From contig CAVWHO010000022.1 of the NCBI GenBank assembly GCA_963754875.1, positions 96,001 through 160,000 of the forward strand: DNA of 64,000 nt. Direction: 5' to 3'. The notes under the pieces were generated by a model. That model ran no database searches. It had not been told where the DNA came from and worked only from the letters and a program-made list of their open reading frames with translations. Below are positions 1 through 64,000 of the stretch, one piece after another (position 1 is the first letter of the stretch; each line of letters begins with the position of its first letter). A program made the translations under genes and the position numbers. The stretch is from Nitrospirota bacterium (GTDB lineage: Bacteria > Nitrospirota > UBA9217).

Positions 1-514
1 TCAGCCGTTCCCCGATTTCTTTATAGGTCAACCCTTCTTCGACGCGCTTGACGATCTCTTTTTCCCGCTGGGTCAGCAGGTACTGTTCGCTCACGACATC
101 GTCCTGGAATTCATGGATGATTTTCCGCGCGATCTTCGGGCTCATGGGCGCCCCACCCTTATACAGAGCGTGAATGGACTCTATGACTTCCCGCGGACTG
201 CTTCCTTTGAGGATATACCCGGATGCCCCGGCCTTGATGGCGGAAAAAACCATCTCCCGGTCTTCGAAGACCGTGTGGGCCATGATCTCAAGAGAGGGCA
301 TTTCTTCCTTTACTCTTTTTATCAGGTCCACACCTGACATGCCGGGCAAGCCGAGATCGGTGAGCATCACTTCCGGCTTAGCGTTTCTGAGACCCCGCAG
401 GGCATCCTCTGCCGACCGGTAGGAACCGGCCACGGATAGTCCTTCCTCGCCGCTCAGCAGCAGGGTCAAATTTTCAAGGAGCAGGGGATCGTCTTCAACA
501 ATAATAAGTCGCAT
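1..514 (-). CDS. NarL/LuxR-family DNA-binding response regulator (3' end beyond window)
   Basis: Translated by hand from ATG 514: MRLIIVEDD...MLTDLGLPGMSG...AIKAGASGYILKG...LLTQREKEIVKRVEEGLTYKEIGERL (receiver plus LuxR HTH); not in ORF track because it runs off the edge. Confidence 0.93.
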   Translation of the reverse strand, partial: MRLIIVEDDPLLLENLTLLLSGEEGLSVAGSYRSAEDALRGLRNAKPEVMLTDLGLPGMSGVDLIKRVKEEMPSLEIMAHTVFEDREMVFSAIKAGASGYILKGSSPREVIESIHALYKGGAPMSPKIARKIIHEFQDDVVSEQYLLTQREKEIVKRVEEGLTYKEIGERL

Positions 515-538
515 ATTCACACCTTAACACAATCCGGG

Positions 539-3500
539 CTAGGATACTATACCCCGCACAGGGTATTTTAAGGGTAGACGCAGAGTAAAGATCACCGTGG
601 TCCCGTTGCCGGAGTTTATAATCATGTTTCCTCCGAGCCTCTCGGCCCGACGTTTCATGTTGGACAGGCCCCTGCCGCCGGTCCTCGATTGATTGCTGTT
701 GCATCCGATCCCGTCGTCCTGGACCGTAAGCTGGAGCTCCTGTTCTGCCACATTCAGAGTCACTGCGACGGACCGGGCGTGGGAGTGCTTTACGATATTC
801 GTAAGCGCTTCTTTGTAAATTTTTATCAGATTGATCCAGAGAAGGCTTCCGGGCTGATCCTGTCCGTCATGCATCGATGTGTCAACCGTCAGGGCAATCT
901 TATGCGGGTCCAGCATCTTCGTCCCCTGGTTGCGGAGTTCGGCTGCCATGGTGTGCCAGCTGAGCTCCCTGCGTGTCCAGGCTCTGCATGAAGCTTCTAA
1001 TCTCCGTGATCCCTTCCCGGGAGAGCCGCGAAATGGTGACGAGTGTTTTCTTGACGCTTTCCAGGTCCGTCGCTTTCTGGCCCAGCTCGGAAAGCATGCT
1101 GATGTTGGTCGTAATACCCCCGATGCCGTCATGGAGATCCATCAGGATCTCTTCTTTTTCCAGGAGATGCCGTTTTTCCACGGCAATCCTCTGCTCGTAC
1201 AGGTTCAACTGTTCTTCTTCCGCACGCTTGCGGTCCGTAATGTCGAAGAGCGTACCGATAACCGCCTGTTCCCCTTCGTAGTTGATGGTTCCGGCGGTCA
1301 TGTTGACCCAGCGTTCCTCTCCGTTTTTCGTCACAATTTTAAATTCATATTCCGGCGGAAGCCGTTCGCCTCGCAGGCGGGCCCGGCCGCGCTCCACTCA
1401 CCAGCTCCTTGTAATCAGGATGAATGATTGTCCAGAAATCCATGGACAAAAACTCCTCGTTCGTGTAGCCCGCGATCGCTTCGCCGGCCGGGTTTGCGTA
1501 AAAGAGCTTGCCTCCCCGATGAATGAAGATCGCTGCGGTAGTGGTTTCGGCCAGGGTACGGAATTTCGCTTCACTTTCCTGGAAGGAGCGGAGCGCCTGC
1601 TGCAGCTGTCGGTTAAGGCGTTCGCGCTCCTCTTCCGCCCGTTTGCGGTCCGTGATATCGAAGACGTTCCCGATCACCGCCGGTTTCCCTTCGAATTCGA
1701 TCAACGCCACGGTCATGTCCACCCAGCGGACCTCGCAGCTCTTCGTAACGATCCTGAATTCATAGCGGGTAAAGGTCTGCTCGCCGCGAAGGTGCGCCCT
1801 CCCCCGTTCCATGATCATGTCCCGGTCCTCGGGATGCGCCACGGCCCAGAAATCCAGGGTAAGGAATTCCGTGCGCGTAAAGCCGCTCATGGAGAGGCTT
1901 GCCGGATTCGCATAGAGAAACTTGCCTCCCTGATGGATAAAGATTGCGGCCGGTGCGGTCTCTGCCAGCGAACGGAATTTTGCCTCGCTCTCTTCAAGGG
2001 AATGCAGCGTCTGCTGCAGCCGTCGGTTAAGCCGCTCACGCTCTTCTTCCGCCTGTTTGCGGTCCGTGATATCGAAGAGCGTTGCAATGACCGCAGGTTG
2101 TCCTTCATAGTCAATGATGCCCGATGACGTAATGGCCCAACGTTCTTCACCATGTTTGGTCAAAACTTTGAACTCGTATTCCCGGGGAGCTTCTGCGCCG
2201 GATATCCGCGTTCGTCCTCGCTCCCGTACCATATCACGGTACTCGGGGTGAACGATCTCCCAGAATTCCATGCGCAAAAAATCGTCAAACGTATATCCGG
2301 TGATCTTTTGCACGGCGGGATTGGCGTACAGGAACTTACCTCCCCGGTGGATAATGATGGAGGCCGTCGTGGTTTCAGCCAGGGTCCGGAATCGGGTCTC
2401 GCTCTCCTTCAGGGATTGCAGCGCCTGTTGCAGCTGCTGGTAGTAGAGTTCCCGCTCTTCCCTCGCCCGCTTGAGGTCGGTGATATCGCGCATGACAGCT
2501 GCGCGGGCGACCAGCTTCCTCGATGTTTCGTCATTGACATCAAAACTGTACATATCGACGGGGATCGGGGTGCCGGTTTTAAAATGTTTCAGTCTGAACT
2601 CGCCTCGCCACGTACCACTCCGCTTGTGTTCTCGGTGTGCCGGGAGGTCTTCCGGCATGAAGTAATCGTCGGATATTGTTTTTCTGACGTCGTCCTCCGG
2701 GTCGAGGCCCACGAGCTTTCGACCGGCGCTGTTAATGAAGATGACCGTGCCGTCCATGTCGGTCATTCCGATGAAATCGGAGCTGTTCTCGATGAGCAAG
2801 ACCATCTTGTCTCGTTCCGCCTCTGCTCGCTTGCGCCCGGTAATGTCAATGAGCGTCCCGATGACCGCCGGCTTGCCTTCAAATTCGGAGATACCGCCGG
2901 TCATGAGGACCCAGCGCTCCTCGCCGTTTTTTCTCACCAGCTTAAACTCGTACTGAGTAGGCACTGTCGCTGTTGCCGGTCAAGCGTTCACTCGCCCGTC
3001 TCTTCACCATTTCGACAAAGTCCGGGTGAACCAGGCTCATAAAGTGCATGGTGAGGTATTCGTCTACGGTATATCCGCCGATTACTTCGGCTGCGCGGTT
3101 TGCGTAGAGAAAATTCCCGCCCTGATGGATGAAAATCGCCATGGCTGCCGTCTCAGCGAGGGTACGGAATTTTTCCTCGCTTTCCCGGAGAGAGACAATG
3201 GCTCTTTCCACGGTGAGATGCATCTGGTCTTTCTCCAAGATTGTGCTTTTCCCTTTCCAGGTTCTGTAGCACGCGGTTCCGGAAGAAATCTTTCCGCTGA
3301 TATAATTCCCGCTGGTAGATCGTAAACATGCCCATTAGGTTCGCGGAGATATAGAAGAAATTATCCGTCAGCAAAACGGGAAGCGCCGTATGGCTTATCC
3401 AGATGGCGGAAATCTCATAAAGACCGATGATCGTCCAGCACACGACTGTCGCGTAGAGAAACCGCAGCTTGAAGGACGTATAGGAAGTCATGAAGACAAG

Positions 3501-3875
3501 CAGGAGTCCTGCAAAGTGGAAATACCGCCCTGACATCTGCGTTATGACGATCAAGGCGACAATGCCGCCCCCACCCACAAAGACAAGAAACGAGACGAGT
3601 ATCTGCTGGTATTTCTTGAACTGCCGGGAAAAAGAGAAGGACCACACAAAAATGGCGGTAGGAATGACGATGACGTAGCGGATAAACCATGCCTGAAATT
3701 TTACTTCGGGCGTGACCAGGCCATCCAAAATCCCGAATAACGCATAAATAGCCGCAACAACAGCGATGCTTATCCGCAGCTGGTTCAGAGATTTATTAAA
3801 AGACTCCTCTTGAAAGGCCTGTTCAAGCTCATCTGGGAACTGCATGCGCAGTTTATCGATCGGCATCGTTTCCAT
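539..3875 (-). CDS. Membrane multi-PAS sensor histidine kinase (HisKA_3/HATPase), interrupted by four single-base insertions; about 1110 aa if repaired
   Basis: ORF pieces 3153-3875 (about 6 TM helices), 2942-3238, 1345-2964 (PAS/PAC repeats ending DITDRK), 900-1397 (MDLHDGIGG H-box), 539-960 (EALTNIVKHS, DDGIG, GRGL) join into one protein on removing one base each near 3236, 2971, 1397, 970. Confidence 0.85.
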
Positions 3876-4154
3876 AAGGCAGCCTTTTTACCTCTCCGGC
3901 CGTGCGTGAGTATGTCAGGGACCGTCGCAGCAAATCGGCGAAGAGAAACATTAACTTGCATCATTGTATGGTAGCGCCGTCGTTCAGTCAAGCGAATATT
4001 CGAAGATTTCCTTCATTATTGACGGCTGCTGCGATGAGCTGCAAGTCGGTTTTCCTTTTTGACAACCGAAAGGACATGCTCGACATCCCTTTTTGTTTGA
4101 CAGAGCTCAGGACAGGAGCTACACTTAGACTGTGAGTCACAGAAAGGGGGTCTC

Positions 4155-4616
4155 ATGCAGATCAAAACCATCCTTTTCCCAACGGATTTTTCACAGGGTG
4201 CCCGCGCCGCCATGGACCATGCTATTTCGCTCGCCAAGGATTATCAGGCTAAACTCATTCTCCTCTATGTGATCCAGGACATCAGCATCGCTGAATGGTA
4301 TATTCCTTCTTCCCTTTCCGCCGCCGATCTGGTGGAGGATATGCAAAAGAGCGCCTGGAATGAAATGGACAAGTGGGGGGCGGAAGTTTCGCAGAGAGTC
4401 AAAGACGTGGAAAAGCTGGTTGTGCGTGGCGTGCCCTTTGTCGAGATCATCAGGACGGCAAAGGAAAGGCAGGCTGACATGATTGTCATCGGCACTCATG
4501 GAAGGACGGGCATCGACCACATGCTCTTCGGGAGTACCGCCGAGAAGGTGGTTCGCAAAGCGGCCTGTCCGGTGCTGACGGTCCGCATCCCCGGTAGAGA
4601 GTTCAAGATGCCATAA
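4155..4616 (+). CDS. Universal stress protein (UspA family)
   Basis: ILFPTDFS...ADMIVIGTHGRTG...GSTAEKVVRKAACPVLTV. Confidence 0.95.
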   Translation: MQIKTILFPTDFSQGARAAMDHAISLAKDYQAKLILLYVIQDISIAEWYIPSSLSAADLVEDMQKSAWNEMDKWGAEVSQRVKDVEKLVVRGVPFVEIIRTAKERQADMIVIGTHGRTGIDHMLFGSTAEKVVRKAACPVLTVRIPGREFKMP

Positions 4617-4740
4617 AAGCAAAAGTCAAATTCGAAATGAAGTCGCTGCGGAAGCAAAAAGGATTGTTTGTGTCATTTGAAAGAGGAAGTAGGTACTACT
4701 GAATTAGTTACAACATAATTTTTTTAAAGGGGCCTAACAC

Positions 4741-4774
4741 AAAGAGGCTGGTTATCGTATAACCAGCCTCTTTC
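4741..4774. terminator. Intrinsic terminator between convergent usp and ferritin-like genes
   Basis: AAAGAGGCTGGTTAT-CGT-ATAACCAGCCTCTTT hairpin with A/T tails. Confidence 0.75.
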
Positions 4775-4780
4775 ATTTTT

Positions 4781-5206
4781 CTATTGCCCGAGGAGCGTCG
4801 TGAAGGTGTCGTGGTGACCTTCTTCCTCGGAAAGGATCTCTTCGAAAAGCAACCGCGTCGTCTCGTCCTTTTCCGATGCGGCCTGTTTGATGATGTCTTT
4901 ATACAGCGTGATTGCTTCTTCCTCTGCCTTGGTGTCTGCCTTCAGCATTTGGGTAGCGTCCCCGCCCGTGACAATGGGTGTTGGCTTGGTGGTAGGATTG
5001 ACATCAAAATAAAATAATCTCTCGGCGATCTTTTCCGCATGCTTCATCTCGTCCATGGACACCTTTTCAAAAACCCCGGAGAGCGATTCTGCAGTCATTC
5101 CTTTTACCATGACATGGTGCCACATGTATTGCACGATTGCCTGGAGTTCTCCTGCAATAGCCTGGTTCATCATTTCGGTCAATTTTGGACTCGCCTTCTG
5201 GACCAT
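4781..5206 (-). CDS. Ferritin-like / bacterioferritin-family diiron protein
   Basis: Start MVQKASPKL after AAGGAGG; ELQAIVQY, DEMKHAE, AEEEAI, EEEGHHD ferroxidase-type motifs. Confidence 0.88.
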   Translation of the reverse strand: MVQKASPKLTEMMNQAIAGELQAIVQYMWHHVMVKGMTAESLSGVFEKVSMDEMKHAEKIAERLFYFDVNPTTKPTPIVTGGDATQMLKADTKAEEEAITLYKDIIKQAASEKDETTRLLFEEILSEEEGHHDTFTTLLGQ

Positions 5207-5276
5207 ATTCGTGCCTCCTTCGTGGGATGATGTGCGTTGGATAGAGTGGTTGATTCGTGTGCGGTTGAATACAATA

Positions 5277-5305
5277 ACTATAGCACAGGAAAAGGGGGTT
5301 TGCAA
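5277..5305 (-). promoter_or_regulatory. Sigma70-type promoter of ferritin-like gene
   Basis: TTGCAA-N17-TATAGT with extended TG on minus strand. Confidence 0.6.
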
Positions 5306-5452
5306 ATAGGTACAAAGAGCGCCTTCTTGTTACATTCCTTTTCCCGTAAAAGTTGAGCTATGTACCATATTCCTAAAGAAGAAAAGAATATCAGCGAAAT
5401 TCAAGATGGCTCTTCTTTCTCAGTGAAGTCAAGCACATTTCACAAATTCCAG

Positions 5453-5481
5453 TTGCCTTATGTGGCCTCTTGAAATATAAT
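5453..5481 (+). promoter_or_regulatory. Sigma70-type promoter of aconitase
   Basis: TTGCCT-N17-TATAAT upstream of AAGGAG RBS. Confidence 0.65.
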
Positions 5482-5519
5482 GTCGCGATATTTATCACCT
5501 ACAAGGAGTATCGACCTCT

Positions 5520-7460
5520 ATGAGTAAGAATTTAGTTTATAAAATATTGGAATCCCACCTTATCGAAGGAAAGCTTGAGGCAGGTGCCGAGATTGCTATC
5601 AAGATCGACCAGACGCTGACGCAGGACGCTACGGGAACCATGGCATACTTGCAGTTTGAGGCCATGGATGTGCCCCGCGTAAAAACGGAACTTTCTGTGA
5701 GCTATGTAGATCATAACACGCTCCAGGACGGGTTTGAGAATGCTGATGACCACCGGTATCTCATGACCGTGGCCTCGAAGTACGGCATCCACTACTCAAA
5801 AGCGGGGAACGGCATCTGTCATCAGGTACACCTCGAACGTTTCGGCAGGCCCGGCAAAACGCTGCTTGGTTCTGACTCTCACACGCCCACTGGCGGCGGC
5901 ATCGGCATGATCGCAATCGGAGCCGGCGGGCTGGACGTCGCCGTGGCCATGGGAGGCGGACCTTTCTATCTCTCCTGTCCCAAAGTCGTGAAGGTGAACC
6001 TGACGGGAAAGCTCCGGCCCTGGGTCTCGGCAAAGGATGTGATTCTTACGATTCTCAAGATGCTCACGACAAAAGGCAACGTCGGCACGATAATTGAGTA
6101 TGGTGGCGACGGTGTAAAGACACTCTCCGTGCCCGAGCGCGCCACGATCACAAACATGGGCGCCGAACTCGGGGTGACCACCTCGATCTTTCCGAGCGAC
6201 GAGATCACGAAGACGTTTCTCACGGCTCAGCGCCGTGAATCGGACTGGACCAGCCTCGTAGCTGATGTTAATGCAGAGTACGATAAAGTAATCGACCTCG
6301 ACCTCGGCAAAATCGAGCCGCTTATGGCCAAGCCACACTCACCGGATAACATCGCCACGGTAAAGGAACTTGCCGGGACCAAGGTTGATCAAGTCATGGT
6401 CGGCTCGTGCACGAACTCGTCCTACCGTGACCTCATGCTCGTCGCATCAATGTTAAAAGGAAGGCGGGTGTTCCCGGATGTGAGCTTCGGCGTTGCACCG
6501 GGATCGCGCCAAGTGCTCGAAATGATCGCGAGGAACGGCGCGCTTGCCGACATCGTTTCCGCAGGCGCACGAGTTCTCGAATCCACCTGCGGCTTCTGCA
6601 TCGGCGCAGGCCAGGCGCCGAAAACAGAAGCTGTCTCGATCCGCACGAACAACCGGAACTTCGAGGGCCGTTCAGGCACCAAAAGTGCCAGGGTGTTTCT
6701 TGCAAGCCCCGAGTCCGCCGTTGCCGCAGCTCTCACCGGGGGGATTATGGATCCGCGCGACCTCGGTATTCCTTATCCCGAGATCGTGGTGCCTGACCAG
6801 TTCTGGATCGACGACACGATGATCCTTCCTCCGGCAAAAGACCCGTTGTCCGCGGCCGTGTTTCGCGGACCGAATATCGGAGACCCGCCGGCTGCTGAGC
6901 CGCTTGCCGAGACCATCAGGGGCGTCGTCGCGATCAAAGTCGGTGACAAGACCACGACGGACCACATTATGCCAGCGGGCTCGCGGCTTAAGTATCGCTC
7001 GAACATTCCGAAATATGCCGAATTCGTGTTCGAGGGCGTAGATGCGACATTCTCGAGAAAGGCGCTGGAGAACAAGAAGGCGGGGATCCATAACATCGTG
7101 ATCGCCGGACAAAGCTACGGCCAGGGTTCGAGCCGGGAGCACGCGGCTATCTGCCCCATGTATTTGGGGGTCAAAGCCGTGATCGCGAAATCCTTCGAGC
7201 GCATTCACGCGGCGAACCTCATCAACTTCGGCATTCTGCCGCTCATTTTTGCGAATGAAGCCGATTATGATGGGATCGGAGCAAGTGACAGGATCGAGAT
7301 AGCGGATATCAAGATCACGCTTTCGAAAGGCGCGGACCTGGTTCTTAAGAATATGACGAATGGACAGACAGCGGCGCTCAAGTATTCTTTGAGCCCGAGG
7401 CAGCGTGATATTCTGCTGGCCGGCGGCATGCTGAATTACACTCGATCACATTCTGCTTAG
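5520..7460 (+). CDS. Aconitate hydratase (short single-chain type)
   Basis: QDATG, DH, GSDSHT, GSCTN, CGFCIG, NRNFEGR, TTDHI, GQGSSREHA motifs. Confidence 0.92.
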   Translation: MSKNLVYKILESHLIEGKLEAGAEIAIKIDQTLTQDATGTMAYLQFEAMDVPRVKTELSVSYVDHNTLQDGFENADDHRYLMTVASKYGIHYSKAGNGICHQVHLERFGRPGKTLLGSDSHTPTGGGIGMIAIGAGGLDVAVAMGGGPFYLSCPKVVKVNLTGKLRPWVSAKDVILTILKMLTTKGNVGTIIEYGGDGVKTLSVPERATITNMGAELGVTTSIFPSDEITKTFLTAQRRESDWTSLVADVNAEYDKVIDLDLGKIEPLMAKPHSPDNIATVKELAGTKVDQVMVGSCTNSSYRDLMLVASMLKGRRVFPDVSFGVAPGSRQVLEMIARNGALADIVSAGARVLESTCGFCIGAGQAPKTEAVSIRTNNRNFEGRSGTKSARVFLASPESAVAAALTGGIMDPRDLGIPYPEIVVPDQFWIDDTMILPPAKDPLSAAVFRGPNIGDPPAAEPLAETIRGVVAIKVGDKTTTDHIMPAGSRLKYRSNIPKYAEFVFEGVDATFSRKALENKKAGIHNIVIAGQSYGQGSSREHAAICPMYLGVKAVIAKSFERIHAANLINFGILPLIFANEADYDGIGASDRIEIADIKITLSKGADLVLKNMTNGQTAALKYSLSPRQRDILLAGGMLNYTRSHSA

Positions 7461-7497
7461 ACCGCTCCGTCTGAATGAACTTTCTGCCGAATGACAA

Positions 7498-7525
7498 GAA
7501 GCCGCACCTGTTCAGGTGCGGCTTC
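7498..7525. terminator. Hairpin terminator between convergent aconitase and galT
   Basis: GAAGCCGCACCTG-TT-CAGGTGCGGCTTC. Confidence 0.7.
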
Positions 7526-7560
7526 CCTCGTTTTTTGACAGTCACAGGCTTGTACCTGCT

Positions 7561-8598
7561 TTATTCCATCGATGAAAGCTTCACTTCCCGCAAATACTTT
7601 GCAGCATCCTCCGGCGGCGTAGGGTTGATGTAGAAGCCCGATCCCCACTCGAAGCCCGCAACCCGGGTGAGCCGCGGCATAATCTCGAGGTGCCAGTGGA
7701 AATCGTCGTTCAGCGTATGCCAGTGTCCGCGACGCGGCACGCGATTTGGGGCCGAATAGAGCATATAATTATAGGGCGGATGGTTCAGGACTTTCCCGAT
7801 CCTCTGCAGCGTGTGCCTGAGCGTCCGGGAAAAATCCATAATCTCTTCTTTCGTAACATCGACATAGGAGCACAGGTGCTTTTTCGGGTAGATCCAGGTC
7901 TCGAAGGGGAAGCGGGGCGCAAAAGGGACCATGACAACGAAATGACGCGTCTCTTCTACCACCCGTTCCGGCGTCAGAAGTTCCTGCCGGATGATGTCGC
8001 AGAAGATGCACCGCTCCTTATAATCGTAATACGATTTGGCGCCGTCCAGCTTTTCCTTTACGAACTTGGGAATCACCGGTGTAGCGATGATCTGGGAATG
8101 GGCATGGTTCAGGGCCGAACCGGCAATCCTCCCCTGATTTTTGAAAACCAGAACGTATCTGAGGCGGCTGTCCCGTTCGAGATCGAGTATGCGGTCGCGG
8201 TAGGACCAGAGGACCTTTTCAACCTGACTTTCGGGAAGGTCTTCGAGCCGGATTGCATGTTCCGGGCTTTCGATGATGATCTCGTGGGCCCCGATGCCGT
8301 TCATCCAGTCGTAGATGCCGCTGCCTTCGCGTTCGAGGTTGCCCTCGATGTGAAGCACCGGGAATTTACTCGGAATGACGCGTACCCACCAGCCTTGGGC
8401 ATTCGGCAGGGTCTTCTCAGGCCTGAAGGAAGCGATCTCCGGCGGGGTTTTCGTCTCATTGCCCCCGCAAAAGGGGCACTCCGTCGGGCTTACATCGTCC
8501 GGAGGTTCTTCAAAGGTATATTCTTCGGGCTTTTTGGGACGCGCGGTGGATACAATGATCCACCGGCCGACAATAGGGTCCTTGCGCAGGCGTGACAT
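7561..8598 (-). CDS. galT: Galactose-1-phosphate uridylyltransferase family protein
   Basis: CPFC, GAHEIIIESPEH, FKNQG..AGSALNHAHSQ (HxHxQ), AGFEWGSG. Confidence 0.9.
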   Translation of the reverse strand: MSRLRKDPIVGRWIIVSTARPKKPEEYTFEEPPDDVSPTECPFCGGNETKTPPEIASFRPEKTLPNAQGWWVRVIPSKFPVLHIEGNLEREGSGIYDWMNGIGAHEIIIESPEHAIRLEDLPESQVEKVLWSYRDRILDLERDSRLRYVLVFKNQGRIAGSALNHAHSQIIATPVIPKFVKEKLDGAKSYYDYKERCIFCDIIRQELLTPERVVEETRHFVVMVPFAPRFPFETWIYPKKHLCSYVDVTKEEIMDFSRTLRHTLQRIGKVLNHPPYNYMLYSAPNRVPRRGHWHTLNDDFHWHLEIMPRLTRVAGFEWGSGFYINPTPPEDAAKYLREVKLSSME

Positions 8599-8975
8599 CA
8601 GCTGCCTGACCTCGCCTTCTGCTCCGTCAGTACTTTATGCACGATCCGTTTCAATTCTTTGATGCGGATGGGCTTGTTGATGTATTCGGCGGCTCCAAGG
8701 CTCATGGCCTTAAGATAACTTTCTACTTCACCGTATGCCGTCACCATGATCACGTCGGTTTTGGACCCCATCTTTCGTATCTCCTGCAGAAGCTGAAGTC
8801 CGTCCATGACCGGCATTTTGATGTCGGTGATCACCAGATTGAAGGGCTGATTTTTGAACAGGGTCAGTGCATCCTCGCCGCTATTGGCGAGGGCAACCTC
8901 ATATCCTTCATCCGTCAGGATGGTATTGAACAATTCCCGGGCGCCCTCTTCGTCATCAACAACAAGGATATTCAT
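8598..8975 (-). CDS. Single-domain response regulator (receiver only)
   Basis: ILVVDDE, ITDIKMP, TAYG, INKP; stop overlaps galT start (TGATG). Confidence 0.93.
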   Translation of the reverse strand: MNILVVDDEEGARELFNTILTDEGYEVALANSGEDALTLFKNQPFNLVITDIKMPVMDGLQLLQEIRKMGSKTDVIMVTAYGEVESYLKAMSLGAAEYINKPIRIKELKRIVHKVLTEQKARSGS

Positions 8976-9104
8976 CTATTCTCCTCATAAACGGTTGTAA
9001 AGGAAAAATATCATAAAAATGTGGAATCGTCAAGGTAACGGGATGGATAGATTTGTAGCAGCGATTACAGTTTTGCGAGCATGTCGAAGGTTGTCACTGA
9101 AAAA

Positions 9105-9869
9105 TCAACGATTTATTTCGTAAAGAAATCGTAAGCCCTCAAGCGTCAGCTGGGGTTTTATCTGCCGGATGCTCCTCGTTTCCGGCGATACCAGTTCTGC
9201 CAGTCCGCCCGTTGCCACAACTTTGGCTTGGTCGGACAGCTCCTTCTTCATCCGTTCCACGATACCGTCCACCAGACCGGCGTAACCGTAGATAATACCC
9301 GCCTGCATTGCACTGACAGTATCGGTACCGATCACTTTTTGCGGTTTCGTGAGTTCGACGCGTGGCAGCTTCGAGGCGCGCTGGAACAAGGCCTCCGCGG
9401 AAATTTTTATGCCCGGACAGATCGCCCCACCCAGATAATGGCCGCTCTCAGTCACCGCACAAAACGTAGTCGCCGTGCCGAAGTCAACGATAATGAGCGG
9501 GCCTCCATAGAGATGATACGCTCCAGCAGCATTCACGATGCGGTCTGCGCCGACCTCCTTGGGGTTGTCAGAGCGGATCACAATGCCCGTCTTGAGTTTG
9601 TGCGTCACGACCATGGGCTCGATGTGAAAATATTTCCGGGTCATCTCGGTCATCACGGGCAAAAGCGGCGGCACGACGGTTGAGATGATCACACCGGCGA
9701 TCTGCTTAAACTCAAGTTTGGCGAAATTGAAGAGGTCCTTGAAGATCATAGCGTACTCATCGGGCGTGATCTGCGTATTGGTGCCCACGCGCCAATTCTC
9801 GACGAGCCTGTCACCGTCAAATACGCCGAGCACGACGTTCGTGTTTCCGATGTCGATGGCTAAAAGCAT
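9105..9869 (-). CDS. coaX: Type III pantothenate kinase
   Basis: MLLAIDIGNTN, GADR, VDFGTATT, ATGG; start after GGAGG. Confidence 0.95.
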   Translation of the reverse strand: MLLAIDIGNTNVVLGVFDGDRLVENWRVGTNTQITPDEYAMIFKDLFNFAKLEFKQIAGVIISTVVPPLLPVMTEMTRKYFHIEPMVVTHKLKTGIVIRSDNPKEVGADRIVNAAGAYHLYGGPLIIVDFGTATTFCAVTESGHYLGGAICPGIKISAEALFQRASKLPRVELTKPQKVIGTDTVSAMQAGIIYGYAGLVDGIVERMKKELSDQAKVVATGGLAELVSPETRSIRQIKPQLTLEGLRFLYEINR

Positions 9870-9889
9870 GTTTCCTCCGGAAAAATCAA

Positions 9890-9979
9890 GGGTCACGGGG
9901 CCAGGGTTCGGGGTCACGGTAAGACAAAGGCTGGATGGACGTTGCTTTCCCATGACCCTTGCTCCTTGACTCCTGACCC
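9890..9979. repeat. Inverted pair of degenerate 7-nt tandem arrays
   Basis: GGGTCAC GGGGCCA GGGTTCG GGGTCAC ... CATGACC CTTGCTC CTTGACT CCTGACC. Confidence 0.7.
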
Positions 9980-10950
9980 TATTTTTTCACGATCGTCACG
10001 TCTCCCGCAGCGACTGTCCGTGCGGTGCCCTCGTCAAGCTTGACAATGAGTCTGCCCTCGGCATCTATTCCCTGCGCCGAACCTTCGAATATTTCGCCCG
10101 CACCGCTTACGGCAATGCGGTTGCCTATGGTCATGTTGAGCTTTTCCCATTCCTTCAGGACGTCGGCAGGATCGTGAAGAAGCACCTGGTACCAGTGGTC
10201 GAGTTCCCTGAGGATCTCCCGAAGGAGCGCGGTCCTGCTCACCTTCCGGCCTGTCTCCGACATGAGAGTGGTCGTAGTGGTTCTGATGTCGCTTGGCAAT
10301 ACCTCGGGGTCCATATTCACATCCACACCGATGCCGAGCACGATGTGCCTGATGCGGTCCTGCTCTGCGCTCATCTCGGTTAGCAGGCCGCTAACCTTCT
10401 TGCCTGACAGGAGGACATCATTCGGCCACTTGATGGCAGCGTGAAGTTGGCAAACTGTCCTGATTGCAGATGCCACGGCTACAGCCCCTATCAGCGTGCT
10501 GAGCGGCGCCTTGTGCAGCGGTACATCCGGACGCAGGATCACACTGAAGTACAGATTGCCTTTCGGCGATATCCATTTCCTGCCGAGCCTTCCTTTGCCG
10601 CCGGTCTGTGTCTCGGCAATGACGACTGCGCCTTCAGGAGCACCTCGCGACGCCATCTCCATGGCAAGCGTATTGGTCGAAGATATCTCCGAAAAGAGAT
10701 GGATCTCTTTTCCGATAACCTTCGTTTTCAGGCCCGGTTTGATGTCGTTCTGCCGCAAGACGTCTGGCTCGGAAGTGATGCGGTAGCCCTGCGACGGCAC
10801 TGCGTCGATCCCGAAGCCGTCACGCTCCAGCGACTTGATGTGTTTCCAAACCATAGTGCGTGAGACCCCGGTCTTTCGTGCAAGCTCTTCGCCGGATAAG
10901 AAGCCGGAGCGTGATGCACGAAGAAGGTTCAGGATTTTTTCTTTATTCAT
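9979..10950 (-). CDS. birA: Bifunctional biotin repressor / biotin-protein ligase
   Basis: N-terminal HTH (SGEELA...VSRTMVWKHI), GKGRLGRKW, KWPND, KVSG. Confidence 0.96.
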   Translation of the reverse strand: MNKEKILNLLRASRSGFLSGEELARKTGVSRTMVWKHIKSLERDGFGIDAVPSQGYRITSEPDVLRQNDIKPGLKTKVIGKEIHLFSEISSTNTLAMEMASRGAPEGAVVIAETQTGGKGRLGRKWISPKGNLYFSVILRPDVPLHKAPLSTLIGAVAVASAIRTVCQLHAAIKWPNDVLLSGKKVSGLLTEMSAEQDRIRHIVLGIGVDVNMDPEVLPSDIRTTTTTLMSETGRKVSRTALLREILRELDHWYQVLLHDPADVLKEWEKLNMTIGNRIAVSGAGEIFEGSAQGIDAEGRLIVKLDEGTARTVAAGDVTIVKK

Positions 10951-10983
10951 AGAATTTCAAGGTCAAGGAGCCAGGGTCATGCC

Positions 10984-11041
10984 GTAGGGGCGGCCCTGTG
11001 TGGCCGCCCGCATCAGGGCAACCACGCAGGGTTGCCCCTAC
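10984..11041. repeat. GTAG-family REP doublet (REPIN-like) nested within a 7-nt array pair (10958-11065)
   Basis: GTAGGGGCGGCCCTGTGTGGCCGCCC and inverted GGGCAACCACGCAGGGTTGCCCCTAC, with compensatory stem changes. Confidence 0.85.
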
Positions 11042-11065
11042 CTGAACCCCGACCCCTGAACCCTG

Positions 11066-11893
11066 CTATTTGATTTTCATGCTGATGTCCGCGGCAGGTG
11101 CGGAATGGGTGAGACTTCCGGAGGATATGAAGTCAACGCCTGTCTCCGCAACCGCACGAATCGTTTCGAGTGTAATGTTACCTGACGCCTCAACAGGGGC
11201 TTTACCGGCGATCAACTTCACTGCTTCGCGCATCATGTCTATCGGCATATTATCAAGCATGATGATGTCTGCTTTCGCGGCTATCGCCTCATGAACCTCA
11301 TCAAGTGTTTTCGTCTCCACTTCTACTTTGAGAAGAGGGTGGGCCGACCTCCTCGCGCCTTCAACGGCGTTCGTGATGCCGCCCGCGGCCTTGATGTGGT
11401 TGTCCTTAATCAGCGCGCCGTCGTACAACCCGAAGCGGTGATTTCTTCCTCCACCTACGCGCACCGCATATTTCTCGAGCTGCCGCAGGCCCGGCAGCGT
11501 CTTTCTCGTATCCAGCACGTCGGCCTTCAGACCCTTCACCCGCTCAACATACCGTGACGTCAACGTCGCAATACCGGACAGGTGCTGGAGAAGATTCAGC
11601 GCCACGCGCTCGCCGGCAAGCAAAGCCCGCGTGTTCCCGGACAGTTTCGCGATCTCCGTCCCGGCATTCAGCCGGTCGCCATCCTTCGCAAAGGTAGTAA
11701 ATTGGATGTCGGGATCGAGATAATGAAAGACCGCACGCGCTATGTCGAGCCCGGCAAGGACAAGGTCCTGCTTCGCCAGCACCACGGCTACAGACGACGA
11801 TTCAGGGCGGATCGTTGCCTCGGAGGTTACGTCGCCGGGACCCAGGTCTTCCTGCAATGCACGCGCGAGAAATTCTTTTAAGGTATGATCCAT
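11066..11893 (-). CDS. nadC: Nicotinate-nucleotide pyrophosphorylase (carboxylating)
   Basis: ED..GDVT, GERVALN, DTRKTLPGLR, HRFGL, KDNH, MLDN, EASG. Confidence 0.97.
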   Translation of the reverse strand: MDHTLKEFLARALQEDLGPGDVTSEATIRPESSSVAVVLAKQDLVLAGLDIARAVFHYLDPDIQFTTFAKDGDRLNAGTEIAKLSGNTRALLAGERVALNLLQHLSGIATLTSRYVERVKGLKADVLDTRKTLPGLRQLEKYAVRVGGGRNHRFGLYDGALIKDNHIKAAGGITNAVEGARRSAHPLLKVEVETKTLDEVHEAIAAKADIIMLDNMPIDMMREAVKLIAGKAPVEASGNITLETIRAVAETGVDFISSGSLTHSAPAADISMKIK

Positions 11894-11909
11894 GATCGAT
11901 GAAGTTCGT

Positions 11910-14732
11910 TTATACCAGCATCTTCAGGCTCTGTTCAAGCTTTTCACGCTTGGCTTTGAATTCTTCGAGCTTCGCAGTGTCCTTTTCCACGACTTCCTTC
12001 GGAGCTTTGTCTACGAAGTTCTTATTCGAAAGCTTCTTTGAAAATACTTCGATGTCCTTTGAGATCTTTGCGATCTCTTTCTGCAGCCGGTCGCGTTCCT
12101 GGGTAAGATCAATGATACCCTCAAGCGGCACATATACTTCACCGTCTTTAATCACGCCGGTTGCGGCCGCTTTCGGCTTTGTCATAGTTTTACTTACCTT
12201 AAATTCAGATGCACCAGAGACTGCGATAGTTAAGGTTGACGTGCTGTCTAGCAAGCTGAGTAGTTCGTCTGTCTCTGCTTTTACGTTTACTGGTATCCGT
12301 TTAGAAGGTGGGATATTCATCTCGCCACGAATATTCCGAACAGCCATGTTTAGTTCCATGAACGTTTGCATTTTCTGTTCGATCCCGGCATTAATCATCT
12401 TCATGTCGGCAACCGGATACGCCGAAACCATAATTGACTCTTTTCTAGTTTCTGACTTCTGACTTCTGACTGTTTCCGGCAGCGTCTGCCATATCTCTTC
12501 GGTGATGTACGGCATGATCGGATGTAGGAGCCGTAGCGCTGTTTCGAGAACATACGCGAGGACGGTCTGGGTCGCCTTTCTCGACGGCAAGCCGACGTCC
12601 TCAAAAAACAGTGCGGGCTTGGACAACTCCAGGTACCAGTCGCAGTACTCATGCCAGATAAAGTGATAGAGATTCGATGCTACATCATTGAACCGGTATT
12701 CGGTGAGCGCGGACTGTACCTCTTTCGTGACCGTGTTCAGCCGGGACAGTATCCACTTGTCGGGAAGTGATGAGTTCGGAGTCAGAAGTTCAGCGTTTGG
12801 CGCGAAGTCTTCTTCCAGGTTCATCATCACGAACCTGCTCGCGTTCCAGATCTTGTTCGCAAAATTCCTGTATCCTTCGATGCGCTCAGTGGACATTTTG
12901 ATGTCCCTGCCCTGGGCAGCAAAGGCGGTGAGCGTGAACCGGAAGGCGTCGGTGCCGTACTGATCGATCATCACGAGCGGGTCGATCACGTTACCCTTCG
13001 ACTTGCTCATCTTCTGGCCTTCTGCATCGCGCACGAGCGCATGGATGTACACGTCACGGAACGGGACATCCTTCATAAAGTGAAGCCCCATCATAATCAT
13101 TCGCGCCACCCAGAAGAAGATGATATCGAAGCTCGTGATCAAGACCGAGGTGGGATAGTAAACAGAAAGCTCCTTGGTCTTTTCAGGCCAGCCGAGCGTG
13201 GAGAACGGCCACAGTGCTGACGAGAACCAGGTGTCGAGGACGTCGGGGTCACGAACCAGAATGGAAGAACCGCAAGTTGGGCATTTTATCGGAGGTTCTT
13301 TTTGGACAATAGGCTTTGCATCTATTCCAATGATTAACTTAACCTCTTCAACATGTGTTGGCAGCGTTCCGCCTTCTCCGACTGCCGTCACTGAGCCGAT
13401 GGGGACTTCCAGTACTTCGGTCTTATTGCATTCCATGCAGTACCATGCTGGAATCTGATGCCCCCACCAGATCTGGCGGGAGATACACCAATCTTTGATG
13501 TTCCGCATCCACTCGAAATAGGTGTTCTCCCACCCCTTGGGCACAATCTTTACCCGTCCTTCCTCGACTGCTTTAATTGCAGGGATCGCAAGCGATTCAG
13601 TTTTAACAAACCATTGAGGGGATAAATAGGGTTCGACAACAGTTTTGCAACGATAACATTTCCCTATTGAATGAGCATGTTCCTCTGTCTTGACCAGATA
13701 GCCTTTTTCGTTCAGCAGCTCGACAACAATCCCTCGAGCTTTCTTTGCCGGCTTTCCAGAAACCTGTTTTCGAACATCTGGTAGGACATCCGGAATATCT
13801 ATTGCAATTTCCGCGTGATCATTGAGTATCTTGATTCGAGGAAGTTCCGGAGTCTGGCGCATGCCGGCTTCGTAGTCGTTGAAGTCGTGCGCCGGGGTCA
13901 CCTTGACCGCGCCGGTTCCGAATTCCAGATCTACGAGGACGGAGTCGCCGATGATCGGGATCTTCCTGTTCGTGAGCGGCAAATCGACCGTCTTGCCGAT
14001 GAGGTCCTTGTACCGCGGATCAAGCGGATGAACAGCGACCGCAGTATCACCCAGCATGGTCTCAGGACGCGTCGTTGCGACTGTCAAGCGGATATTATGG
14101 TCATGGGAGAGCGGATAAGCGATGTGATAGAGTTTCCCCTTCTCATCCTCGTGCTCGACCTCGATGTCCGAAAGCGCCGTGTGGCATCGCGGGCACCAGT
14201 TAATGAGACGCTCGCCGCGGTAGATCAGACCTTCCTCGTAGAGCGTTACGAAAACCTCAAGAACAGCTTTCGACAAACCAGGGTCCATCGTAAACCGTTC
14301 GCGATCCCAATCACACGAGGCACCCATGCGCTTCAGCTGGTTGATAATTCTTCCGCCATATTCCTGCTTCCACTTCCAGACTTCTTTTACAAAAGCATCT
14401 CTCCCCATCATGTGCCGATCTACATCGTTTTTCGCGAGTTGCCGTTCCACAACGTTCTGCGTAGCGATGCCGGCGTGGTCCGTGCCGGGCACCCAAAGGG
14501 TGTTCCTGCCGGACATGCGCATCCAGCGTGCGAGGATGTCCTGGAGCGTAGAGTTCAATGCGTGGCCGATATGGAGCGACCCCGTCACGTTCGGGGGCGG
14601 GATCACTATGGAAAACGAGCGACCGCCGGCGTTCTCGTTGGCATGAAAATATTTTTTTTTAAGCCAGAATTCGTACCACTTCTGTTCTACGGATTTCGGG
14701 TCATAGGATTTCGGTAGTTCTTTGGTGGGCAT
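11910..14732 (-). CDS. valS: Valine--tRNA ligase
   Basis: PPPNVTGSLHIGH, DWCISRQ, KMSKS, C-terminal coiled coil; start MPTKELPKSY after AAGGAG. Confidence 0.98.
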   Translation of the reverse strand: MPTKELPKSYDPKSVEQKWYEFWLKKKYFHANENAGGRSFSIVIPPPNVTGSLHIGHALNSTLQDILARWMRMSGRNTLWVPGTDHAGIATQNVVERQLAKNDVDRHMMGRDAFVKEVWKWKQEYGGRIINQLKRMGASCDWDRERFTMDPGLSKAVLEVFVTLYEEGLIYRGERLINWCPRCHTALSDIEVEHEDEKGKLYHIAYPLSHDHNIRLTVATTRPETMLGDTAVAVHPLDPRYKDLIGKTVDLPLTNRKIPIIGDSVLVDLEFGTGAVKVTPAHDFNDYEAGMRQTPELPRIKILNDHAEIAIDIPDVLPDVRKQVSGKPAKKARGIVVELLNEKGYLVKTEEHAHSIGKCYRCKTVVEPYLSPQWFVKTESLAIPAIKAVEEGRVKIVPKGWENTYFEWMRNIKDWCISRQIWWGHQIPAWYCMECNKTEVLEVPIGSVTAVGEGGTLPTHVEEVKLIIGIDAKPIVQKEPPIKCPTCGSSILVRDPDVLDTWFSSALWPFSTLGWPEKTKELSVYYPTSVLITSFDIIFFWVARMIMMGLHFMKDVPFRDVYIHALVRDAEGQKMSKSKGNVIDPLVMIDQYGTDAFRFTLTAFAAQGRDIKMSTERIEGYRNFANKIWNASRFVMMNLEEDFAPNAELLTPNSSLPDKWILSRLNTVTKEVQSALTEYRFNDVASNLYHFIWHEYCDWYLELSKPALFFEDVGLPSRKATQTVLAYVLETALRLLHPIMPYITEEIWQTLPETVRSQKSETRKESIMVSAYPVADMKMINAGIEQKMQTFMELNMAVRNIRGEMNIPPSKRIPVNVKAETDELLSLLDSTSTLTIAVSGASEFKVSKTMTKPKAAATGVIKDGEVYVPLEGIIDLTQERDRLQKEIAKISKDIEVFSKKLSNKNFVDKAPKEVVEKDTAKLEEFKAKREKLEQSLKMLV

Positions 14733-14912
14733 GCAAGCTGCTCCTTGTCGTGGAAGCGTGTTCACCGCAAAGGTCGCAAAAAAGTGATCCGATTCGAGAA
14801 CCTGTCCTTCTGCGTCCTCGGCGGGAAAAATCAGCACGAATAAAAAATAGGGGAACGAGTCCCCTACAGAGGTTGATCTTTTTGTTTGAAGTATACCCCG
14901 GATATGGGGATG

Positions 14913-16040
14913 CTACTGTACGGCTTTCAGTCGTTCTATCTCTTCTTTGATCATTTGCTCAGCCAGCGGAGGAATCACTTCCCAGGCAACTTTCTCGATC
15001 ACCTCTCGCGCAATGTCCCGGGCGATCTTCGAGACTGCTTCCTCGATCCCTCTCCGTACCGTGTCGTCCGATATCTTTGGAAGCGGAGGAGGGGGCATGT
15101 CTTTAAACATATCCTGCGCCATCTTCGAGATTAGTTTTTCTGCCATACCGCGCAATTCGCTCTCGGGCAAGACTGTGGGTGCCGGGGCTGCTCGGTTTTC
15201 GATTGCCTCTTTCACCGCCTTCGAGACACTTGTTTCAACCATACTCCGCACTTGATCGTCCGTGATCTGCTGCGGCACTGGCGGCTCGTGGGCTGAACCA
15301 GCGGACGCGAAAAGCTTTGGCTCTTGAGGCATATTTGCCTTCGGGGCGGGTTCCATGGCCAAATCAAATACCTCAAAGGGAACAATCTCCGGCTCTCTCG
15401 GTTGCTCGTTCAATCCCAATCCGGCACGCATCTCTTCCACAGCCCTGGCGCCGACGGGCAAAACCGGGGAACTCTCGCGCGGGACCGTGTCTTCCACTTC
15501 TTCGACTTCGGGTTCAACTTCATATACCGACTCTTCTTCGCTGAGAAGCTCGGTAGCCTTCTTGAGTTCCGCTTGCGTGGGCGCTTCCTTGATGATTTCA
15601 AAAATGTCCGATGGCGCGGCCTGCCTGGGTTTAGCAATTGGCGGCGTTACGGGTGCAGCGGGACGGGAGGGGACTGCAGCAAGCGCCTTTTTTACCTTGC
15701 CGATAAGTTCCTGCGACTCGAAGGGCTTGGCAATATTGTCGACAATCCCCTCCTGATTGCCTTTTACAGAGTCATACACGTCGTCCCTGCTCATCATGAG
15801 AATGACGGGGGTCTGGGAGAGCTGCGGCTCTTGTTTGAGCCGTCCGGCAAAACTATAGCCATCAATGCGCGGGAGGTCCACGTCCACCAGCACCACATCG
15901 GGCACGAATCGTGATGCTTCCTGAAGGCCGGTGTCTCCGTCGCTTACGCAGGCCACCTCGTAGTCTTTTCCTGAAAAAAGCATCTCCACCACCTTTTGGA
16001 TGGTTATGCTCTTGTCCGCCAATAATATCTTAACCGGCAT
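14913..16040 (-). CDS. RomR-like response regulator (receiver, Pro/Glu-rich linker, conserved C-terminal helix)
   Basis: ILLADKSITIQKVV receiver; long low-complexity linker; REVIEKVAWEVIPPLAEQMIKEEIERL resembles the RomR C-terminal motif. Confidence 0.82.
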   Translation of the reverse strand: MPVKILLADKSITIQKVVEMLFSGKDYEVACVSDGDTGLQEASRFVPDVVLVDVDLPRIDGYSFAGRLKQEPQLSQTPVILMMSRDDVYDSVKGNQEGIVDNIAKPFESQELIGKVKKALAAVPSRPAAPVTPPIAKPRQAAPSDIFEIIKEAPTQAELKKATELLSEEESVYEVEPEVEEVEDTVPRESSPVLPVGARAVEEMRAGLGLNEQPREPEIVPFEVFDLAMEPAPKANMPQEPKLFASAGSAHEPPVPQQITDDQVRSMVETSVSKAVKEAIENRAAPAPTVLPESELRGMAEKLISKMAQDMFKDMPPPPLPKISDDTVRRGIEEAVSKIARDIAREVIEKVAWEVIPPLAEQMIKEEIERLKAVQ

Positions 16041-16479
16041 GTAACAACCTTTCGAAATCGAGGATAACGATGTCCTGCTCGTCTTCGACTACGATCCCTT
16101 TCACGTATTTCGTCTCGATCTCCTGCGACGTTTCGGGTGCCTTGGTCGGGTCCACCAACGTCGCCATCTTGACAACGCTGTCCACGATAATGCCGAAGGG
16201 AACACCGTTTTCCTCTAGCAGGATGATGCTCCGGCTCACTGCGGACTGGTCTTTTTCTTCAGCGGTAAACCCGATCTGCCCCGGCTTGCCCACACCAAGC
16301 CTCTGCGCAAGATTGAAGACCGGGTACACGGTCCCCCGATAATCGATCAGTCCTTCGACATAAGAATATGAAAGCGGCACCGGCCGTGACCGGCGCCAGG
16401 GCAGAATCTCGATCGCCCCGCTGAGGCGTGCACCGAACAGTCTTCCCGACAGGAGAAATATCAGATAGCTGCTCGTCAT
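16030..16479 (-). CDS. cheW: CheW-like protein
   Basis: VEGLIDYRGTVYPVFNL, FGIIVDSV. Confidence 0.88.
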   Translation of the reverse strand: MTSSYLIFLLSGRLFGARLSGAIEILPWRRSRPVPLSYSYVEGLIDYRGTVYPVFNLAQRLGVGKPGQIGFTAEEKDQSAVSRSIILLEENGVPFGIIVDSVVKMATLVDPTKAPETSQEIETKYVKGIVVEDEQDIVILDFERLLHAG

Positions 16480-16886
16480 GGCAGCAGTCCGTCTTCGTTC
16501 AGCAGGAGTACAAGGTTCTCTTTATGTCTCAGGATCCCACTGAAATACCGGTAGCTGGGATTGATGACTCCCTTGGGCATCACAACCGGTTTCTGTTCAG
16601 TGTCCAGCAGCTCGGTTACAGCATCAACCAGCAGACCAACCATGCCCGTGACACTCTTGACAACGAGAAGTGTCTCCCCGAGCGCACCGGGCAGTTTGAA
16701 GATCTTTTTAATATTCAGCACGGGAATCAGCTTGCCCCGAAACTCTATTTTCCCCTCGAACATCGCGCTCAGATTCGGGTCTTTCTGGAGGACGCGGGGC
16801 ACCGTAATTTCCAGCAGTCTGGTTATCGGGAGCGCATAGCTCTCGCCGCTCAGTAATAATATCAGAAAACGAGTCCTGTCGTCCAT
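16476..16886 (-). CDS. cheW: CheW-like protein
   Basis: FEGKIEFRGKLIPVLN, VGLLVDAV. Confidence 0.88.
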   Translation of the reverse strand: MDDRTRFLILLLSGESYALPITRLLEITVPRVLQKDPNLSAMFEGKIEFRGKLIPVLNIKKIFKLPGALGETLLVVKSVTGMVGLLVDAVTELLDTEQKPVVMPKGVINPSYRYFSGILRHKENLVLLLNEDGLLP

Positions 16887-16901
16887 ATGTTCTTTGGGGG
16901 G

Positions 16902-19529
16902 TCAGGCCCTGCCTGCGAGGGCTGCGCCACTCAGCAGTTTTTTGAGCGCTCCGAGCATTTCCTGTTCTTCAAAAGGCTTTACCAGGTAATCCTGGGCGCC
17001 CATATCGATGGCTTTCTGCCGATGTTTGTCTCCCGCTCGAGAAGTGAGAACAATGACAGGGATGTTCATGAGTTCTGGGCTCTTCTTCATCTCGGCCATG
17101 AGGTCATACCCGTGCATGACCGGCATTTCAAGGTCCGTGATTACGGCGTCAAATTTTAAACGGCCCATGATGTTGAGTGCCTCCATGCCGTCTGGGGCCA
17201 CCTCAACTTCATAACCCGTGCGGTCGAGGAAGCGCTGTACGTATTTGCGGATGCTGATGGAGTCGTCAACGACCAGGATCCTGGGCTTTCGCTTGGCAAC
17301 TTCCGGCACGGGCATGGACACTTCCCGCGTCGTAACCACTCTGGCCTTGGTTGAGATCGCCGCTTCGTCACCGAATAAAGAGGCAATATTGATGATAAGC
17401 CGCACGTTGCCTTCACCCGATATCGTGGCGCCGGAAAAGAGTTTGACACCTTTCAGATAGTCGCCGAGAGATTTCACCACGATCTCTTCCCGGCCCGTAA
17501 TTTCCTCCACCATCAGTGCCAGTTTCTTCTCAGCCATACCGAGGATCAGCGTGGGGTGACGGAAGGTTTCGTCCTTTTTTGGGAACTTGCCCACGCCGAA
17601 CAGCTCGTTCAGCTTGACGAGGTGGAGCAAGGTCCCGCGAAGCCCCACCATTTCCTCGCCCGCGGCCCGTTGGATGTCTTTGTACGAAAACCGGGTTGTT
17701 TCCTCAACGAGGTGCATGGGCACGGCGATTTCCTGGTCTTTGAGTTTTACGATCAGCGCCTGCGCAATGGCAAGCGTGAGCGGGAGCCTGATCACAAACT
17801 TCGTTCCCACGCCTTTTTCCGTCCGGATTTCGATCCTGCCGTTGATCCGCGCAAGATGCGTAGAGACCACGTCCATGCCGACGCCCCGGCCCGAAACCTT
17901 GCTGATTTTCTGGGCCGTGGAATATCCGGGGCGGAAGATCAGGTTGATCGATTCCGAATCCGTGAGCGACTGCGCCTCTGCCGCGCTCATGAACCCTTTG
18001 TCTACAGCGGTCTGCCTGAGCACGGCCGGGTCCATGCCGCGCCCATCATCTTCGATCTCGATAATGATACTGTTTCCCTCGTGTCGCGCATTCAGAATGA
18101 GCGAGCCCGTCGGATCTTTTCCCACTGCCTTGCGTTCTGCAACCGTCTCGATGCCGTGGGAAATTGCATTCCTGATCATGTGCATCAGCGGATCTGAGAT
18201 GATCTCAAAGATCGTCTTGTCGATCTTGGTCTCCCCGCCCGAGACCACCATGTTCACATTCTTGCTCTCTTCCTGGGCTATGTCTCGAACCGGCCTCTGA
18301 AACAGCTGGTAAAGTTTATCCATCTCTACCATGCGGGCCATCGTGATTTCGTCTTGAAGGTTCGTAGTAATCGTGGAGATACGCGCGGTATCGAGCTCGA
18401 AGGAGTCAAAAAAGCCCGCAAGCTGGGTCATGATCTCGTTCGTGTCGTTTGTGATTTCCGTAAGTTTACGCGAGAGCAGGTTGAAGTCGTCATACCGGTC
18501 GAACTCGAGCTCGAGAAAATCAGTTGCCTGCTCAGCAGCCTCTTGTTTCGCGCCGGAAGACTCCACACTCAAGGTATACTCGTATTTTTCTTCAAACTTC
18601 TTGATCTCGTGCAGCAGGCGGTCCTGGCTGAAGTCAAGCTCTTCCCGGAGCGATTTGATCAGGTCGACCTGACGTGCGAGCCGGTTACGGTTGACAACCA
18701 TTTCACCTACGAGGTTCATGAGATTATCGAGCCGGTCGATATTGACCCGGATGAACTGTTTTTCCAGGTCGACAGCATCCGCAGCGCGCCGCCCGGGTCC
18801 TCGTTTTTCTAGAATGCCGGTCTTCTTGGCCTCTTCAAGTTCTTGCCGGAGCTGGTCGGCGGACTTCGCGGGCGGAGTGGGGCTCGCGACTGGCAACTGA
18901 ACTCCAGCCGGAGGAACCGTCGCCTTGGGCGGGATGACAGCTGGTTGCGAATGTGACGATTCGTCGAGCAGCGGTTCGAAAGCACGGAGCTCTTCACGGC
19001 CGACATCGAAGGTCTTTTCCCACGCAATATCGAGATCGTCCTCATGTTCGTCATCCGCTGCAGCCGGGCGAGGCTTCTGGGAAACGTCAAACAGCTCTTC
19101 TTCCGGTGAAGAAGTTGGAGATTCCGTCTTCCCCATGCTCTCAACAACTTCTTTGTAAGCCCGGCCTATGCTTTCTACGACGAGGGGATCTTCCTGCTGA
19201 TTGGCGGCTACGCCGTCCACCATGACTTTAACGGCGTCAACACTGTCGAAGAGAAAATTGAGGGTTTCTTTGCAGATGGGAATGGTGCCGGAGCGGAACT
19301 GGCCGAGCATGTCTTCGGCCTTATGGGCCACATCACTGACTCCCTGAAATCCCATCATGGCCGCCGAACCTTTAAGCGTGTGAGCAGCCCGGAAAAGCTC
19401 GTCGATCATGGCGGTGTCACTGGGGTCCTTCTCAAGAGACAAGAGTCCCTTATTCAGGTTTTGCAGATGCTCACCAGCCTCGACAAGAAAAAACTCGATG
19501 ATGCCTGATTTATCTAAAGGACCTGCCAT
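16902..19529 (-). CDS. cheA: Hybrid CheA/ChpA-like chemosensory kinase (Hpt, dimer, HATPase, CheW, C-terminal receiver)
   Basis: FRAAHTLKGS, HMIRNAISHGIE, DDGRG, SGRGVGMDVV, C-terminal VVDDS...TDLEMP...KPF. Confidence 0.95.
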   Translation of the reverse strand: MAGPLDKSGIIEFFLVEAGEHLQNLNKGLLSLEKDPSDTAMIDELFRAAHTLKGSAAMMGFQGVSDVAHKAEDMLGQFRSGTIPICKETLNFLFDSVDAVKVMVDGVAANQQEDPLVVESIGRAYKEVVESMGKTESPTSSPEEELFDVSQKPRPAAADDEHEDDLDIAWEKTFDVGREELRAFEPLLDESSHSQPAVIPPKATVPPAGVQLPVASPTPPAKSADQLRQELEEAKKTGILEKRGPGRRAADAVDLEKQFIRVNIDRLDNLMNLVGEMVVNRNRLARQVDLIKSLREELDFSQDRLLHEIKKFEEKYEYTLSVESSGAKQEAAEQATDFLELEFDRYDDFNLLSRKLTEITNDTNEIMTQLAGFFDSFELDTARISTITTNLQDEITMARMVEMDKLYQLFQRPVRDIAQEESKNVNMVVSGGETKIDKTIFEIISDPLMHMIRNAISHGIETVAERKAVGKDPTGSLILNARHEGNSIIIEIEDDGRGMDPAVLRQTAVDKGFMSAAEAQSLTDSESINLIFRPGYSTAQKISKVSGRGVGMDVVSTHLARINGRIEIRTEKGVGTKFVIRLPLTLAIAQALIVKLKDQEIAVPMHLVEETTRFSYKDIQRAAGEEMVGLRGTLLHLVKLNELFGVGKFPKKDETFRHPTLILGMAEKKLALMVEEITGREEIVVKSLGDYLKGVKLFSGATISGEGNVRLIINIASLFGDEAAISTKARVVTTREVSMPVPEVAKRKPRILVVDDSISIRKYVQRFLDRTGYEVEVAPDGMEALNIMGRLKFDAVITDLEMPVMHGYDLMAEMKKSPELMNIPVIVLTSRAGDKHRQKAIDMGAQDYLVKPFEEQEMLGALKKLLSGAALAGRA

Positions 19530-19534
19530 AGAGC

Positions 19535-21406
19535 TTATTCAATAAACCCGAGCTTTATTTCCTCATCACTCGTGGTTACATTTTCCGCAACCGGCGGATA
19601 TCCGTCGAGCGCCGGAAGCGGCGCGTCAGTCTGCGCAGCTGCAACATGCTCCTTGCCGATCTTGAATCTGTTGATGGCTTCGTTGAGACGTTTGGTAAGA
19701 TCAGCAAGGTTGTTGATGGTGGCAACCGTGTCCTGAACGCCGAGGGTCGTTTCCTGGGTCAGATTGGAAATAGTGTCCATGGTATTCACCACGCTCGAAG
19801 TCGACTGTACCTGGTCGGCAGCTGCCCGGGTAATGTCCGTCATGAGGGTGGCCGTCTGTTTAACGATCTGTTCAATTTCGCGGAGCGCAGCGCCAGCCTG
19901 GTCGGCAAGCTTGGTACCTTCCTCCACCTCGCGGGTACCTTCTTCCATGACCGTCACGGCTTCACTCGTCTCTACCTGGATACCCTTGATCAGGCCCGTA
20001 ATATCTTTCGTTGCGCGGGCGGCCCTTTCGGCGAGTTTTCTCACCTCGTCGGCGACCACGGCAAAACCCCTGCCCTGCTCGCCGGCACGGGCGGCTTCGA
20101 TTGCGGCATTTAAGGCGAGCAGGTTCGTCTGCGTCGCGATTTCATTGATCACTTCGATGATGGCGCCGATTTCCAGCGACCTCTCGCCGAGGCCTTTGAT
20201 TTTCTTCCCCGTTGACTGCACCGTCGCGCGAATCCGTTGCATGCCCTTGATCGTTTCCGTCACGGCTGCGCCACCTTTGACGGCAGCCTGCGTCGCCTTC
20301 ACCGAGGTCTGCGTAGCGGCCTCGGCGTTCTCGACCATGCGTTGGGTCGTACGGGACATGGCATTCACGGCTTCAGAGGCGTTCCGGATCTGCGATGCCT
20401 GCTGTTCGGCACCCATGCGCATGCCGTCGGCTGACCGGAGAATGTCTCCCGCAGACCGCTGAATTTCAGTTGCCACATTGCTTGCATGGGTAACGAGTGT
20501 GGTAAGACCGGTGATCATGAGGTTGAATGCGTCTGCCACGGACCCCAGTGCGTCGGCGGTCACTTCGGCCTTAATTGTGAGGTCCCCTTCGGCAGCCGTA
20601 CTCACCACGGAGAGCAGATCCATAACCTGGTGCTGCATTTTATCCCGGTCGGACTCTGTCTGAATGAGGCCCTGAAGCCTATCGATCGTCCTGTTCAGTG
20701 TATCACCCAACTGGCCCAGTTCGTCAGCAGTCTTCACGGTCGCCTTTTTCGATAGATCGCCTCGGCCGAGGGCTTCTGCCACTCTCATGAGGTCCTTCAC
20801 AGGAGCAATCGTAATGGCGGAAAGGATAAGGGTCAACACCGACAGAATGATGAGTGCTATGACACCGACGCCCATAATGTACATGAGAAGGTTCCTGATA
20901 TTGGACTTGATGAGCGTCATGTTAAGGCCCACATGCACCGTTCCCAACGTCCCTCCGGCAATGGGTGAGGCAATATCAATGACTTCGATAGTGCTGTCTC
21001 TGAAAGTAATGAGCGCGGGTTGCGTCCCAAAGGGGACTCCCGGCTTCAGGACATTGATGTTCTGGAGCGGTCCCGGTATTATGTTTCCTTCGAAGGAGGA
21101 GGACAATACGCGTCCCCTGCCATCCCGAATGAAGCAGTACGCCACTTCTGGCTGGCTGATGGCCTCCCCCTGGATAAACTGAAGAGCGTTGAGATCTTCA
21201 ACCTGAACCGGTTCAACGGCCTTGACGCTGAGACCGTCGGCCACGATGAGCGTTTTGTTGATCGCTTCGTCTCTCAGGGTGTTCTGGATCTGGAGATAGA
21301 TGAACCCCAGTATGCCGGCTCCGAAGACCGCCGACATGCTGACGATCATGAGGACGATTTTTGTTCTGATGCTCATCCGATAGAATGGGTTCCATGTCAT
21401 CTTCAT
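19535..21406 (-). CDS. Methyl-accepting chemotaxis protein (PilJ-like)
   Basis: Two TM segments, HAMP (DELGQL), [56 protein letters not shown]. Confidence 0.95.
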
Positions 21407-21491
21407 AGTTCTGCTCCTTTAAAAAAAGTGTCGTGTTTAGCGCCGTAAGACCGAATGCACGCAGCGCGACGATAATTCCCGCTCGCCGCCC

Positions 21492-21986
21492 TCATGTGAG
21501 TTTGATCTCATCCAATACCCGTTCTATGTTCAGAAGAGCCGCCACGCCGGTCTCGCGCTGAATGATACCTTTGAAAAAACGGCTGCGGTTTTTGACGCCG
21601 GACAACCCGCTCGAATCGGCAGGAATCGCCTGTATGCTGCTTTCCTGCACCGCAAGCACTGTGGCAACATTGTCAACGGATATCCCGAGCATGATGGCAC
21701 CATGTTTGATGATGGCAATCTGGCCGAGCGCTGACTGTTGCGGCAGGGAGAGCGCCGTGCGGATATCAACAATGGGAACAATGCTGCCACGAAGGTTGAT
21801 GACGCCGAGAACATGAGGTGGGGTGGTCGGGATAGGAAAAATTTTCTGGGGGATGATGATCTCCAGCAGCAACTCGACCGGAATGGCATAGGTGTCTTCC
21901 CCTATGCTGAAGAGGCAAATGCGAGTTTCCTCCTCCGGCATTACATCTATCACTTCGGCGGTGACGTCGCTGTCAAATTCGGCCAA
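21492..21986 (-). CDS. cheW: CheW / PilI-like protein
   Basis: IPTTPPHVLGVINLRGSIVPIVD; TTG start after GGAGG. Confidence 0.9.
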   Translation of the reverse strand: MAEFDSDVTAEVIDVMPEEETRICLFSIGEDTYAIPVELLLEIIIPQKIFPIPTTPPHVLGVINLRGSIVPIVDIRTALSLPQQSALGQIAIIKHGAIMLGISVDNVATVLAVQESSIQAIPADSSGLSGVKNRSRFFKGIIQRETGVAALLNIERVLDEIKLT

Positions 21987-22004
21987 ACGAGCCCCCTCCA
22001 GGAA

Positions 22005-22364
22005 TCAGATGTATTTTTTAACCGCCTTCAGCAGATCTTCGGGCTTGAACGGCTTGGTTAAATACTCATCCGCACCCTGTTTCATACCCCAAAACTTGTC
22101 GCTTTCCTGGTCTTTCGATGTTACCATAATAACGGGAATATTTTTATACTGATCATTTGTTTTTATATCCCTGCAAACCTGAAACCCATTTTTTTTGGGC
22201 ATGATTACATCCAGGATTACGAGATCTATTTTTTCTGCCTTCACTTTTTCTTCAGCGGCTTCTCCATCCATGACGGTTACGATGGTATGACCCGTAGACG
22301 AAAGCGCTTGCTGAAAAATCTGAAGCTCCGCCAAACTGTCATCGGCAATGAGTATTTTGGCCAT
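22005..22364 (-). CDS. PilH/CheY-like single-domain response regulator
   Basis: LDVIMPKKNGFQVCR, TSKDQESDKFWGMKQGADEYLTKP typical of PilH. Confidence 0.9.
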   Translation of the reverse strand: MAKILIADDSLAELQIFQQALSSTGHTIVTVMDGEAAEEKVKAEKIDLVILDVIMPKKNGFQVCRDIKTNDQYKNIPVIMVTSKDQESDKFWGMKQGADEYLTKPFKPEDLLKAVKKYI

Positions 22365-22492
22365 TCTTGTCTCCTTTTCCCCCATGGTAACAGATAGTGA
22401 AAATTAACACAATTCTTTGGTAGTGTCAAGTTTTCTTTTGATTTTCTTTGTGTTAGCTGTTAGTATTCGCCCCACCAAAGCCCTCGCCATGC

Positions 22493-23806
22493 TCATTTCT
22501 TTCTTCTGATTAAATTTACCGAGAGCAGGATGAACATGCTCTTCACTACTTCAAATTCTCCAATGCAGAGAGTGTCTATTATATTTTGGATCGTCCGTTT
22601 TCCGTCGACATAGCGAAACACGCTGAGGTCGATATCGCTCATGCCGCGTGTCGTGAGCTCTTCGGCATTGCTGATAATGGGTTCGAACACGGCGTCGAAA
22701 TGAGGAATCTTTTGTTGGATCAGGCTCCATTCGTCGGCCCGGCGAGCGCCCTCCAGGAGCAAATCGTCCACTTTCAGCTGTACTGGATTGGCAAACACGG
22801 GCGGCATCGCCTTTTCGAAAAAGAACTCACCGTCTTTCCAAGCCATGATTTTGTAAACTGCGGATTCCGTATGCCGCCTGAGACAGTCCGAAAAGGTCTT
22901 TGAGTCGAGTAATCTTTCCTGGGCAAGCACACGATCAATGGGCTGTGAGGTCATTTCTGCTATCCGCAGTACATGCCGAAAACTGTCATCCTGCAGCCTG
23001 CAGGTTTTTTTCAGCAAACCTTCGAGCCAGGCCTTATTTCCTGCGACCATCGATGATGCAAAAACAACGAACCCGTCCTTGAAATATACTTCTACTGCAT
23101 CTCCCAGTGAACGCTTGATGGCCAGCCTGCCCGTCTGGCGCTGCAAACCGAGCATCTGAAGAACCTCCACGATCCGAACGCTCGCCAGGTTGCCCTGAAT
23201 GCCGGCGTTTTCCGCATGCTGCGGTTTTTCCAGTTCCTTCCTGATCAGTTCGGGTAACGTGGTCTTTATGAACTCAGCGAGAACATGATCGACAATCGAT
23301 CGCACCGTGGCTTCTATTCCGCTTCCCGTAGGTACAGGGCTGATGCCCGATGGCTGCTGTTCTATTGCGGCTCGCGACTCTCGAGCAGGAGCTTTCGCCG
23401 GCTCCCTAGGGGGAAGAGGCTGTGCGGCCGCTTGTCTCTTGTCGATCACTTCCCGTATTTTGGCCAGAAGCTCTTCCGGTTGAAATGGCTTAGTGAAGTA
23501 TTCGGTAATGCCGAGGACATCGACAAACTTGCTGCCGACCTTATCTCCCTTGGACGTGACAAGGATGATCGGAGTGTCGCGAAAATCGGGGTCTTCCTTT
23601 AGCGTCTTGCAGACTTGGAACCCGTTCATCTTTGGCATGACGAAGTCTACCAGAATCACCGCCGGCCGCTCTTCTCGAGCCTTGACTATGCCCTCCTCCC
23701 CGTCAGATGCGAGGACGACCTGATATCCCTGCGAGGAGAGGATCATCTCGATGAGCCGCTGGACCGTCGGACTGTCGTCAATATCGAGGATTTTTTCCCC
23801 GGCCAT
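22493..23806 (-). CDS. Response regulator with C-terminal DUF4388/PATAN-like domain (PilG/PatA-like)
   Basis: N-terminal receiver; IQGNL...VEVLQML...QTGRL...VYFKDG..V, WKDGEFFF, LLLEGARRADEW. Confidence 0.85.
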   Translation of the reverse strand: MAGEKILDIDDSPTVQRLIEMILSSQGYQVVLASDGEEGIVKAREERPAVILVDFVMPKMNGFQVCKTLKEDPDFRDTPIILVTSKGDKVGSKFVDVLGITEYFTKPFQPEELLAKIREVIDKRQAAAQPLPPREPAKAPARESRAAIEQQPSGISPVPTGSGIEATVRSIVDHVLAEFIKTTLPELIRKELEKPQHAENAGIQGNLASVRIVEVLQMLGLQRQTGRLAIKRSLGDAVEVYFKDGFVVFASSMVAGNKAWLEGLLKKTCRLQDDSFRHVLRIAEMTSQPIDRVLAQERLLDSKTFSDCLRRHTESAVYKIMAWKDGEFFFEKAMPPVFANPVQLKVDDLLLEGARRADEWSLIQQKIPHFDAVFEPIISNAEELTTRGMSDIDLSVFRYVDGKRTIQNIIDTLCIGEFEVVKSMFILLSVNLIRRKK

Positions 23807-23946
23807 CAATACCCCCAAGGTGCAAACGTGTAAATACTAACATGGTGTAAAAGCCATTGTCAACAGCATAAACCGTTCGCGTAAAGAAAAAACGGTCGGA
23901 GGCCCTCCTCCTGTGACAGCGAACTCGGACCGATTGCACGGGGGTG

Positions 23947-25137
23947 CTACAGGCGTACGGCAATCTGGTCAAGGAATTCCTCGGTCCGCGCATAGGTTGC
24001 CGCTTTCGGCTCTGCAATGGCCGCAAGGTCTTTTGTCATGATTCCACCCTCGATTGCTGCTATCACCACCGATTCGAGCCTGCGGGCAAACTGTACCACT
24101 TCCGGTGTCCCATCGAGCTCGCCCCGCCGCGCGATCGCTCCGGTCCAGGCGAAGATTGAGGCCACGGAATTCGTTGACGTGGGGTTTCCCTTGAGGTGTT
24201 CGTAGTAATGACGCATAACGGTGCCGTGGGCCGCCTCGTACAGATATTTGCCTGCTGGCGATACCAGCACTGAAGTCATGAGCCCCAGGCTGCCGAAACC
24301 TGCAGCGACCATGTCACTCATAACATCGCCGTCATAATTCATGCAGGCCCACAGCATGCCGCCTTCGGCCTTCATAATCTGCGCCACTGCGTCGTCGATC
24401 AGCATGTAGCGGTATTTCACCCCGTTTTTTTCGAGATCTGCGTTGCGTACCTTAACCTCATGGTCGAAGACTTCTTTAAAAAACCCATGGTACGTTTTCG
24501 ATATGGTGTCCTTGGCACCGAACCACAGCTCGCACTTTTCACCAATCGCATAATTGATGCAGGCTTGCGCAAAGCTCCGGATCGATTTCTCCGTATTGTG
24601 CATGCCCATGATGACGCCCGGCCCTTTGAAGTCGTGGATGGAAAGATAGGTGCGCTCACCGGACGCGGAGGTGAACGCCAGTTCCGCTTTTCCCGGACCG
24701 GGGACCTTAAACTCCACCGATTTGTAGATGTCGCCGTAAGCGTGCCTGCCGATACTAATCGGTTTCTTCCAACTTCGCACAGCCGGCGGGATGTTCTTCA
24801 CAAGAATGGGTTTTCTGAAAACCGTGCCGTCGAGTATCGAACGGATCGTTGCATTCGGGCTCTTCCATGCCTGCTTGAGGTTGTATTCCTTCACCCGCGC
24901 CGCATTCGGCGTGATGGTTGCACATTTTACGCCTACCCCGCACTCGTTGACTGCATTGGCCGCATCGACCGTCACCTGATCGTCCGTATCGTCCCGATGC
25001 TTGACACCGAGATCGTAATATTTCAGGTCCATCGCGAGGTGAGGGAAGAGCAACTTCTCTTTGATCATCTTCCAGATGATCCGGGTCATTTCATCTCCGT
25101 CCATCTCTGCAATAGGGCCTTTAACTTTAATTGTCAC
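23947..25137 (-). CDS. icd: NADP-dependent isocitrate dehydrogenase (eukaryote-like homodimeric subfamily)
   Basis: [42 protein letters not shown] start after AAGGAG. Confidence 0.95.
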
Positions 25138-25716
25138 ATTTATCTCCTTGTGGGCCAGACATTGACAAACTTTTTGCTGAGCTTGCGGGATTTTAATTCG
25201 AGTCGCTAGAATTGTCAACAAAACAATCGGTTCGAACAAAAATTGCGAGAGCACATTTCGAAAATTGCTGCATTTCTCGCAAAACTGTACCTGCCACTCG
25301 GTCTGCTTTTTTTTATACAAATCGCTACTTTATTAAGCTTGAGGACAATGTCGCGTCTTGTCAACCCGTTAATTGGTTTTGCTCGTTTTTGATATTTCGT
25401 TAGTTAGAGCTCTGTAAGTTTTACAGATTTTAAAAAATATGAGATTTTCCAAAACAGAACTCAGCCGGTACCGGTACGATCGATCCTTCCCAATATCGTG
25501 TTTAAATTCAGCAATAAGGACGTCTTCGGAAACGTCATGGATACATCGGTTGACGAGTTTGGCAGGATATCACAGATTGTGTAAAGGAATACAGGAGTGA
25601 CTGTTGTTCAAAAAGTGTGCCGTCCCTTTTTCTGCTCCTGACGTCCGCTGCGTCACTACCTACTTCGCAAAGCCTACAAAAAACAACGTACTTGGTCCTG
25701 AGGCGTCATGCAAGAA

Positions 25717-26769
25717 TCAGGGAACGTCAGCAGACTCAATTGTTCCGCCGGCCACAACAACGTCCCCGTCATAGAACACTGCTGCCTGACCGGGACACAC
25801 TCCTTTCACAGACTGCTCGAACGTAACACCCACGGTCTTTTTTCCAACGGATTCTATCGTTGCCGGAACGAATGGGGAGCGGTACCGGATCTTTGCAGCA
25901 ACCTTCATCGAAGAACGCAACGAATCGATGGAAATGAAATTCGGGTCCGATACGAGCATGCGGCATGTTTCCAGATCGTTCAGTCTCCCGAGAACAACCC
26001 GGTTCGTGTCCGGCTCGATCCTGACGACATAGAGCCGCTCGCCGGCAGCAACGCCGAGATGCCGCCGCTGGCCCACGGTAAAGAATGCAATGCCGTCATG
26101 CGTGCCCAAAACCGTCCCATCGGTCAGGACCAGCTCTCCGGGTCTGAGCGTCTCCGGCGCGTGCTCTCGTAAGAAAGAACGGTAATCGTTGTCAAGAACA
26201 AAACAGATCTCCTGGCTCTCCGGCCGCTCTGCAGCGGGAAGCGTCATCTCGCGCGCAAGCGCTCGAACATCGGCCTTACGCATGCTTCCGAGCGGCAACA
26301 GCACGTGCCCCATCTGTTCTTGCGTCAAACGATAGAGAAAGTAACTCTGGTCTTTTCCCGCATCGATCCCTTTTTTCAGAAGATAGCGGGACGATTGGCG
26401 GTCCCGTTCAATGCGCGCGTAATGACCGGTAGCGAGATAATCAAAGCCGTTCATCCGGGCGTACCCGAGGAGGAGATGAAACTTGACAAGGTCGTTGCAC
26501 TTGATGCAGGGATTCGGCGTGCGGCCCCGGAGGTACTCGGAAATAAAGTCGCTGATAATGGTCCGGGAAAATTCGGCTTGCGCATCGATCATGCGGTGGG
26601 GAATTCGCAAGTGATGGCACACGGCCTCGGCCGATCCGATGTCGCAACACAATCCGGCGGTCAGCTTCATGGTGACGCCTTCCACCACGAACCCCTGCTT
26701 CTGCAGGAGCGCGGCGGTCACCGAGCTGTCAACGCCCCCACTCATGGCTACGAGAACACGCTTTGTCAT
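25717..26769 (-). CDS. mnmA: tRNA-specific 2-thiouridylase
   Basis: AMSGGVDSS, TPNPCIKCN, ATGHY, KDQSYFL, SQEICF, PGQAAVFY. Confidence 0.97.
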   Translation of the reverse strand: MTKRVLVAMSGGVDSSVTAALLQKQGFVVEGVTMKLTAGLCCDIGSAEAVCHHLRIPHRMIDAQAEFSRTIISDFISEYLRGRTPNPCIKCNDLVKFHLLLGYARMNGFDYLATGHYARIERDRQSSRYLLKKGIDAGKDQSYFLYRLTQEQMGHVLLPLGSMRKADVRALAREMTLPAAERPESQEICFVLDNDYRSFLREHAPETLRPGELVLTDGTVLGTHDGIAFFTVGQRRHLGVAAGERLYVVRIEPDTNRVVLGRLNDLETCRMLVSDPNFISIDSLRSSMKVAAKIRYRSPFVPATIESVGKKTVGVTFEQSVKGVCPGQAAVFYDGDVVVAGGTIESADVP

Positions 26770-26919
26770 GGCTTTTATAAACAGGATACTATTGAAACGC
26801 AGGGGCGCAACGGCTGGAGGGCGAGAGGAGAAGCATATAATGAATTGAAGGGTATGTTCTGCATCATCGACCTTCGCTCTACTCAATCCGGGATTTTCGC
26901 GGTTCCCTTCGCAGCAATC

Positions 26920-27636
26920 TTACGCCTTCCTCCACTTTAACACCAGCAGCGACAGCGATCCGAGCATGAACAGAACACCGCCTATAAGCGCCCAGGCAGC
27001 GCCAGGGTCTTTTACGATGAGCAGAATCGCCGCCGGACCTCCGTCAAAGTTCAGGCTCTTGAGATAGATCCCGACCCCGTCGTAGAACAATGGCGTATTC
27101 GGTCCAAGCCTGCCGGATTTCACAACCTGATTATTTTCATACAGAGAGGCCTCTGCAGTCCCGTCTTGCATCGCGCCTTGAACGTTGGTCTGGACGAAGA
27201 TGTGCTCCAGACGCAGGGCCTTGTCCTCGGGCAACGGCGCATATGCGCCCTCGGGCATGACGCCTGAAAGCCTGTATCCCCAGAATGCGCTGAGCAGATG
27301 GGCAATAATGATAAGGAGAAACCCTATATGGATTACCTGCGGAGAAATATGGAGAAAAAAATCAGTGCGGGTCCACTGCGCGTTGATGGCCTGCATGCTG
27401 CAGACGATCGTGTTGATCGTGAGCAGCGCGAGTGCCGCCACCGCCGCAAGAAACCACCACGTGTACCAGAGAGAGTCCGGAACGGTGTGCTTGACCCAGC
27501 TGAAGAGAACGTCGTCGTTCATCGACGAGAAGATCTCACGATGCATCGGCATCATATAAGAACCAATGAAGAAAAAGCAGATGAGAGCGGACAACGTCCA
27601 GACTGTCGTCTTGAGCGAAAGGAAAAAGTTTTTCAT
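26920..27636 (-). CDS. Short ResB/CcsB-like cytochrome c biogenesis membrane protein
   Basis: TM segments, WWF..., NTIVCS, IHIGFLLII.AH, N.PL..DG..IY, KDPG followed by TM. Confidence 0.75.
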   Translation of the reverse strand: MKNFFLSLKTTVWTLSALICFFFIGSYMMPMHREIFSSMNDDVLFSWVKHTVPDSLWYTWWFLAAVAALALLTINTIVCSMQAINAQWTRTDFFLHISPQVIHIGFLLIIIAHLLSAFWGYRLSGVMPEGAYAPLPEDKALRLEHIFVQTNVQGAMQDGTAEASLYENNQVVKSGRLGPNTPLFYDGVGIYLKSLNFDGGPAAILLIVKDPGAAWALIGGVLFMLGSLSLLVLKWRKA

Positions 27637-27777
27637 AGTGGCGTCGTAACGGCAGAGAAACACAGATACGCGATTAAGAAAAAACAGGAATGTTCATTCT
27701 CCGTACTTGAGGATTAGTTCTCTGCCTCAGTTATGGAGATCCATTGTACCGGTATCCCCCCGAATTGCTTTTTCTTG

Positions 27778-28482
27778 TTAAAACTCATGCGAACTTTTCA
27801 TCAGAAGCCCTACGCCGACATAGGTAAACATCACGATTGCAAAACCAATGGTCCCCATCCATGTCACTTTCGTGCCGCTCCATCCGCGCACAAGCCGCGC
27901 ATGCAAATAGAGACTGTAATATAACCATATGATCGTTGTCCACAGCTCCTTGGGTGTCCAGAGCCAATAGGTGCCCCAAGCGTAGTAAGCCCAGATTCCG
28001 CCGAAGATCATGGCACAGGAGAATAGGACGTATCCGAGAAGAAGACTACGGTACTGTTTGATCTCATCGGAGGACTGTTCATCCCCATATTGCGCGTGTA
28101 TCCCGAAAAAAGCGCCAATGGCGAACAGGGCATAGGCAATGAATGACAGAATAACATGGAGCTCAAACCATATCGTTTTCAGCACCGGTGGCAGTGGCCC
28201 GCCCATGGAAGGTGACAGGTGTGAACCTGCCAGCAGGAGCAGGATCATCGTGATTGTAAGCGATGTAAAGAGATCTCGCTTTCGGTTCCAACCGGCAATG
28301 CCATAAATAAGCCCGACAGCAAGAGCGAGGAACCCGAGCGTTTCGTGAAGGCCGATGAGCGGAACTCTTCCGTATCGCACTGCCGTCTGTGCAATGAGTG
28401 CGGCGTGCAATCCTAGCGCCGGCAATACAAGCCGCGGTGCGATGAGTGCGAGAGGATAGAGTATGAAGAGAATATTTTCCAT
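27778..28482 (-). CDS. ccsA: Cytochrome c biogenesis protein CcsA/ResC (system II)
   Basis: WFELHV, GIWAYYAWGTYWLWTPKELW (WWD domain), YLHAR. Confidence 0.88.
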   Translation of the reverse strand: MENILFILYPLALIAPRLVLPALGLHAALIAQTAVRYGRVPLIGLHETLGFLALAVGLIYGIAGWNRKRDLFTSLTITMILLLLAGSHLSPSMGGPLPPVLKTIWFELHVILSFIAYALFAIGAFFGIHAQYGDEQSSDEIKQYRSLLLGYVLFSCAMIFGGIWAYYAWGTYWLWTPKELWTTIIWLYYSLYLHARLVRGWSGTKVTWMGTIGFAIVMFTYVGVGLLMKSSHEF

Positions 28483-28575
28483 AGATTGAAAGTCATCAGC
28501 CTGTGCCTGCGGCATCCCATCTCTTGCCATTCAGGCAGGACGGTAGCGCAACGGATCAACTGCGCTAAAGACGCA

Positions 28576-28605
28576 AAAGGCATCCCGGATTTCCGGAATG
28601 CCTTT
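28576..28605 (-). terminator. Terminator of HU gene
   Basis: AAAGGCATCCCGGA-TT-TCCGGAATGCCTTT hairpin. Confidence 0.6.
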
Positions 28606-28636
28606 ATCGTTGAACTAGAACACAAATTGGCGGATA

Positions 28637-28924
28637 CTATTTCTTGCCGAGGATGGCCTCTTTTGCTGCCTTGGCCACTCGGAACTTCACAACTTTCTTG
28701 GCCGGGATCTTTATGGCCTCGCCCGTCTGAGGGTTCCTGCCCATGCGAGCCTTACGCTGGACAAGCACGAGTTTGCCGAGACCGGGAAGTGTGAAGGCAT
28801 TCTTTGCTTCCTTGTACGCTAGCGCTGCGATGTCTTCCAAGATCTGTACTGCGAGCTTCTTCTTGATGTCTGCCTTCTTCGCGACGTGGTCCGCTATCTG
28901 AGACTTCGTCATGGCTTTTGCCAT
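28637..28924 (-). CDS. hup: HU-family DNA-binding protein
   Basis: GLGKL...RKARMGRNPQTGEAIKIPAKKVVKFR. Confidence 0.95.
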   Translation of the reverse strand: MAKAMTKSQIADHVAKKADIKKKLAVQILEDIAALAYKEAKNAFTLPGLGKLVLVQRKARMGRNPQTGEAIKIPAKKVVKFRVAKAAKEAILGKK

Positions 28925-29374
28925 AAAAATCCCTCCTTGAAGAAATAAATTAAAATTTCTAACTGCGCAGAGCAGGTTAGTGCTCTTTGTTGGGGGAAAG
29001 TATATACACTCTATTTTAAAATAGCAAGTGAAATTTTGAAATTTCTATGGGTATATTTGGGGTATACTTTTTTTAAGCGCGTCCGGACTGCACGAATGCG
29101 TTTTTCTTCGCATGAAGATCCTTGAGACGCCCCCACAGGTTGTCTTAACCTGCCCTTTTTTTCATTCCAACCATCACACGAAGTTTAGCATGCCCGAAAC
29201 CACGTCAAAGCCGAAGCATCATATCTGTCTTGTATGCCGTAGAGGAGGCGATACCCAAAACCTGCCGTCTTTTCTTACGTGTTTGACGGCATTCTTTTCG
29301 CTGTTGACTTAAAAGCCGTGTTTGTGATAATTTATGGCTATCGTAGAAGTTCATTTTTATCAGGAGGCACGGTC

Positions 29375-29500
29375 ATGGCAACGAAAACTAATTTTATTCT
29401 GAAGGTTCAGGACGCAAAACTGGCTGACGTTCAAAAGGCGCTCAAGGATGCCAACATCAACGTCGTAAGTATTCTGGAAGTTCACAAGGAAGAAGTGTAA
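29375..29500 (+). CDS. Small 41-aa hypothetical protein
   Basis: AGGAGG RBS; upstream TTGACT-N16-GATAAT; MATKTNFILKVQDAKLADVQKALKDANINVVSILEVHKEEV. Confidence 0.65.
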   Translation: MATKTNFILKVQDAKLADVQKALKDANINVVSILEVHKEEV

Positions 29501-29656
29501 AAACTTCTACCCTGCTTCTGTTGAGGAGGAGTTCTTCCTCGCGACTACAGGAAACCCGAAGCAATGCATCACGGATCTCCAGCCCTTATTAATAAAGTGG
29601 ACTGATAGCATCACCCCCCGCATAATCTGCTATACTTAAAATGTAGAAACCATGAC

Positions 29657-29920
29657 ATGAAAACTACGCTCACGGATCTTGAAAATGTGGCAAAAGCCCT
29701 GTCGATTAAAGTGTCCTATGACGACCTGAAAACATCGAAGGGCGGCTCGTGCAGGGTCATGGAGACACGTCGGATCATCATTAACAAACATCTCCAAAAC
29801 AGCGAGAAAATTAATCTCCTGGCTAAGGAGCTCGGCAATTTCGATCTTGGCGGTCTTGATATGCCTGCCAACGTAAGAAAAAAAATCGAACAGGAAATAG
29901 AACAGCGAACTGAAGCTTGA
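29657..29920 (+). CDS. Hypothetical protein, degenerate ImmA/IrrE-like fold
   Basis: LA..L.IKV.Y...GG.C......IIINKHL...EK..LLAKEL pattern lacking HExxH. Confidence 0.6.
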   Translation: MKTTLTDLENVAKALSIKVSYDDLKTSKGGSCRVMETRRIIINKHLQNSEKINLLAKELGNFDLGGLDMPANVRKKIEQEIEQRTEA

Positions 29921-29980
29921 AGAGCGGCCTGCCTCCAATCGACCGGCCACTGCTCGGTTTTTCAGGAGGGGAGGCGGTGT

Positions 29981-30493
29981 ATGAGGCGTATGAAAAGACT
30001 CGCAATCGTGTTCGGAATTTCGCTGCTTATCCAAGGTTGCACGTATGCCATTTCTCCTGAAATGGTCGATCAGTCCGATAGAACCCTCACTTTCCGGCAA
30101 CTGCAAGCGGATCCTGACACCTTCAAAGGCAAAATTATCATCCTCGGCGGAATCATCGCCCAAACCAGCAATACAAAGCAGGGCACGGTAATCGAGATTG
30201 TCGAAAAGCCTCTTGATTACTGGGGCAAACCAAAACGCACCGACAAGACCGAGGGCAGATTTCTCGTCGTGCATGTCGGCTCCCTTGATCCTATGATCTA
30301 CGCGCCGGGCAGAGAGATAACCGTTGCGGCCGAAATCGAGGGTACGCGCAGTAAAGCGCTTGGAGAAATAGAGTATAATTATCCTGTCGTAGTTGCAAAA
30401 GAGTTGAAACTTTGGGAACGCGAGCGCCAATCATGGGATAGACCGCAGTGGATCGATCCGCTTTACGATCCTTACAGCCCTGCACGGCCATGA
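29981..30493 (+). CDS. Slp-family outer membrane lipoprotein
   Basis: Lipobox IQGC; LGG.I, PLD..G.P, GRFL, LDP..Y..GR.ITV. Confidence 0.88.
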   Translation: MRRMKRLAIVFGISLLIQGCTYAISPEMVDQSDRTLTFRQLQADPDTFKGKIIILGGIIAQTSNTKQGTVIEIVEKPLDYWGKPKRTDKTEGRFLVVHVGSLDPMIYAPGREITVAAEIEGTRSKALGEIEYNYPVVVAKELKLWERERQSWDRPQWIDPLYDPYSPARP

Positions 30494-30527
30494 GTGGTGA
30501 CGACGTCGCGTGGCAAGTGAGGCCGTC

Positions 30528-31031
30528 ATGGTCAAGCAAACCTGTCATCTATTGGCAATAAGCTTTCTGCTTGCGGCAGGAGGAGGGATTGCCGGATGTG
30601 CACCGGTATTTCCGAAGGAAGTAACGGATCACATAGATCGGCACGTTTCTTTTAAAGAACTCCAAAGCGATCCCGAAAAATTCAAAGGCACTTGGCTCAT
30701 GCTCGGGGGCGTCATCGTTTCGTCAAGAAATGTGAAAGAAGGGACGCTCATGGAAGTATTAGAAATGCCCCTGGATAGCAACGGCAGGCCGCTCGAAACA
30801 GACAAAACATTCGGACGCTTTCTCGTTGACTCAGACCAGTTTCTTGATTCTGCCGTGTATCACCGGGAACGGCTGGTCACCATTGTGGGGGAAGTGATTG
30901 GACAAAAGACAATGCCTCTCGACGAAATAATGTATCAGTATCCGCTCCTGAGAGTCAAAGCCCTGCACCTGTGGAGTCCGGCATCTGGCCCGCATTTTTT
31001 CTTCGGCATCGGAGTGTCGGGTCGGATGTAG
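30528..31031 (+). CDS. Slp-family outer membrane lipoprotein (paralog)
   Basis: Lipobox IAGC; LGGVI, PLD.NGRP, GRFL, FLD.AVY, YQYP. Confidence 0.88.
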   Translation: MVKQTCHLLAISFLLAAGGGIAGCAPVFPKEVTDHIDRHVSFKELQSDPEKFKGTWLMLGGVIVSSRNVKEGTLMEVLEMPLDSNGRPLETDKTFGRFLVDSDQFLDSAVYHRERLVTIVGEVIGQKTMPLDEIMYQYPLLRVKALHLWSPASGPHFFFGIGVSGRM

Positions 31032-31161
31032 AAGATGGAGTCTATTGCATATACATGATCTAGCGAATCCATGATCGGGCGAGGGGGTGTGTTGTCTCCC
31101 CTTCCCTCGTTTTTTCCCGCTTCTTTCTTTCCGCAATGACAGTACGCGAACGAGGTCTTTC

Positions 31162-32985
31162 ATGAAAAGAAGCTCGCAGATACTCTTCTACGTTCTTGCA
31201 GTATTGATGCTTGTCAGCATGTTCCGCCTTTTTTCAGAACCACCAACCGAGGACGTACCTTACAGCGATTTTAAGACGCTATTGGCAGAAAAAAAAGTCA
31301 AAGACATCGTCATTACGCGGGATCACATACGGGGCACACGAATCCAGGAAAAAAAGGGAGAAAAGGAAAAGCCCTTCACCGTCGTGCGTGTTGATGACAA
31401 CGACCTGGTAAAAAACCTCGATGCCAGCGGCATCGCCTATCGCGGCGAAATTTCGGAAAACTGGCTTCGCGATTTCTTGCTCACCTGGATCCTGCCGCTG
31501 GCGGTCCTTATGCTCATTTGGAGCTTTGTCTTCAGACGGATGAGTGCTGGCGGGCCCGGAGAGTCCTTTATGAGTTTCGGTAAATCCCGCGCCAAGATCT
31601 ACGGCGAAAGCGAGGTCAAGGTCACGTTTGGCGACGTCGCAGGTGTGGATGAGGCCAAAGAAGAGCTCATGGAAATCATCGAGTTTCTCCGCCACCCGGA
31701 CAAATTCACCAAGCTCGGAGGCCGCATCCCCAAGGGTGTGCTGCTTGTCGGCCCTCCCGGCACGGGAAAAACGCTCCTCTCCAAGGCTGTTGCGGGAGAA
31801 GCCAAAGTTCCCTTCTTTTCGATGTCCGGTTCGGAATTCGTTGAAATGTTCGTCGGCGTCGGTGCCTCACGAGTCCGCGACCTCTTCCAACAGGCCGTAC
31901 AGAAGGCGCCATGCATCATCTTTATCGACGAACTCGACGCCCTGGGCCGCGCCCGGGGGGCGGGCATCGCCGGCGCTCACGAGGAACGGGAGCAGACCCT
32001 GAACCAGCTCCTTGCCGAGATGGACGGCTTCGACCCGCGTAAAGGCGTCATTATCATGGCCGCGACGAACCGGCCCGAGATTCTCGACCCGGCACTTCTC
32101 CGACCCGGCCGCTTCGACCGGCACGTGCTCGTGGACCGGCCCAACATCAAGGACCGCGAGGATATCTTGAGGGTCCACATCAGGGGCGTCAAACTCTCGA
32201 AGGATGTGGATATCTCCGTGCTTGCAGCGCGCACGCCCGGGTTCGTCGGCGCCGATCTGGCGAATATCGTAAACGAGGCCGCGCTCTTGGCAGCACGCAA
32301 GAACAAGACCGAAGTGGACATGACCGACTTCGAAGCTGCCATCGACCGCATTGTCGCCGGGCTCGAAAAGAAGCGGCGCGTCATGAACAAGAAAGAAAAA
32401 GAGACCGTGGCCTACCACGAGTGCGGCCACACCATCGTTGCCGAGCTGCTGCCCACGACGGACCCTGTCCATCGGGTCTCGATCGTCCAGCGCGGTATCG
32501 CAGCGCTGGGCTATACTCTCCAGCTGCCTACGGAAGACCGGTATCTGATGACCAGGTCCGAACTCCTCGACAAGCTGTGTGTGATGCTCGGAGGCCGCGT
32601 TGCCGAGGAGATCATCTTTCATGAGACCTCGACGGGCGCGCAAAACGACCTCCAGCGCGCCGCCGTCATCGCGCGCAGCATGGTGACCGAGTATGGAATG
32701 ACCGAGAAGTTCGGTCCTCTTACGTTCGAAAAAGAACGGAGGCCCCTGTTCCTCGATATCGGCCTGCCGCAGGGCGCCAAGGAATACAGTGAAGATACGG
32801 CACGCGAGATCGACCAGGAAGTCAAACGCTTGATCGATAATGCCTATCACAAAGTCCAGGCAATGTTGGGGGCCAACCAGGACAAGCTGACAAAACTGGC
32901 AGCTGCACTGCTGGAAAAAGAAACCGTCGAAGGTGAAGAGATCAGAAAGATACTGGGACTCCCCGAAAAGAAGGGGCAGGCTTAG
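31162..32985 (+). CDS. ftsH: ATP-dependent zinc metalloprotease FtsH
   Basis: Two [27 protein letters not shown]. Confidence 0.97.
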
Positions 32986-33118
32986 CATATCGCTTATGCT
33001 GAAATGAGCGGATTATCTCTGGCATCTCTGAGCGGCGCCAGCGCATCCGGTGAGTGGGCTCTTCCGTGGATTGCAATTGGCGTAGAACTTTGAGTTGGTG
33101 GTTTAAAACGAAACCGTT

Positions 33119-33796
33119 TCACTGCTTTTTTAAAAACACTACAAAGGCCCCGCTACCGCCAAGGTCACGCGGCGCCGGAGCAAATTCCGCAACCATTCTT
33201 TTCCCCCGATCCCTCAACCAAGCGGCAACAGCTCCCTGCAGTACCGGCCCTTCTGGAGAATTGAGCCCCTTTCCGGTTATCACGAGAACCGCCTGCTGAC
33301 CGAAGTTAAAAGCTTCTGAAATGAACCGTTCGAGCCGCTGGAGTGCCTCGTCTCGCAGAAATCCGTGCAGATCAAGCTCCTGGCTAATAGGAATTTTCCC
33401 CCGTTTCAACTGACGTAAACGGCTGCTCGCAGATCTACGCTCTGGTTCGAGGGTTTCCTGCTCTTGTTGACGAACATCCCTAAATGTAGTCCCGATTTTC
33501 TGCATTGCTGCCAGGAAAAGCTCGCTGTCCCGGAGTGCAGCTGCATTTCCCGGTGCTGCCCGTCCCTGAGTTGAGACGTTTCCCGTGCTTGAGGTTGCCT
33601 TGCTGTCCATTTTTCTGGCACCCGCAACTGCCTGAAGAAAGAGTTCGCTTTCGTCTTCTTTCGTTTCTTCTTTTTTGCGGCGTGGGGCTACTTTTTTTTC
33701 TGCCGACCGAGGTGGCGGGGAAAATCCTTTGAGGGATTTGAAAGGATTATTTTTAAAGTCAGCAGGCGCCTTGTCGCCGCCCTTTCTTTTTTTCAT
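33119..33796 (-). CDS. Smr/MutS2 C-terminal domain protein
   Basis: LDLHG, VITGKG, GGSGA. Confidence 0.9.
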   Translation of the reverse strand: MKKRKGGDKAPADFKNNPFKSLKGFSPPPRSAEKKVAPRRKKEETKEDESELFLQAVAGARKMDSKATSSTGNVSTQGRAAPGNAAALRDSELFLAAMQKIGTTFRDVRQQEQETLEPERRSASSRLRQLKRGKIPISQELDLHGFLRDEALQRLERFISEAFNFGQQAVLVITGKGLNSPEGPVLQGAVAAWLRDRGKRMVAEFAPAPRDLGGSGAFVVFLKKQ

Positions 33797-34048
33797 AACG
33801 CCTATTTCTGACCCGGACAAGCCGGATCCGGCTAAGTTGGAGACAAAGTTATTGACACCGAGAGAAGCTGGAAAAACCATAAAGTATCATGCTTGTTCAT
33901 CATTTCTTTAGTATGATCCGAAACTATTTCTTTCTAACGTGTTTCTACTAAGAATTAAGTCGTTGACAGTTGACTTGCGGGCACGGACTTCGTCGGACCA
34001 GGCGACCGATGAACGAGGACACCAGGGAGAAACGGTTCATTGTAAAAA

Positions 34049-35281
34049 CTAATGGTCCGGATACCGCTCGGCGATACTTTGGATAGTATCAAGACAGGAA
34101 AAAAATGTCTCGACCATGTGCGGCTCGAAGTGCGTTCCCGAGGTGGCCTTAAGTTCGTCGAGGACTTGCGATTCTTCCCACCGCTCTTTGTACGCTCTAC
34201 GGGAACTGAGCGCGTCATACACGTCGGCAAGTGCGACGATCCGTCCGAACACGGGAATTTCATCACCTTTTTTGGGCCGCGGTATACCACCGCTCGTTTC
34301 GTAGCCGGGGATTACTTTTCCGTCAACGGCGTTCACATGGCCCGGATAACCGGTCCCATCCCATTTTTCATGATGATTCAGGGCGACGATAGCTGCTGCC
34401 TCATCGAATTCCGAGTATCGGTCGGAAAAAAGCTTCGCCCCCATAATGGTGTGCTGCTTCATGGCTTCCCGTTCCGCATCATCGAGCCGTCCCGGTTTCT
34501 TCAGGATTGCGTCGGAGATCGCCACCTTGCCTACATCATGGAGCATGGCCGCCATGCGCAGGATGTCTCGGTTCTTTTCGATCACGTCATGAGAGATGCC
34601 CTGCTTGCCCGCCCATGCTTCATAGATCGCAACGGTGAAGGCAGCGACCCGGTTCACGTGGGCGCCTGTCTCCTTGGGATCGCGCAGCTCTGCCATTTTG
34701 ATGGTCCGGAGAATCATAGTGCGGGTCATCTGCGCCCGTTCGATGGCGACAGCCGCCATATTTGCAAAGTGCATCACGAGAGGCTCGTCCTTTTTTGAAA
34801 AGGGAATCACTTTCTCGTGAATGTTATTTGCGTTGATCAACTGGAGCACGCCGATTGTGTCCCCCCGGTTTGTCTTGAGTGGAAAGGTCAGCATCGACTG
34901 GGTACGGTACCCCGAGAGATCGTCGTACGACTTATTAAACGAGAACGGCAGGCCGGCTTTGAGTTTATACACGTCGGGGATATTCATGGTTTCCCCGGTG
35001 TTCGCCACGTAACCCGCAATCGACTGGTTGTTGATCGGGACTGAAAAGGTGGAATAAATCAGCTTCTTGCCGGACGCAAGCTTTTTTCGCTGTGTTTCGT
35101 TTTGTGTGTAGCTGAATTTGAGCTTGTCGCCTTCCTTAATATATATCGAGCCGGCATCGGCACTTACCAGCTGTCTTGCCTCTCGAAGGATCCGTTCCAG
35201 GAGCACGTCGACGTCCTTGATTTCAGTGAGTTCGACGCCTAAACGCATGATCATGTTAAGTTTTTGTTTTTCGCTGGGCAT
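34049..35281 (-). CDS. GAF + HD-GYP cyclic dinucleotide phosphodiesterase
   Basis: GAF (SIAGYVA, YRTQSML..PL), LHDVGK, HHEKWDGTGYP, ADVYDAL..RRAYK. Confidence 0.92.
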   Translation of the reverse strand: MPSEKQKLNMIMRLGVELTEIKDVDVLLERILREARQLVSADAGSIYIKEGDKLKFSYTQNETQRKKLASGKKLIYSTFSVPINNQSIAGYVANTGETMNIPDVYKLKAGLPFSFNKSYDDLSGYRTQSMLTFPLKTNRGDTIGVLQLINANNIHEKVIPFSKKDEPLVMHFANMAAVAIERAQMTRTMILRTIKMAELRDPKETGAHVNRVAAFTVAIYEAWAGKQGISHDVIEKNRDILRMAAMLHDVGKVAISDAILKKPGRLDDAEREAMKQHTIMGAKLFSDRYSEFDEAAAIVALNHHEKWDGTGYPGHVNAVDGKVIPGYETSGGIPRPKKGDEIPVFGRIVALADVYDALSSRRAYKERWEESQVLDELKATSGTHFEPHMVETFFSCLDTIQSIAERYPDH

Positions 35282-35460
35282 GGTCTATTTTTACAATATC
35301 ATATGTCATTTGTCAATTGGCAATCGTCGTCCAGGTGTCTTACTATTTAACAATTGACTCGTATGTACTTTTTTGATATAGTACTAACTTAAGTTTCGCC
35401 GGGCAGTATGAAATTTTCCTGTACCACAAGCCCGAAACATTGCATGATGAGGTTGTGATG

Positions 35461-35829
35461 ATGGTAGCGGACTCAAAATTGTTGGCAATTAGAAAAAAAC
35501 TTCTTAAGCAGCGGCAGGATCTTCTTTCCGAGGCCGAGCAGACACTGAACAGCAAGATAAGCACCGAAAAAGAAAGCTTTCCCGATCCCACGGACCAGGC
35601 CGTGGCTGAATTGGACAACAACTTCCTGTTGAAACTTCGCGGTCGGGAGCAGAAACTGCTGAAAAAAATCGACGAGGCCATTTCTCGGATTGATGGCGGC
35701 ACTTATGGAGTCTGTGAGGAATGCGGCGGCCAGATCAGTATCAAGCGGCTCGAAGCGCGGCCCGTTACTACGCTTTGTATAGAATGCAAGACACGTCAGG
35801 AAGAAGCAGAGAAGATGCAGGCTGGTTGA
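35461..35829 (+). CDS. dksA: RNA polymerase-binding protein DksA
   Basis: DPTDQA coiled-coil tip, CEEC...RLEARP...CIEC zinc finger. Confidence 0.92.
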   Translation: MVADSKLLAIRKKLLKQRQDLLSEAEQTLNSKISTEKESFPDPTDQAVAELDNNFLLKLRGREQKLLKKIDEAISRIDGGTYGVCEECGGQISIKRLEARPVTTLCIECKTRQEEAEKMQAG

Positions 35830-35862
35830 CCGGCGTGGCATTGCGAATGAATGGTCATACCA

Positions 35863-35900
35863 ATAAAAAGGGGTTAACCGACAAGGTTAACCCCTTTTTA
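35863..35900. terminator. Bidirectional terminator, copy 1 of a duplicated hairpin
   Basis: TAAAAAGGGGTTAACCGACAAGGTTAACCCCTTTTTA. Confidence 0.8.
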
Positions 35901-36168
35901 TTTCTACAAATTGCAAGGTTGATCTTTCAGCTATATCATGTGAAGTACAGGTTCTGAGAGTTGAAGTAATACTCCTTTCTTACTTAATGAAATGTAGATC
36001 AATCGTTATGCAGATAATTGACAATAATAAAACGTCTGTAGAATGTTAGAAGATTAAGGCAGCTTTCCAGCGAGAATCAATGCACGCCGCGATCCTATTC
36101 TAGGAAGTTGTTTTCCCGTCTGCTGTTGGGAGCGTTGTAATAATTCAATCTGCACTACTAGCGGAGGC

Positions 36169-36282
36169 TTAGAACCGCTCAGCCTTTTCATCTGCTTGCT
36201 TGGCAATCCCTAAGCAAGACATCAGAAACACCATAAAAACGCAACCGAAGGATACCAGTATTGTCCAAATAGTCCAGCTCAT
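36169..36282 (-). CDS. Small 37-aa single-TM protein (not in ORF track)
   Basis: GAGGAGG RBS; MSWTIWTILVSFGCVFMVFLMSCLGIAKQADEKAERF. Confidence 0.6.
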   Translation of the reverse strand: MSWTIWTILVSFGCVFMVFLMSCLGIAKQADEKAERF

Positions 36283-36399
36283 CACTAACACCTCCTCTGT
36301 ATTTGTCGATAACAGATTGCGAGTGCCCCTTTGAGATTACCTTGTGAACCGTCATAGCGATGGTTCCATAAGCTGAAATTTAGTAACAGTCATTTTAAT

Positions 36400-36416
36400 T
36401 GCAAATTTATTGCCAG
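36400..36416 (-). promoter_or_regulatory. Sigma54 (-24/-12) promoter
   Basis: CTGGCAATAAATTTGCA on minus strand, GG-N10-GC spacing; AT-rich upstream region with IHF-like motifs. Confidence 0.7.
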
Positions 36417-36680
36417 CAATAATTCTTTGTAAATTAAATAGTTACTAATATGAAATTCAATACCTTGTCGGAATATGGACAGTTTTTTTGCTTTTAAAAC
36501 GGTCATTGACGAAAACCTCTTGAAACAACATAAGATTTCTCGTGTAGTAATTTCGACTGGTGTAGCGCAGGTGTCAATTTCAGAACGATTGAAAGGATTT
36601 TTTTGGATATTAACGAAGATACTGGTCTCGGCAGGTTCGGGCTTTTGCTATGCTGAAAGGACTTTTGAAAATACTGTACG

Positions 36681-36717
36681 AAAAAGGGGGTTAACCGATA
36701 AGGTTAACCCCCCTTTA
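36681..36717. terminator. tRNA-Val terminator, copy 2 of the duplicated hairpin
   Basis: AAAAAGGGGGTTAACCGATAAGGTTAACCCCCTTTA. Confidence 0.8.
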
Positions 36718-36726
36718 TTATTTGCA

Positions 36727-36801
36727 TGGTGGGCGATGCTGGGATTGAACCAGCGACCCCTGCCGTGTGAAGGCAGTGCTCTCCCGCTGAGCTAATCGCC
36801 C
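36727..36801 (-). tRNA. tRNA-Val (CAC)
   Basis: GGGCGAT acceptor stem, AGCTCAGCGGGAGAGC D arm, CTGCC-TTCACAC-GGCAG anticodon arm, GGTTCAATCC T arm, encoded CCA. Confidence 0.97.
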
Positions 36802-37011
36802 GAAGCGTTTACTTTTTAACACAGGGGGCGCTTATTAGTCAAGCTAATTCTTGAAATCTGTTATCAACCACAGGGCTCAGCACGTTCGTGACACATGGAT
36901 GAAATCCGTTTTGTATTATTTTATGAAATGCTTCTATATTAGAGGTTGTCGCTTTGCCGTGTGCGCCGGGGCGACTGTGGTTAACCTGGATATCAAATTC
37001 TTTACCTACGG

Positions 37012-38175
37012 TCAGTCTACTTTCAGTATCGCGCACTTGAGATACTGCGTCTCCTTAGCCGCGAGAAGCATAGGATGGTCCCGGGCCTGGGAGCGCATCT
37101 CCAGCAGCCGCGCCTGCCTGCCAGCCGAGTACGCCGCGTCAATCAGCATCTCCCGAAATAATTCCTGGTCGATATGATGTGAGCACGAGCAGGTTACAAG
37201 CGCGCCTCCCGGCTCAAGCAGTTTCATTGCACGGAGATTGATGTCTTTATAACCTTTGAGGGCCTCCCGCACCTTGGATCTGTTTTTCACGAACGCCGGG
37301 GGGTCGAGAACGATGCAGCCGAACCGTTCTCCTTGTTTTTCCAGAAGGCGGAGCTCATCGAACACGTCGGCAGTCTTAAACTGTGCGGACAAGCCGTTCA
37401 ACGCGGCGTTGTCTCTTGCCAGGGAGACAGCCTTCTCCGAAGAATCAAGACCGATGACTTCGGAAGCACCGAATTTCGCTGCCGCAAGCGACCACGCGCC
37501 CGCGTAGCAAAAGCAATCGAGTGTTCGCCTTCCGCGAACATAGTCCTTGAGAGCAAGGCGGTTCTCGCGTTGGTCAAAGAAGAACCCCGTCTTCTGTCCC
37601 TCCAGAACATCGACCCGATAAGTAATGCCTGACTCTTCGATCGTCACCGGATTGGCAAGAGATCCGACAATGATGCGCTTTTCTTGAGAAAGTCCTTCAA
37701 GCTCCCGCGAACCCACATCATTTCTGAGCACAATTGCCGTAGGAAAATATTCTTCATTCAGCGCCGCAATAACTTCGTGCAAAAGCCTGTCGATGCCGGC
37801 TGTCGACGACTGGACCACGAGCGTATCGGCGTACTTGTCCACAATCAGGCCTGGAAGGCCGTCACCTTCGCTGAACACGGCGCGATAGGATTCGCCGAAT
37901 CCGAGATCCTTTCTGAGGTTATGTGCAGCCGAAATCTTGCCTTTGAGAAATGCGAGGCCAATCTCTTCCTGCTTCCGCGTGAGGATTCGCACGGCAATGA
38001 GGGAACGTGGATTAATGTAGCCCCGACCGACGAATCGGCCGGAAACATCCTGCACGTCGACGATCTCGCCCGGTTCGAATGTGGCCGACATTCGTCCAAG
38101 CTCGTTGCTGAACACCCAGGGGTGCCCGCGGAGAATGCGGCGGTCTTCTTTTTGCTTGAGTTTTATCGTTTTCAT
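37012..38175 (-). CDS. RlmI/RlmK-family SAM-dependent rRNA methyltransferase
   Basis: GHPWVFSNE (PUA), GQKTGFFFDQRENR, LDCFCY.G, LDPPAF, TCSCS. Confidence 0.9.
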   Translation of the reverse strand: MKTIKLKQKEDRRILRGHPWVFSNELGRMSATFEPGEIVDVQDVSGRFVGRGYINPRSLIAVRILTRKQEEIGLAFLKGKISAAHNLRKDLGFGESYRAVFSEGDGLPGLIVDKYADTLVVQSSTAGIDRLLHEVIAALNEEYFPTAIVLRNDVGSRELEGLSQEKRIIVGSLANPVTIEESGITYRVDVLEGQKTGFFFDQRENRLALKDYVRGRRTLDCFCYAGAWSLAAAKFGASEVIGLDSSEKAVSLARDNAALNGLSAQFKTADVFDELRLLEKQGERFGCIVLDPPAFVKNRSKVREALKGYKDINLRAMKLLEPGGALVTCSCSHHIDQELFREMLIDAAYSAGRQARLLEMRSQARDHPMLLAAKETQYLKCAILKVD

Positions 38176-38244
38176 GCGGGGTGCGACGCAGAATGGAGAA
38201 GGCGGGGATGGCGGCAAGTCAAAGAAAAAGGGCATCGCTCATAG

Positions 38245-38285
38245 CTTTGCCCTCGGTGCTCTGCTCCCTGCACTTTGCTCTCTGC
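38245..38285. repeat. Degenerate 7-nt tandem array right after surA-like stop codon
   Basis: CTCGGTG CTCTGCT CCCTGCA CTTTGCT CTCTGCT. Confidence 0.6.
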
Positions 38286-39224
38286 TTACAATCTGTTTTC
38301 GATGTTCGAATCGCTCCTGAGAGACTGCAGCCAACTCCGGTACGTGTTCTCCACCTTCTGCTGGTAGAGCATGTTCATGATCTCGTCTTTGACTTTTTCG
38401 TAGGATTTGACCGGCGTACGCTCGTCTTCCAGCTTGATGATGTGATAGCCGCCGGCGCACAGAAAGGGGCTTGAGACGTCGCCCGGCTTGAGCGGTTTAG
38501 CGGCGGCTTCCATCTCGGGGAGGAGGGAGTCACGCTCCGTGAACCCCAGGTCCCCGTCCTGTGAAGCGGTCGCTCCTTGAGAAAATTCGCGGACGAGGCT
38601 GGTGAAATCCTCCCCGTGTTTGGCGCGAGTAAAAACCTGCTGCGCCTTTTCTTTGACTTCCGCAGTCTCTTGGGTAGACGCTTTGTCCGGGACCGAGAAA
38701 AATATTTGTTGCAGCCGGATCTCTTCGGGAAGCGAATATAGTTTGATGTTTCGGTTGAAGTAGGCGCGGACCTCGGCCTCATCAACGGTGATGCCGGCCC
38801 GTATGTACTTGTTGAACATGCGCGAGAGCGTCATCTGCTCCCGAAGCTCGATTTTGTACTGCTCAAGCGTAAGCCCGTCTTTTGCCAACGCAGCGTCGAA
38901 CTGTTTTGAATCAAAGGAGTTCCGCTTCATGATGTCGGCGATGGCGTCGGCAAGCTCTTTATCGGTCACGTCCAAGCCGGCCCGCTTCGCAGCGGCCATC
39001 TGAAGCTTCCTGTCGATCATGTCTTCAAGGAGTGTCCGGTCGTCCTCCTTGCCTCCGGTCTTTCTCAAGGCAGCTTCCCGCTGGAGATCGCTCAGCGTAA
39101 TGATCTCGTTGTTCACGACCGCTACCACGCGGTCAACGACGACCAGCGCGCTTGCGGTGTTCTGCATGCTGCACAAAAAGAAAATGCCGATCACGGTTAT
39201 GAAAGAAAGTCTGATGTTTCGCAT
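38286..39224 (-). CDS. SurA-like chaperone / parvulin PPIase
   Basis: Signal peptide, VDRVVAVVNNEIITLSD, DF..L.REFS...DGDLGF, GYHIIKL. Confidence 0.88.
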   Translation of the reverse strand: MRNIRLSFITVIGIFFLCSMQNTASALVVVDRVVAVVNNEIITLSDLQREAALRKTGGKEDDRTLLEDMIDRKLQMAAAKRAGLDVTDKELADAIADIMKRNSFDSKQFDAALAKDGLTLEQYKIELREQMTLSRMFNKYIRAGITVDEAEVRAYFNRNIKLYSLPEEIRLQQIFFSVPDKASTQETAEVKEKAQQVFTRAKHGEDFTSLVREFSQGATASQDGDLGFTERDSLLPEMEAAAKPLKPGDVSSPFLCAGGYHIIKLEDERTPVKSYEKVKDEIMNMLYQQKVENTYRSWLQSLRSDSNIENRL

Positions 39225-39305
39225 GGTCCTGCTCCCTGCCTTGTACGACCTGCTTTTTTTATTGCCTTTTGGCGGCCGGTCTTTTATTATGATTCTCGAA
39301 CTGCT

Positions 39306-40481
39306 ATGAAAACACTCTTTACTGCTTTCTCCATTTTCCTTGCTCTAACAGCACCGGTTGTTGCTGCCGATCAGTTACCTCAGGACGAACTCACGATCGC
39401 TGCGGTTGGCGACTTGATGCTCGGCGGCAGGACCGAACCTTTTCTCAACGACTTCGGCCCCGGTTATCCTTTCGTTGAGGTGATGCCGGTCCTCGGGAAG
39501 GCCGACATAGTGGTCGGCAACCTCGAATCCCCGGTCTCAACGCGTGGGATTGCCGTGGAAAACAAGAAATTCACGCTCCGGGCGGGTCCGATCGCAGCCG
39601 CTGCACTTAAGCAAGCCGGCTTCCGGGTGGTCACGCTCGCGAACAACCATATGATGGACTTCGGCCCCCTGGCGCTTGAGGACACGCTTGCGAATCTGGG
39701 AGAAAACGGGATTCTCTCCGCCGGTGCCGGCATGGACCTTGTTGATGCCCGCACGCCGGCGATCGTAAAAATCAAGGGAAGGACCATTGCCTTTCTTGCC
39801 TACTCCCTCACGTTTCCGCTCGAATTTTTCGCCTCTGCCGGCAGGCCCGGCACCGCGCCGGGATATGCGGACTTCGTAAAGGCCGATATTGAGAAGATCC
39901 GGCCCCATGCCGACCTTGTTGTCGTTTCCTTCCATTGGGGCGCGGAGCTGTTGACCGCTGCCAAAGACTACCAGATCGAGCTTGGTCACCAAGCCATTGA
40001 TTGGGGCGCCGACCTTGTGCTCGGCTCTCACCCCCATGTACTCCAGGAACTCGAGGTGTACAAAGGCCGGCTCATTGCCTATAGTCTAGGAAACTTTGTT
40101 TTCGGATCCGAGAGCAACCGCACAAACTGCAGTATGATACTACTTTCAACCTTCAAGGGCAACACCCTCGTGAAGGTTGAGGCGGTGCCCCTGGACGTGA
40201 ACAACTACCGCGTAAAGTACCGCCCCCGTGTGCTCACCGGCGCGCCAGCCGCTGAAGTGCTCGGCAACATCAATGCCGCGTCGGAAAGGTTCAAAACAAG
40301 ACTCGAAATAGCGAATGACCGAGGCACTGCCTTGGTCACTCCGTTCCCCAAGGCCGGAGGATCTCTTGCCGTAGTTCAGCACGTGCCCGGTAGCGCTTCT
40401 GAGCCTTTTTCTCTCACGAAACTCACTGCTCCAGCGCCTGGTAATTCACTTCAAACTTCGTCCTCGACCTCAGTTCCTTAA
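39306..40481 (+). CDS. CapA-family (PGA_cap) secreted metallophosphatase-like protein
   Basis: Signal peptide, AVGDLM, GNLE, LANNH..D, SFHWG, GSHPHV, YSLGNF. Confidence 0.92.
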   Translation: MKTLFTAFSIFLALTAPVVAADQLPQDELTIAAVGDLMLGGRTEPFLNDFGPGYPFVEVMPVLGKADIVVGNLESPVSTRGIAVENKKFTLRAGPIAAAALKQAGFRVVTLANNHMMDFGPLALEDTLANLGENGILSAGAGMDLVDARTPAIVKIKGRTIAFLAYSLTFPLEFFASAGRPGTAPGYADFVKADIEKIRPHADLVVVSFHWGAELLTAAKDYQIELGHQAIDWGADLVLGSHPHVLQELEVYKGRLIAYSLGNFVFGSESNRTNCSMILLSTFKGNTLVKVEAVPLDVNNYRVKYRPRVLTGAPAAEVLGNINAASERFKTRLEIANDRGTALVTPFPKAGGSLAVVQHVPGSASEPFSLTKLTAPAPGNSLQTSSSTSVP

Positions 40482-41394
40482 GCCACTGCTTGTACCGAAT
40501 GTCTCCTTTTTCCCGGCGCAATTTTTCGGTTATTTCATTAGAGGCTTCTTCAAAGCTGATCCGGCCGGCTTTCCGCTTGTCTTCCAGCTTGAATATATGA
40601 AAACCATAGGGACTCTTTATGATATCACTTATCCCGTGCACTGGCAAACCGAAGACGACATTAAATTCCGCCGGCATGTCACCCATGGCAAAATAACCCA
40701 GATCTCCGCCCTTCTCAGCTTCCGGAGCAGTTGATTTTTCACGTGCCAACGCCGCAAAGTCCGCACCCGGCGCCTGGAGAAGCGCCATCACCTTTTTGGC
40801 TTCCGCCTCGCTCGCGACAACGATCTGTCGCACGCGAACCTGCTCGGGTTTCTCGAACTCCTGGGAGTTTGCCTGGTAGTAACGGCGCATTTCTGCCGGT
40901 GAAACGGTAATGCGCTTGTTCACATCGCGTGCAAGCAGCCGTTCGATCATCATATCTTCCCAGATATCGGACTTCCATTTCTCGAAATCGATGCCGAGGC
41001 TTGCAAGTTCTTCCTTAACATCTTTCCCATGCTCGGTGCGGAGCGCTGCGATTCTGGCATTGATCTCAGTAAGACCGACTTTAATCCGCTTTCGCTGGGC
41101 CTCGTTAAGCATCATTTTCCGTTCGATGAGGCGGTTCAGAAATTCTCGCCTGACTTCGAGCTCAGCCTCGTGCTCGGGCTTGATTCCCGCGCGGGCAAAG
41201 CGTTCCTGGAACTCGGCAAGTGTGATCGGATCACCGTTCACGGTCGCCACTATCCTCACGTTAGGAGAGACCGTGGAGGTGGGGGCGGAGGCAACGGGCG
41301 ATTTTTCCTCTTCCTTTTTCGTGCACGAAAAAAATAGAAGCCCCAGCAAAAGCGCTGGGGCTATGGTATAGAACTTCAGTCGGGAACTGTTCAT
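40423..41394 (-). CDS. Lipoprotein peptidyl-prolyl isomerase (PrsA/parvulin type)
   Basis: FFSC lipobox, VATVNG..IT, FAALAREKS...GGDLGYF, SPYGFHI. Confidence 0.88.
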   Translation of the reverse strand: MNSSRLKFYTIAPALLLGLLFFSCTKKEEEKSPVASAPTSTVSPNVRIVATVNGDPITLAEFQERFARAGIKPEHEAELEVRREFLNRLIERKMMLNEAQRKRIKVGLTEINARIAALRTEHGKDVKEELASLGIDFEKWKSDIWEDMMIERLLARDVNKRITVSPAEMRRYYQANSQEFEKPEQVRVRQIVVASEAEAKKVMALLQAPGADFAALAREKSTAPEAEKGGDLGYFAMGDMPAEFNVVFGLPVHGISDIIKSPYGFHIFKLEDKRKAGRISFEEASNEITEKLRREKGDIRYKQWLKELRSRTKFEVNYQALEQ

Positions 41395-41406
41395 AGTGAT
41401 CGAGTC

Positions 41407-42105
41407 TTACTTAGCAGCCTCATTTTTCGGGGCAGGCAGCACCTTCATGTTTGAAAGATCCAGCTCTTTGGGCTTGGCAAACGAGGCCATGGCCTCGTCA
41501 AGGGCTTTTTCATTCACGTCAATCTTGGCCTTGGCCCGGAGCGCTTTAGCATATTCGAGGTACAGTCCTCTCCGCTTCTCCTGCATCAGCCGTGTCTTCA
41601 GCTGCGGCTCTACTTCCTTGAGGCTCAGTGGTTTTCCCGCCGCATTGCGGATCTTATCTTTATTCTTGTCATAATAGTCGCGGACTTCCTGCGTCGTCGG
41701 CTCGGGCAACTTGCTCATTTTATCGCCGATCTCTTTTTTCAGGACCGCATTGAAAAGCTCGTTTTTGGCATCTTCTTGCATCCTGTGTTCGAGCTCTTTT
41801 CTCATCATATCCTGCCGCTTTTTAAATTCTGCGTCCTTGTCCAGCCCCTGCCGTTTCGCTTCCTGGATCACGAGTTCTATCCCGACCAGGTCATCGAGAA
41901 ACTCTCTCCGCGCCTTGGCATCGGTAGCCACAGCCTGCTGCATTTGCGGCGTCAGGTCTTCGAGCTGTTTTTTGAAATCCGCTGCAGTGATGGCGCCACG
42001 ATTCACCTTTGCGAGTACGGCGCTGTCCGGCCCCTTGCGGCAACCGATCACCGAAGCAGCGACGGTGAGCATCACAACAATTACCACCAATTTATACATC
42101 TTCAT
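41407..42105 (-). CDS. SurA/PrsA N-domain lipoprotein lacking the parvulin domain
   Basis: VIGC lipobox, VLAKVN..IT..DF, LV.QEA...GLDKD, LR.KAKI. Confidence 0.75.
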   Translation of the reverse strand: MKMYKLVVIVVMLTVAASVIGCRKGPDSAVLAKVNRGAITAADFKKQLEDLTPQMQQAVATDAKARREFLDDLVGIELVIQEAKRQGLDKDAEFKKRQDMMRKELEHRMQEDAKNELFNAVLKKEIGDKMSKLPEPTTQEVRDYYDKNKDKIRNAAGKPLSLKEVEPQLKTRLMQEKRRGLYLEYAKALRAKAKIDVNEKALDEAMASFAKPKELDLSNMKVLPAPKNEAAK

Positions 42106-42191
42106 GAAATAGGTTCCTCCGAAAGTATGGGTTTTTCTTTCTATTGTAAAAACTCAGGTATTATGCATGTACGACTGTTCTTTATAACATA

Positions 42192-45100
42192 CTAGAGTAG
42201 TTCCTGCAAGCACTTTTTCACCGCATCTGCAGCAGTTCGGAGCGATTCGTCGGGGAGCGCGATTTGGAGCGTGTATTCCGGTATGAGCTTTATCTTCCCT
42301 TTGCTTTTTTTGATGAGAACCATGACCCGGTCCGCCGATATGTTAGCCTGCTCGGTAAAGGTGATCTTTACCAGGTCCTTGCCTGCGTCGATCCGGGCAA
42401 CACTTGCCTTTTTGGCGATAAGCTTGACGCTCATGATCTCAAATAAATTGGCCACGGGTCCGGGCAATGCCCCGTACCGGTCACGGAGCTCATCGAGGAT
42501 ATCGCGGAGCTGCGCCTCATCGGAAGCGCTCGATATTTCCTTGTATGCAGCGAGCCGCAAGCTTACGTCATGGATGTAATCGTCGGGAATAAACGCCGAA
42601 GCGCGCATCGTGATGATCGTATCGGGCTCGGTCGAAATTTCCTCGCCCCGCAGCTCCGCCATGGCCTCTTCCATCATCTGGGTGTACAAATCGATACCGA
42701 CTGCTGCGATGTGGCCCGATTGCTGCTTGCCCAGGAGATTTCCCGCTCCGCGGGTCTCGAGGTCCTGTGCGGCAATGCGGAATCCGGCTCCCAGTTCGGA
42801 CAATTCCTGGATCGCGCGGAGACGTTTGCGCGCAACGTCTGTAAGCGTTTCGTCTTCGGGAGCGAGCAGATAAGCGTAGGCCTTCTCCCTGCTCCTTCCC
42901 ACGCGCCCTTTTATTTGGTACAGATCGGCGAGGCCGAAGCGGTCTGCCCTGTTGATGATAATGGTATTTGCCGTAGGGATGTCGATACCGGACTCGATGA
43001 TCGTCGTGGTCACGAGCACATTCAGCGTTCCCGCGAGAAACTTCGTCATCACGTCCTCGATCTCATCCTCCTTGAGCTGACCGTGCGCGATGCCGACCTT
43101 TGCCTCGGGTACGAGGTTGTGGATGAACTCGGCCATACGCTCGATGCCTTGGACCCGATTGTGAACAAAGAACACCTGGCCGTCCCGTCCTATCTCATGC
43201 AGGATCGCCTCACGGATTACCCGTTTGCCGAAGCGCGCGAGCACGACTTGAATGGCCTGGCGGTCCATGGGCGGGGTCTGAATGATCGATAGATCGCGGA
43301 TGCCGGCGAGCGACATGTGGAGCGTGCGCGGAATCGGCGTGGCCGTGAGCGTAAGCACGTCTACAAGCTTTTTAAATTCTTTTATCCGCTCCTTGTGCTT
43401 GACGCCGAACTTGTGCTCCTCGTCCACCACAAGCAGGCCGAGGTTCTTGAACGCGATGTCCTTCTGGAGCAGCCGGTGCGTGCCAATCACGATGTCCACG
43501 ACCCCGCTCTTCAGTCCCTTGAGCGTTTCCTGCTGCTCGGCCTTTGTCCTGAAGCGCGAGAGCATGTCAACGCGGATCGAGAACGGCAGGACCCGTTCGG
43601 AAAAGGTACGATAGTGCTGATCGGCGAGGAGCGTCGTCGGCACCAGCACCGCCACCTGCATCCCGTCTTCCACTGCTTTGAACGCAGCCCGGAGCGCAAC
43701 CTCCGTCTTGCCGTATCCCACGTCACCGCACACAACCCGGTCCATGGGTCGCGGCCGTTGCATATCGGCAAGCACATCCTCGATGGCTTTCTCCTGGTCA
43801 ACGGTTTCCTCATAGGGGAAGGCTGCTTCGAACTCGCGGTAGAGGTTGTCGGGCGGCGTGAACGTTGATCGGCTTTGTGCCTCGCGGGCGGCATAAATAG
43901 CAACAAGCTCCCGGGCCATCTCAAGGATGTCCTTCTTAACTTTTTCCTTGGTCCTGGCCCAGGCCGGCGCGCCCAAGCGGTCAAGTTTCGGCGCGATCCC
44001 CTCCGTACCGATATACTTCTGCACCTTGTCGAGGCTATAAAGCGGAACGTACAGTTTTGCGTCGGGCTCGTAGCGGAGGGAAAGAAAGTCCGTTTCAAAG
44101 CCGTCGACATTGATATGCGTCAGACCCTGGTACTCGCCCACGCCGTAGTCCGTGTGGACCACGAAATCGCCGGGCTTCAACTCCTTGAAGGTTGAGAGAA
44201 AGGGTGCTGCTTTTGCTCTCGCTGTTGAAGGACGGTGAACCTTTCTTCCGAAGATCTCTTCCTCGGTAATGAAAATAAGGCCGAGCTCCTGCCAGGCGAA
44301 CCCCTCCGACAGCCTGCCAACGGTCACGACAACGGGCCACGGTGCCGCATCCTGGGTCACGAGGTGGGAGGCCAGCGCCACGCCGAGTCCGTATTCCATA
44401 AACAGCTTCTTAAGTCGTGCTGCTGACTCGTCAGTGCCGCAGACGATCATGACGCTGTTGAATTCCCGTAAGCGCCTGAGCTTCTCGACGAGACCCGCCA
44501 TCGTGCCTTCGATCGGTCGGTGCATTGTGTCCTGATCTTCCCTGTTGATCGGCTTGGTAAGACGAACGCTGAGCCAGGAAGAGGACTTTGTGTCCATGCG
44601 AAAGCCGTCGACTCCTGTTCCGAGGAGACGGCTCGCGACAAGGGGAAAATGCGCCAGTTCCTGGTCAAGCCCGGTTTGATCAAGATAAAGCTCCGATGCT
44701 TCAGGCAATATTCTTCCTTCTTCAACCTCTTCCCGTCTGCCCTCCTCGATTTTAAGGCTCTGGGACTCGGCTTCCCGTTTAACGTCCTCGGGCTCGATGC
44801 AGACGAGGAGACTGTTCTCAGGCAAATATCGGAACAGGCTTTCCATGGTATAGAAAAAAGGCGCGAGGAACTCAGCACCCGGAGGAAGAGTCCCTTCCCT
44901 TATCTGGTCGACCAGGGTCTCATTATCCATTGAGCGGCCGAATTGCTCTATGCCTTTATCGTTTATGATCAGCTCTCGCACCGGCAGCACAACGGCTTCC
45001 CTGATCTCTGTGGTCGAGCGCTGCGTTTCAGGATCGAACGCGCGTAACGATTCCATAGTATCGCCGAAGAATTCAATGCGAATGGGCTGCTCGTGGAGCG

Positions 45101-45668
45101 GCGAGAAGAAATCGACGATCCCTCCCCTTCTGCTGAACTCGCCTACGCGGGTAACAAGGGACGAAGATTCGTAGCCTGTTCCTACGAGGGATGCAACGAG
45201 ATGGTCAGGATCAATTTGCGTCGTCGTGGTAATGGTTTTTACCGAATCCGCAAAGAGTTCCCACGGCGGGAGCTTCTGCATCGTTGACAGGACTGGGACA
45301 ACATAGATGCCGGGATTGCCCGAGATCAGACTGTAGAGAACGCGCATGCGCTCTCCCACGGTGCGGCTGTCAGGCGAGTCCGCCTCAAAGGGAAGCACGC
45401 CCCAGGTGGGTAAGACATGGATTTCGGGCGCCCTGCCGTCTGCCTCGCTGTGGAGCGACTTCTGTTGAAAGAAATTCAGGTCATCGACGAGCGCCTCGGC
45501 AGTATCTTCCGAAGCAGTGATCACAATTACGGGGCGGTCGAGCTCGCGCCTCAGGCCGAATAAAAAAAGGGCCTTGGAGGCCCCCCAGAGTTCGCTCACT
45601 TCGATGTTCTTGCGTCCCGCCTGGATGTCGTCGAGGACAGGCAGGAGGATTTCGTGCAGGTTTTTCAT
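42192..45668 (-). CDS. mfd: Transcription-repair coupling factor
   Basis: GEFSRRGGIVD, CarD-like RID, GDVGYGKTEVA, VDEEH, TATPIPRT, QIKGRVGR, TRCF C-terminus. Confidence 0.98.
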   Translation of the reverse strand: MKNLHEILLPVLDDIQAGRKNIEVSELWGASKALFLFGLRRELDRPVIVITASEDTAEALVDDLNFFQQKSLHSEADGRAPEIHVLPTWGVLPFEADSPDSRTVGERMRVLYSLISGNPGIYVVPVLSTMQKLPPWELFADSVKTITTTTQIDPDHLVASLVGTGYESSSLVTRVGEFSRRGGIVDFFSPLHEQPIRIEFFGDTMESLRAFDPETQRSTTEIREAVVLPVRELIINDKGIEQFGRSMDNETLVDQIREGTLPPGAEFLAPFFYTMESLFRYLPENSLLVCIEPEDVKREAESQSLKIEEGRREEVEEGRILPEASELYLDQTGLDQELAHFPLVASRLLGTGVDGFRMDTKSSSWLSVRLTKPINREDQDTMHRPIEGTMAGLVEKLRRLREFNSVMIVCGTDESAARLKKLFMEYGLGVALASHLVTQDAAPWPVVVTVGRLSEGFAWQELGLIFITEEEIFGRKVHRPSTARAKAAPFLSTFKELKPGDFVVHTDYGVGEYQGLTHINVDGFETDFLSLRYEPDAKLYVPLYSLDKVQKYIGTEGIAPKLDRLGAPAWARTKEKVKKDILEMARELVAIYAAREAQSRSTFTPPDNLYREFEAAFPYEETVDQEKAIEDVLADMQRPRPMDRVVCGDVGYGKTEVALRAAFKAVEDGMQVAVLVPTTLLADQHYRTFSERVLPFSIRVDMLSRFRTKAEQQETLKGLKSGVVDIVIGTHRLLQKDIAFKNLGLLVVDEEHKFGVKHKERIKEFKKLVDVLTLTATPIPRTLHMSLAGIRDLSIIQTPPMDRQAIQVVLARFGKRVIREAILHEIGRDGQVFFVHNRVQGIERMAEFIHNLVPEAKVGIAHGQLKEDEIEDVMTKFLAGTLNVLVTTTIIESGIDIPTANTIIINRADRFGLADLYQIKGRVGRSREKAYAYLLAPEDETLTDVARKRLRAIQELSELGAGFRIAAQDLETRGAGNLLGKQQSGHIAAVGIDLYTQMMEEAMAELRGEEISTEPDTIITMRASAFIPDDYIHDVSLRLAAYKEISSASDEAQLRDILDELRDRYGALPGPVANLFEIMSVKLIAKKASVARIDAGKDLVKITFTEQANISADRVMVLIKKSKGKIKLIPEYTLQIALPDESLRTAADAVKKCLQELL

Positions 45669-46038
45669 AACGAAATATTACTATAACACAGCAACACGAC
45701 TAATTCAATATTGACCGGTATTCGATATTATATCGCGCTGTGCGGATCTTAGACACGAAAAAGCATCTTCGGACACGGATAAAGGCGGATTTCGTCATGA
45801 AAGAGCGTGATTATGTTATTGATTTATCCGCTTTGATCAGGGCCTTTATCGGATTTCATCCGCTTGCGCCCAGCGCTTACGACTGAATGTGCGTAGCCTG
45901 CTTCTGCGAAACCGCCGCCAGAAACGAGTGCAGGGGGTGTCAAAGGTTTGTCCTTTGGTTGCGGCAGCAGACCGCACTATGATATAGTGGTTAGGTTCCT
46001 GTTGTTATGGATGTCAGAAGAAGAATGGGGAGAGCGCA

Positions 46039-46821
46039 GTGCGTGAATGGGACCCTCAACAGTACCTGCGGTTCGAACATGAAAGAACACAACCTTCCAT
46101 CGACCTCGTAGCACGAATTCCCTTGGAAGATCCCAAGACCATTATCGATATAGGTTGCGGCCCGGGAAACAGCACTCAAATTTTACGTAAGAGATGGCCC
46201 CATGCCGATATTATCGGCCTCGATAAATCCGAGAAGATGATAGAACGAGCCCGCGCGGATCATCCGGATCAAACATGGATGATCGGAGACGCCTCAACTC
46301 TGGCGGCTGATCGGCAGTATGATATCGTGTTTTCCAATGCGGCGATACATTGGATCCCGGACCATCAGAGGCTAATCCCGCGATTGTTCCAACTTGTAAA
46401 GAAAGACGGAATATTAGCGATCCAGGTTCCTGCTAATTATGAGTCGCCTTTGTACAAAATCATATTGAACGTTGCACGGAGTAGGAAGTGGAGCGCATTC
46501 ACGTCAGGGTGTGACGAGCTGATAACGTATCATAAGGCCGAATATTATTATAAGCAGCTCGCTTCCTTAACGCAGGACATCGCCCTGTGGGAAACGACCT
46601 ACTATCATATTTTGAAATCCCACCAGGACCTTGTGGCGTGGTATAAGAGTACTGCGATGAAACCGATTCTCGAGAGATTGCCGACTGATGATAATAGAGA
46701 GGAATTCGAACAGGCAGTATTAACTGAATGTAAAGAGCACTATCCTCCTCAAAGCGATGGGCGAATTCTCTATCCTTTCAAGAGGCTCTTTTTTACAGGA
46801 CGCAAAACGGTACGAGGGTAG
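46039..46821 (+). CDS. Trans-aconitate 2-methyltransferase-like SAM methyltransferase
   Basis: WDPQQYLRF..ER..P..DL, DIGCGPGNST, FSNAAIHW, YPFKRLF. Confidence 0.85.
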   Translation: MREWDPQQYLRFEHERTQPSIDLVARIPLEDPKTIIDIGCGPGNSTQILRKRWPHADIIGLDKSEKMIERARADHPDQTWMIGDASTLAADRQYDIVFSNAAIHWIPDHQRLIPRLFQLVKKDGILAIQVPANYESPLYKIILNVARSRKWSAFTSGCDELITYHKAEYYYKQLASLTQDIALWETTYYHILKSHQDLVAWYKSTAMKPILERLPTDDNREEFEQAVLTECKEHYPPQSDGRILYPFKRLFFTGRKTVRG

Positions 46822-47121
46822 TTTTTTGAAGAGGAAAAAAGTGCTTACTGAACTCTGCACACGGCGCAGTTGCTCCAAGAGTGTAACTTTTATTCTGTAA
46901 TCGTTCTTCTCTTCAACTCACTTTTATACCGCAAACCGACATATCCTCCCGAATTTTCTTTTAACCACTCCCACTGCCTCAAATATGACCCCGTGATATA
47001 CCCTAAAAATACCCCTATCGGGGTATGGCGTTATCCTTCGGTTGGTGATACATAGTATGAAATTTTCGAGGCCTTATCTTCTACACCATGAATGTCTTGA
47101 CCGCAAAAAAGCGAGGACCCA

Positions 47122-47481
47122 ATGCAAGTACAGAAATCAGTTCTTATCGTAGATGATGATGAATTACTTACCGGGGCCATTCAAGAGCTGCTTGAAGAAG
47201 ATGGTTATACGGTATTTTGCTGTTACAACGGTGCTGATGCCATCGAACTTTCAAAAAAACAAAATTTTGATGTGATTCTTACGGATTATCATATGCCGGG
47301 TATGAAGGGCGACGTGGTTTGTAGATTACTGCGCCATCACCACCCTGACGTTTTTATCATTGGCTGCAGTACAGATCATCAAGACAAAACTTTTTTAAGT
47401 GCAGGTGCGGATATTTTTATTCAAAAAAACCAGTTAGTTAAAAATCTTGCTCTTTTAATGAAGAGTAAGACCACGCACTGA
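47122..47481 (+). CDS. Single-domain response regulator
   Basis: VLIVDDD, LTDYHMPGMKG, GAD.FI.K. Confidence 0.85.
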   Translation: MQVQKSVLIVDDDELLTGAIQELLEEDGYTVFCCYNGADAIELSKKQNFDVILTDYHMPGMKGDVVCRLLRHHHPDVFIIGCSTDHQDKTFLSAGADIFIQKNQLVKNLALLMKSKTTH

Positions 47482-47666
47482 ATAGAGGGGGCCATCTAAG
47501 CTGGTCACAATCCGTCTCTGAGGCACACTTAGCTAACAAACTCCAGAAGTCAGAAATCTCAAATTCAGGTCGCAAACCACATTATCTCACGAAATTGCGA
47601 GATAAAATCGCATATACGAGATTTGCCGGTCATACTTGACAGCCACCTTGTAAAAAGTACTTATCG

Positions 47667-47704
47667 GGTAGTGGGTCAGTTTGAATCCAAACTGACCCAC
47701 TACC
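47667..47704. mobile_element. 38-bp micro-element: perfect 17-bp inverted repeats with an apparent 8-bp target duplication
   Basis: GGTAGTGGGTCAGTTTG-AATC-CAAACTGACCCACTACC flanked by ACTTATCG / ACTTGTCG. Confidence 0.7.
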
Positions 47705-48014
47705 ACTTGTCGCTGTTCCTTTTTGAAATTGTCATTTTATGATATAATTGCTAATGTCAACTGCTTATATCAGTTACGAATAAAGAACCAAGGATACCGC
47801 ATGCATGAGCGCTACTAACCCGATTGATGAATTTATAAAAAAGTCCTTGACTGAAAAATACTCTCTGAGGTAACTTATGATGAAGAAATTCTTCTGAAAT
47901 CCGCAGCAGCTGTATGTATCTGAAATTACGGCCGACCCGCAGAAATATTCGGCCCAAGGCGACACTATCCGATGATATCGGTGGAGATTATTTTAATGTC
48001 GAATGAGGAGGCTC

Positions 48015-48350
48015 ATGAGTTCATACGGAAACGATAAAAGAATCAGACGAAGAATGAAACAGGAGTTCGTGGTGGGAGTCAGGACCAAGCAAGGATTGAA
48101 TGTGGCCTACACAATTGACGTATCCCGTGGCGGTGTAAAGGTTGGAAGCCCACTGCTTCTGCTTCCCCTTGGAGGACATGTGGAACTCGTGATTGATAAG
48201 CGGGGAGAAAAACACCCGTTCTTAGGCCGAGTAGAAAGAGAGGACGGGAATTATTACATCGACCGCATAAGCCGCAGTGTAAACACATTTTTTATCAGGG
48301 TTGACGACCTGCGGTTTTCAACATTTGTGGTCGACAATTATTTTGTATAA
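48015..48350 (+). CDS. PilZ domain protein
   Basis: GAGGAGG RBS; RIRRR (RxxxR) and DVSRGG (DxSxxG). Confidence 0.8.
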   Translation: MSSYGNDKRIRRRMKQEFVVGVRTKQGLNVAYTIDVSRGGVKVGSPLLLLPLGGHVELVIDKRGEKHPFLGRVEREDGNYYIDRISRSVNTFFIRVDDLRFSTFVVDNYFV

Positions 48351-48764
48351 GGTTTTGACATGCGCTTTTTAAGCGCATACCTTCCTAATTTATATTGTAG
48401 GTTCCGTTTTTTGCAACTCATCACTTATCAACCCGAATGCGTCAGCGCCTACCCATAAAATATCCATTCGATATCGTTGATAATCATTACCATTAATCTG
48501 GAATATCTTCGTGGAAGATGTGGCAATAGGTGAATCGAAAAGATAAAATCCGCGGTTTTCGTAACGTTGTTAACGCGCACTCAAGAACAGCATGATTGGG
48601 CTGATAAATCTATTAGATTTTCCATCTACTTTTTCGGAAGAATTATTACATCGCCGGTTCTATAACGAAGTGCAACCCAAAAACGTTAACGCCTGAGTTT
48701 AGAGCACCGTGACGAAGGATAAAGATAAGAGAGAAAATAAACTCTATGATGATGAAAGCCCTGC

Positions 48765-49454
48765 TCATGCTTTCCCGCCCTCCCATGCCATCGCCTTTTC
48801 ATAATCCTTAAAGAGTTTTTCTCTTTTTCTGAATTCTCGCGAATGAACGCTCCTTCGTGTTCCCCTGAGCAGCGCGCCCAGTGACGCATGAAGCATTTCG
48901 TGGTAGACGATGAAAGCGACAAAGTAGCAGGGTACGGTTTGCCGGTCAAGCACGGGATTAATCCGGATAATATTGGACCTTTCGCTGTAGCTCCCGAGGG
49001 TCCTTCTTCTTACAGAGGAGCGAGGGCTTCTCGTTCCCCAGGTGATCCCGGTGTTGACCAAGCTCCCGAAATATTCTTTGTTGATGGTATCATACAAATC
49101 ACGAAGGTCGTGGTATTTGCCTGCCGTTTTTATGTGGACTGTTTTCAACGGCTTTGTTTTAATCTGCGTTTTGTTATCGCGCAGGAAATTCCTGAACAGC
49201 GGCATCGAGGGTTTTCTTTTTTTGAGATACGAGGCAATCTCATCGAGCACCTGCCGACCGGCGTTCACAAACATCCGATGAAGGCGGACGCGCAGAACGT
49301 GGTTGTGCACCCTTGCCGAAAGCATCGTCGTTGAATTTTCCGTGAGCACGAGAGTAATGGGCCCGCCCAAGCGTTCTTCAAGATAGTATTTGAGCGAGCT
49401 TTCGCTGCTGCCGTGAACAAGGTTTCGTTGTCTGTCGGTTGTGTCTTTACCCAT
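48765..49454 (-). CDS. SprT-like / YgjP-like zinc metalloprotease domain protein
   Basis: N..YF, LGSY, IRINPVLD, YHEMLH, HSREF. Confidence 0.82.
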   Translation of the reverse strand: MGKDTTDRQRNLVHGSSESSLKYYLEERLGGPITLVLTENSTTMLSARVHNHVLRVRLHRMFVNAGRQVLDEIASYLKKRKPSMPLFRNFLRDNKTQIKTKPLKTVHIKTAGKYHDLRDLYDTINKEYFGSLVNTGITWGTRSPRSSVRRRTLGSYSERSNIIRINPVLDRQTVPCYFVAFIVYHEMLHASLGALLRGTRRSVHSREFRKREKLFKDYEKAMAWEGGKA

Positions 49455-49631
49455 AGGATCCGAGCTTAGCTCTCCGGTGCCAGATCTGCTAAACGTTCCC
49501 GTATTGCGTGTTCTTCATTTTATTCTTTATCTCAATGGAAAATTCTACTATACTTTAGACAGTTGAGCAATACTTTCTTCCTTCATTTGTCAGGGGACCA
49601 TCCTGAGTCTTGACGCTAAAGGAGACTGTCC

Positions 49632-49910
49632 ATGAACGATATTGCTTCTCCCGTTGCCCTCCGGCAATTGACTGCGGTTTTTGCTGCCGTATCCGGAGTC
49701 TGTATCCTTGTTTTTCTTGCATTGTTTATTGCATGGTTATATGTAGTTGTTGACATACTGCGGAGTGAATTTAAAAATAACACCGACAAAATGATCTGGT
49801 TTCTTTTTATCATGTTTATGCCTCCCCTTGCTGTTCCTCTCTATTTTATCATTGGTAAAAAGCAAAAGATCAATAACAAGAACAATGATAAAAATTCTCA
49901 GGCATCGTGA
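49632..49910 (+). CDS. Small membrane protein, PLDc N-terminal-like domain
   Basis: W...VDIL.SEF....K..W...I...P.....LYF..G. Confidence 0.8.
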   Translation: MNDIASPVALRQLTAVFAAVSGVCILVFLALFIAWLYVVVDILRSEFKNNTDKMIWFLFIMFMPPLAVPLYFIIGKKQKINNKNNDKNSQAS

Positions 49911-50014
49911 AGTGATGCTGATAAAGCGATAAAAAAATGATAGAGATAAAATATCCGCTACCGTGTACTTCATGAAATCCGAACACCCCTGCGAGCGCAT
50001 AATTTTTTAGAGGG

Positions 50015-50320
50015 ATGCCAATGAGTGCGTCAAAAAAAGCTAAGAAAAAACCGAGCCGCTGGCTCCTCTACATCCTGAAATGCAGCGACACTACCTTCTA
50101 TACCGGAATCACGAATGACCTGCAACGCCGGATCGAGAGGCATAATGACGGCAGCGCCTCGCGCTACACGCGCAGCCGGCGACCAGTGAAACTGATCTAT
50201 TTCGAGCGATGCCGAAACAAATCGAGCGCACTGAAGAAGGAATGCGCGGTGAAGTCTCTCTCCCGAGTGGAGAAGGAAAAATATATTAATAATAAGCCGG
50301 AAACACTGGGTTCCCGCTAA
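50015..50320 (+). CDS. GIY-YIG nuclease family protein (UPF0213-like)
   Basis: LYILKC.D..FYTGITNDL.RR..HN.G..SRYTR.RRPV, ALK.E. Confidence 0.9.
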   Translation: MPMSASKKAKKKPSRWLLYILKCSDTTFYTGITNDLQRRIERHNDGSASRYTRSRRPVKLIYFERCRNKSSALKKECAVKSLSRVEKEKYINNKPETLGSR

Positions 50321-50350
50321 CGCCTTTCCGGTATAATGGAAATAGAACCC

Positions 50351-50802
50351 ATGACTGCAAAATTGTTCGAATCCTACCGCCGCGAGTTTCCTGTCACGCA
50401 GAAATATATCTACCTTGACCATGCCTAGGACGCGCCCTTATCGCTGCGTGTGAAGTCGTCAATTGAGACATTTCTTTCAGAAGCCACCCTCGGTGGAGCA
50501 TTTCAATACCCGAAGTGGACCCAGAGATTGTCGAGATAAGACGAGCTTGTGCCCAGAGAATAGAAGAGCAGGTACGCGGTCTGGGTGATGTCATCATCCG
50601 AAACGCAGAAGAGAGGGGCCATTCAATACTGACAAAGACACGACAGTGCGGGGAGGGAACATCACGATAGCCGGCGGTTTTGATCCCTGCGAAGGCAAAG
50701 GAGATATTACAGCAGGCGGGGATCATGGTTAATGTTCGTGGCGGCGGTCTGAGAGTTTCAACACATTTTTGTAATACATATAATACAGAAGGGGAAATTG
50801 CA
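50351..50802 (+). pseudogene. Class V PLP aminotransferase / cysteine desulfurase-like remnant
   Basis: YRREFPVTQKYIYLDHA* N-terminus and VRGGGLRVSTHF...YNTEGEI C-terminus, with stop, frameshifts and most of the middle missing. Confidence 0.75.
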
Positions 50803-50859
50803 ACGGTTTCCGCTCGCCCAAAGACTGTCGAAGCGTGGCAGAACGTTGTTCTCCTCCGA

Positions 50860-52449
50860 TCAGAGTGCCTCATACCGTGCATCAAATGCATCCTTACCCG
50901 GGTTTTTCTTAATCCCGTGATCACTGTTCGCACTTACGTGTTCCAGGATCTTGAATATTGTTTCACTGTTCTCTTCTGCTTTGATTCCCTGAGCAATTGC
51001 TTCAATTGAAAATGACATGCCCTTGTTCTTCCGCAAAAGATCCAATACCTCATTTTGTAGTTTGATGACCGTGCCGGCCATCTTCTTCCCAGCCTCGACT
51101 CCGGGTTGGTGGTAAGCATTGATGTTCACAAGAGTGGCATAAAAACCAACAGTCCGCTCGTACAGCGCAACGAGCGTCCCGATCGCCTGTGCGTCAAGCT
51201 TATCGATCGTGATCGTGAGGGACTCCCGGTAGTTTTCGTACAGGGCGTTTCGCGTTCCCTGCAGATAGGCGCTTAAATAATCCCCGCTCGTTACGCCAGG
51301 CTCGATGTCCAGAGACCTTGCCTCCCGGTCATGGAGCACTTCGATGAACGTTGCAAAGAAGTTGTTCACGCCCTCGCGGAGCTGTTGTACATAAGCATGT
51401 TGGTCCGTTGTCCCCTTGTTGCCGTACACTGCAATACCCTGGTTCACAACCCTGTTGTTCAGGTCCTTCCCTTTGCCGAGGGATTCCATAACTAGCTGCT
51501 GGAGATATTTCGGAAACAGCACCAGACGGTCTTTATAAGGAAGGATTACCATGTCTTTGGTCCCGCGACCATTTGTTGCATGAAACCAGGAAAGAGCCAG
51601 AAGGGCCGCAGGATTCGCTCTTGTCTCTTTTTTTCTCGTAACTTCATCGCACATCGCTGCCCCTTTAAGAAAATCTTGCATATTTATTCCCTGGAGGGAC
51701 ATCGGAAGGAGCCCGACAGCAGAAGTTATAGATGTTCTCCCACCTACCCAATCCCACATCGGAAATCTGGCCAACCAACAGTCTTTTTTAGCAATATCAT
51801 CTAGCGTGCTTCCCACTCCTGTAATAGCGACTGCATGTCGCTCAAATGACAAATTCGCTTTCTTGTAGGCTGCGGCGACTTCGAGCATTCCATTCCGGGT
51901 CTCTACCGTTCCTCCGCTTTTTGATATGACAATTGTGAGGGTGTCTACAAGATCATTCCCGACCTCCGCTAGCACGCGGTCGATCCCATCTGGATCGGTG
52001 TTGTCCAAAAAATGTGCCTTCATCTTATCTTTCGACGTACCAAGTGCATCAGCGATGAACTGCGGCCCGAGGGCGGAACCGCCAATCCCGATACTCAGAA
52101 AACGAGTAAAGCGGGCTCGCTTGCGCGGATAGATCTTTCCTGCGTGAACCGAGAACGTAAAATCCTTAATCGCCTGCAGGGTGTTCTCGATCTCTTTGCG
52201 AATATCAGGCGACGGCGCATGTTCCGGCGCCCTGAGCCAGTAGTGCCCTACCATTCGGTTCTCATCGGGATTGGCAATGGCGCCGGATTCGAGGGCGTTC
52301 ATGGCAGCGAAGGCCTTCTGGATTTCTGGCTCCAGGCGCGCAAAAAAGTCATCGGGAAAATTCATTCGACTGATATCAAGCGACAAGCCGGCTGAGGGGA
52401 TTGCGCAGTGATTTTTTTTGTAACGTTCCCAGAGAGATTTGCTGTTCAT
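50860..52449 (-). CDS. pgi: Glucose-6-phosphate isomerase
   Basis: [56 protein letters not shown]. Confidence 0.96.
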
Positions 52450-52524
52450 TGTTTGTGTACCTCTAAGATAGGGATAGGAACGAATGACCGAATAGGATGA
52501 ATCAATTCCGTCCACAGGATTTAC

Positions 52525-52653
52525 CTGCGGCTGCTGAAAAAGTCATGCAATGGTTCAACGGGCGTCACGGGTGGATTAAAGCAACAGTTTGGGAAAAATT
52601 CGCCCTTTCGGCCTGGCTGGTCGAGAGTGGCCGGAGCTTTTTCCGCCGCGCAG
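52525..52653. mobile_element. Possible degenerate MITE
   Basis: Imperfect terminal inverted repeats CTGCGGCTGCTGAAAAAG ... CTTTTTCCGCCGCGCAG around about 95 non-coding bases. Confidence 0.4.
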
Positions 52654-52659
52654 CCGACA

Positions 52660-52905
52660 TCATTCTTCTTTTCCGTACACTGCCCGTATCCTTTTCCCGA
52701 GCTCCCGAAGGGCCTCGGAAAATGTCTTTCCCTGGTCCATGAGCTCACGAACGACCTCTGCCTTGCTTAAGGACGCGATCACCTCATCATTCTCGTCCAC
52801 GATCTCGCAGGCGTTTTCACCCTTTTCGAGCTGCTCGCGGATGCAGGTCTCGAGCTGTTCAGGAGAATACTTGTCTACAATTTTTTTTAAATCCTGGGTT
52901 TTCAT
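52660..52905 (-). CDS. Hypothetical helical protein (81 aa)
   Basis: Coding-like ORF MKTQDLKK...SKAEVVRELMDQG..FSEALRELGKRIR; no function recognised. Confidence 0.7.
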   Translation of the reverse strand: MKTQDLKKIVDKYSPEQLETCIREQLEKGENACEIVDENDEVIASLSKAEVVRELMDQGKTFSEALRELGKRIRAVYGKEE

Positions 52906-53057
52906 TGTGGGGACCGAAAACAATAAAAACATTTTATCATAAAATCCTCTTGATATGAACGCTATTTTTTCACTTTTATTCTTCTGTCCGCGATGACGCG
53001 TTCGCTTTTGAGAAAAAGGTGTTTTTTACTCAGGCTGCTTTATGGTAATATACGCTC

Positions 53058-54428
53058 ATGTATGAGCAGGACACTATATGCGCAGTATCTACGCCCCTGG
53101 GTGAGGGTGGGATCGGGCTCATCCGTGTGAGCGGTACGGACGCGATCACCATGGTAACGAATGTTTTCAGGCCGCACAAAAAGAATCTATTCCGATCCGC
53201 TGCCACGCATACTCTGCATTACGGCCACATCATTGATCCGGCGACCGGGCAAATCATTGACGAGACGCTTGTGACGATAATGCGCGCACCTGCAACATAT
53301 ACCCGTGAGGACATCGTGGAGATAAACTGCCACGGCGGCATGATGCCTCTCGCTCGGACCATGTCACTCCTTATCGCAGCCGGCGCGAGACAGGCGGAAC
53401 CGGGCGAGTTCACGAAACGGGCCTTTCTGAACGGCAGGTTAGACCTGGCCCAGGCAGAAGCCGTGATGGACATTATCAGCTCCAAGACCGATGTCGCACA
53501 CCGCGCCGCCAATGAGCAGCTCCTTGGCGGTCTTTCAAAGGAAATTGCGGAACTACGCGACAGGCTCGTATCGCTGCTCGCATCGATCGAAGCGGGCATC
53601 GACTTTCCAGAAGAAGACATCGAAACCGAGACCGGCCAATCACTTCAGAGTGAAGTTAGGCAAGTGCGGGCACAGGTGGACGATCTCCTGTCGAGCTACA
53701 CTTATGGAAAGATTCTTCGTGAAGGGTTTGCCACAGCAATCGTAGGCAGGCCCAATGTCGGCAAGTCTTCGTTGTTAAACGCATTCCTTAAGCAAGACCG
53801 GGCGATCGTTACCGAAGTACCGGGTACAACGCGGGACGTGCTCGAAGAATACGTAAATGTCATGGGTATTCCGCTCAGGATCCTTGACACTGCCGGCATC
53901 AGGCATTCACATGACGTGGTGGAACAGGAAGGAGTGCGTAGAAGCCTTAAAGCCATCGAATCCGCTGATTTGATACTTCTCGTTCTTGACGGATCGCAGT
54001 CGCTCACGCCCGAAGATGATCGGGTGATCGAGGAAATACGCGGAAAGAACGCTATCGCAGTCATCAACAAATCTGATTTACCGAGACAGCTCGGCGCAAC
54101 AGATTGGCCAAAAGTACACATAAACGTATCCTGCCGGACGAGGGATGGCTTCGAGGATCTCAGACGAGCGATAGCTGACATGGTCCGAAGCGGGGCGGTC
54201 GCACCAAAGGAGCATGCCTGGGCAGTAAACCAGCGGCACAAGACCGCGCTGGAACAGACTAAGACAAGCTTGGAAAAGACCCTGATATCGATCGAGGAAG
54301 ACCTTTCACTGGAGTTCATCGCCCTGGATCTGCGCGATGCCCTGGACAGCCTGGGGATAATTATCGGCGCGACGTACACGGACGACATTCTCGAACGGAT
54401 CTTCAGCGAATTCTGTATCGGAAAATAG
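53058..54428 (+). CDS. mnmE: tRNA modification GTPase MnmE
   Basis: DTICAVSTP.G.GG, HGG, GRPNVGKSS, GTTRD, DTAG, NKSD, FCIGK. Confidence 0.98.
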   Translation: MYEQDTICAVSTPLGEGGIGLIRVSGTDAITMVTNVFRPHKKNLFRSAATHTLHYGHIIDPATGQIIDETLVTIMRAPATYTREDIVEINCHGGMMPLARTMSLLIAAGARQAEPGEFTKRAFLNGRLDLAQAEAVMDIISSKTDVAHRAANEQLLGGLSKEIAELRDRLVSLLASIEAGIDFPEEDIETETGQSLQSEVRQVRAQVDDLLSSYTYGKILREGFATAIVGRPNVGKSSLLNAFLKQDRAIVTEVPGTTRDVLEEYVNVMGIPLRILDTAGIRHSHDVVEQEGVRRSLKAIESADLILLVLDGSQSLTPEDDRVIEEIRGKNAIAVINKSDLPRQLGATDWPKVHINVSCRTRDGFEDLRRAIADMVRSGAVAPKEHAWAVNQRHKTALEQTKTSLEKTLISIEEDLSLEFIALDLRDALDSLGIIIGATYTDDILERIFSEFCIGK

Positions 54429-54584
54429 TATAACAATACGAATATTTGAAGTTTGCCACAGTCATGGCGGCCGAGAAGAGAAAATTCAAATGAGGATGAT
54501 GCCGGAAAATGAATTCCTGTTGCCTTTTCTTGAACTTCTTTCCGTGCCCCCGTGTCTCTATGGCAATGCTTCTGGAGTTGCCTG

Positions 54585-56462
54585 ATGTCTTTGGATAAAA
54601 AATACGACGTCATCGTCATCGGCGCAGGACACGCAGGTTGTGAAGCTGCGCTTGCTTCCGCGCGTATGGGCTGCGACACGCTCATGCTCACCATGAACCT
54701 GGACAGCATTGCTCTCATGTCCTGCAATCCCGCCATCGGCGGCCTTGCTAAAGGTCATCTGGTAAAGGAGATCGACGCACTTGGCGGCGAGATGGCGAAG
54801 ATCATCGACCGCACCGGCATCCAGTTCCGGATCTTGAACAGGAGCAAAGGGCCGGCAGTACACGGTACGAGAGCCCAGGCAGACAAGCAGCGGTACCGGC
54901 TCGCGATGAAAGAATCGGTAGAAAAACAACTGCGTCTTGATGTGAAGCAGGGGCTCGTTGAAAAGATTCTCGTGGAAGACAACACGATTACGGGAGTGGA
55001 AACGAACATCGGCGTTCTCTATCGTTCTTCAGCGGTGATCGTCACGACCGGAACGTTCCTGAAAGGGCTCATCCACATCGGGCTCGTTCATTATCCGTCA
55101 GGCAGGGCAGGGGAGTTTCCATCAAACGGACTTTCGGACAACCTCAGGGAGCTTGGATTCGAGCTCGGCAGGCTCAAGACCGGAACGCCTGCACGGTTAA
55201 ATGGAAGAACTATTGATTTTAAGAAAATGAAGATACAGCCTGGTGATGATCCGGCACCGTTTTTCTCTTTTTCTGAAAAAGAGCACGCACTCCCACAAGT
55301 ACCCTGTTATCTCTCTTATACGAATGGAGACACTCATAATATTATTCGCAATAATCTCAATCGCTCCCCACTTTATGCCGGAGTGATAAAAGGTGTTGGT
55401 CCGCGGTATTGTCCGTCGATTGAAGATAAGGTGATGCGTTTTTCTGATCGGGAGCGGCACCAAGTGTTTCTTGAGCCGGAGGGGCTTGACACCGAAGAGT
55501 ACTATGCAAATGGCCTGTCCACGAGCTTGCCTTACGATGTCCAGACAGAGATATACCGCTCGATCCCGGGACTCGAAGATGTCGAGATCATGCGTCCTGC
55601 TTATGCTATTGAGTATGACTTCGCGCCGCCTACGCAGATCCGGCACGCGCTCGAAACAAAAAAAATCTCCGGCCTCTACTTCGCAGGGCAGATCAACGGG
55701 ACCTCGGGGTATGAGGAAGCAGCAGCACAGGGCCTCATGGCCGGGATCAATGCTGCGCTGAAAATTCAGAAGCGGGAACCGCTCATTCTCTCGCGCTCCG
55801 AGGCATATATTGGAGTGCTGATCGATGACCTGGTAACACGAGGAACGAGCGAGCCCTATCGCATGTTCACGTCACGGGCAGAGTACCGGCTCATCCTGCG
55901 CGAGGACAATGCGGACATCCGACTCCGACAGAAGGGACGGGGCATCGGACTCGTATCAGAGGACGCCTATCGGCAATTTCTCGAAAAGAGAGAGAGCATT
56001 GCTGGCGAGGTCCATCGGCTCAAGAAAGTCTGGATCAAGCAAACGCCGGAAGTAGATGCGTTGCTCATCGAACGTGGATCGACAACGCTTTCGGGAGAGG
56101 CTTCGCTCGAGCAGCTTTTAAAGCGGCCCGAAATTGAGTATGGTGACATAGTAAAAATCAGCCCTCCCGAGGAACCGCTCAAAAGCGACGCAGCCGAGCA
56201 AGTCGAAATCCAGGTAAAGTACGAAGGCTATATCCAGCGTCAATTGCAGCAAGTTGACCGTTTTGCCGCGCTCGAACACAAAGACCTCCCCACAGACATG
56301 GACTACGATGCTGTCATCGGGCTCGGCAGCGAGGTGAAACAAAAGCTGAAGCAAGTTCGGCCGATCTCCCTCGGCCAGGCATCGCGCATATCCGGTGTGA
56401 CGCCGGCGGCGATCTCTCTCCTCATGGTTGCCCTCGAAAAAAAGAAGCGGGGAAAGGCATAG
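54585..56462 (+). CDS. mnmG: tRNA uridine 5-carboxymethylaminomethyl modification enzyme MnmG (GidA)
   Basis: GAGHAGCEAA, SCNPAIGG, RLKTGTP, GPRYCPSIEDK, GQINGTSGYEEAA. Confidence 0.98.
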   Translation: MSLDKKYDVIVIGAGHAGCEAALASARMGCDTLMLTMNLDSIALMSCNPAIGGLAKGHLVKEIDALGGEMAKIIDRTGIQFRILNRSKGPAVHGTRAQADKQRYRLAMKESVEKQLRLDVKQGLVEKILVEDNTITGVETNIGVLYRSSAVIVTTGTFLKGLIHIGLVHYPSGRAGEFPSNGLSDNLRELGFELGRLKTGTPARLNGRTIDFKKMKIQPGDDPAPFFSFSEKEHALPQVPCYLSYTNGDTHNIIRNNLNRSPLYAGVIKGVGPRYCPSIEDKVMRFSDRERHQVFLEPEGLDTEEYYANGLSTSLPYDVQTEIYRSIPGLEDVEIMRPAYAIEYDFAPPTQIRHALETKKISGLYFAGQINGTSGYEEAAAQGLMAGINAALKIQKREPLILSRSEAYIGVLIDDLVTRGTSEPYRMFTSRAEYRLILREDNADIRLRQKGRGIGLVSEDAYRQFLEKRESIAGEVHRLKKVWIKQTPEVDALLIERGSTTLSGEASLEQLLKRPEIEYGDIVKISPPEEPLKSDAAEQVEIQVKYEGYIQRQLQQVDRFAALEHKDLPTDMDYDAVIGLGSEVKQKLKQVRPISLGQASRISGVTPAAISLLMVALEKKKRGKA

Positions 56463-56528
56463 GAGTGGGGATATCGGATTGCGTATTCGGATTGTGAGAC
56501 TTCTAATCTTCACGAACGAGGAGACGAC

Positions 56529-57176
56529 GTGACTCCGAGAGAACTGCTTACTTCCGGTGCAGCAGAACTTGGCTTCGCTCTTTCAACGGAGCAGGCCAAC
56601 TCGATATTCATTTTTTTGACCGAGCTCAAAAAATGGAACCAAAAGATCAATCTTACCGCCATACGGGATGAACGCGATATCGTGATCAAGCATGTTCTTG
56701 ATTCTCTTTCTTATATAAAAGGCTTTTCGCCTTCGATCGGGCTCAAGCTTCTGGATATGGGGTCAGGCGCCGGCTTTCCCGCAATTCCGATCAAACTCGT
56801 GCGGCCGGAGATCACGGTCACTATGGTGGAATCGGTCAAAAAGAAAGCCTCATTCCTGAGACACATCATAAGAACATTGAAGCTTACTGGAATCGAGGTC
56901 CAGGACAAAAGAACCGATGAGCTCCCCGATTCATTTCATAGTTCGTATGATGCAGTTACTGCCCGGGCCTTTGCCGACATGAACATGGCCATTGCTGCGG
57001 GCCTGCCATTTCTTAAACAGGGGGGCCTCATGGTCCTGAGTCGGGGGCCCGAGGAGAATATCGATAGGCAGCAGCTGGCAAAGTACGGGATCGAACAGGA
57101 GAAAAGGATCGATCTCATGCTCCCGTTTTCGGATTATAAGAGGGCGATCTGGATATTGAAACGTGCAATATTATGA
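56529..57176 (+). CDS. rsmG: 16S rRNA m7G527 methyltransferase RsmG (GidB)
   Basis: WNQKINLTAI, H.LDS, DMGSGAGFP, VTARA. Confidence 0.96.
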   Translation: MTPRELLTSGAAELGFALSTEQANSIFIFLTELKKWNQKINLTAIRDERDIVIKHVLDSLSYIKGFSPSIGLKLLDMGSGAGFPAIPIKLVRPEITVTMVESVKKKASFLRHIIRTLKLTGIEVQDKRTDELPDSFHSSYDAVTARAFADMNMAIAAGLPFLKQGGLMVLSRGPEENIDRQQLAKYGIEQEKRIDLMLPFSDYKRAIWILKRAIL

Positions 57177-57192
57177 TGTTCCACGTGGAACA
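57177..57192. promoter_or_regulatory. parS centromere-like site 1
   Basis: Perfect TGTTCCACGTGGAACA, palindrome extends 57175-57194. Confidence 0.95.
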
Positions 57193-57324
57193 TCGGGTTG
57201 GGGATTTGAAAATATCATATGTCTCCAGGGGGATACTAAGTCACCGAGAAAACCACTGATGCGGTTTTTTTCAGCTGGTTTTGCATCTATTTACACTTTA
57301 AGGTAAGAGAACTAATAATTAATT

Positions 57325-58392
57325 ATGTTAGAACAGGCACTTAAGATACCGATCGAGTGGCGGGAACTGGCGGAAGAGATCTATGACCAGCAGGGACCGG
57401 TTCTCGTGTTGGGAGCTCAGGGATCAGGAAAGACCACGTTCTGTCTCTATTTTACCGGTCTCCTTTGCCGCCGCAACAAGCGGGTCGCATGGATCGACGT
57501 CGATCCTGGCCAGCCATTCATAGGGCCACCAAGTACCATCTCGCTCACGCTATATGCTGAAGCATCCGACCTCCTCAGGCGAAAGAACCCCATGATCATG
57601 AGCTTTATCGGGAATACATCGCCGGTTGGCCGCTTGCTCGAAATGATCTCTGGACTTCAAAAGCTGATAGCTCAGGCACAAGCACAAAAACCCGACCTGA
57701 TCCTTATCAATACCTGCGGTCTTGTGAACGGCGGGGCAGCACGTGAACTTAAGTACCATGAGATCGATATGATCTCGCCCCAGCACGTCATTGCACTGCA
57801 GCAGGGTACCGAGGTCGAACATCTTCTTGCGCCCCATTCCCATCGTGCCGGTTTATTGATCCACCGCATCCCCTTATCTCCCGATGCCCGGGTCTCGACT
57901 GCTGAGGCGAGGCGCTCATTCCGCGAGCAACGGTTCAAGGAGTATTTCCGCGGCGCGGATTTCCAGGAAATCGCTCTCCATGACGTGGGTGTGCACGGAC
58001 CCGGCCTGGGAACCGGAGAACGGCTCGGATTTCGGGATGTTAACAAGCTTTCTAAGATTCTCCAGGCAATAGTGGTCCATGCCGAGCTTTCTGCTGACCG
58101 CATCTTTGTCATCGTAGAAGGAGAGTATGCAGAATCCGAACTCTTTACTGCTAAAGAGCAGTATGGTGTACGCGAAGTCATGGTTCTGAAACGGTCTGAA
58201 CTGGACCACCTGATCGTCGGGCTTAATGACGACCAGAACCTTTGCCTTGGTCTCGGGATCCTCCGCACCATTGACCTTAAGGAACTGACCCTCAGGGTGA
58301 TTACTCCCTTAAAAGATGTTTCGGCTGTCCGTCATTTATCTCTCGGTTCCCTCCGGGTAAGCCCGGCAGGCGGGGAGCTTGGACAAGTTTAG
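57325..58392 (+). CDS. Clp1/Grc3/Nol9-family polynucleotide 5'-hydroxyl kinase
   Basis: Walker A GAQGSGKTT, DVDPGQPFIGPP, F.G..SP, INTCG clasp, RRSFREQRFKEYF lid, C-terminal CLGLGIL...ITP. Confidence 0.85.
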   Translation: MLEQALKIPIEWRELAEEIYDQQGPVLVLGAQGSGKTTFCLYFTGLLCRRNKRVAWIDVDPGQPFIGPPSTISLTLYAEASDLLRRKNPMIMSFIGNTSPVGRLLEMISGLQKLIAQAQAQKPDLILINTCGLVNGGAARELKYHEIDMISPQHVIALQQGTEVEHLLAPHSHRAGLLIHRIPLSPDARVSTAEARRSFREQRFKEYFRGADFQEIALHDVGVHGPGLGTGERLGFRDVNKLSKILQAIVVHAELSADRIFVIVEGEYAESELFTAKEQYGVREVMVLKRSELDHLIVGLNDDQNLCLGLGILRTIDLKELTLRVITPLKDVSAVRHLSLGSLRVSPAGGELGQV

Positions 58393-58396
58393 TTCA

Positions 58397-58412
58397 CGTT
58401 CCACGTGGAACA
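58397..58412. promoter_or_regulatory. parS centromere-like site 2
   Basis: CGTTCCACGTGGAACA (1 mismatch), palindrome extends 58392-58417. Confidence 0.9.
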
Positions 58413-58555
58413 TGAACCTGGGATCGGGATGCCGCATATCGGAGCGGTGACCGAGGTTCCTCGGCCATTAACCATGTTTTCCCTTCCTTTTATTATTACC
58501 TTATGGTAAAGTATTCCGGTTCTCAACCGGCAGCGTCGGAGGGCGGAAAGAAATA

Positions 58556-59332
58556 ATGGGCAGGGTCATTGCAATCGCTAACCAAAAGGGCGGGGTGGGT
58601 AAAACCACGACAACCGTGAACATTGCCGCCTCGCTTGCCGCAGCGGAAAAGAAGGTGCTTCTTATCGACTCCGACCCCCAGGGCAACTCAACCAGCGGCA
58701 TGGGTATTGACCGGAATGATATCAATGGAAGCACCTATGATCTGTTTACCGGGAAGAAATCGCTCAAGGACATAAAAAAATCGACCCATTTCCCCTGGCT
58801 CGATGTGGTTCCGGCAAAAATCGATCTCGTCGGCGTTGAGGTGGAACTCATCCAGATGATCGCCCGCGAGCGCGTATTGAAAAAGGCACTCGTAACGGCA
58901 AAGGACGATTACGATTACATCTTCATTGACTGCCCGCCGTCGCTCGGCCTCCTTACGGTGAATGCGCTCACTGCAGCCGACGGAGTAATCATCCCGGTGC
59001 AATGCGAGTATTACGCGCTCGAAGGTCTCTCGGCGCTCATGAACACAATTAAACTGATCAAGCAGGACCTGAATCCCGAACTTGCCATTGAAGGCGTGCT
59101 CCTCACCATGTACGACAGCAGGAACAACCTGGCCGACCAGGTCGCACGTGAAGTGCGAAAATATTTCGGAAACAAAGTATACACTACCATTATTCACCGG
59201 AACGTTGCCCTCTCCGAAGCGCCGAGCCACGGCAAGCCGGTGCTGCTCTATGACATCCGCTCCCGCGGAGCGCAAAGCTACCTGGAACTTGCGAAGGAGG
59301 TCATCAGTAATGCAAAAACAGGCGCTCGGTAA
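58556..59332 (+). CDS. parA: Chromosome partitioning ATPase ParA/Soj
   Basis: [44 protein letters not shown]. Confidence 0.97.
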
Positions 59333-60156
59333 AGGTCTCGGCGCGCTCATTCCCGATTTGTCCGCACTCGATGACAACGAGAAGAAAGCGCTCGGAATCC
59401 TTGAGCTCGCTCTGGACAAGATCGTCCCGAACGAGTATCAGCCGCGCAAGATCTTCAACGATGATAAGCTGCAGGAGCTTGCCGCTTCGATCAAAGAGCA
59501 GGGTGTGATCCAGCCCATCATCGTGCATCGGGCAGGCAGCGGCTTCCAATTGATTGCCGGAGAACGGCGGTGGCGCGCATCGCGTCTCGCCGGGCTGAAG
59601 ACCATCCCCGCACTTGTAAAAGAAGCGACCAAGCGCGAGCTCCTCGAAATGGCGCTGATAGAAAACATCCAGCGCGAAGACCTGAACCCTCTCGAAGCAG
59701 CCGAGGCGTACAAGCGGTTGCAGGACGAGTTTAAGCTGACCCAGGAAGATCTTGCCAAGCGGGTCGGAAAAGAACGCTCGACCGTCACGAACTTTCTTCG
59801 CCTGCTCGGTCTGCCGAAAGAGGTCAAGCATGATCTCGCGACCGGCACCCTGAGTATGGGCCATGCCAAGGCACTATTGTCCCTCGACCGTGTACGCGAC
59901 CAGCTCCAGGTATCAGCTTTGATCGTGAAAAAGGGTCTCTCGGTGCGAGAGTCCGAAGGTGCTCGCCTCGCGGCTCAAGAACCCGCCGAAAGAGAGGAAA
60001 GCGCGGCAGCACCAGGAGCTGAAAGCGGTGGAAGAAAAACTCAGGAAAGCGCTCGGCACCAAGGTAAGCATCACGTCAAAATCGAAGGGCGGCAGGATCG
60101 TGATTGAGTACTACTCTCCGGAGGAGTTGGACCGGATCCTAGAGAAAATCGGATAA
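59310..60156 (+). CDS. parB: Chromosome partitioning protein ParB/Spo0J (one +1 frameshift near 59958)
   Basis: [35 protein letters not shown]-terminal LRKALGTKV...GRIVIEY in another frame, span is 3n+1. Confidence 0.92.
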
Positions 60157-60287
60157 ACAATCAACTCATTCACAATAAATACACAAAGGAACGATCTCGA
60201 TATAAAGATACAGACTCGATGAGTGCTTTGTATCTTGGTGACGTCGTGGTTAAAGCATTTTGAGTTTTTTTCGAGGAGGATGTACTC

Positions 60288-60683
60288 ATGTTAAAGAAAG
60301 GTTCAGGATCGCCGGAACAGTCTGAGATCACAGCGTTCCTCGGTAAGGGCACAGAGTTCAAGGGTGTGCTCAGTTTCGAAGGCACTATCCGCGTTGACGG
60401 CAAAGTTGAAGGGGAGGTCGTCTCAAAAGACACTTTGATCGTCGGTGACGGCGCGCTACTGCAGGGCGAGATCACCGTCGGAACGCTCATATCGAGCGGC
60501 AAGGTCGTTGGTAATATCAACGCGGCCCAGAAAGTGCATGTCATTGCTCCCGCCAGAATCGAGGGCAACATCAAGACGCCCAAGCTCATCATCGAAGAGG
60601 GTGTGACCTTTAACGGAAAGTGCGAAATGCCGGGTGAGGCGAAGGGCCTTGAACAGAAGGTCGTATCGCTGACGGACCGGTAA
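60288..60683 (+). CDS. Bactofilin (polymer-forming cytoskeletal protein)
   Basis: LGKGTEFKG.LSF.G.IRVDG.VEG...IEEGVTFNGKCEM beta-helix pattern. Confidence 0.93.
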   Translation: MLKKGSGSPEQSEITAFLGKGTEFKGVLSFEGTIRVDGKVEGEVVSKDTLIVGDGALLQGEITVGTLISSGKVVGNINAAQKVHVIAPARIEGNIKTPKLIIEEGVTFNGKCEMPGEAKGLEQKVVSLTDR

Positions 60684-60855
60684 CCCTATCGAATATTCAT
60701 CGAGCTTGAAAAAAACGACACCAGTGTAACGGGAAGGGAAGGGGCAAAAGAAGCACCCGCCCTCTGATTCATTCGCCCTTTCTGCGCCTTCTCATGTTCT
60801 CCCTATCTCCTGTTTTTCGCCGCCGGAATCACAGGAACACACTAACGAGACAACT

Positions 60856-63800
60856 ATGGTCCTCTTTCACCTCTATCGCACGCCGGCGCTCTCGACCTAC
60901 CAGGCCGCCGGCCTGCTCGTGACAGCGCAGCAGAAGGTCTCTCCCGTTGTCAGCGCAATCGAGACCGAATTCTGTTTCAATGTCGCTGCCGACAGCCCCC
61001 TGACAAACGACGAGATGCGCTTGCTGCGCTGGCTTCTCGCCGAGACCTTCGAGCCCGGCAATTTCTCGGACAAGACGTTTCTTAATCCGCAGTCCGCAAT
61101 CTCCGATCCGCAATTGACTCTTGAAGTCGGTCCCCGCATGAACTTCACGACGGCATGGTCCACGAACGCGGTCTCGGTTTGCCATGCCTGCGGGCTGAAG
61201 AAAATTTCGCGGATCGAGCGGTCGCGACGATACCGTCTTTCGCTCGCCGCGAATGCTTCGCTGGCAAAGGACCAGGAGATCGCATTCCTCGCTCTAGTTC
61301 ACGACCGCATGACCGAGTGTCCCTATCCTGAGCCGCTCAGGACCTTCGAAACCGGGATGGCGCCCGAACCGGTGCGTATCGTACCCCTTATGGAGCAGGG
61401 AAGACCTGCGCTTGAAAAAATCAACCGGGAGATGGGCCTTGGACTTGATGACTGGGACCTTGATTATTACACAAACCTCTTCATAAAAGAAATCAAGCGC
61501 AACCCGACGAACGTGGAATGCTTCGACCTTTCGCAGTCGAACAGCGAACACTCCCGCCACTGGTTCTTCCGCGGCAAGCTCATCGTGGACAACAAGGAAG
61601 CCCCCGAGACCTTGATGAAGATCGTCAAGGCGACCTACGAAGCGAACCGGAACAACAGCGTCATCGCCTTCAGCGATAATTCGAGTGCAATAACAGGCTA
61701 CGATATCACGACCATCATTCCCGAGGTCGTCGGCAAACCTTCGGCGTTCCGCGAAACGAAGCGGAAATATCATATCATCCTTACTGCAGAAACGCACAAT
61801 TTCCCCTCAGGCGTTGCACCCTTCCCCGGTGCCGAGACCGGCACCGGCGGCCGCATCCGCGACGTTCAGGCGACCGGCACCGGCGGGCTCGTGGTCGCAG
61901 GCACTGCGGCCTACTGCGTGGGCAACCTCCGCATCCCCGGATACGCACTCCCGTGGGAGGACGCGTCCTATGCATATCCAAATAATCTCGCTTCTCCGCT
62001 CCAGATCGAGGTCGAGGCGAGCAACGGCGCCTCGGACTACGGCAACAAGTTCGGCGAGCCGGTCATTCAAGGCTTCACGCGCTCCTTCGGCCTTCGGCTT
62101 CCTGATAATGAACGGCGGGAGTGGCTCAAACCGATCATGTTCTCCGCCGGCATCGGCCAGATGGATTCGCTCCATACCGCGAAGACCGCAGCCCAAAAAG
62201 GAATGCTCGTGGTCAAGGTCGGCGGCCCGGCCTACCGCATCGGCATGGGCGGCGGCGCTGCTTCTTCCATGATCCAGGGCGAAAACATCGCAGAGCTTGA
62301 CTTTAACGCGGTGCAGCGCGGCGATGCCGAGATGGAGCAGAAGCTGAACCGCGTGATACGCGCCTGCGTCGAGCTCGGGGAGCAAAACCCGATCCAGAGC
62401 ATTCACGACCAGGGTGCGGGCGGAAACTGCAATGTCGTCAAAGAAATCGTACACCCTGCGGGCGCAAAGATCGACATTCGACGGATCCAGGTCGGGGACA
62501 ACACGCTCTCGGCCCTCAAGATCTGGGGCGCCGAGTACCAGGAACAGAACGCCCTCCTCTTAAAACCGGAGCATCAAGGCCTGTTCAGATCGCTGTGCGA
62601 GCGCGAGAAGGTGCCCTTGGCCGTGATCGGCACGGTGACCGGCGAAGGTTACATTGTACTCTACGATGAATTCGACAACTCGACGCCGGAGAACCTGGAA
62701 CTCACCAAAGTTCTCGGCGACATGCCGCAAAAGGTTTTCAAGCTTGACCGGAAGAAGACCTCGCTCAAACCGCTCGAGCTTCCGAAAGACCTCACGGTAC
62801 GGCAGGCTCTAGACCGCGTGTTGCGTCTTGTCTCGGTGGGGTCCAAGCGCTTTCTCACGAACAAGGTCGACCGGTCCGTAACGGGCCTCATCGCCCGCCA
62901 GCAGTGTGCAGGCCCCTTGCAGCTTACTGTGTCCGATGTTGCTGTGATCGCACAGTCCCACTTCGGCTTGACCGGGGCAGCCTGCGCCATCGGCGAACAG
63001 CCCGTCAAAGAACTGATCGACCCTGCTGCCATGGCCAGGATGAGCGTCGGCGAGGCGCTCACGAACATTGTCTGGGCGCAGGTCTCCTCTCTCGGCGACA
63101 TCCGCTGCTCGGCAAACTGGATGTGGGCCCCGAAACTGCCGGGCGAAGGTTCCCGCTTATACGATGCCGCCGTTGCCATGCGCGACGTCATGATCGAGTT
63201 CGGCATGGCAGTTGACGGGGGCAAGGACAGCCTGTCCATGGCCGCCAAAGTTACGAACGCCGACGGAACGAGTGAAACCGTGAAGTCTCCGGGAACGCTT
63301 GTCATCTCCGCCTACGTCACCTGCCCGGACATCACCAAGACGGTGACGCCGGACCTCAAGGCACCGGGCAAGAGCAAGCTTCTCTCCATCGACCTCGGCT
63401 CCGGACAAAATCGGCTCGGCGGCTCGGCGCTCGCACAGGTCTTCGGCCAGGTGGGAGATACATCCCCTGACCTTGATGATCCCCAGCTCCTGACGAGAAC
63501 GTTTACCGCCATGCAGAACCTTGTCGCAGACAGGCTCATTCTTGCCGGCCATGACCGTTCCGATGGGGGCCTCGTAACGACGCTGCTCGAAATGGCCTTC
63601 GCCGGAAACTGCGGCATCGAGATCGACCTCGGAAAACAGAACGACGCTCTGGCCGCGCTCTTCTCCGAGGAGCTCGGGCTTGTGATCGAATATCTCCCGG
63701 CTGAAGAAGCAACGATCTTCTCCGTACTCGATAAAGCCGCGGTCCCGTTCCGGGTGATCGGCAGGACAACGCTTGAGAAGCGAATAGTCTGTTCACTCAA

Positions 63801-64000
63801 AACTCAGAACGCAGAACTCAAAACCGTCTTGGACGAAGACATGCTCGTGCTCCGCGACATCTGGGAAGAAACGAGCCACCACCTCGATCTCCTGCAGCGG
63901 AACCCGGAAAATATCCGCGAAGAACGAAAAAATATCTATGACCGCAAAGGTCCGTCCTTTGTCATTCCCTTTACACCGAAACAGACAGAGGAAGACCTGT
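60856..64000 (+). CDS. purL: Phosphoribosylformylglycinamidine synthase, large single-chain type (3' end beyond window)
   Basis: Translated by hand from ATG 60856: EVGPRMNFTTAWSTNAV, DRMTE, QSNSEHSRHWFF, AETHNFP, PFPGAETG.GGRIRD, IHDQGAGG, DGGKDS, HDRSDGG. Confidence 0.95.
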   Translation, partial: MVLFHLYRTPALSTYQAAGLLVTAQQKVSPVVSAIETEFCFNVAADSPLTNDEMRLLRWLLAETFEPGNFSDKTFLNPQSAISDPQLTLEVGPRMNFTTAWSTNAVSVCHACGLKKISRIERSRRYRLSLAANASLAKDQEIAFLALVHDRMTECPYPEPLRTFETGMAPEPVRIVPLMEQGRPALEKINREMGLGLDDWDLDYYTNLFIKEIKRNPTNVECFDLSQSNSEHSRHWFFRGKLIVDNKEAPETLMKIVKATYEANRNNSVIAFSDNSSAITGYDITTIIPEVVGKPSAFRETKRKYHIILTAETHNFPSGVAPFPGAETGTGGRIRDVQATGTGGLVVAGTAAYCVGNLRIPGYALPWEDASYAYPNNLASPLQIEVEASNGASDYGNKFGEPVIQGFTRSFGLRLPDNERREWLKPIMFSAGIGQMDSLHTAKTAAQKGMLVVKVGGPAYRIGMGGGAASSMIQGENIAELDFNAVQRGDAEMEQKLNRVIRACVELGEQNPIQSIHDQGAGGNCNVVKEIVHPAGAKIDIRRIQVGDNTLSALKIWGAEYQEQNALLLKPEHQGLFRSLCEREKVPLAVIGTVTGEGYIVLYDEFDNSTPENLELTKVLGDMPQKVFKLDRKKTSLKPLELPKDLTVRQALDRVLRLVSVGSKRFLTNKVDRSVTGLIARQQCAGPLQLTVSDVAVIAQSHFGLTGAACAIGEQPVKELIDPAAMARMSVGEALTNIVWAQVSSLGDIRCSANWMWAPKLPGEGSRLYDAAVAMRDVMIEFGMAVDGGKDSLSMAAKVTNADGTSETVKSPGTLVISAYVTCPDITKTVTPDLKAPGKSKLLSIDLGSGQNRLGGSALAQVFGQVGDTSPDLDDPQLLTRTFTAMQNLVADRLILAGHDRSDGGLVTTLLEMAFAGNCGIEIDLGKQNDALAALFSEELGLVIEYLPAEEATIFSVLDKAAVPFRVIGRTTLEKRIVCSLKTQNAELKTVLDEDMLVLRDIWEETSHHLDLLQRNPENIREERKNIYDRKGPSFVIPFTPKQTEEDL

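Follow-up and report, generated by a model that had tools for sequence, protein, structure and literature searches.

The locus described here raises two questions: what does the gene between rsmG and parA encode, and does its position between two parS sites have any bearing on its function? The window, i.e. the whole stretch of DNA from an uncultured Nitrospirota bacterium that was analysed, comprises 64,000 nucleotides. The original prediction saw in the gene an RNA kinase that had either been recruited to a tRNA/rRNA modification cluster under ParB control or arrived by a recombination that duplicated parS. The underlying observation was confirmed, while the interpretation stood only in part: the kinase family and the absence of a ligase partner held, recruitment and duplication found no support. 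The features that matter in the following are:

53058..54428, + strand: mnmE (tRNA modification GTPase), with which the conserved run begins (MnmE_helical E 3.8e-60, TrmE_N E 6.2e-43)
54552..56462, + strand: open reading frame that we take to be mnmG (gidA), named by homology; located upstream of rsmG in relatives' loci by tblastn
56529..57176, + strand: rsmG, 16S rRNA m7G methyltransferase (Pfam GidB E 2.5e-40)
57177..57192: parS site 1, perfect 16-bp palindrome TGTTCCACGTGGAACA, its first base directly following the TGA stop of rsmG
57325..58392, + strand: clp1, gene for a predicted polynucleotide 5'-OH kinase of the Clp1 family (355 aa, ATG start, TAG stop; CLP1_P E 5.6e-35); kinase domain at about residues 22-210, putative Clp1-like C-terminal domain at about residues 215-355
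58397..58412: parS site 2, CGTTCCACGTGGAACA, with 1 mismatch to site 1, beginning 4 nt downstream of the TAG stop of clp1
58556..59332, + strand: parA (Pfam AAA_31 E 2.8e-70, CbiA E 7e-30)
59322..60107, + strand: parB (ParB_N E 1e-34, HTH_ParB E 9.2e-36); start (~59322) set by homology, the longest ORF beginning at 59082
60288..60683, + strand: bactofilin gene downstream of parB (Pfam Bactofilin E 6.4e-28)

The explanation we consider probable is that the clp1 product is a bacterial member of the Clp1/Grc3/Nol9 family, predicted to phosphorylate RNA 5'-OH ends with the gamma-phosphate of ATP, and that its gene lies inside the ordinary two-site centromere of the lineage, likely without a functional link to it.

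Family assignment of the clp1 product

By profile, motifs and fold, the clp1 product is a P-loop kinase of the Clp1/Grc3/Nol9 family, as originally claimed. The CLP1_P profile (PF16575) matched over its entire length (positions 1-188 of 188), scoring 121.3 bits where the cut-off is 26.6 (E 5.6e-35), and a profile search found no other CLP1_P match in the genome. For the C-terminal domain, the sequence gave only a NOL9_C match below threshold (22 bits, cut-off 31.6). All four predicted motifs could be located in the 355-aa frame: Walker A GAQGSGKTT (residues 30-38), Walker B DVDPGQ (DxDxGQ, residues 58-63), NTCG (residues 129-132) and RRSFR (residues 196-200), the latter two corresponding to the elements known in this family as the clasp (TxGW) and the lid (RxxxR). 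Among 42 homologs with 28-71% identity, nine positions were invariant (G30, G35 and K36 in Walker A, D60, G62 and Q63 in Walker B, G132 in the clasp, R196 and R200 in the lid), and D58 and T130 were conserved in at least 90%. The residue following the TxG of the clasp is Leu (NTCGL), not the Trp found in eukaryotic Clp1.

At E-values up to 2e-4, a sequence search of the PDB returned nothing but Clp1, NOL9 and Grc3, with human and C. elegans Clp1, NOL9 and Grc3 as the best matches; RecA and LAO/AO kinase came next at about 7e-3. For the fold comparison we used an AlphaFold2 model built from the 42-sequence alignment (pLDDT 95.1, pTM 0.91) in place of a single-sequence model (pLDDT 31.7). The matches listed by Foldseek in ranks 1 to 22 were all Clp1, Grc3 or NOL9 (342-418 alignment columns, TMq 0.46-0.63), the top matches having E-values of 2e-19 to 7e-10 (4oi0_A: E 2.2e-19, TMq 0.61). 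The next fold listed was that of SRP GTPases, from E 5e-5. Against Clp1 chains of 395-399 residues the alignments spanned 357-374 columns, which suggests that the C-terminal domain is covered as well.

In both sequence and fold the protein was matched best by eukaryotic Clp1 (C. elegans 4ohv-4oi1, human 8hmy_E) and by Grc3/NOL9 (7y17, 7y18, 9dun), which carry the same catalytic motifs. However, identity is only 15-18%, and the window protein lacks the eukaryotic N-terminal domain and has Leu after TxG. The Las1, TSEN and Pcf11 partners of the eukaryotic enzymes are not expected here; a search for the Las1 family found nothing, but it also found nothing in control genomes and is thus uninformative.

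Clp1 kinases of bacteria are known from the literature, and the window protein already goes under that name in public databases. The family is described as rare and patchy in bacteria, occurring in 14 of 1,543 complete species, and the supplement of the same paper lists 6 species and 7 proteins for Nitrospirae (PMC6777427). Like the clp1 product, Ts-Clp1 of Thermus scotoductus and other bacterial Clp1 proteins are stand-alone CLP1_P proteins with a short N-terminus, Walker A, Walker B and lid. In contrast, Ts-Clp1 is described as having no C-terminal domain (PMC6777427), whereas the window protein appears to have a conserved one of about 140 aa that aligns to the C-terminal part of eukaryotic Clp1 in the fold search. 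Genomic position is not discussed in the main text of that paper: rsmG gives no match, and the four word-start matches to "parA" belong to other words.

Conservation in the class and homologs elsewhere

An intact clp1 ortholog was present in 45 of 54 genomes of the one-family Nitrospirota class to which the window belongs (full-length, E<1e-119, no stop other than the terminal one). Seven of the nine genomes without a match also had no rsmG match, so the region is probably unassembled there, and in another the contig stops 350 nt past rsmG. Among the class genomes, G025 alone truly has no clp1. Since four of the five genomes in its genus carry the gene, this absence is better read as a recent loss. 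We compared the G025 flanks with those of the congeners for a deletion junction at parS, but they proved too diverged to tell.

The order mnmE-mnmG-rsmG-clp1 was constant across the class, and the bactofilin gene after parB was kept as well. Of 46 loci, 44 have rsmG as the gene immediately preceding clp1; in the remaining two a contig end interrupts the locus. In all 19 relatives' loci compared, identity to the window protein was higher for clp1 than for rsmG; by this measure clp1 evolves more slowly than rsmG, hence appears to be under tighter constraint. The spacer between rsmG and clp1 is short in many relatives, and co-transcription of the two genes is therefore likely. A scan of positions 52500-61000 against Rfam at permissive thresholds gave no match, and promoter and terminator counts did not exceed those of shuffled sequences. 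The single promoter-like site ahead of clp1 (57290-57319) is not relied on, because it ends 5 nt before the ATG. Among the 15 sequencing runs that cover part of the stretch, no RNA run was listed.

Outside the class the linkage disappeared. With an alignment of six distant homologs as the query, which biases the set toward relatives of those sequences, we retrieved 80 homolog loci in other phyla and in archaea. Within about 4 kb, mnmG, rsmG, parA, parB and parS-like sites were absent from all 80, and two homologs from the same phylum (family f2) did not lie at the rsmG-parA locus either. The rsmG-clp1-parA linkage thus appears confined to one class, which does not fit the proposal that the kinase joined a tRNA/rRNA modification cluster. 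Nor did the family show a universal neighbour among the 149 immediate neighbours of 78 homolog loci (two of the 80 gave no ORF call). A His_Phos_1 gene lay just downstream of the homolog in 17 loci, 12 of them with Armatimonadota in the record title and 5 with a title that names no phylum; other recurring neighbours were NTP_transf_5 in five loci, SIR2 in four, and a YhaM-like OB+HD protein and NFACT in two each.

In a quick tree, read as unrooted and with several long branches stemming from crude ORF calls, the class (support 100) was placed beside another Nitrospirota protein (98) within bacterial sequences. The archaeal sequences clustered separately, and we rejected a recent transfer from archaea: the nearest sequences come from Nitrospirota and other bacteria.

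The parS pair and the gene between the sites

The positions of both sites agree with the original prediction. They were the only matches in the window at up to 3 mismatches (shuffled sequences gave a mean of 0.26 and reached two in 1 of 100 cases), and the only occurrences of the TGTTCCACGTGGAACA form at up to 1 mismatch in the whole 4.3-Mb assembly. Both lie within 1.4 kb upstream of parA. We take the parS consensus to be a 16-bp palindrome of the TGTTNCACGTGNAACA type, and both the perfect palindrome of site 1 and the one-mismatch copy at site 2 fit it. Sequence, adjacency to parAB and conservation together point to the two sites being the ordinary centromere of this lineage.

Such an arrangement resembles other chromosomal parS clusters, e.g. 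that of P. aeruginosa, in consisting of 16-bp palindromes with GTTCCAC half-sites that are intergenic, adjoin parAB and occur in more than one copy. The half-sites GTTCCAC and GTTTCAC are both named in PMC7022226, which describes four oriC-proximal parS sites for P. aeruginosa. What differs in this lineage is that the count is fixed while the gene in between varies (rsmG, clp1 or hcp). Exactly two parS-like sites were present in 38 of the 39 class loci that span rsmG to parA, the remaining locus having three, whether the gene between them was clp1 or a hybrid-cluster-protein gene (hcp, Prismane).

Of the 46 class loci, 39 have a parS-like site in the rsmG-clp1 interval, 44 have one that follows clp1 and precedes the next gene (one of the two exceptions is cut by a contig end), and 38 show the complete parS-clp1-parS bracket. 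The downstream site lies about 0-5 nt from the clp1 stop in 25 of the 44. Seven loci have no site upstream of clp1, and in six of these the pair flanks the Prismane/hybrid-cluster-protein gene instead. In other families of the phylum, two parS sites flank rsmG with no kinase gene at the locus (5 genomes; 6 of 18 loci examined, L034, L037, L038, L039, L042 and L047). As far as such comparisons reach, they show that the parS pair is independent of which gene stands between its sites, and a functional link between clp1 and the centromere is likely absent. Even so, the adjacency of rsmG and clp1 and the closeness of parS to the clp1 stop could reflect a functional tie.

Could ParB nevertheless control the gene? 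In this interpretation an end-healing kinase was recruited to the tRNA/rRNA modification cluster, and ParB spreading or a ParB roadblock regulates it, coupling RNA processing to segregation. The frequency of the bracket and of the upstream site, which in some relatives stands just ~30 nt before the clp1 start codon, would suit it, as would the constant gene order. There is also a precedent in P. aeruginosa, where PA0011 and PA0013 are repressed by the intergenic parS sites that lie upstream of them, but in B. subtilis the loss of Spo0J left the expression of parS-adjacent genes unchanged (both PMC7022226). Against ParB control we further count the pairs without clp1 in other families, the six class genomes in which the pair flanks another gene, and the lack of rsmG, mnmG, parAB or parS linkage in the 80 outside loci. 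We know of no functional reason for the widespread mnmG-rsmG-parAB adjacency, which we likewise count against it. Overall, ParB control seems unlikely to us.

It is slightly less likely still that clp1 arrived by recombination or insertion at parS and that the second site is a scar of this arrival. In its favour stands G025, which has a single parS between rsmG and parA while its four congeners show parS-clp1-parS; in this one genome the evidence points toward the duplication originally proposed. Of 15 loci in which a second cargo gene, hcp, could be assessed, 7 likewise have a parS site on either side of it, and one more has a site after hcp only. However, 16 loci carry clp1 as well as hcp (L148 being truncated by a contig end within hcp), and 15 of these have two sites, not three; L161 alone has three. 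Moreover, families without clp1 at the locus already have two sites, at rsmG, in essence the finding that the original prediction had named as refuting duplication, and the identity between the two copies stops at GTTCCACGTGGAACAT, i.e. at 16 nt, so there is no longer duplicated flank. Given its congeners, recent loss of clp1 fits the G025 state better. The duplication claim is not supported, and the ordinary centromere with an exchangeable gene inside remains our preferred reading. This observation is descriptive but clean, and might be of interest for studies of ParB loading.

Activity and cellular role

What might the kinase do? Ts-Clp1 phosphorylates single-stranded RNA preferentially (Saito et al. 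2019, PMC6777427), and by analogy we infer kinase activity and RNA preference for the clp1 product. Family members can, on the other hand, be without kinase activity, as is S. cerevisiae Clp1 (PMC6777427). For the cellular role we lean, less firmly, on the example of Grc3, which licenses Rat1 in eukaryotic pre-rRNA processing by producing the 5'-phosphate that the exonuclease needs. By this template, metal-independent ribonucleases, toxins or ribozymes would leave RNAs with 5'-OH ends, the clp1 kinase would turn these into 5'-monophosphates, and 5'-P-sensitive RNases could then process or degrade the RNAs. RNase J is encoded in the genome, and no nuclease partner linked to clp1 was found. RNase J is also active on RNA with a 5'-OH end, which would weaken the need for a kinase. 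In the literature searched, we found published in vitro activity of bacterial Clp1 kinases but no paper that gives them a cellular role. A class in which clp1 stays intact, always at the same position and more tightly constrained than rsmG, is a good place to ask for it. Neither the kinase nor the parS observation alters current understanding.

The textbook use of a polynucleotide kinase is together with a ligase (T4 Pnkp/Rnl, Trl1), the kinase healing the 5'-OH and a 5'-P/3'-OH RNA ligase resealing the broken tRNA or rRNA. A 2H phosphoesterase elsewhere in the genome (PF13563, E 2.7e-17) would suit such a pathway. As predicted, no partner RNA ligase is encoded in the window, and none turned up in the genome either (assembly 90% complete): the proposed search for Rnl and RtcB partners gave LigD (DNA ligase D) as the only match to PF09414, thus no Rnl-type ligase, and an rtcB that is frameshifted and read in three frames. 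RtcB in any case joins 5'-OH ends and would be blocked by a 5'-phosphate. The 149 immediate neighbours of the 78 homologs include no ligase. We do not favour ligase-directed end healing as the role of clp1 and hold classical RNA repair to be improbable.

A rather more speculative idea, to which we give very little credence, combines role and position. A ParB-bounded slot of about 1-2.5 kb before parAB might hold exactly one gene throughout the phylum (in some families rsmG, in this class mostly clp1 and in some members hcp), and the expression of the occupant might be gated by ParB loading, hence by the replication and segregation cycle. If this were true, a 5'-OH RNA kinase would be coupled to the cell cycle in this class.

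Finally, it seems most improbable that the clp1 product serves as a kinase of DNA ends bearing a 5'-OH, for instance in supplying LigD-dependent end joining: the genome does encode LigD (3'-phosphoesterase and ligase) and a Prim-Pol gene, and Ts-Clp1 phosphorylates ssDNA when the concentration of the enzyme is higher, but the LigD genes lie on another contig, unlinked to clp1, and the prokaryotic enzymes assayed prefer RNA (PMC6777427).

The kinase gene and its family

The kinase gene clp1 follows mnmE, mnmG and rsmG and is followed by parA, parB and a bactofilin gene. The original prediction of a Clp1-type kinase ORF with four motifs and two bracketing parS sites (ParB-binding centromere sites) was borne out in every detail:

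57177–57192: parS site 1, perfect palindrome TGTTCCACGTGGAACA, beginning on the first base past the rsmG stop codon
57325–58392, + strand: kinase ORF, 355 aa
Kinase residues 30–38: motif GAQGSGKTT
Kinase residues 58–63: motif DVDPGQ
Kinase residues 129–132: motif NTCG
Kinase residues 196–200: motif RRSFR
58397–58412: parS site 2, one mismatch relative to site 1, beginning 4 nt past the kinase stop codon

The protein matched the Pfam profile CLP1_P along the profile's full length (E 5.6e-35; 121.3 bits, cut-off 26.6); further P-loop families matched through the Walker A region only. No NCBIfam model reached its cut-off. The sole clear matches in a PDB sequence search were human and C. elegans Clp1, NOL9 and Grc3 (E 2e-8 to 2e-4). 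Single-sequence AlphaFold gave a pLDDT of only 31.7, and we used instead a model built from 42 homologs (pLDDT 95.1, pTM 0.91). With this model, ranks 1–22 among the Foldseek matches listed were all Clp1, Grc3 or NOL9 entries (E 2.2e-19 to 6.6e-10, 342–418 alignment columns, TMq 0.46–0.63); SRP-type GTPases were the next fold, from E 5e-5. The alignment length implies that the C-terminal 140 residues, as modelled, would correspond to the Clp1 C-terminal domain; the sole sequence match to this part was NOL9_C, below threshold. Residues G30, G35, K36, D60, G62, Q63, G132, R196 and R200 are invariant in the 42 homologs (28–71% identity). Profile, motifs, fold and invariant catalytic residues therefore all place the protein in the Clp1/Grc3/Nol9 family, and the predicted assignment is sound.

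The kinase is a further member of a family already described in bacteria, and near-identical proteins are already annotated as such in public databases ('polynucleotide 5'-kinase involved in rRNA processing' and 'polynucleotide 5'-hydroxyl-kinase GRC3/NOL9' at JGI, 'Clp1/GlmU family protein [Nitrospirota bacterium]' at NCBI). Saito et al. 2019 (PMC6777427) described bacterial Clp1 as rare and patchy, occurring in 14 of 1,543 complete species; their supplement lists six species and seven proteins for Nitrospirae. Nothing is said of rsmG in their main text, where the four matches to 'parA' at the start of a word belong to other words. A literature search for a cellular role of a bacterial Clp1 found no paper.

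Distribution of the kinase

The window's genome is a 4.3-Mb assembly in 22 contigs, estimated to be 90% complete. Its class, a single family in the collection, was surveyed in 54 genomes with a completeness of 85% or more, and a full-length kinase ortholog was found in 45 of them (E<1e-119). Seven of the other nine had no rsmG match either, so that the region is probably unassembled there, and in one the contig ends 350 nt past rsmG. This leaves G025 as the only class genome truly without the gene, with the order mnmG-rsmG-parS-parA-parB. Since four of the five genomes of its genus keep the kinase gene, its absence looks like a recent loss. Identity to the window protein was higher for the kinase than for rsmG in 19 of 19 relatives' loci.

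A HMMER search of 1.84 billion representatives returned 2,465 relatives at E≤1e-3, of which 431 reached E≤1e-30; most are about 350 aa long and align end to end. With an alignment of distant homologs we located 80 loci, from Bacillota, Armatimonadota, Rokubacteria/Methylomirabilota, Poribacteria, Ignavibacteriales and several archaeal groups. In a quick tree, unrooted and with several long-branch rows from crude ORF calls, the class formed one clade (support 100) whose sister was a protein of another Nitrospirota MAG (support 98). The next neighbours included homologs from f2, another family of the phylum, and archaeal sequences clustered elsewhere. Judged from these sequences, the class kinase can be read as belonging to a long-established bacterial branch of the family. 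The bacterial neighbours and the separate archaeal cluster, in this unrooted tree, speak against a recent import from archaea.

The parS pair and the genes inside it

A search of the window allowing up to three mismatches gave only the two parS matches (shuffle mean 0.26), and the sequence common to both copies is confined to 16 nt. We compared 46 loci, namely the window and one locus from each of the 45 relatives having the kinase gene, and counted sites with at most one mismatch to TGTTNCACGTGNAACA as parS-like. Directly 5' of the kinase gene lies rsmG in 44 loci, the other two being cut by contig ends. The gap between them holds a parS-like site in 39 of the 46 loci; a site also lies past the kinase gene, ahead of the next gene, in 44 (one exception is cut by a contig end), and in 25 of these it begins about 0–5 nt past the stop codon, distances being approximate because they derive from tblastn alignment ends. 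Among the 39 loci spanning rsmG to parA, 38 have exactly two sites and one has three. The mnmG-rsmG gap held none in any class locus examined.

The kinase gene is not the only gene found inside this pair. In 16 of the 46 loci a hybrid-cluster-protein (Prismane) gene (E about 1e-167) separates the kinase gene from parA, for example in L134 (G002:C1:745500-749600), L135 (G003) and L136 (G019:C3:344300-347400), with further cases among class loci L137–L181; it is missing at this position in the window's own genome. It has parS on both sides in 7 of 15 assessable loci, and in an eighth, L163, only after it. Six of the seven loci without an upstream site have the pair flanking this gene instead. 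In the seventh, L176 (G029:C37:18504-31556), the two sites are only 260 bp apart, both after the kinase gene and ahead of parA; this close-set pair may be what is left after a cargo gene was lost. In G002, an ISL3 transposase also follows the kinase gene, ahead of the next parS.

The rsmG-parA locus of the phylum's other families lacks the kinase gene. Here two sites flank rsmG, one in the mnmG-rsmG gap and one in the rsmG-parA gap, in five genomes; these supply 6 of the 18 loci examined, one genome contributing two, and one of them has a third site. With the same number of sites and a different gene inside, the conserved feature is therefore the parS pair ahead of parAB, and the gene between varies. 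The most plausible reading of the bracket is the lineage's usual centromere, inside which the kinase gene happens to lie.

The original prediction had offered two links between kinase and parS, arrival by a recombination that duplicated parS or RNA end-healing under ParB control. Neither is supported, since the pair persists with other genes inside and in families without the kinase there. Only one parS separates rsmG from parA in the locus without the kinase gene (L025, G025:C5:8422-12057). This is consistent with a deletion between two parS copies, although the flanks have diverged too far for proof. ParB control of the kinase gene is possible but unsupported. In B. subtilis, loss of Spo0J left the expression of parS-adjacent genes unchanged, and P. 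aeruginosa has two intergenic parS sites that repress the genes immediately downstream (PMC7022226). In the class, rsmG and the kinase gene are separated by about 41 to 437 nt; to judge by the length of this spacer, co-transcription with rsmG is likely in short-spacer members, as scant room is left for a separate promoter.

The other classical parS form, TGTTTCACGTGAAACA, occurs twice on a different contig of the window's genome, with 1.8 kb between the copies (G000:C16:4826 and 6631). A second partition system, a plasmid or contaminating DNA could each account for them.

Predicted activity, partners and distant neighbourhoods

By analogy with Ts-Clp1, the sole assayed bacterial member, which prefers ssRNA, we predict an ATP-dependent, RNA-preferring 5'-OH polynucleotide kinase. 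Ts-Clp1 has a Km for ATP of 2.5 uM and phosphorylates ssDNA at higher enzyme concentration (PMC6777427).

CLP1_P occurs once in the window's genome, which also encodes a 2H phosphoesterase and RNase J. The rtcB match (G000:C10:90995-92293, L026/L027) is split into four pieces over three reading frames, and is either a frameshifted pseudogene or the product of assembly indels. RtcB uses 5'-OH ends, so the kinase would work against this ligase instead of supplying it. The sole PF09414 match is LigD (536 aa; 3'-phosphoesterase and ATP-dependent DNA ligase). This gene adjoins a LigD-type Prim-Pol gene and a DUF72 gene (G000:C8:about 44600-48100, L132), a bacterial end-joining set. A search of the genome for Las1, run without a positive control, was blank. 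Because these searches gave no ligase for the kinase to serve, we favour a role in which it would make 5'-monophosphate ends for 5'-P-sensitive RNases to act on. This would follow the logic of Grc3 and Rat1, in which the 5'-phosphate is made for an RNase.

The kinase neighbourhood is not kept outside the class. Near the two f2 homologs (37% identity) rsmG, parA and parS were not found, and none of the 80 distant loci had mnmG, rsmG, parA, parB or a parS-like site within the roughly 4 kb around the homolog. A scan of 149 immediate neighbours from 78 distant loci gave no universal neighbour family. In 17 loci, of which 12 are titled Armatimonadota and five have no phylum in the title, a His_Phos_1 gene follows just downstream of the homolog, on the same strand; these loci include L057, L064, L067, L068, L071, L073, L078, L084, L097, L102, L104, L110, L111 and L121. 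Pairing of a kinase with a phosphatase in this way would be reminiscent of end-healing enzymes. Other neighbours were NTP_transf_5 (five loci), SIR2 (four) and NFACT (two). In two Bacillota loci (L048, L080) a YhaM-like OB+HD gene lies upstream of the kinase homolog, in place of His_Phos_1.
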